Source: Opitutales bacterium (lineage in GTDB: Bacteria > Verrucomicrobiota > Verrucomicrobiia > Opitutales > PNEW01). Taken from it: a stretch of 32,000 nt of DNA. The stretch covers positions 1 through 32,000 of the forward strand of contig CBDCNV010000002.1 of NCBI GenBank assembly GCA_965219535.1, in the 5' to 3' direction. Shown piece by piece: positions 1 to 32,000 of this stretch. A program made the translations under genes and the position numbers. How positions within the stretch are numbered: position 1 is the first letter of the stretch; every line of letters begins with the position of its first letter. The notes beneath the pieces were generated by a model. The model was not told the DNA's origin and ran no database searches. It saw nothing but the letters and a program-made list of their open reading frames with translations.

Positions 1-424
1 TAAATCTTCGGTTGTCATTACGATCATATAAACCAGCACCTTCCAGATATTTGGGGTGTTCAATAAATTCGTCGTAAACAAACTGGCAATCTCGCTCAAT
101 CCAATAGCGTGGGGTATGTAATTTTCCAAGAGCACCCGTACGGTATCCATGCTCTCGATACCATTTGAAAATACTGGTCATTCGCTGCTGCGGTTCTGGT
201 CCATATAGTCCGTAGTATCCGTGCGTTGATGGATAAAGAGAAGAGAGATAGCTGATACGGCTAGGAGTGCAAATCGGACAATTGCTATAAGCATTTGTGA
301 ACCGTATACCTTCAGAGGCGAGTCGATCAAGATGAGGTGTCTTTACATCTGGGTGGTCGTAGGATGAAAGGCAACGAGCATTATGTTGATCACTGAAAAG
401 GAATAGTACGTTTGGCCGTGTCAT
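1..424 (-). CDS. Sulfatase (formylglycine type), N-terminal 141 codons; gene runs off the window start
   Basis: Not in the ORF track. Reverse translation from the ATG at 424-422 gives MTRPNVLFLFSDQHNARCLSSYDHPDVKTPHLDRLASEGIRFTNAYSNCPICTPSRISYL... It has the SDQH start and the C-T-P-S-R (CxPxR) formylglycine motif. Confidence 0.85.
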   Translation of the reverse strand, partial: MTRPNVLFLFSDQHNARCLSSYDHPDVKTPHLDRLASEGIRFTNAYSNCPICTPSRISYLSSLYPSTHGYYGLYGPEPQQRMTSIFKWYREHGYRTGALGKLHTPRYWIERDCQFVYDEFIEHPKYLEGAGLYDRNDNRRF

Positions 425-551
425 TTTTTTAATAGAGGAAGTTAATTACTTAAAACTACTGTCTGTAATCCTTAAGTGGCGGATTATAACGCGAACCCAC
501 TTTATTATTACACTTGTATCATCATACATTACTACTAAAATATGCCACCAA

Positions 552-1520
552 TCACAAAGGCCGTCCGGGTAAAATTTGCGCCCCGTGTTTTTTATCCCAG
601 TTATCCTGCGCAGTCTGTAACACACGCATTGCAGGCAATACCGATTCGCCAGTGACCGCCGGTGGATGGCCGTCTTTTACCGCTTGAACAAAATCACGCG
701 TTACAAGCGCGCAATTTTCAGGTTCCAGCTCCATTGCTTCCTCACCCTCACTCGTGGTAAACTTATTTTGATTGATATCAATTCGGTAAGTATCGCAATC
801 CGTAATGATCAGGGCATCCCACATATTCTCTCGACTGTAATAGGATCCATTGCAAACCAACGACTGATCTTTTACTGTCTCAATGCCGAGAAAAACTTCC
901 ATCGGTATGCCCGTTTTTGGGTCGGGTGTGGGCATGAAACTGTGAACCTCTCGTACCGGTTCATTTAATAACCATAAGCCCATATCCAGTGAATGAGTAA
1001 TGTGATGCCAAAGTAGATTATCTGTCCAACTACGCCTATACCCTGTCCCGCCCACGTTTTCCAATCGATGAATATAAAACCGGGTAACTACTTGCCTTAT
1101 ATTTTCCTCACCCCCTACCACTCTATTCCGTAAAGCTATTGTCGAACGTCTGAAGCGCAAGGGATGCACAACTCCCAGCGTTAATCCGCTTTTATGGCTG
1201 GCCTCAACGACGCGCTCCGAATCTTTCAGGTTCATCGCGATAGGAATTTCGACGAGCGTATGCTTGCCCGCAGCTAATGACGCCAATGCATTTTCTGCGT
1301 GTATCTCACTGGGTGTAGCAAGTATGACAATATCAATTTCATCGTCCGCGAGCGCTTCGGAAAGATCCACTGTCCACTTGCGGTAACCATATAGCTCGGC
1401 AAAGGCCTTCGTCGGGTCGGGTCGCCTCCCGACAATCGTATGAAGACAACAATCCCTGTCTTTCAGGGCATCAGAGTGCCACACTCCCATCATACCGTGA
1501 CCTGCCATGCAAATATTCAT
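552..1520 (-). CDS. Gfo/Idh/MocA family NAD(P)-dependent oxidoreductase
   Basis: 322-aa ORF. N-terminal Rossmann start (MAGHGMMG), then DIVILATPSEIH and the EIPIA motif typical of the family. Only 3 nt from the upstream gene. Confidence 0.8.
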   Translation of the reverse strand: MNICMAGHGMMGVWHSDALKDRDCCLHTIVGRRPDPTKAFAELYGYRKWTVDLSEALADDEIDIVILATPSEIHAENALASLAAGKHTLVEIPIAMNLKDSERVVEASHKSGLTLGVVHPLRFRRSTIALRNRVVGGEENIRQVVTRFYIHRLENVGGTGYRRSWTDNLLWHHITHSLDMGLWLLNEPVREVHSFMPTPDPKTGIPMEVFLGIETVKDQSLVCNGSYYSRENMWDALIITDCDTYRIDINQNKFTTSEGEEAMELEPENCALVTRDFVQAVKDGHPPAVTGESVLPAMRVLQTAQDNWDKKHGAQILPGRPL

Positions 1521-1523
1521 CCT

Positions 1524-2507
1524 TTATTGGTCCACGCGGTAGAGCGGTTCTTTACCTGCCGCAATTTGTTCTATATTGCGCGCGGCCGCAGCAGCCCGCT
1601 TCCGTGAAGTCCCGTCCGTTACGCCTGATATATGATTCGTCGCGATGACATTGGGTAGATTAAAAAGGGGAGAACTGAGGTCTGGGGGCTCCTGGCCATA
1701 GGCATCAAGCCCGGCTCCACCTAATTTACCCTTCGATAATGCTTCAGCTAAAGCTTCCTCATCTGCCAGTGCGCCCCGCGCAACATTGATAAAAAAAGCG
1801 GTCGGCTTCATCAGGCCGAATCTGCGCGCGTCAATGATATGGCGCGTTTCTTTATTCAAATGCAAATGGACGGATAGTACATCGGACTCCGCTACGATTT
1901 TATCGAGCGCGTCGGGTTTTCCGATAAACTCGAGACCGAATTCTCTAATTTCATCGTCACTCACTTCGCGAATATCGATAGCGGATATTTTCATCCCAAA
2001 AGGTAAAGCTCTTCGCGCCAGTTCGATCGCACTCGCTCCAAAACCCACCAAACCCAATTTCAAACCATCGAGCTCTTTTCCTACTGGTCGATAAAATTTT
2101 CCCGCCTTCAAATTTCCCTGCGTTTCATTGTATTGCCTTGCAAGCATCAGCATAAACATCATCGCGCATTCCGCCAAGGCGACCGCACTGAATGGTCCCG
2201 GACAGTTGGCAACGGGAATCTTTTTTTCACGCCAGTAATCCAAATCGAAATGATCGAGTCCGGTCCCAAGAACCTGCCATAGTTTAACTTTTTCCGACGC
2301 GATATCAGCCATTTCTCTTGTCCCTGCCGCCCCGCCGTGGTCAATGACGACATCAACACCTTCAAACTGTGGAGCTAGTGGCTTATCATAATCGCAGACG
2401 CTTAATTCATGACGGTCGTCGATCGCCATCACCACATCCAACTCCCAGGGATTTGCGATCTCTATGACTGGATGTGGTAAAAACAATACTTTAATATTCT
2501 TACTCAT
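1524..2507 (-). CDS. D-isomer-specific 2-hydroxyacid dehydrogenase
   Basis: 327 aa. GLVGFGASAIELARRA (GxGxxG NAD site), NVARGALADEEAL and TNHISG (catalytic R/E/H region). Confidence 0.85.
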   Translation of the reverse strand: MSKNIKVLFLPHPVIEIANPWELDVVMAIDDRHELSVCDYDKPLAPQFEGVDVVIDHGGAAGTREMADIASEKVKLWQVLGTGLDHFDLDYWREKKIPVANCPGPFSAVALAECAMMFMLMLARQYNETQGNLKAGKFYRPVGKELDGLKLGLVGFGASAIELARRALPFGMKISAIDIREVSDDEIREFGLEFIGKPDALDKIVAESDVLSVHLHLNKETRHIIDARRFGLMKPTAFFINVARGALADEEALAEALSKGKLGGAGLDAYGQEPPDLSSPLFNLPNVIATNHISGVTDGTSRKRAAAAARNIEQIAAGKEPLYRVDQ

Positions 2508-2543
2508 TAAAAACTTTCTGTCGTAAAAAAACTATCCTTGGAA

Positions 2544-3377
2544 CTACTTACTCCAATATATTGCATCGGCGTTGTCACCCATAATGGCTGCTAAATCTGG
2601 TTCACTTAAATAAGTATAATAGCGCTCTTGGAGCGCGAGTACACTGGCATAACTGCTATTGAGAATAACATGGGGGAAATCACTACCCCAAATTAAACGC
2701 TTTGGACCATATGTTTCAAATAGTGCTTTAAAAATGTCATGGCAGTCGGTGTAGGGCCAGGATTCTTTTGAATGATAATAATAGCCGGTAACTTTCACTG
2801 AGACTTGAGGGAATTTACTCATCGCTAAAAGCGATTTAAATGCTGGCGCGGCCCTGCCAGCAGCGATATCCGGGTTTGCCATGTGATCAATGAGAAGTGG
2901 GACTTGTGGATAGCGTTCTGCAATTGCTGAGAGTGCCGGGAGGTGCTCGCTATTCATGAGCAGGTTTACCGCAATTCCCAGCTCCTGCGCAGCTTCCCAA
3001 ACCACATAGGATGCCGATTTACCGAAAATTTTCTCTTCCCCGTCCACGCTCGGGCGCATCCGCAATCCTTTACAACCCCGCTCCGTGACCCAGTATTTTA
3101 AACGTTCAGCCGCATCCGCTTCACGTGGATCGACATAACAGACCGCGGCCAGGTGTTCGGGGTCAGCAGCCGCACTGTCCGCGACATAGGAATTATCTTC
3201 ACTTGGGAAGAGCGGTTGAACAAGCACCGCTTTATTCACTCCGTGCTCCCCCATGTATTGCTTTAATAATTCGACCGGGACATCGGAACAGGGACTGACA
3301 ATAGTTACCGCCGGGGCGGGATGATTGCGTACCGCTCGCCAGACATGAAGATGTGCGTCAATGACCATACCCTGCAA
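2544..3377 (-). CDS. Amidohydrolase-2 family metal-dependent hydrolase (TIM barrel)
   Basis: 277 aa. VIDAHLHVW near the N-terminus, LIDHMANP, WGSDFPH. The true start may be the internal ATG at 3368 (MVIDAH...). Confidence 0.75.
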   Translation of the reverse strand: MQGMVIDAHLHVWRAVRNHPAPAVTIVSPCSDVPVELLKQYMGEHGVNKAVLVQPLFPSEDNSYVADSAAADPEHLAAVCYVDPREADAAERLKYWVTERGCKGLRMRPSVDGEEKIFGKSASYVVWEAAQELGIAVNLLMNSEHLPALSAIAERYPQVPLLIDHMANPDIAAGRAAPAFKSLLAMSKFPQVSVKVTGYYYHSKESWPYTDCHDIFKALFETYGPKRLIWGSDFPHVILNSSYASVLALQERYYTYLSEPDLAAIMGDNADAIYWSK

Positions 3378-3415
3378 TCGATTCTAAATCATAATCCTAT
3401 CATTACATTTAAAAT

Positions 3416-4216
3416 TTAATAGGGTATGATACCGCCGGCCACATTGATTGTATCGGAAGTCATGTAATTGGCGTCGTCAGAGGCCAGAAAGGCAACAACA
3501 TTGGCCACATCCTCTGGTTTCTGAATTCGCCCTAAAGGAATACCGGCAACTATTTTCTCAAGTACAGAACCGCGGGGGACTCCTTCCAAATCTGCTATTT
3601 CACGGTCGATAAGTTCCCACATCGGTGTGTCGACAATGCCGGCACAAACACAGTTTACAAGAATCTGGTGTTCTGAAAGTTCAAGCCCGAGTTGTCTTCC
3701 AAAACCTACAACTGCATGCTTGCTCGCTGCATATGCTCCAAGCGGCACCGCTTTACCCGGGGCCATTTTCCCGGCTCCTGAAGCATTAATAATGATCCGC
3801 CCCCCTTTGCCCTGCTTAATCATTTGTTTTGCGGCTGCTTTACTGCATAGAAATGTGCCTTTAGCGTTCACTTCCATGAGCCGGTCCCAAGTCTCGTCTT
3901 CTGTATCTATTAATGGGACTACCGCACCGATCCCCGCGTTGTTGACAAGAATGTCAAGCTGACTGAACGCATTGATCGTTTCGTCGATCATCTTCTCAAT
4001 GTCCTCTTTTTTGGTAACATCGACTTTTAATCCGATCGCCTTCCCGTTGGTACCATTAATTTCAGCCGCTGCAGCTTCTGCAGTATCACCATCAATATCG
4101 GTAATAACTACAGCGACACCCTCACTTGCTAAGCGTTGAGCAATGGCTTTGCCGATTCCTCGACCAGCGCCGGTTACAATTCCGGCTTTCCCCTGAAGTT
4201 CCTCATACTTTGGCAT
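3416..4216 (-). CDS. Short-chain dehydrogenase/reductase, acetoin reductase / 2,3-butanediol dehydrogenase-like
   Basis: 266 aa. TGAGRGIGKAIA (TGxxxGxG), NNAG, YAASKHAV (YxxxK), and GIVDTPMWELIDR resembling BudC-type enzymes. Confidence 0.85.
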   Translation of the reverse strand: MPKYEELQGKAGIVTGAGRGIGKAIAQRLASEGVAVVITDIDGDTAEAAAAEINGTNGKAIGLKVDVTKKEDIEKMIDETINAFSQLDILVNNAGIGAVVPLIDTEDETWDRLMEVNAKGTFLCSKAAAKQMIKQGKGGRIIINASGAGKMAPGKAVPLGAYAASKHAVVGFGRQLGLELSEHQILVNCVCAGIVDTPMWELIDREIADLEGVPRGSVLEKIVAGIPLGRIQKPEDVANVVAFLASDDANYMTSDTINVAGGIIPY

Positions 4217-4277
4217 GGTATACTCCTTCTAATATAAGCTGTTAATATTAAATCTTATCAATTCACTTTATCCTCAC

Positions 4278-4748
4278 TCAGGATTTCTTCAGATCCATTT
4301 CCATCAATTCGAGAATGAATCCATCCGGGTCTTTGAAGAACACAACTTTGACGACACCGTAGTCCCAATCCTCTCCCAAATCAAAACTTACGGGTACGGA
4401 GATAAATTCTACCCCTTTTTTTTCTAATTCATCACAAGTTGCCGGTAAGTTGTCTACGCCAAAACAAAAGTGTGAATGATTGGCCATACCCAATGCCGCA
4501 TTAGAAACGTCTCCTTTGGGTTCAATATACTGCTGTAAATCGATGAGGATATCAGGGGTGTCGGGACAGGCGAGCCGTACAACCTGCATGACAACACCGG
4601 GTTTGCCCGCCATCTCAGATATTGTCTCTCCATCGAGTAGATGTCGTTCAACTTCTTCTAAACCCAGGACTTCTTTATAGAAGGGTAATGATTTTTCCAA
4701 ATCACTCACGGTTACAGCCACATGATCTAAGTTTTTTACAATTCCCAT
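4278..4748 (-). CDS. VOC (glyoxalase/bleomycin-resistance/dioxygenase) family protein
   Basis: 156 aa. LDHVAVTVSDLEKSLPFYKEVLGL start and HFCFGVD...VEF...DPDGFILEL end are typical of paired beta-alpha-beta-beta-beta VOC modules. Confidence 0.75.
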   Translation of the reverse strand: MGIVKNLDHVAVTVSDLEKSLPFYKEVLGLEEVERHLLDGETISEMAGKPGVVMQVVRLACPDTPDILIDLQQYIEPKGDVSNAALGMANHSHFCFGVDNLPATCDELEKKGVEFISVPVSFDLGEDWDYGVVKVVFFKDPDGFILELMEMDLKKS

Positions 4749-4771
4749 AATGTTTCCTTTATATAATTTAA

Positions 4772-5971
4772 TTATTCAAATAACGAGGCCGGCGATTCAA
4801 AGGTATTTTCTAAAGTTTTTAAAAATTTTGCGGCTGCAACGCCATCCACGGCTCGATGATCGGCGTTTATTGTAACTTGCATTATCGGTCGAATTTCGAT
4901 TTTTCCCTCAACCCCGACTGGTGTGTCCTTCACTGTTCCAACAGATAGAATCCCCACTTCGGGCGGATTTAATATGGAGGTGAACTGTTCGACACCATAC
5001 ATACCAAGATTAGATAGAGTAAAAGTGCTTCCGCTCATCTCCTCTTTTTTCAGGCGTTGCTTACGTGCACGATCCGCTAGCTCATTCAACTTTAAATGGA
5101 TCTTCTCCATCGTCAGACTTTGTGCATTGCGAATAACCGGAATCATCAATCCATCATCCAGAGCAACCGCTACTCCGAGATGGACCGCATTATAGCGATG
5201 AATTTCATCGTCAATTATATGTCCATTGAGCTCGCGGTGTTGGGTTAGTGTCTTGGCAACCCCAAGACACAAGAGCGAAGACAGCTTAATTTTGCTTTCA
5301 CCTTTTGCCTGTTTTTTATTCCAATCATCAATTCGACTTATCGCTTCGCTCATATCGATTGAAAGGGTCAAGGATATAGGCGGTGCGTTTAGATGACTTT
5401 GTATCACACGCTGTACAATAGCTCGGCGCATGCCTTTCATCTCAATAACATCGTAGGCATTTTTCTTTATAAGATCATCGATCTTAATGCTTCCGACATC
5501 CAAAACGTCTTTGGCCTGGATTGCACGATCAGCAAGCGAAGCCGAAAGGGCCGATAAATCTATGTCCAACTCAATAGCTAAACGCCTCGCTTTAGGCGAA
5601 GCGGCTACCAATTTCGACTTTTTTCTACGCGTGCTGGTTGTCGTTACTGATCCTAAAACGCGGAGCTTTGATACACCTTGTGTTTCGCTAACCTCAGCGC
5701 TCGATAAGATTGTCTCTTTCGGAATTTCTTCTCCTTCCTCCAAAAGATACGCTATTACCTGGCCAATCGGCACTTTATCGCCGGGGCTGGCTGAAACATT
5801 GGATAATATTCCTGATCCTGGTGACTCTATTTCAATTACTGCCTTGTCGGTCTCGACTTCAAACAACAGGTCTCCCTTGCTAACGCTCTCTCCATCGGAT
5901 TTTAACCAGCTTATCAGAACACCCACATCCTGAGCCATCTCTAACGCGGGCATCACTATTTCTATCGCCAC
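4772..5971 (-). CDS. acoC: Dihydrolipoamide acyltransferase (E2) of a 2-oxoacid/acetoin dehydrogenase complex
   Basis: 399 aa. Lipoyl domain with VETDKAVIEIES, peripheral subunit-binding motif ASPKARRLAIELDIDL, and catalytic DHRAVDG near the C-terminus. Confidence 0.9.
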   Translation of the reverse strand: MAIEIVMPALEMAQDVGVLISWLKSDGESVSKGDLLFEVETDKAVIEIESPGSGILSNVSASPGDKVPIGQVIAYLLEEGEEIPKETILSSAEVSETQGVSKLRVLGSVTTTSTRRKKSKLVAASPKARRLAIELDIDLSALSASLADRAIQAKDVLDVGSIKIDDLIKKNAYDVIEMKGMRRAIVQRVIQSHLNAPPISLTLSIDMSEAISRIDDWNKKQAKGESKIKLSSLLCLGVAKTLTQHRELNGHIIDDEIHRYNAVHLGVAVALDDGLMIPVIRNAQSLTMEKIHLKLNELADRARKQRLKKEEMSGSTFTLSNLGMYGVEQFTSILNPPEVGILSVGTVKDTPVGVEGKIEIRPIMQVTINADHRAVDGVAAAKFLKTLENTFESPASLFE

Positions 5972-5982
5972 AACGAAATTCC

Positions 5983-6984
5983 CTAATTATCTAGTAACTG
6001 GTTTGTTACTCTGACTATCCCCTCCACATTGGGTATCGTCTGATCTTCTAAAATCGGAGAAAAGGGAACGGGAACATCCATCGCGCCCATTCTATACACT
6101 GGAGAATCGAGATGATAAAATGCTTTCTCATTGATCACCGAAGCGACCTCCGCTGTTACCCCAAAACTTTGATAGCCCTCGTCTATAACGATACATCGTG
6201 AGGTCTTCATCGCCGATTCCACAAGCATATCCTCGTCGATAGGAGTTAAACTTCTCAAATCGATAACTTCAGCTGACACCCCCTCTTCGCCAAGTTTTAA
6301 CGCCGCTTCAAGAGCGACTAAAACCATGCTCGAAGTCGCAATTAAGGTAATATCATCCCCTTCACGCTTGAGATCAGCTTTTCCAAAGGGGATCGTGTAA
6401 TCCTCCTCAGGCTCGGGGACGAGACCTTTAATTTGATAGTTCATTTTGTCTTCAAAGAATATAACAGGGTTGTTATCGCGAATGGCCGTCTTAAGCATAC
6501 CTTTCGCATCGTAAGGAGTAGATGGCAGCATGACTTTAAGCCCGGGGATATGAGCGACCCAAGCCTGTAGGCTCTGTGAATGCTGTGCTGCCGCTCGCTT
6601 ACCCGCTCCCATGAGGGTCCGAATGACCAGAGGAACCTGGTAATTACCACCTGACATATAATGCGTTTTGGCCGCCTGATTAACCAAGGCGTCCATAACA
6701 AGCGTGAGGAAATCGCAAAACATGATTTCAACAATCGGCCGCAACCCGGTCATCGCCATGCCGACTCCAACTCCGGTTATTCCCGCCTCTGATATCGGTG
6801 TATCCAGTATCCGTTCAGGACCAAATTTGCTGAGAACACCGTCGGTTACTTTAAAAACACCTTGGGCATTTGCCACATCTTCACCGATGAGAATTACCTT
6901 TTCATCGCGCTGCATCTCTTCGCAGATGGCTTCATTAATCGCCTGAATAATCGTGATCTCGCGTGTATTATTCTGCGTAGACAT
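5983..6984 (-). CDS. acoB: TPP-dependent dehydrogenase E1 beta subunit
   Basis: 333 aa. GEDV...GVFKVT, DTPISE, transketolase-like pyrimidine-binding and C-terminal domains. Overlaps E1 alpha by 17 nt. Confidence 0.9.
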   Translation of the reverse strand: MSTQNNTREITIIQAINEAICEEMQRDEKVILIGEDVANAQGVFKVTDGVLSKFGPERILDTPISEAGITGVGVGMAMTGLRPIVEIMFCDFLTLVMDALVNQAAKTHYMSGGNYQVPLVIRTLMGAGKRAAAQHSQSLQAWVAHIPGLKVMLPSTPYDAKGMLKTAIRDNNPVIFFEDKMNYQIKGLVPEPEEDYTIPFGKADLKREGDDITLIATSSMVLVALEAALKLGEEGVSAEVIDLRSLTPIDEDMLVESAMKTSRCIVIDEGYQSFGVTAEVASVINEKAFYHLDSPVYRMGAMDVPVPFSPILEDQTIPNVEGIVRVTNQLLDN

Positions 6985-7939
6985 GATCTGTTACGGCTTC
7001 AGGGTTTGGGTAGGCGGCTTGTTGGGCAATTTCTATTCCCTTCTCAATTTCTTGAGCAACTTCCCCTTGAATGTTATCACAATCACTCTCGGTTATGTCC
7101 TCCACCGTCGAAAGATGTTGTTTATAGTTGTCGATGGGATCGCGTTTTTCCCGCCATTCACTTTCTTCTTCACGGGTGCGGTAGGCGCGGTTTCGATCAC
7201 CCATTCCATGACCGTAATAGCGGTAAGTACTGAAGACGAGAAAACTCGGGCCCTCTCCTTTTCGCGCGAGTTCAACCGCTGAGGAGGTCGCTTCGTAGAC
7301 TGCCAAAACATTCATCCCATCTACAGTTACCGATGGAATACTATAGGCCTCGCCACGCATTTTTATCGTCCCCGCGGTTACCTGCCTCATGGGTGTGTAT
7401 TCACCGTACTGGTTATTTTCACAGGCGAATATTATAGGTAAATTCCAAATCGATGCCATGTTCATGGACTCAGCAAGGATTCCCTGGTTTAATGCACCAT
7501 CACCAAAAAAACTGACACTCACTCGATTATTTTTTTGTAATTTAGCGCTGAGTGCCGCGCCCGTGGCAATTGAGATTCCTCCTCCAACGATGCCATTAGC
7601 TCCAAGATTTCCGCTTTTCTGGTTGGCGATGTGCATGGAGCCCCCTTTTCCCTGGCAGTATCCATCCACTTTGCCGAATAATTCTGCGAACATCCGGCTC
7701 ACTTCTGCCCCCTTCGCCAGGCAGTGTCCATGCCCCCGGTGTGTGCTCGTTATATAGTCATCGGTATTTAAAGCTGCACAAACTCCAACCGGCACGGCTT
7801 CCTGTCCGACTGAAACATGCGCGATACCCGGGATCTGCGCTTTTTCAAATAACCGTAATACCTGCTCTTCAAACCCTCGCACCGTCATCATCTGACGGTA
7901 TAATTTTAAAAGAAAATCTCTCTCATATTCTCTGGTCAT
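6968..7939 (-). CDS. acoA: TPP-dependent dehydrogenase E1 alpha subunit (acetoin:acceptor oxidoreductase-like)
   Basis: 323 aa. ITSTHRGHGHCLAKG, GKGGSMHIA, GANGIVGGG and the TPP motif GDGALNQG...ENNQYG. As I recall them, these strings closely parallel AcoA proteins. Confidence 0.9.
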   Translation of the reverse strand: MTREYERDFLLKLYRQMMTVRGFEEQVLRLFEKAQIPGIAHVSVGQEAVPVGVCAALNTDDYITSTHRGHGHCLAKGAEVSRMFAELFGKVDGYCQGKGGSMHIANQKSGNLGANGIVGGGISIATGAALSAKLQKNNRVSVSFFGDGALNQGILAESMNMASIWNLPIIFACENNQYGEYTPMRQVTAGTIKMRGEAYSIPSVTVDGMNVLAVYEATSSAVELARKGEGPSFLVFSTYRYYGHGMGDRNRAYRTREEESEWREKRDPIDNYKQHLSTVEDITESDCDNIQGEVAQEIEKGIEIAQQAAYPNPEAVTDHVYAE

Positions 7940-8171
7940 GTGCTCAATCTAACAAAAATTCTTATCTTCTTAATTTCTCCTGATGTAAATTCAATTACTT
8001 ATAACGATCTCATTGCATTATCCTGCCAGCGACAAATCCACTGCAATTTCTTTTAACTTTTTTTTAACATTACAACTCTTGATTATTTTTACTAAATAAA
8101 TATCATAAATGTCGAAAATTTATATTATATACAGAAACTAATTACTCCTAATATTTCAATTCACCTTCAGA
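7940..8171. promoter_or_regulatory. AT-rich divergent intergenic region between the aco-like operon and the Fur-like gene (presumed promoters/operators)
   Basis: 232 nt, strongly AT-rich, flanked by divergent start codons. No specific -35/-10 or Fur-box could be assigned with confidence. Confidence 0.4.
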
Positions 8172-8570
8172 ATGCCTAATAAGACTTTACGCGCAACAAA
8201 ACAACGTCACGCCATTAGGAAAGCATTTGACGCGACAAACCGTCCGCTAGGGCCGAAAGAAATTTTGCAAATCGCTGGAAGATCGGTCCCGAATCTGGGA
8301 ATTGCCACTGTCTATCGCAATATCAAAGTGATGATCGATGAAGGGGAATTGGAAACTGTAGAACTCCCAGGTCAGGCAGCACGCTACCAGCCCCCTGCCG
8401 ATGAGAATCAGCAGCTTCTTATTTGCGAAAAAGATGATTCCGTATTCACGATTAATAAGGAAATTGATGGCTTCCATCCGGATCTACCTGACGGCTTTGT
8501 CTTAAAGCGCTATCAAATTATATATTACGGGGATTATCAGGAATCACCTGATGAGACTAATCGCAGGTAA
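8172..8570 (+). CDS. Fur-family-like transcriptional regulator with degenerate metal sites
   Basis: 132 aa. ATKQRHAIRKAF...GIATVYRNIKVMIDEGEL winged-helix typical of Fur. ENQQLLICEKDD sits where Fur has HHxHxxCxxC, and there is no C-terminal CxxC. Confidence 0.7.
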   Translation: MPNKTLRATKQRHAIRKAFDATNRPLGPKEILQIAGRSVPNLGIATVYRNIKVMIDEGELETVELPGQAARYQPPADENQQLLICEKDDSVFTINKEIDGFHPDLPDGFVLKRYQIIYYGDYQESPDETNRR

Positions 8571-8851
8571 ATAGTGGGGTGTTCCTATCAACGAAAATTT
8601 AAACCCGGTTCAGCGCATGTCCGTAAAAGAGTGCGATTATATTCATCACATTTCAATCTGCCTACTTTGCACGAGTAGAGGTCGGGTGTAAGCTTCACAT
8701 TTCTTTATACTCTTCTTTAGAATCGATCGTTCGCATGCTTGCGACTGTATCGCTCATCCTGATCTCGCATGTTGCTTTGATTACCTCATCATCCCTACTA
8801 AAACCGTTGACAAGAGTAGCGATTATTTTCCTTTGATTTGTGTTTGAATAA

Positions 8852-8929
8852 CGGGGCGTAGCACAGCCTGGTTAGTGCGCCTGCTTTGGGAGCAGGAGGT
8901 CGCTGGTTCGAATCCAGTCGCCCCGACCA
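8852..8929 (+). tRNA. tRNA-Pro (anticodon UGG), CCA encoded
   Basis: Hand-folded cloverleaf. Acceptor CGGGGCG/CGCCCCG, D arm GCAC-AGCCTGGTTA-GTGC, anticodon arm CCTGC-TTTGGGA-GCAGG (UGG), variable AGGTC, T arm GCTGG-TTCGAAT-CCAGT, A-CCA. 78 nt. Confidence 0.9.
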
Positions 8930-8949
8930 TTATCTATCGACATTTTTCT

Positions 8950-8977
8950 AAATTTGCTAATACTATTTAGCAAATTT
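8950..8977. promoter_or_regulatory. Perfect 11-bp inverted repeat (AAATTTGCTAA-N6-TTAGCAAATTT) between the tRNA and the integrase start
   Basis: Seen directly. It ends 8 nt before the int ATG (8986). Could be an operator for int or a weak tRNA terminator. Confidence 0.35.
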
Positions 8978-8985
8978 TAATTTAG

Positions 8986-10107
8986 ATGGCGAAACAGAGA
9001 TTTAAAATCACCGGGTTTATCAACCCTAGCGGGTCAGAAGTGTGGCGGTTATCAGGTACCCTAAACGGTAAGCAAATCCGAAAAAATTTCAAGTCCCGAA
9101 ACGATGCTGTCGCCGAGCGTCAAAAGTTATCAATACGCTATCTAAATGAACAGTCCGAAGGGCAGACCGTTTGGACAACACTGACCCACGGACAGAACAA
9201 AGAGGCCATTTCAGCTATTAATCTCCTCAACCAAGCCAAGGTCAATAAACCTCTCACCTTCGCTGTTAACTACTTTTTAGCACATTATAAAGAAGCTGCT
9301 GAGACAATGACTGTCGAAGAGGCCGTCCGGGAGTATTGCGATCATAAATCGAAAGAATTAGAGCGCGGAATCATATCCTATCGCCAGGAGCACGCTATTA
9401 CCTTGGAGATGAAAAAATTAAAACGCTATTTCCCGGGACGGATCGTGAATGAAATTCAAGCTGAAGAGCTTAATGCTTACCTCGACACACGACACGGTCG
9501 ATCAAAAGCAACGCTCTCCCTTAAAAGCTGGAATAACTACCGTGGATACTTAAGTACCTTTTTTAAGTACTGCGTATCGAAAAAATATGTTGGAGAAAAT
9601 CCGATCCTGGAAGTTCCCCAGTATAAAATAAAGCAACGCAGGGGTACAGCGGAGATTCTCTCTGCAAATGAAGCAGCCGATCTGATGGAATGGCTGGAAA
9701 CTTATCGAGGCAAGCAGAACAGGGACGGATCCTGGTGGGGAGAACCCGGCTGCATGGTCCCCTATTTCTCATTAGCCCTGTTTGCAGGAATCAGACCCGA
9801 CTGGAAGCACGGTGAAATGAGCAAACTCAAACCAAAGCACATCCATACGGACACCGGGGTTATTCTTATCGAACCGGATGTTTCTAAAGTTAATGATAAA
9901 CGTGCCATTAAAATCCAACCCAACTTAAGCCTCTGGCTTGAGAAGTATCTTCCTGCCCGCAACCCCATCATCCCAACAAGAAGGTTCAGAGACATGTGGG
10001 TCCATGTCCGAAAAGAGCGCAAACTATCTCATAATGTCCTTCGGCATACCTATATATCGATGACGGTGGGGTTGATCGGACCCCGTTTTTCGTACCAATT
10101 TAAGTGA
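8986..10107 (+). pseudogene. int: Tyrosine recombinase / phage-type integrase, 3'-truncated by IS-A (native sequence ends at 10072)
   Basis: Located immediately 3' of the tRNA. FAGIRP (box I Arg) and NVLRHTYIS (HxxR region) are present. The reading frame enters the IS at 10073 before the catalytic Tyr region, and the last 11 codons are IS-derived. Confidence 0.8.
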
Positions 10108-11065
10108 GAGAGTTACCGGGTGTTAATGGTTCTAGGATTGATGTATATGAGAGATCTTGGCGAAGTGAGGGCGTAGCCCGAACGCGGCCAAGATCGGAAA
10201 GGAATCTGACAAACTCTTGTGGGCTTTTGAAGCCTAAACGACTGTGGGGATGTTCATGGTTATAGGTCTGACGCCATTGTTCGATTACCACTTGCGCTTC
10301 AGCCACGCTGAGCAACACTTCACGGTTCAAACACTCATCGCGTAAGCGGTTGTGAAACGACTCGATGAAACCGTTTTGCCAGGGACTGCCCGGATCGATA
10401 TAGATCGCCTTTATGTTATTACCGGACAACCACTGCTGCACTTGATGAGCAATGAACTCACTGCCGTTGTCACTACGGATATAGCTGGGAGGTCCCTCCT
10501 CTTCAATGGCCTCGCTAAGCACAGAGAGGACATCGGTTGAGGTGAGTTGACGAGCGACCCGGATATCCAGGCATTTACGCGTATATGTCTTCGCTTCGCT
10601 TGAGTGTCGTCGCTTTCAGCTCCTCGGTACATCGATTAGAGTCATCATCTTTAATGGACCGCCGTTGTCTGTACGATCATGGACAAAGTCCCAGGACCAA
10701 ACGTGATTGCGACCCTTTGCTTTAGTAGGTGACCCCGTAGAGACTCCTTGACGGTGTCTGCCCTTTTTCGGGGGCTTTACCTGCAGCCCTTCTGAACGTC
10801 GTACCGCCTGGACAAACTTCCTGCTTGTTGTCCAGCCTTCCTTTACCAGCAAGGCACGGATGCGCCGGTAACCGTAGCGGGGATGTTTCCAGGACAAGCT
10901 CACAATCCGCTCGACCAACCGCTGAGCTTTCTCACTGGCCTGTTTGGGCCGGTAACTGAACGTTGACCAACTCAGGCTGAGATAAGCACAAGCCCTCCGC
11001 AACGAGCACAACCCTTTCTCAGCCGCAGCTTTTACTACTCGTTTCTTCTGCTTTGGGCTCACCAT
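10100..11065 (-). pseudogene. IS-A orfB (DDE/rve integrase-core transposase), interrupted by a 42-nt in-frame insertion carrying TGA
   Basis: The two track ORFs (10616-11065 and 10100-10522) are in the same frame, separated by a TGA at 10616-10618. SDNGSEFIA and PHSRLGFKSP are rve-core motifs. There are 14 extra codons between LID and YTRKC relative to IS-B1 (VVDQYTRAC). Confidence 0.8.
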
Positions 11066-11071
11066 TTTTTT
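11065..11071 (-). promoter_or_regulatory. A7 slippery run (putative programmed -1 frameshift site) of IS-A
   Basis: T7 on the plus strand, at the orfA/orfB junction. IS3-family elements use A-rich heptamers for OrfAB fusion. Confidence 0.55.
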
Positions 11072-11139
11072 GACAGCGTTTCCTCCATTACCTGATTCTT
11101 GAGCATTTGATCTGCGAGCAGCTTCTTCAGCTCGGTATG

Positions 11140-11166
11140 TCAGGCCTTCTCGCTTGCGCTCGTGAA
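11140..11166 (-). repeat. 27-nt mini-insertion (plus strand TCAGGCCTTCTC-GCTTGCG-CTCGTGAA) in IS-A orfA
   Basis: Shares both arms with the 28-nt insert at 30500-30527. Ends in an in-frame TGA on the coding strand. Confidence 0.75.
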
Positions 11167-11352
11167 TTCTTTTTCCAGCTCTTTAAATCGCTTCGCATCG
11201 GCAAGTTCTAAATTGCCATATTTTTTACGCCAGCGATAGAAAGTCTGTTCGCTCAGGTTGTTTCCACGGCAGATTTCCTGTACCGTTTTACCGGTATCGG
11301 CTTGCCGCAATATTGTTATAATCTGTTCTGTTGTGTATCTTTTTCTTTTCAT
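11140..11352 (-). pseudogene. IS-A orfA (HTH transposase N-terminal protein), prematurely terminated by a 27-nt insertion
   Basis: MKRKRYTTEQIITILRQ...LSEQTFYRWRKKYG is a classic IS3 OrfA. Removing nt 11140-11166 restores ...ELEKEHTELKKLLADQMLKNQVMEETLSKK, which runs into the slippery site. Confidence 0.8.
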
Positions 11353-11394
11353 TGAGGTTATCTGTTTATCCCGATAACCTCTCTCTGTAAATGA

Positions 11395-12038
<644 letters not shown>

Positions 12039-12039
<1 letters not shown>

Positions 12040-12440
12040 TGGCGAAGCGAAAGCACTCGATCGATAAAGTGAGAGCGTCACGTGACGGCCACGAATACCA
12101 TGAGACGTGGACAGCCCGAAAGGCCATGCAACTCCTATGGCCGGACAGCGACCTTGCCGCAATAGCAGTCGAAGGTCTTTCTCCAACTGATCAAAAACAT
12201 GTTTCTGTACAAACAGTTGAAATCGCGGACATCACTCTCTACTACGGAGGTGGGTCTACCTTTGAGCAAGCCTCGCGGACGAGCATTGCTCAGTTTAAGT
12301 ATTCATTGTCCGACAATGACTTTCGTGCCAGCCATGCCAAGAAAACGATTCAAAAGTTTGCAGAAACCTACCGGGAATACAAGAGGAGATACGGCCCTCA
12401 AGCCGTGCACGATAGACTAGATTTTCAACTCATTACAAAT
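12039..12440 (+). other. Putative nuclease effector domain (aa 1-134) of the giant ORF
   Basis: E45 (12171-12173), D64 (12228-12230) and QFK (12291-12299) in alternating hydrophobic strands, followed by LDFQLITNRP. The order matches a restriction-endonuclease-like fold. This is motif-level evidence only. Confidence 0.55.
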
Positions 12441-15400
12441 CGTCCGATTTATGAGTCGCTACACCGAGCGATAGAAAGCATTGCATGCAGCTTACCGCGA
12501 ACTGGCAAAGTTGAAAAGCAAGCGAGACAGTTTAAGACTGCTACTGGCCTTAATGGGAAACCACTCGCTGCCTTTGCTGCAAAGTGCAAGTTCATCGGTT
12601 TCTCGGGGAGCCTTAGGTCAACCAAGAATGAACTCGCAGGCATGCTTGTTGACTGGTCTGCAACCAGTGACCCTATAGCGGTTGCGCGCCTCGGCCAGTT
12701 AAGAAATTTGGTTCGAGAAAAGGCTGGCTCTGCTAGCACCAATCAGAACCTCATCACCCGCACTGACATCCTTGCGGCGCTGCAAATCGGCGACCCCAAA
12801 AATCTTTTACCATGTGCGCCCGCACTCGCAGATGTAGGAAAAATCGTTGAGCGCGAACAACTCGCCGAAGCAATTGACCTGATTCCGGCCCTCTCGGCAC
12901 CTCTTCTTGTTCATGCGGCTGGCGGGGTAGGTAAAACTGTTTTCATGGGCAGTCTTGCAGAAAAAATAAGTGCCAATTACGAGGTTGTTTTCTTTGATTG
13001 CTTTGGCGGCGGTGCCTATCGCTCGTCCGAGGATGAACGGCATTTACCGAGGAGGGGGCTAATTCACATCGCGAACACGCTTGCAGTTCACGGTTTGTGT
13101 GACCTCATACTACCCAATAGCCCTAGTGTAGGAGAGCTGCTTCGAACTTTCAGACGGCGCCTCATCCAGTGTGTCAAGACTCTTTCCAGAATGGGATCCA
13201 GTCGAGAACTGGTAATATTCATTGATGCCATAGATAACGCGAATATAGCGGCGCTACGATACAATGATGACGCTTTTCCAGTCAAACTGCTAGAGAGCTT
13301 AAGCACCAAACCTGTCCCCGGTGTGAAACTCATTATTTCATGCCGGACGGAACGCAAACCTGAGACTTGCGCGAAGTACGACGAGTTAGAACTGCGCTCT
13401 TTCAGTATGGATGAAACGTCGTCTTTTCTGCGTGCTAGACTGAAAGACATTTCGCAGGCGAAGATCAGTGTTGCTCAGGCGCGCTCAGATGGCAATCCGC
13501 GCGTACTCGAACACCTTCTCACTAGCGGCCGTGGTCTTCTTGACGAGTCAGAGATCGATAAAAAGATTGGGCTGGACGAACTCATCCAAGAGAGGATGAT
13601 AAATGCTCTCGAGACAGCTCTCGAGCGTGGTTCAGAACAAAGCGATATTAATACTTTTCTGGCAGGACTTGCTGTCCTGCCGCCCCCCGTGCCGCTTGAT
13701 GAGTATGCTGTAGCTTGTGGCGTAGAACTTAGCGCAATCCAAAGCTTTGCGTCGGATCTGGCACCACTACTGGAACTTACCAATCACGGATTGATGTTTA
13801 AGGATGAACCTACGGAGACACTAGTTCGCAATCGGTACGCCTCGTCAACGGATGCCCTGCGCCGTGTCGCCAAGAACCTGCTCGTACGCCAGGATGTCTC
13901 TGTTTATGCTGCTCGCGCTATACCGGGCCTCTTGCATGAACTTGATGATGGCGAACGGCTTTTCAAGCTTGCTTTCGATGACCGCATCCCCGCAGCAATA
14001 ACAAGTACGGTTGGCAAAAGACACATACGGTATGCGAGGCTTAAGGCCGCCACCCTACATGCTGCGATTAACCAGAAATACAACCTTATGGTTCAGCTAT
14101 TGGTCGAGTTGTCCACGATCGCCGCAACCGATCAACGCGGGACCGATTACATTCTGGATCATCCCGACCTTGTCGTGGCTGCAAAGGATGTTGATGCCAC
14201 GCGCCGCCTTTTTGAAACACGTACTGGCTGGCCAGGGACGCGTCATGCCAGGTTAACGATAGCCAATACGCTCTCGGGCGAATACGAAGAGGCGAACCGC
14301 CATGCATTAAAAACCATAGAGTGGATCGACCACCTTATACGAATCAATTTCGATGATAAAATGGATGAACCTGGTCCGGAGCGTCCCGATATCGCGGCTA
14401 TACTTTTCTTCCGTATCTCCCAGGGTTGCGAGAAAGAGGCTGCACATTGCCTGAAAGACTGGCAAGACTGGTATGTCTACGAGGTTTTCGAATATGTGTT
14501 CGACTATTCGTGCCTCAAGCAGTCGATACGATCACAGCCACCACGTAGGCTCGAAAGCTTTGTAAGCACACTGGAGGCCATCGGTCCTCTGACAGCAGCC
14601 CTTTCTTTCCAAGAGCTTCCAAGATTAAAAAGCAAAAAACTCATCAGAAGGCTTGCCAAGCTCTGTAAAAAGACGTCTAAACTCGATCTATCGGAATCCT
14701 ATCAACGTGATAAGACATACCGGCTTGAAGACGGATTGCGCAAAGCGGCAGCGGTGGCCTTGTCGCTTGGTCTTGACGACGAAGCACAGGCAATCTCGCT
14801 ACGTGCGCCGCATCAGCGCCCAGCCATATGGTCCTTCCACGACGATTTTTATGTCAGGGATGTGTTCCCATTCGTGTTTCGAACCGCCCTTGTCGCCGCC
14901 GCCAATAAGTCAACACTTCACGAGACGGACGTACTCCCCGAGGATCTGGTTCCAATTTGTTCCCGTATTAGTAAGGATCTGAATGGCAAAGCGTTTCGAG
15001 ACAAGGCAGAGCAACGGCTATCCGAGCACATTCCCGGGGCACGGAATGAAGACGAGTCCACAAAGCGCTCCCACACACTGAGCTACGAGGATAGACGCGT
15101 TGCCGAACGATTTATCACTAATCGTCTGGAGCCATTTCTTTCACTGACGAAAGCGCTCTCAGCCGTTCTCGCAGCGCCTACGCGCAGCATAGATAAAGCT
15201 TTCATAAGATTGCTCAAAATCTGGGAGGACGCGTGCAAAAACCGCAATCGCTACCGAAGCGACGAGATTGACCATTTCTTCAGTGAGCTCGGCTTCGATT
15301 CGGTACTATTCGCCCTCTGGGCACGCAGCGAACTCGAACACGCATCGGTCAAACGTTTCCTTAAAACAGTTCATGGCCAGGATATTAGCGCGCACAACCT

Positions 15401-18400
15401 CGTGCGGATCGTTTCGATCTTAGCAAAGCGACAATCTTTACAGGAACTTGCAGGTGAACAGGCTATAAAAGCTCGCGCGCTCATCGAAGCCGAGAACGAT
15501 GTCACTTACCGGGCATCTCAGTTTGGCGCTCTCGGGCGAGCCATGCTTCCGGCAAGCATTGATGAAGCATCGGTCTATTTTCGCGATGGGCTCGAACAAA
15601 TGGATGCCATTGGGTCCGGCGACGATCTGTTCACCAACGAACTTCTCCTTTTTGCGTCCAAGATAAAAGGGGAGGAACTCGACGAGCGCGACTTTCACAC
15701 CCTGACGAATATTTGTGAACTCAATATGGGTGAGGAGCCAGAGAAGTTTTTCTGGGACGGTTTCGGCCCTGCGCTTTCCAAAGTGGCCGGCCCAAGAGGT
15801 CTGGCAAAACTCAGTCGCTGGGATGACCGCTCTAAGATATCCTTAAGCAATACCTTGCTCCCGTATCTTACGGCACTTGTTGAAGACGGAAAGATCGAAC
15901 CTAAAGACGCGCTGGCTCTCAACCGCCTAGCAATCCCCACTGAATATCTTTACTCTGGCACCAAAGAATTTGCGCAAACGATCCGAAAACAGGCCGGCCC
16001 CGATCCTGGGATTACAACCGAACTCATTCAGCAGTTCGAGGATCATAACCCCGGCATTGCAGACAACAGCACAATTGAGGTGCTCGCCTCATTTGCCGAA
16101 GAAGCTCTAGGATCATCATCAAATACTTCCAATACAGCAGCCTATCTTTCAGCAGCCCGTGTACGATTTTCTACAGTCCTTGAGAGCCGCAACAATCAGA
16201 AAAACTATAGTGAAAGACCAGATGCGCGGTGGCGTAAGAGAGCGGTAGCTATCAATCGCCAGAATCGTGCAGCCGTTGATCGCATTGTTACTTCCACAGA
16301 CCCTACGGATGAGAACTCCCTCCTAAAAGCGATCAATGACTTCAACAGCTTGCAGGATACTTATGATCTGAAGGGTGGCTTCTTCGCTTCACTTCGAGGC
16401 AAGATGCCTTTTGGTGCCCGTGCACAATATGTTCGGGTCATATGCTTGCTAGAGAAATTTTCTTTATCCTGGAAACTTGAAGAGCTAAAAGTGTGTAAAC
16501 AAAGTTGGGGAAATTCATCTGCTTCGCTTGGGCCAGTTTACAAGGATCAAGCCATTCCCCTTATTCAGCTTCATGCTAAGGACATAGTTGATGGCAGTTG
16601 GCTATCACGTTCTCACCTCAAAGAAATAACCGATCTTACAGGCGTTCCTGTCGCTGAACTTGTGCTTGAACTCATCAAAGTCATTGTTCGGCAGGATAGT
16701 TCTGTCACGGGCGCCGTCTGGCTCGCTTGTGCCGCACCTATTTGTTCGCAAGCAGACGATGGGCAAGGTCAACTTGCCCTCAAACGATTGCTTAGCAGCA
16801 ATGCTGCCACACTTGCAGATAACGTTGTGGACGGGATCTGGATGGACGGACGCTATCCAAAGGACGATGTTCCAGCGATCGCTGCCGGGCTCGTTTGGCG
16901 CATGCTTGGTTCCCCCTACGCCGAAAACAGGTGGCGTGCAGCCCACAGTATTCGGTGCTACGCGAGATTCGGATGTTGGGAGACAGTTGATTCCCTGGTC
17001 GACCATCTCAACGAGAAAACGGCAGGGCCTTTCCAGGCCTCCGAACTCACTTTTTACTACCTGCATGCCAGGCTTTGGCTTCTTATTGCGCTCGCGAGGA
17101 CGGCATTAGACCACCCAGAAAAAATCGCGACCTACAAGGATGAACTCCTTACTATTGTTACAGAAGACGCCACCCCGCATGTTCTAATGAGCCACTTTGC
17201 CACGCGCACATTGCTGACCTGTATCGATGCCGGAAAACTCGACTTGGAGGCGGGTGTCACACAGCGCTTGCGAAACGCCGACCTCTCGCCGCATCCAAGC
17301 TCAAAAGAAAAGATCAGAACTGGTGGTAATTTCTATCAGAGGCGTCCGGACTCCACACCCAAACCGAATTTTGAGTTTCATCTTGATATCGATTTTCGTG
17401 ATCACGACGTGTGCAATTTGGGCCGTATCTATGGTAAGTCGGGCTGGTATGTCGCTGACATGATGTCTGCGATCGTTCAGCAGCTTGATCCGAGCGTTTC
17501 CAGCATGTATGAATCAGGTGGTCGAGAGTCCCTTTACAGACAAACAACTCTCAGGATCAGCACGCATTATCACACACACGGTCAGCAGCTTGGTTGGCAT
17601 GCGCTTTTTTTCGCCGCGGGCAAGCTTCTTGCTGAGTTTCCTGTTACAGAAGATTGGTGGAACGAAATCGAGTGGCTTGGGCGCTATACTCTCACCCGAG
17701 ATGATGGATTGTGGCTTTCCGACGGTATAGACAGATCGCCATTTGATACGGCCATAACCCTTCTTGAAATGAAAAAAAGTGATCTTGTGGTCACCGGTGA
17801 CCGAGATAAGATTCTACAACTTGCTGGACTCACGTCTCGCGTCGGCAAAGAGCTAGTTGTCGAGGGGACATGGTTCTCTTCCGACAATATCAGTGTTAAC
17901 ATCTCGTCCGCCTTGGTTCCGCCCACAAAATCAGCAAAGCTCGCGTTGAAGCTTACTCGCGAACACCCATTGAACAACTTGATTCGAGTCTTTCATCAGA
18001 CAGATAAAGATTCAGAATACCTAAGTGGCGAAATGAATGAATTCACCCCCTGGATCGTCTGTCCGTTCGGTGAGGTCCTGCTTGACAAGCACGATCCCTA
18101 CGGTGTGTCTTTCGCTAATCTCAGGCCTTTTATCGCGAGTGATTTTGCCGCCTTTTTTACCATTACCAGTAGTGATCCGTTCCACCGAACCTGGCATGAC
18201 AAGCGCAGTAAACAGGTGATGCGATCACAAGCCTGGGGCTGTGAAAGCATAGACAGTGAAGAGAGGCCACATTCTGGACGGCGCCTTTATTGCACGTCAT
18301 CAATGCTTAAAAAGATACTTGCAAAATACGACAAAGACCTACTACTGCTTATTAAACTGAAACGGTACGAGAAAGAGTCATTTCGTGGGAATGGGAAATT

Positions 18401-18494
18401 TACTCATACCGTGGCAGTTGTCCAGATCACCAAAACGCTCGGCCTTAAATATTTCAAAGGCCGCATTAATTACATTTACAAGTCCCAATATTAA
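12039..18494 (+). CDS. Giant (2151 aa) multidomain protein: N-terminal PD-(D/E)xK (Cap4/DUF4297-like) nuclease, STAND-type P-loop NTPase, long helical-repeat C-terminal region. Candidate Avs-like antiviral STAND protein.
   Basis: Uninterrupted 6456-nt ORF whose ATG overlaps the hsdM stop (TAATG). Motifs: GHEYHE, E45, D64, Q85-x-K87; Walker A GGVGKT (12921-12938); Walker B LVIFIDAID (13209-13235); LIISCRTE; DGNPRVLEHL. Confidence here is for the CDS being real. The functional call is about 0.6. Confidence 0.9.
12891..13538 (+). other. STAND-type NTPase module (aa 285-500) of the giant ORF
   Basis: Walker A AAGGVGKT, Walker B hhhhDAxD, sensor-like R436 in ISCRTE, LELRSFSMDE, GNP(R)VL motif. 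Confidence 0.8.
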
Positions 18495-18791
18495 GCACGC
18501 TCAATCTTCTTCGTTGCGATCATGTTCGTCATGGTAAAGATGACGGCGGTGGCTGGCACGACGATGTCGAAACAGGAAAACATTCAATGTCTCGAGAATA
18601 TGTGTGGTTGTTCGAATGAAATCGTTGTGGCGCTGGGTATACTCCGGTCAGCGCACTATTGGTATCTGAATAGCAACAAGAGTAATGCTTTTAAGGCTGG
18701 TATCGTCCTTAAGCAAGTGGCTTTTGAACATTTGGGCGGTATAATGTTCCCATGTAAATCTTATATGAAACTGAAATTTACCGCTTGTCGC

Positions 18792-18934
18792 TGAACGGAC
18801 CCCGTTATTCGGATCTGTTTAAGTGAGAGAGCTTCCGGGTGTTAAAGGTTTTAGGATTGATGCATATGAGAGATTTTAGCTTAAGTGGGGGCACAGCCCG
18901 AACACAGCCAAGAGGGGAAGGGAATACTCTTGAG
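18792..18934 (-). mobile_element. Remnant of a second IS-A-like copy (orfB-proximal terminal repeat plus about 90 nt), same orientation as 10073-10210
   Basis: TGAACGGACCCCGTTATTCGGATCTGTTTAAGTGAGAGAGCTTCCGGGTGTTAAAGG... aligns by eye with 10073-10210 at roughly 80% identity. Degenerate orfA-like codons (QIITILR) lie at about 19080-19110 on the minus strand. Confidence 0.7.
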
Positions 18935-19501
18935 AACGAGGCGATGCCTGAGCATCTCCCTCGGTTGAGACCTTTGGGTAGACACCGGACTGTTGAGTGA
19001 GGTAAGCGGGAACATTTCGAACTTTGTTCTTCTGCTCCAGCACCTCGATGTCACCTGTGATGACTACACCGATGTCCATCTATCGCAGAATAGTGATGAT
19101 CTGCGTAAGTGTGCTAACTGCTACGTTGGGTCTGAAGGAGCCCTAAATCCTAGGGTCTAACAGTCCATTTGACACCCCACAGCAAGGCTGGCACGCTGCC
19201 TAGACAGCCTCTGGACATATTGTTGCTTCGCAACTGCATTACACAGTTCCTTATGACAGATTCCTATTTAAAGACATGGACACGTACAGTAGGTTCTCGA
19301 GCATCCAATGCCCGGGCGTTGGCCAAAAGGCGGGGCGTTATTTTTGCACGCTAGATTGATGTTGGCGCCATCAATGTTATCATTTTTTCTAGCACTAACT
19401 CTGGTGAAAAGTAGACGACTAAAAAAGAGGAGGGAGAATCGACACGCTTCTGTTCTTATCTGTTTGCTCATCGTTGTTATCAGTGCTCGTATTATCGTGA
19501 T

Positions 19502-19551
19502 GTTGTCAACCATTCCAGCTCGGTGATCCGTTGACTCGAATGGTTGACAAC
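19502..19551. repeat. Perfect 14-bp inverted repeat GTTGTCAACCATTC-N22-GAATGGTTGACAAC
   Basis: Arms at 19502-19515 and 19538-19551. The loop contains a further GTTGAC. It overlaps the start of repeat family copy A. Confidence 0.8.
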
Positions 19552-19630
19552 TTGGGGCAATTTAACTGGTAACATAAAAAGGAATAAGACCGTTATCAGC
19601 CCGTACCCTTAAGACACAAAAAGAGGGGTG
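19530..19630 (+). repeat. Dispersed non-coding repeat, copy A (GTTGACTCGAAT...CTGGTAACATAAAAAG.A.A.AGACCGTTAT...ACACAAA.A.AGGGTG)
   Basis: Aligns by eye with 20928-21017 (copy B). The 3' module is also present at 20782-20822 (copy C). Confidence 0.7.
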
Positions 19631-20781
19631 GATAATTAAACAAGAGAATAAGATCGACACTGATTAACGCAGCTGCGTTTCTTCGGGGGTGATGCTGTGG
19701 ACCGCCTTTTTTAAAACAGGCGATTGTGTTCCAGTATATAACGTGCGCAGAATGGCTCAAGGATTCGTTTTGACGGTCGGCCAATAGAAAGGGAGTATCA
19801 GTTTTTTAACCAGTAGATAAGTTTTGAAAATTATGAGTTTTCACCGTGCGGATTTTGAGCCATACCCTTTCATAGTGAAAGCGAGACCAAAACTCAAGTG
19901 TGCCCTGGTGTTTGAAAAGGGCGAGCAGAAAAAATTACACCGTAAGTATAAGTCAGAGCAGAAATTTACATGCTCTAGCGGGGGTAAGGGAGAAACCTCG
20001 CGGGTAAGGAAATTTTTCCACGCTATTTGCGATTTAATCCTGCGGTGATCGGGGTCCTGAGATGTGCACCAATTCGAGAGAGGTTGTACGTAGGCACCGT
20101 TGTTTTTATCCTAATGCCTGATAACGACCGATAATCGTGTTAAATCGGTAGCGTTCTCTACAAAAGGGGTAAGTTGGAAAGAAGTTGTATAGGCCAGCCC
20201 CTAAACGCGAATTCTAGGGCATTCTGCGGCATTTTCAAACCAAACACAATTGCCCTTTTGAAAAGGTAATATTTCGCTGTTGGGGTGAATCAGTAAGGGC
20301 ATCGATGCGGGTAAAGTCACGCGGGAGTTAAATTTTCACTTCCATTTTGTTTGTTATTTTCCAGAATCGGATTGCCAAACACGGCACAAACAAGAGACGC
20401 GGCCAGCGAAGTCTTTGACAGCCCAAGGCGATCAAAATGGGGTTTAATCGCGTCCTTGCAGAAAAAAAATTTAGGACAGCATTAATTTCTATTGCTCTGT
20501 CTTGATTCGGCATTCTCTTTCCCTTCGCGGGTTAGCGAGAGTAAGAATTTTATCTGATCGCTGATTGCGTAATCTATCTGATTGTTCAACTCGTTCAAAT
20601 GCTTAATCGCTCGCCGGTTTAACAGGCCGCCTCTTTCTTTTTCGATGTCTGCTATCTTCCGCCATACTTCGATTCTTGTAATGTTCATAGCGAATGTCCA
20701 TCCGCGCTTAAACCCTCTACACCTCTAGGCTATTATGTTTAGATTCATGGTAATCTCGGTTATATATTTCTGCATACTGCC

Positions 20782-20822
20782 GATCTCTATCCGTGAACGC
20801 AAAGCACAAACAGAGGGTGCCC
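20782..20822 (+). repeat. Dispersed non-coding repeat, partial copy C (…CCGTGAACGCAAAGCACAAACAGAGGGTGCCC)
   Basis: Matches the 3' module of copy B (GTCCATGACCGCAAAACACAAACAAAGGGTGCCC). Confidence 0.65.
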
Positions 20823-20927
20823 TTTTAGGGTGAGTCAACCACGATGAAGGTGAGAATTCGGGGGGGTGGGTTTTCGCGGCAAATTCACATTACCGTTCAA
20901 TATATAATACATTTTTGCGGACTCTTA

Positions 20928-21017
20928 GTTGACTCGAATCGCACTTTGACTGGTAACATAAAAAGAGAGATAGACCGTTATTTGTCCATGACCGCAAAAC
21001 ACAAACAAAGGGTGCCC
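20928..21017 (+). repeat. Dispersed non-coding repeat, copy B
   Basis: GTTGACTCGAATCGCACTTTGACTGGTAACATAAAAAGAGAGATAGACCGTTATTTGTCCATGACCGCAAAACACAAACAAAGGGTGCCC. Shares both modules with copy A. Confidence 0.7.
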
Positions 21018-21345
21018 AAACGGGGAAGTCAGATCCACGGCGAGGGTGTTACTGAAACTGAACCGCACAACCGCCATTATGTCCAGTATGTTTTTAAGTA
21101 ATTGATTAACAACATATTAATTTTACACACAAAATACCTAACGGTCTTAAAACGACATGAACTAAGGAGTAGCCCTTAATTTTATCCCCTAGTTTCAGTC
21201 GAGATCATACCCTCATTGTGACAATAAAAAGCTGTCCCGATAGAGGGTGTTGTGCAAGTTCAGTCCTGCACGAAGCCCCGAGTCCGTGCATCATAACGAT
21301 TCATCCGCCTGGGGTTCGTTCCGCATTGCCCGTTCCGTCTTTGAA

Positions 21346-21420
21346 GGTCAACGAGTCCCCCAGTCAACGAGTCCCCAGTCAACTAGCTTCCCAGTCAACC
21401 AGTCCCCAGTCAACCGAGCC
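21346..21420 (+). repeat. Five tandem 13-16-nt direct repeats, core AGTCAAC(N)AGTCCCC (iteron-like)
   Basis: GGTCAACGAGTCCCCC / AGTCAACGAGTCCCC / AGTCAACTAGCTTCCC / AGTCAACCAGTCCCC / AGTCAACCGAGCC, contiguous. No credible coding context. Confidence 0.85.
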
Positions 21421-21874
21421 GGAGCGGTATACAGAACGAGCATAACCATGTAACGTAAAGCAAAGGGAGGCGGGGGGGTGCCGCCGCCGAAGGCGGTCGA
21501 CCCTGATCTATCGGTCTGCGACGCAAAAAATATTTTTACAAAAGGGAACGTTTAACAGCAAAATAATTAAAAACGAACACCTCTTAATTTGCCCTAGAAC
21601 GCTTATCACCTAAAACCTTACCTTGATTGACATGCAACGCCCTTTCTCAAGGCGCTCAGGCACCTTGAAGAGCTTGAATGGCGGCACAACAAACCGCGAC
21701 AATCCCCACATCTTCCCCGATACGTTGTGTCGGATCATGAATACGGGCAAACTAACTTATCAGTGACTGGTCAAAGTCTCGTGATACCCTGAAAGAATAT
21801 TGGAGCAGTAGCATTACTCGGAACTTCCTCCATCGCAACTTTAGGCATAATATTCCTTGCCGTTTGCAGGTCAG

Positions 21875-22036
21875 CTGTTTGAGAGTATGTGGACAGTTTT
21901 TTAAAATATCGGTGCCAGATTTCTCGCTTATCGAGGAGTTCAGTGTTGAATTGTTCCAAACTGGGAAAATCGATACCGAACTTTCTAAGTGTGGCGAGGA
22001 GGTCAGTGATCTTAAGGTAATCGTCGGGCCTGAGTC
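21875..22036. repeat. Repeat D, long copy (D1)
   Basis: CTGTTTGAGAGTATGTGGACAGTTTTTTAAAATATCGGTGCCAGATTTCTCGCTTATCGAGGAG...TCAGTGATCTTAAGGTAATCGTCGGGCCTGAGTC. On the minus strand it encodes the tail of a decayed ORF (…DDYLKITDLLATLRKFGIDFPSLEQFNTELLDKREIWHRYFKKL…). Confidence 0.8.
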
Positions 22037-22322
22037 ACCATCATGAGCAATAATTATGAAGTCCCTGGTAAATCCGCCTGTATTGGGTGTCCATATAAAA
22101 ATGATAATTCCTGGCGAGAAATAAAGAAACGACCTAAAGAATGGGCGGATGCGGTTGAGATAGACGACGCAATCCGCAACGGCCGGCGTCAGGGGAACCA
22201 CTCAGAAATTGTATTTACATAAGAGCTTTACCCCGCTAAGGGATGTTGATTTATCAACTGATGCCGACAGGAGCCAGTTGGATATGTTTGAAAATGAGTG
22301 CGATGGATATTGCGGAGTATAA
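22034..22322 (+). pseudogene. C-terminal remnant of a phage/plasmid-type PAPS-reductase-like protein, frameshifted
   Basis: Frame 1 gives ...CIGCPYKNDNSWREIKKRPKEWADAVEIDDAIRNG... up to the TAA at 22220. Frame 2 from about 22206 gives KLYLHKSFTPLRDVDLSTDADRSQLDMFENECDGYCGV*. As I recall it, the ...LH.S..PL..VDL....Q.DMF.NEC.G.CGV tail is characteristic of that family. The N-terminal catalytic part is missing. Confidence 0.5.
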
Positions 22323-22341
22323 TTTCCCATTTCAAAAAACA

Positions 22342-22695
22342 ATGCAGGTATTAAGTAAAGAGATCGACGATAAATATAAAGAGGCTATTTACAAGAAGCG
22401 CCAGAAATGCTACGATGAGCTTTCCGCGATCATGTTTGGGCAAAGATTTGAATGCACTTTCATACATGCCTACACAGGAGAAATTATAGTAAAACCTAAA
22501 ATGAGAATAGGAGTGAGATTTATTAGAATGATAGTTGCTCATTTGGAGGCAGTCGAAATATTCGTGCCTTTGGGGAGTAAAGAAAAACATGTTTATAATC
22601 GTATTATGAGTGTCATTAAATTGAACCGGACGAATTTTAAAATTCTCAGAGCAAATAGAGACTCTGAAATTAAGCTGTATGCCTTTAACAGCTAA
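22342..22695 (+). CDS. Hypothetical protein (117 aa from the internal ATG; the track ORF starts at 22243 but that part overlaps the remnant above)
   Basis: AT-rich ORF MQVLSKEIDDKYKEAIYKKRQKCYDEL... with no recognisable motif. Confidence 0.3.
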   Translation: MQVLSKEIDDKYKEAIYKKRQKCYDELSAIMFGQRFECTFIHAYTGEIIVKPKMRIGVRFIRMIVAHLEAVEIFVPLGSKEKHVYNRIMSVIKLNRTNFKILRANRDSEIKLYAFNS

Positions 22696-22775
22696 GCTTG
22701 TAAAACCCTATTACAAGAATCATCCGATCCTGAAACCGCCGACAAAGGCTCAGGCTAAATGGATGATTGAGTCAC

Positions 22776-22874
22776 CTGTTTGAGAGTATGTGGACAATTT
22801 TTTAAAATATCGGTGCCAGATTTCTCGCTTATCGAGGAGATCAGTGATCTTAAGGTAATCGTCGGGCTTGAGTC
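22776..22874. repeat. Repeat D, short copy (D2), lacking 63 bp present in D1
   Basis: Near-identical to D1 on both sides of the deletion. The deletion end points coincide with a duplicated CGAGGAG heptamer in D1 (21932-21938 and 21995-22001). Confidence 0.8.
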
Positions 22875-23099
22875 GCATCCTGGACCGAGCATCATAACGA
22901 TCCATCCATCTGCTGCATGGTCTCCTTTATAGGTTAGATAAGACTTGGGGATTATATACTTCAAACCGCATAGAGCAAAACAGCCTACGCCATGGCAGGA
23001 CTCTCAATTGTTCCCTTGTAGAGTTTATGAGACCCTTTCGTGTCATCCCCCCACAAGGCAACCGCTCATACTATGTGTTCTGCGCGAGCTTTGCCCGCC

Positions 23100-24083
23100 C
23101 TACGGACTCTCCTCCATATCCTCCAGATAATAGCCGGCGCCGATCAGAATCGGCAGTCCAAAGGACACGATCCGCTTGACGAATGCCACCTTGCGCCCCT
23201 CCATTCCACTCGATGGATTGCGCTTCGTGTAATACAGGAAACTCTCTCCGAAGGCGTCCGCTACGCTCACAAGATCCTGGTCTTCGACCGGTCCTACCAA
23301 CTCGGACATTATATCATCCGGCTCGCTGTATGAATCGCCACTGAACAGCGTGTAGCCATAAGTATCGATGGCAAACAAGTAGATTGATCCGTGTTTCCAT
23401 CGCGGGTCCGTGGTTAAAGTGTTGATCGCAAAGTAGCCTTTCATTTCAAGTTCCATCGCAGCGCAATGGACAAACTCCTTTAACCTCTCGTTGGAAGGAT
23501 CACTATCGAGCAACATGGCATTGACCTCTTGACTCCAGCACGTGCCCGGAATGTCGCGCTGGTAGATCCCCGCGCCAATTGCGGCCGGAGTCCCGTTCCA
23601 GTCGATGCTCCTGACGTAGGAAGCCTTCGGCTCCTCCCTGTCCGTCGCTGGATTTGTAATGGAGTAGTAGATCCAGCTCTCCTCGACGATGCTCATGATA
23701 CGATATAGTTCCCTGAAGTAGTCGTTGCCGAAGGAGTCGACAAACAGTCCCCACGGTTTCCCTTCCCTTGAAGGATCGGGCGGGTAGACGATCGCTCGAG
23801 CCATATCGGTCATTGATGTCACTTCGTCGACAAAGACATAAAACTGACCGCTGTTCCAACGCTCGTCTTCGTGAAAAGCCCTGCGTGCCTCACTGAAGCC
23901 CTTTGCACGGGCATACTCGTAGGCGCACTGAACGAACGCCTCTATGTCCTCCGGTGTGCGCACCGCACTGGCTACGATGGAGTGATCAGAGCAAGACACA
24001 GCTTCTTGAGCGCCAAACATCGGCAGCACAGCGAACATGGAGATTAAGGGAATCAGCAATGGATAGAAATGGTGTTTCATCAT
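23100..24083 (-). CDS. Secreted/periplasmic protein with two tandem single-Cache (sCache_2-like) domains, paralog 1
   Basis: 327 aa. Signal peptide MMKHHFYPLLIPLISMFAVLPMFGA. Two repeats of the pattern A..F..D.RW..G..Y.F..D......PPDP...G.....D..G......W.YY...NP......K..Y......IGAG.Y. No TM or output domain. Confidence 0.8.
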   Translation of the reverse strand: MMKHHFYPLLIPLISMFAVLPMFGAQEAVSCSDHSIVASAVRTPEDIEAFVQCAYEYARAKGFSEARRAFHEDERWNSGQFYVFVDEVTSMTDMARAIVYPPDPSREGKPWGLFVDSFGNDYFRELYRIMSIVEESWIYYSITNPATDREEPKASYVRSIDWNGTPAAIGAGIYQRDIPGTCWSQEVNAMLLDSDPSNERLKEFVHCAAMELEMKGYFAINTLTTDPRWKHGSIYLFAIDTYGYTLFSGDSYSEPDDIMSELVGPVEDQDLVSVADAFGESFLYYTKRNPSSGMEGRKVAFVKRIVSFGLPILIGAGYYLEDMEESP

Positions 24084-24284
24084 TTGTAATTATTTGCGAT
24101 TCTTCGCTTTTGACATTTTGGGAAGTAAAGTTTGCGTTGGGAGCCTCTCATCTCTTGTCCGCCCCAGGTATTCAATGGCTCGTTCTTTGGTTCGGAAAGA
24201 CTCTAATAGTTCAATTATACTCATCATAAGCAACTCTACATGACAGGTTCTCCTACCATGTGTTCTGCGCGAGCTTTGCCCGGC

Positions 24285-25343
24285 TTACGGACTCTCCTCC
24301 ATGTCCTCCAGATAATAGCCGGCGCCGATCAGAATCGGCAGTCCAAAGGACACCACCCTCTTGACGAATGACACCTTGCGCTCCTCCATCTCACTCGACG
24401 GATTGCGTATCGTGTAATACAGGAAGCTCTCTCCGAAGGCGTCCGCTACGCTCACAAGATCCTGGTCTTCGATCGGTCCTACCAACTCGGACATTATCTC
24501 TCCGAAGGCGTCGGCGTCCTCAACGCTCACAAGATCCTGATCTTCGTCCGTTCCTACCAACTCGGACATTATATCATCCGGCTCGCTGTATGAATCGCCA
24601 CTGAACAGCGTGTAGCCATAAGTATCGATGGCAAACAAGTAGATTGATCCGTGTTTCCATCGCGGGTCCGTTGTCAAAGTGTTGATCGCAAAGTAGCCTT
24701 TCATTTCAAGTTCCATCGCAGCGCAACGGACAAACTCCTTCAACCTCTCGTTGGAAGGATCGTCATCGAGCAACATGGCATTGACCTCTTCACTCCAGCA
24801 CGTGCCCGGGATGTCGCGCTCGTAGATCCCCGCGCCAATCGCGGCCGGAGTCCCGTCCCAGTCGATGCTCTTGAGGTAGGTACTCTTTGGCTCATCCCTG
24901 CCCGTTACCGGGTTTGTAAAGGAGTAGTACATCCACCCGTCCCCGACGCTGCTTATAACACGATGAAATTCTTTATACCAGTCGTTGCCAAAGACGTCGA
25001 TTATCGGTTCTCCCCACGGCACCCCTTCCAGCGAAGGGTCAGGTGGGTAGACGAATGATATGGATGCCTCGGTGGGTACCACTTCGCTAACGAAGAGATA
25101 GATTGGGCCGCTGTTCCAGCGCTCGTCCTCATTAAAAGCCCTGCGTGCCTCACTGAAGCCCTCTTCCTGGACATACTCGTAGGCGCACTGAACGAACGCC
25201 TGTATGTCCTGCCGTGTGCGCACTGCGCTGGCCACGATGGAGTGCTCGGCGCAAGACGGAGGTTCAGCAGCACCGAACATCGGCAGCACAGCGAACGTTG
25301 AGATTAAGAGAATCAGAAATGGACAGAGCTGGTGTTTCATCAT
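24285..25343 (-). CDS. Secreted/periplasmic double-Cache protein, paralog 2 (with a 25-aa internal duplication)
   Basis: 352 aa, same architecture. The 3' half is about 95% identical by eye at nucleotide level to paralog 1. Confidence 0.8.
   Translation of the reverse strand: MMKHQLCPFLILLISTFAVLPMFGAAEPPSCAEHSIVASAVRTRQDIQAFVQCAYEYVQEEGFSEARRAFNEDERWNSGPIYLFVSEVVPTEASISFVYPPDPSLEGVPWGEPIIDVFGNDWYKEFHRVISSVGDGWMYYSFTNPVTGRDEPKSTYLKSIDWDGTPAAIGAGIYERDIPGTCWSEEVNAMLLDDDPSNERLKEFVRCAAMELEMKGYFAINTLTTDPRWKHGSIYLFAIDTYGYTLFSGDSYSEPDDIMSELVGTDEDQDLVSVEDADAFGEIMSELVGPIEDQDLVSVADAFGESFLYYTIRNPSSEMEERKVSFVKRVVSFGLPILIGAGYYLEDMEESP
24429..24572. repeat. Intragenic tandem duplication (69-nt unit + 75-nt unit) in paralog 2
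   Basis: CTCTCCGAAGGCGTC...CTACCAACTCGGACATTAT occurs twice in a row. Paralog 1 has one unit (about 23243-23311). Accounts for the 25-aa length difference. Confidence 0.85.
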
Positions 25344-25446
25344 TAGTATATATTCATTCGGGATTCTTTGCTATTGGAATGGTGGAAAGGTCAAATTGTT
25401 TAGTATTAATCATATTTGTCAATAATCTCAATAAGAGGGTAGTGAC

Positions 25447-26361
25447 TCAGTTTGAAATTCTTTTCTTATAAGGCCCTCTGGGATTTGTTTTTGATTCCGA
25501 ATCCTCGATTAGATCGATAATATCAAAGACATCCCAAAGCCTATGTGTTAATCCCGCTTCCATCGCGGGAGATACACGCAAGGTCTTGTGTAGCCTACAA
25601 AAATTGTAAAATACGGTATAAAGGGAGCATGAATAAAGGTGGTTTTCTAACTTCTTGGAAAAGGCGTTTGTCAGCCGAGTAAAACGCCTCATTGACATTC
25701 TCATGGTGAGGTTGTGACGTTCGACGTGCGAAGTGCTGATTGATTTCTTTTTTGGATTCCCGTTGATGTTGTTTTTTACCGAGCTTTTGAATATCGGCGG
25801 GCTGTATCGCTTAGTCTTATGGTAGTCCTCACCGTAGACCTTTACTAGTTGGGCGTAATCGACATCACCGCCAAATGCTTCTTCTACGGCATCCAGGTAG
25901 ACCCGATAACCATCAGTGGTTAGTTGGACTCGATTTGCAAGGCGTCCTTTCAGATCATGCATAAACTCGTAGGCAGTCGACGCTGTCCGATCACCTATCT
26001 GATAGGAGATGATTAACTTGCTATCGCTGTCTAGGGCTGTCCAAGTCCAAACATCACCAGACCCTTCTGGTGCCGCTTTTGACTGTTTAACATTCTTTTC
26101 CTTTGCATAGCAGAAAGACCATATTTCGTCACATTGGACACGCTGTGCTTTGACATTACGAACTGCCTTGTCGTGGAATTCAACACAAGCCTTACCAGCA
26201 TCAACCAGTAGCTTGGCAACGGTATTAGTTGATACATCAACAGTGCGAGCGATTGCTCTTTGTGACATCCCCTCAACCAGAAGGGAAAGGATCATTGCTT
26301 GTTTCTCTCTTGGCAGCTTATTCATACTGACTAAAATGACATAAATGCCTAGCATAGTCAA
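25447..26361 (-). CDS. IS1-family-like single-ORF transposase (probable start at 26325, MNKLPREKQ...)
   Basis: N-terminal HTH (GMSQRAIARTVDVSTNTVAKLL), DEIWSFCYAKEKN, WTWTALDSDSKLII, TTDGYRVY, HVERHNLTMRMSMRRFTRLTNAFSKK. The motif order is as in IS1-type DDE transposases. Element ends not resolved, though GGTAGTGAC abuts the stop at 25438-25446. Confidence 0.7.
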   Translation of the reverse strand: MTMLGIYVILVSMNKLPREKQAMILSLLVEGMSQRAIARTVDVSTNTVAKLLVDAGKACVEFHDKAVRNVKAQRVQCDEIWSFCYAKEKNVKQSKAAPEGSGDVWTWTALDSDSKLIISYQIGDRTASTAYEFMHDLKGRLANRVQLTTDGYRVYLDAVEEAFGGDVDYAQLVKVYGEDYHKTKRYSPPIFKSSVKNNINGNPKKKSISTSHVERHNLTMRMSMRRFTRLTNAFSKKLENHLYSCSLYTVFYNFCRLHKTLRVSPAMEAGLTHRLWDVFDIIDLIEDSESKTNPRGPYKKRISN

Positions 26362-26378
26362 GTATTATTTTTACTTTA

Positions 26379-27017
26379 TTATGTGTTTTTCCTTTGAGTT
26401 TTATACACTGTATGGTCCTGATCCCACCATAACACGTGAAAGATTGCTCCTTCTCGAACCCCCCAGATACGTTCCTTCTTACCAAAGTTTAATTGATGCA
26501 ATACACCCGCACCTGGGAATTTGGTCTTCTGCAATCGCGCCTTGGCTTTAGTATTTATCTTTGCAATATCCATGGCGTGATTATGAGAACCTTTAAGAAG
26601 CTCACCCCATGACATACCTTCATAATCATGTAATCGATTGATAATTTTAAACAGCAGACAAGCAGTAACTTTTCCCCAACCCCAAGCACCATGACCTGGG
26701 AATTTGGTCTTCTGCAATCGCGCCTTGGCTTTAGTATTTATCTTTGCAATATCCATGGCGTGATTATGAGAACCTTTAAGAAGCTCACCCCATGACATAC
26801 CTTCATAATCATGTAATCGATTGATAATTTTAAACAGCAGACAAGCAGTAACTTTTCCCCAACCCCAAGCACCATGATAATCTATGTCCCTAACGCGCCA
26901 AGTAAACGTACTTTTATTAGCTTCTATACTCTTTTCAGCACCACGTGGTCTCTTGCCATGGCCTGGCTTATGACCTGTTCGGACTAACTTGTCAGCCCGT
27001 TTATTTCTCTTCGGCAC
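26379..27017 (-). CDS. Hypothetical protein, candidate toxin partner of the upstream Panacea-domain gene; contains a 61-aa exact internal duplication
   Basis: 212 aa. Basic N-terminus, ...FTWRVRDIDYHGAWGWGKV..., C-terminal ERIWGVREGAIFHVLWWDQDHTVY. Starts 9 nt after the DUF4065 gene stop. Confidence 0.7.
   Translation of the reverse strand: MPKRNKRADKLVRTGHKPGHGKRPRGAEKSIEANKSTFTWRVRDIDYHGAWGWGKVTACLLFKIINRLHDYEGMSWGELLKGSHNHAMDIAKINTKAKARLQKTKFPGHGAWGWGKVTACLLFKIINRLHDYEGMSWGELLKGSHNHAMDIAKINTKAKARLQKTKFPGAGVLHQLNFGKKERIWGVREGAIFHVLWWDQDHTVYKTQRKNT
26511..26876. repeat. Perfect 2 x 183-bp tandem duplication inside the 26379-27017 CDS
   Basis: 26511-26693 and 26694-26876 are identical base for base by my reading. 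183 = 61 codons, in frame. Confidence 0.95.
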
Positions 27018-27026
27018 TCCAACAAC

Positions 27027-27503
27027 CTAAGATTCCGGCTCTAATCCACTGTAATATTCAAGTATGGCTTCTAAGGTGATTTCTTCTCCACTATGAGCGT
27101 CATTGTGTAAAGTTCCTCGAGCGTCACGCCATGGAGCTTCCATATGGGACAAATCACTCAACCAGACAGAGGTTTTATCACCGTAGTAAGCAAGCACCTC
27201 ATCAATAGTCTCTTTTGCAACCCAATCCAGATTAGAAACTGAACCTCTAATTTTAGAGATAAGCCATTGGCCACGATGCTGCTGATACAATTTCGGCACC
27301 ACTGGGCCATAAGTCCAAGCTTCTATCCGCTCTGAAAACAAAGGCCGTTCATCCCATACCAACGACCAAACCTGTGAATAATACACAAGTTTTTGTAGTT
27401 TTACCGCCGTTATAGGGCCTTTTTTGCTAAGGATGTATTTAGCGACGTCAAAAACACTAGCTTTTGCTATATAGCTTTTCTTGTTGGTTTGTGACATTTT
27501 CAA
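27027..27503 (-). CDS. Panacea / SocA-like (DUF4065) domain protein, putative antitoxin
   Basis: 158 aa. FDVAKYILSKKGPITAVKLQKLVYYSQVWSLVWDERPLFSERIEAWTYGPVVPKLYQ is the canonical DUF4065 core (KLQKLxYY...W.....PLF...IEAW..GPV). Confidence 0.8.
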   Translation of the reverse strand: MKMSQTNKKSYIAKASVFDVAKYILSKKGPITAVKLQKLVYYSQVWSLVWDERPLFSERIEAWTYGPVVPKLYQQHRGQWLISKIRGSVSNLDWVAKETIDEVLAYYGDKTSVWLSDLSHMEAPWRDARGTLHNDAHSGEEITLEAILEYYSGLEPES

Positions 27504-27522
27504 ACCTTTTTATTTATAATGT

Positions 27523-27744
27523 TTATTTTTCCCCCCATCGGGTTATAGCAGCCTTTTGAGCACTTTCTCGACGTTGTTCCTTAGTCAATGACTTAGCACG
27601 AGCGATCCCGCCTGCTTTCCCAGCTTTACGCTTGCCCTCGTCAATACGAGTTTCCTCGATTTCACCCGTTGCGATCTTCATAACCTTGACAGCGCAACCT
27701 GTCACATCTGCCGGACGTTTTTGTCCTTGTGGTCCTACTGGCAT
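27523..27744 (-). CDS. Small basic protein (73 aa), first gene of the Panacea operon
   Basis: KRPADVTGCAVKVMKIATGE...GKAGGIARAKSLTKEQRRESAQKAAITRW. I recall the N-terminal RPADV..NAV.VM.IATGE motif and the C-terminal GG.ARA..L..E.R..IA.KAA..RW motif recurring in small proteins of mobile elements. Only 19 nt from the next gene. Confidence 0.6.
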   Translation of the reverse strand: MPVGPQGQKRPADVTGCAVKVMKIATGEIEETRIDEGKRKAGKAGGIARAKSLTKEQRRESAQKAAITRWGEK

Positions 27745-27917
27745 TTATCTCTCCTTTTTTTGTTCCCTCGGCCGATGTGCAACTCGCCGAGGGAACAAGT
27801 TAATAAACGTATAATAAAATACCATGTCAAGTAGCTATTGCGTAATATTTTTAATATGTTAGAACCTCTAATTGTATAATTTTTATCTTTTTAAAAGAAT
27901 ATAACAAAGGGAAAATT

Positions 27918-28103
27918 ATGTGGGAAACAATTGAAGCTATTAGCGTAACTATAGGGGGGACTTTATTAGCTCTATCTTTTTTATTTAGAGAGCTTAGTCT
28001 GGGAATTCCATACAAAAGATATATCATGTACTTGATATGGGGAATTCTGGGCTGGGGGCTTCTTCTTTTTTTCCTTTTATATCATTACGTTTCGGTTTCA
28101 TAA
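27918..28103 (+). CDS. Possible small two-TM membrane protein (61 aa)
   Basis: Two hydrophobic stretches, with AAGGGA 8 nt upstream of the ATG. AT-rich region, overlapped by an equally plausible antisense ORF, so weak. Confidence 0.25.
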   Translation: MWETIEAISVTIGGTLLALSFLFRELSLGIPYKRYIMYLIWGILGWGLLLFFLLYHYVSVS

Positions 28104-28266
28104 GCTTATTCCAAAAAGAAGTATCTCTAATTAAGAATGCAACCCCAAGGATAAGCATTATTTTCATAAAGACGATAACAGCCCTCGGGAAAGGCCAATC
28201 TGTTATATCCCCCTTGACCAATTTGGCCTCAAGGCCAAATAACAATACAAGGTGACCTGCTCCCGT

Positions 28267-29133
28267 TTACTGTACCAGAGCAAGTGTTAGTTCCGGCAGG
28301 GTGGTATGGGTTTTAACTTTCTTAGACATGGCTCTCTGGGCGTATTCGGCCGGAGGCCGATAGCCCAGAGAACTGTGTGGTCTTTGAGTATTATAATCAA
28401 GCCGCCAGGCTTCAAGTTTTTCTTTCGCTTCAGCGAGCGTACAAAATAGCTCGGTGTTAAGAAGTTCATCTCGTAAGCGTCCATTGAAGCTCTCAATATA
28501 ACCATTCTCTACGGGTTTACCTGGCCGGATAAAATCCAGCTTGATGCCATGGCCATAAGCCCATTCATCCAGTACTTTGCCGGAAAACTCGGGCCCATTA
28601 TCGACGGTAATGGTTTGGGGAAGACCGATTCCTGCAGCGGCTTTCATAAGTGCTGCAGCGACTTTGTGCCCACCGATGGACGTATCGACCAAAAGCAGTG
28701 GGCAAGCTCGGGTGTATTGATCGACAACGGTGAGTATGCGGAAGGGGCGGCCGTTGGTCAGCCGATCGCTCATAAAGTCCATCGACCAGCGCTCCTGGGC
28801 TGCTGAAGCCGCGGGCAGTGAGACCCGTCTTTGCGCGGCACGCTTCTTTCGTTTCTTCGTGCGCACTTCCAGCCCTTCGGCCTTGTAGATACGATAAACG
28901 CGTTTCTTTCCTACCGTCCAGCCTTCCCGCTTTAATAACACCGTGATTCGCCGATACCCGTAGCGCACGCGCGCTGCGGCGAGGTCACGGATGCGCATGA
29001 TCAGCGCACGTTCGTCCTTCTTCACCGGCTGGTAGTTATAACTCGACCAATACAACTTCATCAGCCTGCACGCGCGGCGTTTGCTCACCTCATAAGCTTC
29101 CACTAACCAGTCAGCAATCACCTTCTTGCGCAC
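28267..29133 (-). CDS. IS-B1 orfB, DDE (rve) transposase
   Basis: 288 aa. [41 protein letters not shown]. Confidence 0.9.
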
Positions 29134-29138
29134 AGGCT

Positions 29139-29411
29139 TTATAATTTTTTTGCGATTACTTCCTGCAGCATGTGCTTGTCCAGGCTCAGATCAGCTACCA
29201 GCTTCTTCAAACTGGCGTTCTCTTCATCGAGTTGCTTCAGCCGTCTTAATTCGCTCATTCCCATGCCCGCGTATTTACCCTTCCATCGGTGGTAGGTCTG
29301 TTCGCTCACGCCTAACTCTCGGCACACTTCGGCGATCCTTCGACCGCCTTCTACCTGCCTTAGGGCATAGATGATTTGTTCTTTATTATATCGTTTTCCT
29401 TTATTTTTCAT
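29139..29411 (-). CDS. IS-B1 orfA, HTH transposase subunit
   Basis: 90 aa. [22 protein letters not shown] plus a leucine-zipper-like tail. Confidence 0.9.
29145..29151 (-). promoter_or_regulatory. A7 slippery run (putative programmed -1 frameshift site) of IS-B1
   Basis: T7 on the plus strand, at the end of orfA and overlapping the orfB frame. Confidence 0.55.
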
Positions 29412-29497
29412 GGGTGGTTCTTTCTCCTATTTTTTATTAGGTTTTCCACCCATGCCAGACTAAATCTTTGCTGGTCCAGTTTTACGGGGACAGGTCA

Positions 29498-30627
29498 GGT
29501 GGTATGGGTTTTAATTTGCTTAGATATGGCTCTTTTGGCGTATTCGGCTGAAGGCCGATAGCCCAGAGAGCTATGTGATTCTTGAGTATTATAATCAAGT
29601 CTCCAAGCTTCAAGTTTTTCTTTCGCTTCAGTCAGCTTATAAAATAGCGCCGTGTTAAGAAGTTCATCGCGTAAGCGTCCATTGAAACTCTCAATATAAC
29701 TATTCTCTACGGGTTTGCCTGGGCGAATAAAATCCAGCTTGAGGCCATGGCCATAAGCTCACTGATCCAGTACTTTGCCGACAAACTCGGGCCCATTATC
29801 GACGGTAATGGTTTGGGGAAGACCGATTCCTGCGGCGGTTTTGTGCCCACCGATGGACGTATCGACCAGAAGCAGTGGGCAAGCTCGAGTGTATTGATCG
29901 ACAATGATGAGAATGTGGACGGGGCGGTCATTGGTCAACCGATCGCTAATAAAGTCCATCGACCAGCGCTCCTGTGCAACTGAAGCCGCGGGCAGTGAGA
30001 CCCGCCTTTGCGTGGCACGCTTCTTTCGTTTCTTCCCTACTGACCAGCCTTCCCGCTATAATAACACCGTGATCCACCTATACCCGTAGCGTACACGGAC
30101 GGCGGCGAGGTTACGTATGCACGCTCGTCCTTCTTCACCAGCTGATAGTTATAACTCGACAAACACATCTGCATTAGCCTGAACACCCGGCAGTTGCTCA
30201 CCTCATAAGTTTCCACTAGCCGGTCAGCAATCACCTTCTTGCGTACAGGCTTTACCATTTCTTTGCGATAACTTCCTGTAGCATGGGCTTGTCCAAGCTT
30301 AGGTCAGCTACCAGCTTCTTCAAACTCGCGTTCTCTTCGTCGAGTTGCTTCAGCCGTCTTAATTCACTGATTCCCAGGCCCGCATATTTACCCTTCCAAC
30401 GGTGGTAGGTTTGTTCGCTTATCCCTAACTCTCGACACACTTCGACTGCCATCTACCTGCCTTGGGCCATTGATGATTTGTTCTTTATTATATCGTTTGT
30501 CAGGCCTTCTCGGCTATACCTCGTGAACCTTTGCTTTTCATGTGTGGTTCTTTCACCTATCATATATTAGGTTTTTCACCCATGCCAGATTAAATCTTTG
30601 CTGGTCCAGTTTTTCGGGGACAGGTCA
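29498..30627 (-). pseudogene. Degenerate second copy 'IS-B2' of the same IS, abutting IS-B1; lacks its orfB-side terminal repeat
   Basis: Collinear with IS-B1 from GGTGGTATGGGTTTTAA onward. There are several deletions, TGG>TGA at the LDEW position, a destroyed slippery run (AAAGAAA) and a 28-nt insertion in orfA. Its orfA-side end ...GGGGACAGGTCA is at 30627. Confidence 0.8.
30500..30527 (-). repeat. 28-nt mini-insertion (plus strand TCAGGCCTTCTC-GGCTATAC-CTCGTGAA) in IS-B2 orfA
   Basis: Absent from the otherwise collinear IS-B1 (29391-29415). Deleting it restores [14 protein letters not shown], compared with [14 protein letters not shown] in IS-B1. Confidence 0.85.
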
Positions 30628-30632
30628 GATAA

Positions 30633-30679
30633 ACAAATAACCCCTCTCTGTAAATAATACGATTTTTGGGATCACTCCA
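30633..30679 (-). mobile_element. Orphan orfA-side terminal repeat fragment of IS-A
   Basis: ATAACCCCTCTCTGTAAATAATACGATTTTTGGGATCACTCCA matches 11371-11417 (ATAACCTCTCTCTGTAAATGATACGATTTTTGGGGGTCACTCCA). Confidence 0.7.
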
Positions 30680-31250
30680 CTCGTTCGATGTGGGTGCCCA
30701 TTTATTGTGGGTAGATATATGCGAAGAAATCATTGCTGAACAACATGGACTTACTTTCAGCAATTGAAGAGTCAAGGGCTAACTATTGGAGCGATTCCGC
30801 GAAACACAAACGAGGTAGACTGACTTTACACGAGACAAGACGCGCAGTTGTTGGCGAAGCATTCTCGAGCTTGGGCATTGAGAATACGGAGTTATCAGAC
30901 AGGGTCGCAGATACCTTTTCGGAACGAAGGCTCAACTACGTAGTCTTATTTCCAATAGCAATCGAGGCTCATAAATTACTGCGGTTGGAGAGTAAAACCT
31001 AGGATTGGTCACGAACGGCTATTCTTGTGGTCAGAGAGCTAAGATCGATAAGTTTGGCTTGGCCAGCTATTTTGATGCTGTCATTATCGAAGGGGAAGTC
31101 CGATTCGGAAAGCCAGATGAGCGCATTTACCGCCGTGCAATTGAAACCCTTCAAGTAATGGTTGATGGGGTATGGTATGTCGGCGATAATTTCGAATGGG
31201 ATGTAGCGGCACCACAGGTAATGCGTATCTGGAGCGTCTGGAATGATTAA
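30680..31250 (+). pseudogene. HAD-superfamily (subfamily IA-like) hydrolase, N-terminus abutting the IS end, at least 2 frameshifts
   Basis: Three frames in succession: SFDVGAHLLWVD... (30681-), ...LHETRRAVVGEAF...HKLLRLESK (30733-30999), then NLGLVTNGYSCGQRAKIDKFGLASYFDAVIIEGEVRFGKPDERIYRRAIE...VWYVGDNFEWDV (30996-31250; HAD motifs II-IV). Confidence 0.6.
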
Positions 31251-31358
31251 TAAAGGTAAGGTGTGTCCCTGAAAGCAGCAATGTAAGACCAGATAGAATA
31301 ATAAACACGATAATCGAGCTTGATCGTCCCTAATGTTTATAAGAACACTGAGCAGGAA

Positions 31359-31894
31359 ATGAGGTGGCAAAAAATACACATAACCGGGGTTTCGGGCAGC
31401 GGGACCACTTCTCTGGGACGTGTCCTAGCGGCGCGTCTCGGGGTTCCGTTCTTCGATAGCGATGATTTTTACTGGAAACCAACATTACCTCCATACCAAG
31501 AAAAAGGAGTCCCAAGGAGCGGCTTGCTCTCATCCTCAACGAGCTACAGCAAAACGAATCACACATCCTCTCTGGATCGATCTGTAGATGGGACCCCCTG
31601 CTTGAGAAGTCCTTTGATGCTGTTGTTTATTTATCTGTTCGAACGGAGGTGAGAATCGCTAGACTAGAGGAGCATGAACAGGTAGAAGTCGGATTTGTGG
31701 ATAGCGAGTTCATAAATTGGGCTTCCAAATACGATACCGGGGAGATGGATATGCACAGTCGCATTTTGCACGAGAAGTGGTTGGAAGGCCGCACATGTCC
31801 CATCCTCAAGCTCGATGGAGAACGTTCCCTGTCGGAACTAATTGATGTGGTTATCAATGCAATGGCCGAACCAGGCGAGGGAGACAACGCCTGA
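31359..31894 (+). pseudogene. P-loop kinase / AAA-type small NTPase (adenylate-kinase-like fold) split by a 1-nt frameshift in an A-run
   Basis: MRWQKIHITGVSGSGTTSLGRVLAARLGVPFFDSDDFYW (Walker A) in one frame. ERLALILNELQQNESHILSGSICRWDPLLEKSFDAVVYLSV...continues in the frame of ORF 31649-31894. Adding one A to the A5 run at 31501-31505 joins them. Confidence 0.7.
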
Positions 31895-32000
31895 AGTTGT
31901 ACCTCCCCTTAAACATTAGTCACACAGTGACCCACGTGTCAGCCATCTTTTTCGATTTGCAGGTTACACTTGGAGGTGATAGTCTTCGCGACATCACGTC

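Follow-up and report, generated by a model that had tools for sequence, protein, structure and literature searches.

Short hairpin-bearing inserts in transposase genes and other dispensable DNA of Opitutales bacteria

Introduction

Two transposase genes in a 32,000-nucleotide stretch of an Opitutales genome, which we refer to as the window, are each interrupted by nearly the same short, hairpin-like sequence ending in a TGA stop codon, and the question raised by this locus is what such an insert is, how it comes to lie in these genes and what it does to them. The original prediction, made from the letters of the window, had described a shared mini-insertion with constant arms and a variable core in two unrelated IS3-family orfA genes. 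It had offered as explanations a minimal palindrome moved by a Y1 transposase, an excision footprint, or an engineered or assembly artefact, and had added that a natural element of this kind would preferentially knock out transposases. Here we follow the insert, hereafter E, from the window into related genomes and metagenomes.

Results

Two inserts with empty counterparts

The pattern TCAGGCCTTCTC-N5-10-CTCGTGAA has exactly two matches in the window (Table 1), with zero expected from 100 shuffles, and both read on the minus strand, which is the coding strand of the host orfA in each case. They lie at the predicted positions, and on the coding strand the core between the same arms differs as had been claimed (CGCAAGC against GTATAGCC); the former core recurs in the E copy of an Opitutales MAG (OY829953.1). 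Both are true insertions with known empty homologues. Intact IS-A copies of related genomes lack the 27 nt; their ..GAA^AACACC.. corresponds to ..GAA[27 nt]CATACC.. in the window, E being placed between the codons ..EKE and (N->H)TELKK, and the empty IS-B1 copy of the window itself reads ..AAAGG^AAAACG.. against ..AAAGG[28 nt]CAAACG.. in IS-B2. The in-frame TGA, which had been noted for both window copies, is indeed there and recurs in an IS66-family transposase, but it is not universal, as a 26-nt copy reached from an intact orfA (L069) has its TGA out of frame. The two hosts belong to different subgroups, yet both are IS3-family orfA genes and hence not entirely unrelated.

Table 1 Features of the window
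Feature	Position	Strand	Description
E in IS-A	11140-11166	-	E-type mini-hairpin insert, 27 nt, TTCACGAG-CGCAAGC-GAGAAGGCCTGA; in IS-A orfA, TGA in frame
E in IS-B2	30500-30527	-	E-type insert, 28 nt, TTCACGAG-GTATAGCC-GAGAAGGCCTGA; after codon 5 of degraded IS-B2 orfA, TGA in frame
X in IS-A	10588-10629	-	X-type insert, 42 nt, two mini-hairpins, TACCGAGGAGCTGAAAGCGACGACACTCAAGCGAAGCGAAGA; in IS-A orfB (..LID^EYTR..), TGA in frame
IS-A	10073-11417	-	IS3 family, 1345 bp including E and X; with both inserts removed, orfA 88 aa and orfB open
ORFs of IS-A orfB split by X	10616-11065; 10100-10522
IS-B1	28253-29497	-	Intact IS3-family element, 1245 bp; 90-aa orfA, 288-aa orfB; empty-site reference
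IS-B2	29498-30627	-	Degraded IS3-family copy carrying E; several deletions
Nested IS-B1 and IS-B2	28253-30627		3' end of IS-B2 truncated by insertion of IS-B1
Native GCGAAGC motif of IS-A orfA	about 11190-11200	-	Codons D-A-K-R; in all IS-A copies
tRNA-Pro(TGG), then integrase-like ORF	8852-10107		373 aa; no Pfam hit, tyrosine-recombinase-like ..VLRHTYISM..
HsdM-like ORF	11449-12039		Resembles C-terminal part of type I restriction-modification methylase
NTPase ORF	12039-18494		2151 aa; NACHT/AAA_16 hits
Cache-domain sensor proteins	23100-25343		Two, adjacent
IS1-like DDE fragment	25447-26361		Fused to sigma-70 region-4 HTH ORF

IS-A and IS-B2 both lie within a tRNA-Pro-linked genomic island of the Opitutales genome, and the tRNA-Pro gene with its integrase-like ORF probably forms the boundary of this island. 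The HsdM-like ORF adjoins the left end of IS-A and looks as if truncated by it. The long NTPase ORF is a candidate STAND-type defence or signalling protein in the island, and the two Cache-domain sensors stand beside the ORF that joins an IS1-like fragment to a sigma-70 domain.

Anatomy of E

The arms of E are exact in 90 of the 101 copies found in 0.7 Mb of fetched loci from several Opitutales genera. Between them lies a core of 5-10 nt, and each genome has its own variant of it. Comparison of 34 distinct cores showed that the core keeps a covarying mini-stem of 1-3 bp, the last G of the 5' arm included, with a mean of 1.71 bp against 0.65 +/- 0.12 in shuffled cores (0 of 2000 shuffles as high). 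The original prediction had instead proposed imperfect pairing between the arms; nearest-neighbour folding of the whole of E stays at the level of shuffled sequence for DNA and RNA on both strands, which leaves arm-to-arm pairing unsupported and places the stem inside the core. GCGNAGC or GCGNNAGC is found in 47 of 71 flank-distinct copies on the coding-sense strand and in none on the complement, and the core of the IS-A copy (GCGCAAGC) is itself a match to GCGNNAGC (PMC13037366). These motifs are known as "mini-hairpin DNA", which melts near 76-82 C as DNA and at about 39 C as RNA, is found at single-stranded DNA priming and promoter sites and at phage and plasmid origins, and, with its GNA loop, is more stable than nearest-neighbour models estimate (PMC13037366). 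The candidate strand-specific DNA hairpin in E is d(TTCACGAGCGAAGCGAGAAGGCCTGA). The 3' arm contains an AGGCCT (StuI) site, and the 3' end, CCTGACA, equals one CCTGA(A/C)A heptamer.

Distribution and genomic contexts

A scan of one genome per species gave at least 81 E loci, nearly all in Opitutales/Verrucomicrobiota MAGs and in Pelagicoccus mobilis (KCTC 13126, L074), and JGI metagenomes added 25 loci in the same context families. The genome-wide search for the arms-core-arms pattern that had been proposed with the original prediction has in this way recovered the arms more than 100 times, from many independent genomes and metagenomes of Opitutales (Verrucomicrobiota), in about 37 independent flank contexts. 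Eight matches (L026, L038, L059, L075, L095, L104, L110 and L116) were set aside as chance occurrences inside conserved genes of other phyla with different flanks. A phage or ssDNA-replicon origin was likewise rejected, the viral collection giving one chance-like match with a non-pairing core, as was an origin from E. coli or from the laboratory, since megablast matched none of 5,426 E. coli genomes. Rfam holds no family for E at gathering score or at E<=10, and the literature on the motif and on Opitutales hairpin repeats does not contain the motif in any relevant context.

The contexts of E are of a few kinds. Within IS-A-type orfA it fills the identical codon boundary in the window, in Ruficoccus (L001, L069) and in L054, three lineages only about 45-50% identical, and within IS-B orfA the same site is filled in the window and in four copies of CBDANS01 (L040, L046, L047 and L067). 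In the IS66-family transposase, E lies inside the ..D-E-T.. motif. Outside transposase genes it occurs in duplicated tRNA 3' ends (att-like fragments) adjoining intact tRNA genes, in MITE-like repeats, which hold the bulk of its copy number, and in gene ends, leaders and intergenic DNA. At one tRNA locus (L050, 1330-1440, minus strand) the trailers of tRNA-Met and its att-like duplicate each contain the sequence TTCACGAGG, which equals the 5' arm of E, some 30 nt away from the inserted copy. Intergenic copies show no preferred orientation with respect to GC skew or to the ORFs beside them, and no sense-strand bias.

None of the examined loci has an ordinary gene interrupted by E, the candidates being gene ends, 5' leaders and chance ORFs. 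With two IS3 subgroups and IS66 among its hosts, E can be recognised as the natural, tiny, repeated element truncating transposase genes that had been predicted. That it "preferentially" knocks out transposases is true as a description, but the preference may reflect tolerance, as no ordinary gene was found hit; conversely, targeting could lie behind the bias towards mobile DNA.

The same data bear on the idea that the inserts were left behind as a footprint when a larger transposon excised, or that they are artefacts of engineering or assembly, for instance barcodes or adapters. The constant-variable-constant layout and the StuI site fit such an origin; against it, the 0.7 Mb of element-rich fetched DNA holds neither a solitary arm nor a larger parent element, the cores covary as stems, dozens of MAGs and metagenomes produced by different projects carry E, which shows drift and decay, and the motif is absent from the relevant literature. 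We regard this origin as extremely improbable, and its footprint and artefact forms are both contradicted; the sequence record indicates that the E inserts are natural and excludes an adapter, barcode or assembly artefact.

A wider family of inserts

Aligning the IS-A copy of the window with other IS-A copies uncovered four further inserts, X, Y, Z and W, which begin with T(A/T)CCGAG(G/C), contain GCGAAGC-type mini-hairpins and often carry a GACGACA(C/T) box. X is present in the window, where it splits orfB in two, and sister IS-A copies carry up to four of the inserts, each at its own site. The second half of Z resembles E, and a 49-nt relative of the modules lies in the L054 pseudogene. A sister motif, E2, takes the slot of E in some MITEs and forms 52-nt tandem arrays. 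By these shared features E belongs to a family and does not stand alone.

Arrays of E2 (TTCGGAGCAGAGCGACGATCCTCAAC) were seen in L049 (minus strand, 2951-3107) and in L016, L021 and L045, and in the same loci variable runs of the CCTGA(A/C)A heptamer adjoin E.

The Y site has received a second insert (Y', in L121/P0175) that has a start identical to Y and ends after 17-21 nt; a 4-nt duplication then leads back into the host sequence, in frame and free of stops. As the two events share their start and differ in their end, the start is fixed and the end usually CA but variable, and at least this one site has been hit twice independently. X is identical over 42 of 42 nt in IS-A copies whose flanks differ by 5-7%. 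Pairs of inserts also recombine to give deletions: in the OrfB variants P0195, P0279, P0184 and P0196 the breakpoints of the deletions fall within two different inserts (Y with Z) or within short native repeats, which implies that the modules promote internal deletions of their IS.

A common junction rule

Comparison of empty and filled sites yields one rule, N(G)^A(A/G) to N[insert]CA, in which there is no target duplication and AR is replaced in register by CA. An intact IS-A master (L123) provides the empty reference for the IS-A sites E, X, Y, Z and W, all of which follow N^AR to [insert]CA. For E, besides the IS-A site given above, GGAG^AACGCT becomes [E]CACGCA in the orfA of L054, GGGTTC^AAATCC becomes [E]CAATCC in the tRNA-Met duplicate (L050), GATTTG^AACCC becomes [E]CACCC in a second tRNA fragment and CCTG^AAACCC becomes [E]CAACCC in a MITE, while in the IS66 transposase GAT G^AR ACG becomes G[E]CA ACG and changes the protein from DET to D[E]AT. 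For the longer modules, GATG^AATATA becomes [X]CATATA (42 nt; in full, GATG^AATATACG in the intact master against GATG[X]CATATACG in the filled copy), AGTG^AGTTCA becomes [Y]CATTCA (31 nt), TGGC^AAAACG becomes [Z]CAAACG (42 nt) and GATG^AGTGTT becomes [W]CATGTT (35 nt). The IS-B junction is uninformative because the empty relative already has GGC there. Across E copies, G at -1, C at +1 and A at +2 are each present in 66 of 71. No duplication was found in 10 empty/filled pairs, the 4-nt duplication being that of a single atypical event, and the return point lies exactly 2 nt downstream in 10 of 11 insertion events. Orientation is fixed, each site takes its own module type, and sites are reused. 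The rule and the recurrence of hits can, in our reading, be taken as established by these comparisons.

Such junctions could arise with no dedicated enzyme, by template switching or short-patch recombination at 1-2 nt of microhomology (left side TG, right side A) followed by gene conversion between IS copies. The in-register replacement of target bases, neither displaced nor duplicated, agrees with this, as do the common start and different ends of the Y-site events, the 4-nt duplication typical of a strand switch, the identity of X despite diverged flanks, the genome-specific core variants and the mutual recombination of inserts. However, over more than 100 copies in several genera the 5' boundary is sharp and never varies, and the 3' boundary hardly does; the arms are perfectly conserved beside variable flanks; the orfA lineages filled at the same site have diverged too far for gene conversion; and the return point is nearly constant. 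We therefore consider template switching rather unlikely, though it is the alternative that we take most seriously.

All IS-A copies carry a native GCGAAGC motif in orfA, 24 nt upstream of the E site, which may bear on site choice.

Consequences for the host IS

When the inserts are removed exactly, the full frames of orfA and orfB return, with GCA, CCA or CAY standing where conserved codons for Glu, Gln and Asn had been (Glu to Ala at three sites, Gln to Pro, Asn to His). With the inserts in place, no single recoding event would do the same. E inserts of 26, 27 or 28 nt are entered in phases 1, 0 and 2, and the offset at which they rejoin the downstream frame depends on the site (0 in IS-A, +1 in IS-B, 2 in IS66 and L069). 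The codon before the stop of E is GCC and finds a landing match in no E case, a formal match (AGC..AGC) being confined to X. In IS-B, orfA would be restored exactly by a +1 shift at GCC-U-GAC, yet a prfB-like +1 frameshift, UGA readthrough and ribosome hopping were each rejected, as each suits at most one context. Since no frameshift or bypass rule restores the frames, the inserts act as knock-outs, save for the rare in-frame, stop-free ones: Z, which is translated in frame in full-length OrfB lineages (P0179, 321 aa), and Y' (P0175) are of this kind, and E, X, Y and W are not.

Three filled Ruficoccus IS copies (L001, L006 and L030) are 99.6-99.8% identical and share a 7-G run, whose extra base together with the 26-nt insert makes 27 nt and brings downstream orfA back into the ATG frame with the TGA in frame; the older L069 has 6 G. 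A compensatory frameshift (G7 + 26 = 27) was not reproduced in L054, which is simply a decayed pseudogene, and the arrangement may be compensation or chance.

On its private branch the intact master L123 is constrained (pN/pS 0.09 in orfA and 0.12 in orfB), and so is L121 with its in-frame 21-nt variant (0.10 in orfB, with no private changes in orfA). The IS-A copy of the window, hit by E and X, has 0.06 and 0.19, which suggests a recent inactivation. L088, which holds X, Y, Z and W and in addition a true TAG stop, has 0.77 and 0.94 and evolves neutrally; dead IS-A copies thus accumulate modules. IS-B2 is a long-dead copy with four internal deletions of 11-51 nt. Intact OrfB masters (306-307 aa, 90-93% identity) exist, one of them on the same 2.07-Mb contig as four-insert copies, and copies of the L088 type are multicopy and identical, so that dead copies are evidently mobilised in trans by the masters.

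Among filled IS-B copies, which lie at different genomic sites with frames intact but for the insert, pairwise pN/pS is 0.05-0.12 at a pS of 0.16-0.29. Such values, like the near-identity of the multicopy filled Ruficoccus copies, call for hits that recurred independently, for trans-mobilisation or for residual function. In the IS tree the empty IS-B1 lies within the diversity of the filled copies, which makes repeated independent hits at a hot spot the simplest explanation, with residual function as a further possibility. The loop variant was rejected as a marker of co-inheritance in IS-B, since it differs by one base only and disagrees with the IS tree.

Residual function would follow if the inserts were intron-like or switch-like intervening sequences, removed precisely from mRNA or reversibly from DNA, with the IS functional and its transposase regulated. 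The restoration of both orfA and orfB by exact removal every time, the low pN/pS of filled IS-B copies (about 0.1, at different sites) and of the IS-A private branch in the window, the multicopy state of filled copies and the extreme conservation of the arms, as for a recognition site, are all in keeping with this. On the other side, there is no Rfam ribozyme or intron match; removal leaves CA for AR and changes conserved residues; the four-insert copy evolves neutrally, and copies of its type remain multicopy despite a true TAG stop; intact masters able to act in trans share the genome; and intergenic copies lack a sense-strand bias. On this evidence an intron-like role seems quite unlikely to us, and we continue with the knock-out reading.

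Discussion

On balance we favour the explanation that E is the shortest member of an Opitutales-endemic family of non-coding insertion modules of 21-49 nt, mobilised in trans and knocking out genes of their host IS. A module begins with T(A/T)C(C/A)..GAG, has GCGNAGC-type mini-hairpins (one or two) on a single strand and is succeeded by CA. It is written in fixed orientation at a short N(G)^A(A/G) target, where CA overwrites AR. As the mechanism we infer a trans-acting activity that would open a nick in the target and then copy in or ligate the single-stranded, hairpin-bearing module; our preferred version is a single-strand, hairpin-dependent "copy-in" at the nick, with a fixed start and an end that is normally CA. 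Having no coding capacity, the modules must depend on mobilisation in trans, and because they truncate or frameshift products when inside genes, they can persist only in dispensable DNA. Such DNA would comprise IS3 and IS66 transposase genes, duplicated tRNA ends, MITE-like repeats and spacers, where the modules may hitch-hike to high copy number.

A bolder version would have a dedicated, sequence-guided writing system, either a host anti-transposon defence or a guided ssDNA or retro-element, nick N(G)^AR at selected positions in transposase genes and copy in stop-carrying hairpin cassettes. If true, this would explain why each site has its own module type, why diverged IS lineages are hit repeatedly at the same sites and why the arms are invariant across genera; we nevertheless hold it to be unlikely, and keep to modules mobilised in trans.

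If confirmed, the modules would be among the smallest bacterial mobile insertion units, at 21-49 nt, with a junction chemistry (no duplication, CA overwrite) that fits no described transposition pathway. Insertion sequences would then be peppered and inactivated at recurrent positions by smaller parasites or by a host system, which bears on the control of IS load. At a practical level, the modules yield apparent pseudogenes and split transposase calls in Opitutales assemblies, and their mini-hairpin cores may perturb sequencing and assembly.

Comparison with known systems

Closest in kind, beside the Rickettsia palindromic elements treated below, are REP, BIME and REPIN sequences. Like the modules, these measure 20-40 nt, form strand-asymmetric stem-loops, have many intergenic copies close to the ends of genes and depend on mobilisation in trans; the mosaic of E, its sister motif E2 and heptamer arrays recalls a BIME in particular. 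The defining tag of REPs and REPINs is a GTAG or CGTC tetranucleotide at one end of the palindrome (PMC3733652). In contrast, the arms of E (TTCACGAG and GAGAAGGCCTGA) carry neither GTAG nor CGTC, its stem has only 1-3 bp, and the modules, unlike REPs, enter coding sequence at recurrent sites and turn two target bases into CA.

Two Y1-bearing elements coexist with E. The Opitutales genome CAXXNP/OY762281, the most element-rich, has a multicopy IS200-type element (L002, L005, L018, L034, L062, L065 and L081) with CCCCG..CGGGG end hairpins, inserted after (T/A)TCAA-like targets. In L029 (2700-3400) a RAYT-like Y1 transposase gene has GTAG-tagged REPs (ctGTAGGCCGGAGCGCCGATCCGGC) on both sides, a classical REP/RAYT pair.

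The original prediction had named a minimal palindromic element moved as single-stranded DNA by a Y1 enzyme (RAYT or TnpA), that is, a REP-type repeat or a minimal IS200/IS605-type palindrome, and the search for Y1 genes that it called for did find an IS200-type TnpA and a RAYT-like gene in element-rich genomes. The presence of these Y1_Tnp genes, the small size, the strand-specific hairpin, the lack of target duplication and the many intergenic copies speak for such an origin. Against it, E lacks the GTAG or CGTC tag (PMC3733652) and has a single hairpin, not two, and the resident enzymes have their own substrates: the IS200 copies keep their end hairpins and TCAA target, and the sole RAYT-like gene in the fetched loci (Pfam Y1_Tnp, 3e-9) has GTAG REPs rather than E on its flanks, and neither a cognate RAYT flanked by E nor another mobilising enzyme was found in those loci. 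Overwriting two target bases is, moreover, not Y1 chemistry, and the 5' target is weak. A link to Y1 enzymes is accordingly very unlikely in our estimate.

Compared with MITEs and IS200-derived elements, the modules are also non-autonomous, amplified and hairpin-containing. They differ from both in having no terminal inverted repeats, target duplication or matching parent IS and in being 3-10 times smaller, and from IS200/IS605 derivatives also in the single mini-hairpin of E, in ends unlike those of resident TnpA elements, and in the target, which has no fixed 4-5 nt and favours only G at -1, its two 3' bases being replaced by CA.

Rickettsia palindromic elements (RPEs) are selfish DNA within protein-coding genes, about 100-150 bp long, usually in frame and found in ordinary genes. 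Like RPEs (mentioned in PMC10969869 and PMC1166351), the modules are short non-coding repeats inside ORFs, and Z and the 21-nt Y' are translated in frame without a stop; unlike them, the modules measure 21-49 nt, mostly bring stops or frameshifts and were encountered nowhere but in mobile or dispensable DNA.

Bypass inserts (T4 gene 60 and mitochondrial "byps") are hairpin-containing stretches of 27-55 nt in ORFs that include a stop codon and are mobile (bioRxiv 10.1101/2022.08.31.505936; PMC5009743). E differs from these in having no matched take-off and landing codons, in the position of its stop at the 3' end, in its varying rejoin offset and in the neutral evolution of heavily hit copies. 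A prfB- or antizyme-like +1 cassette fits IS-B only (GCC UGA C, +1), as the offset is 0 in IS-A and 2 in IS66 and L069, and introns or ribozymes differ in that E, at only 26-28 nt, has no recognisable catalytic RNA core. With mini-hairpin DNA the likeness is literal, most E cores being exactly GCGNAGC or GCGNNAGC and on one strand only, but the known examples are functional sites at phage and plasmid origins, whereas the copies of E are dispersed insertions (PMC13037366). Set against all of these systems, the modules are an undescribed variant of small non-autonomous repeat elements.

Follow-up and report, generated by a model that had tools for sequence, protein, structure and literature searches.

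What does the 6.45-kb open reading frame in this window (the whole 32,000-nucleotide stretch analysed here) encode, and how did it come to follow the remains of a type I restriction-modification (R-M) operon? The frame occupies positions 12039 to 18494 of the forward strand, begins with ATG, and specifies an intact protein of 2151 amino acids that is full-length by comparison with its homologues. A first-pass annotation, made from the letters alone, had described the frame as uninterrupted, which was borne out: a stop-free run of 2151 codons would arise by chance with a probability of about 1e-47 at the base composition of the window. The same annotation had proposed a single-gene, Avs-type antiviral protein in which a large helical sensor follows a Cap4-like QxK nuclease and a STAND NTPase, of a kind that clusters with R-M genes; that proposal is supported by the analyses described here. 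The frame encodes an intact member of the already known Avs3 family. The original call was thus correct but ordinary, a defence gene of no new system type, and current understanding of Avs proteins is unchanged by the locus.

The closest characterized reference is SeAvs3 (Salmonella enterica Avs3, AVAST type 3), which detects phage terminase (PMC13601566). Both proteins follow the order Cap4-like nuclease, STAND NTPase, long TPR-like sensor, and C-terminal sensor domain, and they are of similar size (2151 versus 2092 aa). In the window protein, the N-terminal Cap4-like (DUF4297-type) PD-(D/E)xK nuclease domain spans about aa 1–230 (12039–12728, forward strand, as are all domains given here) and carries the candidate catalytic residues E45 (12171–12173), D64 (12228–12230), and Q85-x-K87 (12291–12299). 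The STAND NTPase module covers about aa 270–600 (12846–13838) and is recognized by the Pfam NACHT family, by invariant Walker residues, and by Foldseek; its Walker A motif, GGVGKT, lies at 12921–12938 (K299) and its Walker B motif, LVIFIDAID, at 13209–13235 (D396). The long helical, TPR-like sensor follows at about aa 601–1937 (13839–17849), all-helical in both structural models and matched to SeAvs3 by HMMER and Foldseek. Last comes a beta-rich domain at about aa 1938–2151 (17850–18491), delimited by the strands of the model and the counterpart of the C-terminal sensor of Avs3.

The motifs from which the annotation had argued were all recovered at their stated positions: GHEYHE (aa 17–22), E45, D64, Q85-F-K87, and LDFQLITNRP (aa 127–136) in the nuclease; GGVGKT, LVIFIDAID, LIISCRTE, LELRSFSMDE, and DGNPRVLEHL in the NTPase; and a HEAT-like unit, ENRWRAAHSIRCYARFG, at aa 1629–1645 (about 16923–16973). 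The difference in composition that had been remarked in the last ~300 aa has a structural counterpart: in the AlphaFold model, helices extend to about aa 1930, and the segment between about aa 1938 and 2143 is rich in beta strands. In an alignment of 28 sequences (relatives with 58–80% identity), E45, D64, Q85, K87, G295, G296, G298, K299, T300, D396, R1631, W1632, and H1636 were invariant, so the motifs are not chance patterns. Pfam NACHT was found at aa 291–468 (E 2e-6), its 28.1 bits falling just above the gathering score of 26.7. No nuclease family was found in the Pfam scan of the protein at E ≤ 1, and the nuclease assignment therefore rests on the alignment with SeAvs3 and on fold matches. 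One earlier remark, that the protein lies near the top of the size range, proved uninformative given the length of SeAvs3 and of the full-length relatives (about 2120–2215 aa).

Standard defence profiles label the protein Avs3a, the outcome of the profile check that the annotation had suggested. The PADLOC profile PDLC02167 (Avs3a) matched with E 9.5e-209 and 694 bits, aa 10–919 aligning to profile positions 6–915, plus a second stretch. The NCBIfam model NF041816 (Avs3a) gave 771.7 bits, far under its equivalog cut-off of 2800 bits. By these sequence scores, the protein belongs to the Avs3 family without being an equivalog of the proteins from which NF041816 was built; the NCBI pipeline would not apply the name Avs3a to it, which fits the generic names carried by its homologues. 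SeAvs3 (8DGC, 2092 aa) was the sole sequence match in the PDB (E 2e-129; 2.8e-182 with a clade profile), and the match consisted of three colinear stretches running from the nuclease through the C-terminus. The N-termini align residue for residue, E45, D64, and QFK falling on the E, D, and QLK of SeAvs3, and the Walker A and B residues align as well. Further along, aa 1113–1294 aligned to SeAvs3 1072–1257, and aa 1589–2115 aligned to SeAvs3 1527–2051 (E 1e-38), making the C-terminal third clearly homologous. The middle of the sensor (about aa 810–1590) was barely alignable: when aa 801–1600 were searched alone against SeAvs3, one weak stretch was returned (E 0.003), a match so weak that a structure search was needed.

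Structural comparison placed SeAvs3 first for both halves of the protein. The AlphaFold2 model of aa 1–1000 matched 8DGC with a Foldseek E of 8e-35, and that of aa 960–2151 with E 7e-22, the next matches to the latter being generic alpha-solenoids (E 1e-3); model quality is moderate (pLDDT 67–72, pTM 0.37–0.42), and global TM-scores to 8DGC are low (0.17–0.35). Both folds that the annotation had predicted for the N-terminal half were present. The aa 1–1000 model also matched the nuclease folds of Cap4 (6WAN, 6VM6), HerA-DUF4297 (9C1M), and LmuA (9NXX) with E 2e-4 to 2e-3, as well as STAND ATPases (6MFV, Avs4 8DGF, and CED-4 2A5Y). The likeness to Cap4, a CBASS effector, HerA-DUF4297, and LmuA is confined to the nuclease fold at about aa 1–230; in those enzymes, activation comes from cyclic oligonucleotides or partner ATPases rather than from a fused STAND sensor. 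The C-terminal ~1650 aa, previously called unassignable, are instead homologous to and colinear with the sensor of SeAvs3. A new clade or a new trigger specificity, which had been suggested, was likewise not evident, the sensor being that of Avs3 and standard HMMs returning Avs3a.

Other Avs families fit less well. PADLOC and NCBIfam scans to E = 1 detected no Avs family except Avs3a and, besides, only marginal matches to Mad ATPases; in no case was the best match, by profile or structure, a bNACHT protein or Avs1, 2, 4, or 5, and Avs4 was matched through its NTPase alone. Avs1 is another sensor of the large terminase, with a predicted structural similarity to Avs3 (PMC13601566), but the window protein matched no Avs1 profile in those scans. 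Avs7 and Avs4 are STAND proteins with a Cap4 or Mrr nuclease that sense capsid and portal proteins; in them, a phage structural protein on the TPR sensor leads to an ATP-bound NTPase tetramer and activation of the N-terminal nuclease (PMC13581612); a similar sequence of steps is proposed below for the window protein. Their sensors differ, however: Avs4 (8DGF) scored a Foldseek E of 3e-6 as compared to 8e-35 for Avs3, and was absent among the 50 matches listed for the sensor-half model. A two-gene system with a partner called Avs3B was also considered and rejected, as the adjoining small ORFs had no PADLOC or Pfam match. No conserved neighbour gene was common to the homologous loci, and the term Avs3B was absent from the literature searched; avs3 was treated as a single-gene system.

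Relatives about 2150 aa long number more than 1000 and come from many phyla, and homologues of that length cover 100% of the protein. Among relatives of the sensor half, all were about 2120–2215 aa long, with the sensor at an identical position. In the source databases they go under generic names ('NACHT domain-containing', 'ATP-binding', 'transcriptional regulator'), and these public sequences can now be relabelled Avs3-type defence proteins. Avs3-type sensing thereby reaches many uncultured phyla far outside the enterobacteria, and size and layout stay strikingly uniform throughout. The clade to which the window protein belongs occurs in environmental bacteria, most of them uncultured, and is tied to type I R-M operons, features that, like the score below the NCBIfam equivalog cut-off, set it apart from SeAvs3. 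As the annotation had expected, relatives adjoin defence genes (type I R-M, SIR2, PIN, and Eco29kI), with type I R-M genes no more than 10 kb away in 6 of 14 loci. Ratios of non-synonymous to synonymous substitution (dN/dS) were 0.34 in comparison with the closest relative, at locus L001, and 0.21–0.24 in comparison with the relatives at L002 and L003, which indicates that avs3 has been under purifying selection.

The generic names, and the label 'transcriptional regulator' in one database source, might be taken to mean that this is a STAND NTPase with no part in defence, for example a signalling protein or a regulator. We find that reading hardly credible. No DNA-binding regulator domain was found in the protein, its nuclease head retains invariant catalytic residues, it is homologous over its full length to a protein with experimental anti-phage activity, and its relatives lie in R-M and mobile-element surroundings in many phyla.

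For this gene, we observe homology over the full length, a matching fold, conservation of the catalytic and nucleotide-binding residues, purifying selection, and a defence-island context, and we consider it probable that its product is an Avs3-family antiviral STAND protein, a one-protein pattern-recognition system working like SeAvs3. By analogy with the mechanism described for the latter (PMC13601566, PMC11564622, PMC13581612), the reconstructed order of events would be as follows: at rest, the protein would be a monomer. When a tailed phage infects the cell, its large terminase subunit, with bound ATP, would be clamped by the helical sensor and C-terminal domain (aa ~600–2151). The STAND NTPase (K299, D396) would then bind ATP, leading to tetramerisation, and the tetramer would assemble the Cap4-like nuclease domains (E45, D64, Q85, K87) into an active enzyme. 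Indiscriminate cleavage of double-stranded DNA would follow, halting replication of the phage and sacrificing the infected cell. Terminase as the trigger, tetramerisation, DNA cleavage, and abortive infection are thus presumed from SeAvs3, a protein just 18–25% identical in Foldseek structure alignments.

Two residues of SeAvs3, Y1714 and H1770, contact the terminase-bound ATP (bioRxiv 10.64898/2026.08.25.746987). The column of H1770 is aromatic in 75 of 75 family representatives and is occupied in the window protein by H1847 (17577–17579), an alignment that is not certain because the loop length differs from that of SeAvs3, the loop ahead of the conserved LGWHA motif being 9 residues shorter. 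The column of Y1714 holds tyrosine in 40 of the 75 representatives and, in the window protein, H1789 (17403–17405). A sensor diverged in this way might see a phage protein other than terminase, or the terminases of only unusual phages, and still leave the later steps (STAND oligomerisation, then nuclease activation) unchanged; we judge this unlikely. Its 18–19% identity to SeAvs3 in structure alignment, a mid-sensor barely detectable by sequence, and histidine at the Y1714 position speak for such a shift, and precedents exist in Avs2 homologues that can respond to different kinds of phage protein (PMC11564622; PMC13601566) and in other Cap4-STAND families that sense capsid or other proteins (PMC13581612). 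However, the C-terminal third, the best-conserved part of the sensor relative to SeAvs3, carries the portion that in SeAvs3 binds the terminase ATPase domain, as the C-terminal sensor also does in EcAvs2 (PMC13601566). The invariably aromatic H1770 column argues in the same direction, as does the continuum of relatives at 25–49% identity with uniform length and layout. SeAvs3 itself, moreover, recognises terminases that share <10% identity with one another (PMC13601566). Terminase sensing remains the reading we prefer.

The gene lies in a decayed island whose insertion site is the tRNA-Pro region. A tRNA-Pro(TGG) gene (8852–8929, by ARAGORN and Rfam) is followed on the forward strand by a putative integrase-like ORF starting at 8986, so called from recombinase-like motifs read by eye and matching no Pfam family; its 3' end is cut by an insertion sequence (IS), so that the pair extends from 8852 to 10072. 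The IS, an element of the IS3 family on the reverse strand (10073–11417), is probably defective, its orfB being split into two ORFs; HTH_Tnp_1, HTH_21, and rve domains are spread across three ORFs, and its terminal inverted repeats could be aligned. On its other flank the element cuts hsdM, the type I R-M methyltransferase gene, of which the last ~40% remains (11418–12039, forward strand). This remnant was identified by Pfam (N6_Mtase, positions 166–276 of 311), by PADLOC (MTase_I, positions 289–480 of 487), and by comparison with L001, where aa 289–497 of an intact HsdM are 92% identical to it. The TAA stop codon of hsdM (12037–12039) overlaps the ATG of avs3 (12039–12041), an arrangement suggesting that the two genes were co-transcribed and translationally coupled in an ancestral operon.

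Type I R-M operons that host other defence genes have been described elsewhere, for example in VPI-2 of Vibrio cholerae (PMC11411939). Here, avs3 follows hsdM both in the window and at L001, again with overlapping stop and start codons at the latter, and lies between hsdS and hsdM at L006. At L002 and L003, in contrast to that pattern, the R-M genes are convergent neighbours that do not share an operon with avs3, and decayed remnants of hsdM stand upstream of avs3. Ancestrally, avs3 closed a type I R-M operon (hsdR-hsdS-hsdM-avs3), from which the defective IS3 element has deleted everything upstream of hsdM codon ~289. The locus illustrates how avs3 genes travel as the final member of a type I R-M operon and outlast R-M genes that decay or are deleted by an IS. 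The overlap of the avs3 start codon with the hsdM stop codon also raises the possibility that the protein is functionally coupled to type I R-M; to our knowledge, Avs3 and R-M have no established functional connection. Either such coupling or a non-terminase trigger would make the clade a distinct functional subtype of Avs3, which we regard as quite unlikely.

Removal of hsdR, hsdS, most of hsdM, and the operon promoter by an IS3-mediated deletion could instead have left a silent relic, its frame intact but its expression lost, with no contribution to defence in the source genome. The native promoter has been lost to the IS, and a promoter scan upstream of avs3 found only one weak sigma-70-like site (11906–11934), such sites occurring there at a frequency no higher than chance. 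The cut in hsdM at codon ~289, an avs3 start that overlaps the hsdM stop, and an island laden with IS copies and containing a truncated integrase-like gene also suit a relic. We nevertheless think it very unlikely: the 6.45-kb frame carries no stop or frameshift, every catalytic residue is kept, dN/dS is below 1, and avs3 persists at L002 and L003 with only decayed hsdM remnants upstream, which shows that the gene can evidently be maintained without its operon. The gene may still be expressed in the source genome.

Homology with L001 begins at 11418, directly after the IS3 element, and synteny stops at 18790. A 134-bp remnant of a related IS3 end (18792–18925, forward strand), 83% identical to 10073–10205, begins where homology with this closest relative stops. 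With IS sequence on both sides, movement of the hsdM remnant and avs3 as a composite transposon was considered. It was rejected because the downstream flank, which holds a Cache-domain gene, shares its gene order with L001, a locus that still has a complete hsdM; decay in place is thus likelier than transposition of a cassette. The gene-poor stretch beyond (18.9–23.1 kb) had no Rfam match at E ≤ 0.1 and none in a plasmid collection. A housekeeping gene flanking the island has named matches in Chloroflexota (Anaerolineae), at about 68–69% identity, which narrows the host lineage only in part. The island as a whole is crowded with IS copies and remnants.

The avs3 ORF (12039..18494, + strand) started with ATG and continued without interruption to encode 2151 aa; based on the base composition of the window, the chance of a stop-free run of 2151 codons is about 1e-47. 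The motifs from which the first-pass annotation had proposed an Avs-like nuclease-STAND protein were all re-found in place: GHEYHE at aa 17-22, the nuclease residues E45, D64 and Q85-F-K87, LDFQLITNRP, the Walker A motif GGVGKT (12921-12938, + strand), the Walker B motif LVIFIDAID (13209-13235, + strand), the later STAND motifs downstream of Walker B, and ENRWRAAHSIRCYARFG at aa 1629-1645. E45, D64, Q85, K87, G295, G296, G298, K299, T300 and D396 were invariant when 28 relatives of 58-80% identity were aligned, and thus these motifs are not chance patterns.

The encoded protein is almost certainly a member of the Avs3 family. It matched the Avs3a models of PADLOC (E 9.5e-209) and NCBIfam (771.7 bits), and none of the other Avs family models in these two libraries matched. 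The sole Pfam match was a borderline NACHT domain (aa 291-468). A search of all PDB sequences returned a single match, Salmonella enterica Avs3 (SeAvs3, AVAST type 3; 8DGC chain A, 2092 aa; E 2e-129), which improved to E 2.8e-182 when a clade profile replaced the single sequence. The match comprised three colinear stretches, pairing aa 11-809, 1113-1294 and 1589-2115 of the window protein with SeAvs3 residues 7-811, 1072-1257 and 1527-2051, the last at E 1e-38. [quoted passage not shown] The Cap4-like nuclease, the STAND NTPase and the sensor that characterize Avs3 were all found by sequence and structure; only the very strict equivalog cut-off of NCBIfam (2800 bits, compared with 772) was missed. 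The window protein is therefore a divergent subfamily member and not an equivalog of the seed sequences of that model. A new STAND clade, as had been suggested, was not borne out, since standard tools (PADLOC) already detect the protein as Avs3.

The structure of the protein was predicted with AlphaFold2 in two halves, using the 28-sequence alignment as input; both models were of moderate quality (pLDDT 71.5 for aa 1-1000 and 67.3 for aa 960-2151). When the N-terminal half was compared with the PDB, 8DGC was the top match (E 8e-35), followed by the STAND-TPR protein 6MFV, Avs4 (8DGF) and CED-4, and then by the Cap4-type nucleases HerA-DUF4297 (9C1M), Cap4 (6WAN and 6VM6) and LmuA (9NXX). Both the endonuclease and the STAND fold proposed from the motifs were thus recovered. 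The sensor half, previously considered unassignable, is an Avs3 sensor: its top match was again 8DGC (E 7e-22), in agreement with the sequence match at aa 1589-2115, and was followed by generic alpha-solenoids (importins, CRM1) at E ~1e-3. Global TM-scores were low (0.17-0.35), which we attribute to domains being poorly packed against each other in the models and to an apo-like model being compared with a ligand-bound tetramer; the significance of the matches is carried by the local structural alphabet. The model was helical as far as about aa 1930 and rich in beta structure between about aa 1938 and aa 2143, which explains the differing composition noted earlier for the last ~300 aa.

SeAvs3 binds the phage large terminase together with its ATP, tetramerizes via its ATP-bound NTPase, assembles a Cap4 nuclease tetramer, and degrades dsDNA non-specifically (PMC13581612, PMC13601566, PMC11564622). 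Since all parts of this machinery are present and conserved in the window protein, the same mechanism, terminase trigger included, is its best-supported explanation and a probable one. The window sensor would bind the large terminase with its ATP, the ATP-bound NTPase would drive tetramerization, and the Cap4-like nuclease domains would assemble as a tetramer that degrades dsDNA non-specifically. Homology, fold, motifs, selection and context are established by the analysis, and we infer trigger, oligomerization, cleavage and phenotype alike. In SeAvs3, Y1714 and a loop containing H1770 touch the terminase-bound ATP, and H1770 is indispensable for immunity (bioRxiv 10.64898/2026.08.25.746987, a 2026 preprint). 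HMMER aligned these residues with H1789 and H1847 of the window protein, respectively. Column composition was counted in an alignment of window aa 1501-2151 with the last ~680 residues of 74 full-length representatives (25-49% identical to the window sensor half). The Y1714 column held Tyr in 40 of 75 sequences and His in 6, and every one of the 75 had an aromatic residue in the H1770 column (63 Y, 8 W, 2 H and 2 F), which suggests that the pocket positions are conserved across the family. The window protein carries the minority His where SeAvs3 has Tyr, and His, as in SeAvs3, at the position aligned with H1770. Because the window protein is 9 residues shorter than SeAvs3 in the loop preceding the conserved LGWHA motif, H1847 is a probable, not a certain, equivalent of H1770.

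Searches recovered more than 1000 relatives. The top 120 were all about 2150 aa long and 58-80% identical at 100% query coverage; they came, under generic names, from metagenome-assembled genomes of many phyla. Relatives occurred in named genomes, among them Marinimicrobium, Arenicellales, Desulfobulbaceae, Planctomycetota, Blastocatellia and Bacteriovoracales. When the sensor half was used for an exhaustive search, 1360 cluster representatives were recovered, of which 439 had E <= 1e-30; full-length proteins were uniformly 2120-2215 aa with the sensor in constant position, which shows that the whole family shares one fixed architecture. For avs3, dN/dS was 0.34 in comparison with the closest relative and 0.21-0.24 with two further ones, indicating purifying selection, looser than on the adjacent hsdM fragment (0.11). 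A relative of exactly 2151 aa (40% identical) was located on a contig classed as viral (IMGVR_UViG_3300011567_000004), where it adjoins a tyrosine integrase, KfrA and a Rep (REP_ORF2-G2P) protein; its carrier is thus a small integrative mobile element.

In the locus of the closest relative (L001; protein 80% identical, DNA 86% identical over window 11418-18790), hsdR, a 164-aa ORF, hsdS, hsdM and avs3 follow in one direction, with the stop codon of hsdM overlapping the start codon of avs3. The window retains this TAATG overlap but only the last ~40% of hsdM, matching positions 289-480 of 487 in the PADLOC MTase_I profile and 92% identical to L001 HsdM aa 289-497. An IS3-family element (10073-11417, - strand), probably defective because two separate ORFs make up its orfB, breaks hsdM and at its other end removes the 3' end of an integrase-like ORF adjoining tRNA-Pro. 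Its three-base flanks are unequal (GGT and GGC) and so fit IS-mediated deletion rather than simple insertion. At 18792-18925, exactly where L001 homology stops, 134 bp remain of a related IS end. Because the native operon promoter was lost and the one promoter-like site, in the hsdM remnant, is at chance level, expression of the window avs3 is unproven.

Among 14 loci surveyed (the window and L001-L013, which carry relatives), type I R-M genes occurred within 10 kb of avs3 in six: the window (remnant only), L001, L002, L003, L004 and L006. R-M genes were the most frequent neighbor families, and SIR2, PIN and Eco29kI genes were also found; the association of avs3 with defense islands is qualitative. 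Decayed hsdM 3'-end pieces lie directly upstream of avs3 in L002 (7661-8000) and L003 (~7900-8000), indicating that the hsdM-avs3 junction is ancestral in this sub-lineage; the retained stretch could carry an avs3 promoter in L002 and L003, where intact type I R-M systems are separate from avs3 and convergent. In L006, a Candidatus Azotimanducaceae genome, avs3 sits inside a type I R-M locus (3173-19610), between hsdR-hsdS and hsdM: hsdR, hsdS, three small ORFs, a 37-aa hsdM 5' fragment (9615-9725), avs3, a 400-aa ORF and a complete hsdM. This arrangement looks as if an avs3 cassette had been inserted and the 5' end of hsdM duplicated in the process. No conserved partner gene was found beside avs3 in the homologous loci. 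A functional link to type I R-M, or a trigger other than terminase, appears improbable.

A Cache-domain gene lies downstream of avs3 in both L001 and the window, as a single copy in L001 and in the window as tandem paralogs (23100-24083 and 24285-25343, - strand; DNA ~84% identical) whose products have signal-peptide-like hydrophobic N-termini. The preceding ~4.2 kb (18926-23100), absent from L001, contains no ORF >150 aa; its small ORFs lacked Pfam or PADLOC matches, and the region gave no Rfam match at E <= 0.1 and none in the plasmid collection. Within it, a 76-nt sequence occurs twice (21870-21945 and 22771-22846, 96% identical), a 42-nt sequence recurs (at 21995 and 22833), and GTCAACGAGTCCCCA-like units of 15-16 nt form a short tandem array (21347-21424); the region may be decayed island cargo. 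The window is rich in IS and variable from tRNA-Pro to ~30.6 kb, including an IS1-like transposase ORF (25447-26361) and a head-to-tail pair of diverged IS3-family copies (28300-29498 and 29498-30628, 80% identical). A perfect 184-nt tandem duplication (26511-26694 and 26694-26877, 100% identical) within ORF 26379-27017 is either recent or an assembly artefact. The left flank (552-8570) is ordinary chromosome of a host that is probably an uncultured bacterium and may belong to Chloroflexota. It encodes the E1 alpha, E1 beta and E2 components of an acetoin/2-oxoacid dehydrogenase, along with further dehydrogenases and a regulator of the Fur family. E1 beta had its best named matches in Chloroflexota (Anaerolineae, ~68-69% identity), and a metagenome protein matched it at 92%.

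Follow-up and report, generated by a model that had tools for sequence, protein, structure and literature searches.

Gene organization of the locus

The window, a stretch of 32,000 nt from a contig of an Opitutales bacterium, was analysed as a whole. Three open reading frames encoding proteins of 73 aa, 158 aa, and 212 aa were confirmed on its minus strand between positions 27744 and 26379. The first, here called the small gene (27744–27523), has an ATG start and a strong AGGAG ribosome-binding site. It is followed by the gene for PanA (27027–27497, minus strand), a standalone Panacea (DUF4065/SocA-like) protein. The probable start codon of PanA is the ATG at 27497, giving 156 aa, with a TTG at 27503 as the alternative start for 158 aa; the 156-aa start was chosen by gene callers on two independent contigs. 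The gap between the small gene and PanA would therefore be 25 nt and not 19 nt. The third gene (26379–27017, minus strand) encodes PanT, a predicted toxin of the T1 family and, by sequence and structure model, a probable BECR/RelE-like RNase. Its GTG start is in frame with PanA and lies 9 nt past the stop codon of that gene. The assembled product has 212 aa, or 151 aa once an internal duplication is removed.

The PanA protein matched Pfam PF13274 (SocA_Panacea) over residues 36–125 with 60.6 bits (E=3.4e-16), against a gathering cut-off of 25.7 bits. It also matched phrog_1281 (E=8e-35). The original prediction had described three tightly spaced minus-strand genes, one of them for a 158-aa Panacea protein. 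The frames, the 9-nt gap, the quoted motifs, and the Panacea domain all stood; the 19-nt gap and the 158-aa length gave way to the more likely 25 nt and 156 aa.

An IS1-family DDE transposase gene with an N-terminal HTH follows on the same strand (25447–26361). It encodes 304 aa from a TTG, and its product matched Pfam PF03400 (DDE_Tnp_IS1) with 36.7 bits, above the cut-off of 24.1. Since alignments with homologues begin at residue 12, translation likely starts at the ATG at 26325, for 292 aa. The transposase stop codon falls inside a right terminal inverted repeat (IRR) at 25438–25458, GGTAGTGACTCAGTTTGAAAT when read inward on the plus strand, found with 0 mismatches where 0 were expected by chance. 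Just outside the IRR lies a candidate 8-bp target-site sequence (25430–25437, CTCTTATT on the minus strand), at the place where relatives carry 8-bp duplications.

Upstream of the small gene, a conserved leader with a putative promoter region was found at 27745–27831 on the minus strand, with TTGACA at 27830–27825. This region marks the left limit of homology to a related intact element of 2,529 bp, L088. A consensus promoter scan passed no promoter upstream of the small gene on the same strand. The leader contains a GC-rich hairpin (27762–27796, minus strand) with an 11–12-bp stem, a dG of -28 kcal/mol, and z = -5.2. The hairpin ends 10 nt upstream of the ribosome-binding site, is unique in the window, and is an insertion relative to L088. 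It was considered as an intrinsic terminator and rejected, since an A-run and not a U-run comes next on the coding strand. The transposase genes flanking the three genes, IS1-like on one side and IS3 on the other, were both confirmed.

Family, duplication, and predicted action of PanT

The family of the toxin was investigated by several searches. A Pfam search gave no family for it, a word-indexed protein search returned its own protein and a de-duplicated twin only, and tblastn hits were limited to a single phage record without annotation and a single "hypothetical protein" of a Rhizobium plasmid. Exhaustive phmmer gave 1,423 representatives at E<1e-3, nearly all of 140–165 aa. Related T1 loci were collected with a 29-sequence subset of the family alignment, and the homologues surveyed for synteny had 26–42% identity to the window toxin. 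Of 84 independent loci that were informative, 80 had a same-strand PanA gene as the immediate upstream neighbour, and most gaps were between -20 and +20 nt. A closely similar PanA preceded each T1 homologue checked for it, and all six gene-table look-ups of homologue loci agreed with the PanA-first order. This neighbourhood survey, proposed with the original prediction, bore out its claim that the 212/151-aa protein is the PanT-type partner of the Panacea protein, in a pair conserved beyond the window.

A link to described toxins was given by locus L027 of Solidesulfovibrio (formerly Desulfovibrio) alcoholivorans DSM 5433, whose toxin has 31% identity to the window protein (E=1e-22). Its gene order is PanA then toxin, with a gap of -1. 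The single DSM 5433 row in Dataset S1 of Kurata et al. 2022 (PMC8832971) lists PanA WP_029461273 and PanT WP_029461272 in cluster T1, with order A|T and gap -1. The L027 toxin is thus taken to be WP_029461272 from the matching genome, gene order, and gap and not from the accession, and the window toxin would be a T1 member through the same genome, order, and gap. The original prediction of a possibly undescribed toxin family did not hold, as the family corresponds to T1 of that dataset. T1 heads the PanT cluster table, is predicted to be an mRNase, and includes Mollicutes (PMC8832971). Its one tested member, Clostridium cadaveris WP_074844970, proved toxic to E. coli, and co-expression of the cognate PanA gave no rescue (PMC8832971). 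Neither T1 accession was present in the text of the NetFlax 2023 supplements. The PanA–PanT pair itself is ordinary and of an already catalogued type. For the toxin, the analysis serves chiefly as a correction, since the "novel toxin" falls into T1, the predicted PanT cluster listed first.

The 212-aa frame contains a perfect in-frame tandem duplication of 2 x 183 nt (26511–26876, minus strand), covering residues 48–108, so that the underlying protein is 151 aa. The unduplicated allele was found in two other read sets (contigs L001 and L002) with identical flanks. The toxin gene appears to bear a recent in-frame duplication of 61 residues, which may inactivate the toxin. Another explanation, rather unlikely yet deserving attention, is that the duplication is an assembly artefact and that the real gene is the ordinary 151-aa allele. 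The two copies (26511–26693 and 26694–26876) are 100% identical to each other, as this explanation would have it, and the two independent short-read assemblies have no duplication between flanks that are 100% identical. However, perfect tandem repeats can be collapsed by short-read graph assemblies, and the duplication is exactly in frame. In addition, a natural family member of 216 aa (P0075) has 63 extra residues of unrelated sequence, inserted no more than eight residues from this site; extra sequence is therefore tolerated there.

The structure of the toxin was modelled by AlphaFold2. With a 104-sequence alignment the model had a pLDDT of 89.4 and a pTM of 0.77; the single-sequence model of the 151-aa protein (pLDDT 37) was of no use. 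The model showed a helix at residues 58–71 and strands at 86–89, 111–116, 122–128, and 131–138, with a disordered, lysine/arginine-rich N-terminus. About 36 of the top 50 Foldseek matches in the PDB were RelE/ParE-superfamily toxins, with TM scores of 0.45–0.59 normalised by target; these scores fell short of significance (best E-value 0.5, probabilities at most 0.54). A PDB sequence search with the toxin gave no match. The sole PDB match of the family profile, an acyl carrier protein (E=0.1), was rejected as chance. When the family profile was compared by hhalign with single YafQ/YoeB sequences, probabilities were below 1%, and a comparison of this kind is uninformative.

A further likeness came from the PADLOC NsnC model. 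Its positions 204–280 of 284 were matched by 68 of 104 family members, with a best E of 3.8e-8; the match of the window toxin alone was weak (5.9e-5). The NsnC C-terminal domain is PB-BECR1, of the BECR RNases, for which an H-R-H triad was proposed (Li et al. 2025, PMC12065111). In the toxin family, H86 is conserved in 86% of members, and R122 and H141 in 100%. A 2026 preprint on BECR classification makes no mention of Panacea. Given no significant fold match and no YafQ/YoeB profile match, the RNase assignment draws on weak but concordant evidence. By sequence and model, the toxin is a probable RelE-like (BECR) RNase with conserved H86, R122, and H141. The compact alpha/beta core of PanT would resemble RelE/YafQ/YoeB-type (BECR) ribonucleases, and PanT would cleave RNA and arrest translation once PanA was lost or inactivated. 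The H86/R122/H141 set and the link to Menshen NsnC offer a concrete hypothesis, testable by mutagenesis.

PanA, which consists of the Panacea domain only, would bind and neutralise the downstream PanT. This antitoxin role is tentative for the T1 pairing, because the sole assayed T1 member was not neutralised by its own PanA. The same result bears on an improbable reading in which the T1 protein does not arrest growth in the native host and the pair is not a classical toxin–antitoxin (TA) system; the protein could instead accompany PanA by binding RNA or ribosomes without being toxic, or it could be a defence effector triggered only by phage infection. Just one T1 member has been assayed, and of the 25 PanTs assayed by Kurata et al. 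2022 (PMC8832971), 8 showed no toxicity in E. coli. The authors of the NetFlax work regard Panacea preferentially as a sensor. The closest profile match of the toxin is, moreover, the effector domain of the antiphage system Menshen NsnC. Against this, the T1 member that was assayed was toxic, and a catalytic role is favoured by the invariance of R122 and H141 and the near-invariance of H86. Type II TA systems also typically show such strict pairing, with the antitoxin first and tiny gaps.

The small gene and the IS1-family element

The small protein had 106 homologues with 52–86% identity, some of them named "histone H1" by NCBI. A Pfam search gave no family for it, and a PDB profile search gave chance matches only. 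Among relatives, the small gene was found with at least five unrelated cargo types and in 735–820-bp derivatives without cargo. At 60 distinct small-gene loci, the left inverted repeat (IRL) was present in 48, both repeats in 26, and the transposase in 30. The layout of this widespread element in relatives is IRL, small gene, variable two-gene cargo, transposase, and IRR. The 21-mer of the IRR also bounds related elements. The end sequence is GGTAGTGNNTCAGTTTGAAAT; IS1-family ends have the form GGnnnTG. Target duplications of 8 bp flanked 21 of the 26 complete copies, including L088 (AACTATTT). IR-like sites were absent from 601 kb of control DNA.

The comparison with L088 located the cargo. 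The flanks of the two elements are 84–93% identical and the transposases 99% identical in amino acids, and the cargo is unrelated. Homology breaks 15 nt past the small-gene stop codon and again at the toxin stop codon. The cargo has thus been exchanged between elements that are otherwise closely similar.

By sequence comparison, the small gene is an element gene, the first inside the left inverted repeat, and not a TA component. The small protein is probably DNA-binding and would serve the element, perhaps as a regulator of its left-end promoter. The original prediction had offered it as a third component or regulator of the TA pair, which was not upheld. A tripartite system, in which PanA neutralises an undescribed toxin and the 73-aa protein is dedicated to the pair as its third member or as its regulator, is very improbable. 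The three genes do lie tightly spaced on one strand, Kurata et al. (PMC8832971) allow three-gene architectures with accessory genes in a minority of loci, and in some relatives the small gene runs up to or into the first cargo gene and may thereby affect how the cargo is expressed. Yet no homologue of the small protein was encoded at the other 85 T1 loci, the small protein occurs with varied cargo or none, and the toxin family is already catalogued. The tripartite reading is largely refuted by this synteny. A practical warning follows: a conserved small ORF beside such pairs is here an element gene.

Since the cargo operon and the small gene lie in an IS1-family element, the IS1-like transposase belongs to the mobile unit of the operon. 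The original prediction had placed the operon between an IS1-like and an IS3-family element and regarded it as accessory; both transposase genes are real, and the IS1-like one is part of the same mobile unit and not a mere neighbour. That this transposase belongs to an independent IS that chances to adjoin the operon is hardly credible: the window has one inverted repeat only, and the boundary of a minimal IS might in theory lie shortly before the transposase gene, but there is no inverted copy of the end sequence between toxin and transposase, relatives have the left repeat upstream of the small gene with the 8-bp duplications flanking the whole unit, and the small gene and transposase occur together in half of the 60 loci with varied cargo between them.

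The window copy of the element is incomplete. No left inverted repeat was found in the 32 kb window at up to 4 mismatches, and the window contains no second copy of CTCTTATT; with the left end missing, a flanking target duplication cannot occur there. The right end only is present (GGTAGTG..., 25438–25458), so the window copy is a truncated derivative, and its membership of a mobile unit is shown only by homology to L088. The 421 nt from the leader to the IS3 end (27832–28252) and the 1.4 kb beyond the IS3 copies had no match among the compared loci. Having no recognisable left repeat and an adjoining IS3 copy, the window element is probably immobile.

The four genes share a strand and are separated by short gaps only, and a single left-end promoter probably drives them together. 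The pair would thereby serve the element for addiction or defence. Taken together, the locus quite likely contains a PanA–PanT module that forms the cargo of an IS1-family transporter IS, with a probable BECR RNase as toxin and with the small gene belonging to the element.

Comparison with known systems

The window pair resembles PanAT cluster T1 (PMC8832971) in having a standalone Panacea protein with no N-terminal domain, encoded first, and a "hypothetical protein" toxin of about 150 aa a few nt downstream; both are spread over many phyla. It differs from T1 members in the 61-residue in-frame duplication, in the motif WWDQDH in place of the usual WWDP[ED]H, and in its location within an IS1-family element. 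The NCBIfam MAG6450 family (NF046006) matched only the C-terminal 44 residues of the window toxin, with 25.3 bits against a curated cut-off of 40 bits. The C-terminal half of the MAG6450 model was matched by 100 of 104 toxin family members, all below the cut-off. On this sequence evidence, the toxin family is a relative of the MAG6450 family and not a member.

With the ribosome-dependent mRNases RelE, YafQ, YoeB, and HigB the toxin would share its predicted core of a helix and an antiparallel sheet, and RelE/ParE-superfamily toxins are its top structural neighbours. The His-Arg-His set parallels the triad proposed for Menshen NsnC PB-BECR1 (PMC12065111). Neither by sequence nor by fold did the toxin score significantly against a solved RelE-family structure. 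It differs further in a conserved element added at the N-terminus (W40, D46, GxWGW) and in a tail that is basic and disordered, and its partner is Panacea and not a RelB/YefM/DinJ-type antitoxin.

The cargo-slot transposon is more interesting than the TA pair. The cargo found in the slot includes PanA with a T1 toxin, PanA with a membrane protein, DUF5678 with a retropepsin-like protease, and an unknown 200-aa protein with an XRE/M78 peptidase. A description of the arrangement of small gene, cargo slot, and IS1 was not found in the searchable literature. It is a real though tentative possibility that elements which combine the small gene with the single-ORF IS1-type transposase make up a widespread, maybe undescribed, family of transporter IS. 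Such a family would have a dedicated slot for TA-like or defence-like two-gene modules, transcribed with the transposase from a left-end promoter. If this is true, addiction or defence would be coupled to the expression of the element itself, and IS-sized elements could shuttle and shuffle TA modules. A simple IS1-family vehicle, mobile as a whole and with interchangeable TA-like cassettes, would fit the partner swapping and the patchy spread of PanAT and other TA systems.

Transporter IS (tIS) and Tn3-family elements with TA passengers (PMC9330008) are the nearest known parallel. As in those elements, a transposase and passengers lie within one terminal IR pair, and a TA pair is the passenger, likely under the promoter of the element. 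The element described here differs in being of the IS1 family, with GGTAGTG ends and 8-bp duplications, and in having a conserved small gene annotated as "histone H1" at the left end. It differs further in its slot, whose two-gene content varies between near-identical elements.

Putative toxin family and its pairing with PanA

Three minus-strand ORFs are present in the window as the original prediction described: the small gene (73 aa, 27744–27523), the PanA ORF (158 aa from a TTG start, 27503–27027) and the PanT ORF (212 aa from a GTG start, 27017–26379). The PanA ORF was Panacea/SocA-like (Pfam PF13274, E=3.4e-16, 60.6 bits against a cut-off of 25.7), and on two independent contigs the gene calls began it at the ATG at 27497, for a length of 156 aa. 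PanA ends in a TAG that is in frame with the GTG start of PanT, 9 nt further on (GTT GTT GGA, 27027–27017), so stop-codon readthrough would fuse the two proteins. The 9-nt spacing suggests termination-reinitiation coupling.

With the putative toxin as query, a word-indexed protein search returned its own entry and the de-duplicated twin alone. When 1.84 billion representatives were scanned exhaustively with HMMER, 1,423 relatives scored E<1e-3, of which 437 reached E<1e-10; nearly all were 140–165 aa long. An alignment of 104 relatives showed an N-terminus that varies and is rich in lysine and arginine, then a conserved W40...D46...G-x-W-G-W element, and the C-terminal signature R122-x-W-G-(I/V)-R ... 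L-W-W-D-P-x-H141-x-V-(Y/C)-P. R122, W136 and H141 were invariant and H86 occurred in 86% of sequences; the window toxin retains all four.

A Panacea gene lay immediately upstream in all six looked-up homologues (27–42% identity). Species-representative genomes were scanned with the motif LWWDP[ED]H, and 243 loci were confirmed, of which 80 were kept. The confirmed loci covered many phyla, including Proteobacteria, Thermodesulfobacteriota, Acidobacteriota, Planctomycetota, Chlamydiota, Cyanobacteria, Bacillota and Verrucomicrobiota. Adjacency was counted with an ORF and HMM pipeline of our own, and over-extended ORFs, six cases in all, were settled by hand; one locus at a contig edge was uninformative. 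PanA lay directly upstream on the same strand at 80 of 84 informative independent loci, and this strong synteny backs the predicted pairing. The exceptions had PanA on the opposite strand (n=1) or no PanA ORF (n=3). At one comparison locus (L036, 3935–4387), an intact PanA was followed by a toxin gene broken into two ORFs, an apparent pseudogene; at another (L008), the toxin ORF was truncated and PanA was not detectable.

Kurata et al. 2022 (PMC8832971) predicted 1,268 PanAT pairs in 88 toxin clusters. Their Dataset S1 has a single row for Desulfovibrio alcoholivorans DSM 5433 (PanA WP_029461273, PanT WP_029461272, cluster T1), with antitoxin then toxin and a gap of −1. Our locus from the same strain (L027) carried PanA followed by a toxin-family member with a gap of exactly −1. 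From this agreement in genome, gene order and gap, rather than from sequence identity, we infer that the window toxin family is T1, and the suggestion of a possibly undescribed family therefore fails. In the cluster table T1 comes first; its members come from many phyla and carry the annotation 'hypothetical protein' (PMC8832971). The one member tested, a Clostridium cadaveris protein, proved toxic in E. coli, was not neutralised by its own PanA and had the predicted mode of action 'mRNase' (PMC8832971).

The AlphaFold2 model of the toxin, built from the 104-sequence alignment, was confident (pLDDT 89.4, pTM 0.77). Residues 1–26 were disordered, with helices at 58–71 and 95–102 and strands at 86–89, 111–116, 122–128 and 131–138. 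Foldseek against the PDB gave no significant match (best E 0.5). RelE/ParE-superfamily toxins (YoeB, HigB, YafQ, RelE, ParE) made up about 36 of the top 50 neighbours, with TM 0.45–0.59 normalised by target; a viral library gave an equally weak picture. NCBIfam MAG6450_fam was matched by 100 of the 104 family members, all below its cut-off. The Foldseek neighbours, with other weak but concordant evidence, point to a BECR/RelE-like RNase as the most likely activity.

The 183-nt duplication in the toxin gene

The 212-aa ORF contains a 183-nt unit twice in tandem (26511–26876), with copies 100% identical; without one copy it encodes a 151-aa protein. Two contigs from other sequencing runs encode precisely this shorter protein (P0002); they are 100% identical to the window except for the missing copy and jointly reach into the flanking IS1-like and IS3 sequences. 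The duplication is therefore a strain polymorphism of very recent origin or else an error of assembly.

The duplicated residues are 48–108, including the main helix and H86. Since the register of a tandem duplication is not fixed, this one equals a 61-residue insertion anywhere in this range, including just after WGW. A 216-aa T1 family member (P0075) has a natural, unrelated 63-residue acidic insertion directly after the WGW motif, at most 8 residues from where the window duplication adds 61 residues, so extra sequence at this position may be tolerated. As a PanAT locus, the window carries a new member of the known toxin family T1, with the in-frame duplication as a curiosity.

Near this locus, 23100–24083 and 24285–25343 encode tandem paralogues with N-terminal signal-peptide-like sequences and Cache domains. 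In the latter, about 25 residues (IMSELVG..DQDLVSV.DAFGE) are repeated internally, another recent in-frame duplication; the former lacks this repeat.

The small gene and its IS1-family element

The 73-aa protein is real and conserved, with 106 relatives, some named 'histone H1' by NCBI. The 48 aligned shared 52–86% identity and the invariant blocks MPxGPxGxKRP and IATGE. Its homologues recurred in one layout on one strand: small gene, one or two variable genes, and an IS1-type transposase. The window has the identical layout, with the transposase at 26361–25447. No homologue of the 73-aa protein occurred at the other 85 T1 loci. The reading of a three-gene operon, with the small protein as a toxin–antitoxin component, was wrong because the small gene and the IS1 transposase, taken for a mere neighbour, belong together.

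Alignment of the element ends gave a 21-nt terminal inverted repeat, GGTAGTGNNTCAGTTTGAAAT: one copy precedes the small gene, and the second overlaps the transposase stop codon. Sixty distinct small-gene loci were surveyed (54 from IMG/VR plus those from look-ups): 48 had the left repeat, 26 both repeats and 30 the transposase. Complete copies measured 735–4,212 bp, and 21 of the 26 had 8-bp direct repeats (at least 7/8 identical) immediately outside the inverted repeats. No repeat-like sites were found in 601 kb of control DNA. The direct repeats and the clean control argue that these units transpose as a whole.

Miniature IS1-like derivatives of 735–820 bp were seen at three loci (L123, 4673–5491; L128, 4854–5629; L148, 2454–3188). 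Each is bounded by both inverted repeats and flanked by 8-bp target duplications, but the small gene is the only gene inside and no intact transposase gene is present; L128 keeps a 60-aa transposase-like fragment. Even non-autonomous copies therefore retain the small gene.

State of the window element and exchange of its cargo

The right inverted repeat is intact (25438–25458). A search of the 32-kb window allowing up to 4 mismatches found no left repeat, and CTCTTATT, the candidate target sequence, is present there once, with no second copy. Homology to an intact 2,529-bp element (L088, target duplication AACTATTT) starts at window 27831, where a TTGACA lies. Beyond it, 421 nt (27832–28252) match none of the fetched loci and end at an IS3 copy (28253–29497), followed by a second copy (29498–30627) truncated at the junction; the two stand head to tail with about 89% identity. 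The IS1-like element probably lost its left end to the first IS3 copy and is probably immobile here. The 421-nt stretch separates the conserved leader from the IS3 end; it is AT-rich with small hydrophobic ORFs on both strands (for example 27918–28103, plus, 61 aa). At the corresponding position inside the left repeat of L088 lies a different AT-rich stretch, about 470 nt long, that also holds hydrophobic ORFs.

The leader contains a 35-nt GC-rich hairpin (27762–27796) with a perfect 11–12-bp stem (GTTCCCTCGGC...GCCGAGGGAAC), ending 10 nt upstream of the small-gene ribosome-binding site. With flanks its predicted dG was −28 kcal/mol (z = −5.2). The window has no other copy, and compared with the L088 leader, which is near-identical but lacks it, the hairpin is an insertion; it could act as an attenuator, stabiliser or operator.

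About 8 kb from the PanAT element, 12039–18494 encodes a 2,151-aa protein with NACHT/AAA_16 NTPase matches. This is a possible NLR-like or Avs-type bacterial defence protein, a hint that the region could be a defence or accessory island.

The window and L088 shared 84–91% nucleotide identity over the leader and small gene, and 93% nucleotide and 99% amino-acid identity over the transposase region; between these blocks the genes were unrelated. Homology ends 15 nt past the small-gene stop codon (27508) and restarts at the toxin stop codon (26380). The PanAT pair thus appears to be exchangeable cargo of the IS1-family element. The commonest cargo in other elements was a protein of about 200 aa with an XRE-HTH/Peptidase_M78 protein; others carried DUF5678 with a retropepsin-like protease, PanA with a 154-aa membrane protein, a ClpP/SDH-like protease, or several proteins matching no family.

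This cargo-slot element is the most interesting outcome at the window locus. No description of such an IS1-family arrangement was found in the searchable literature, ISfinder lying outside that search; transporter ISs and the toxin–antitoxin passengers of Tn3 transposons are established concepts.
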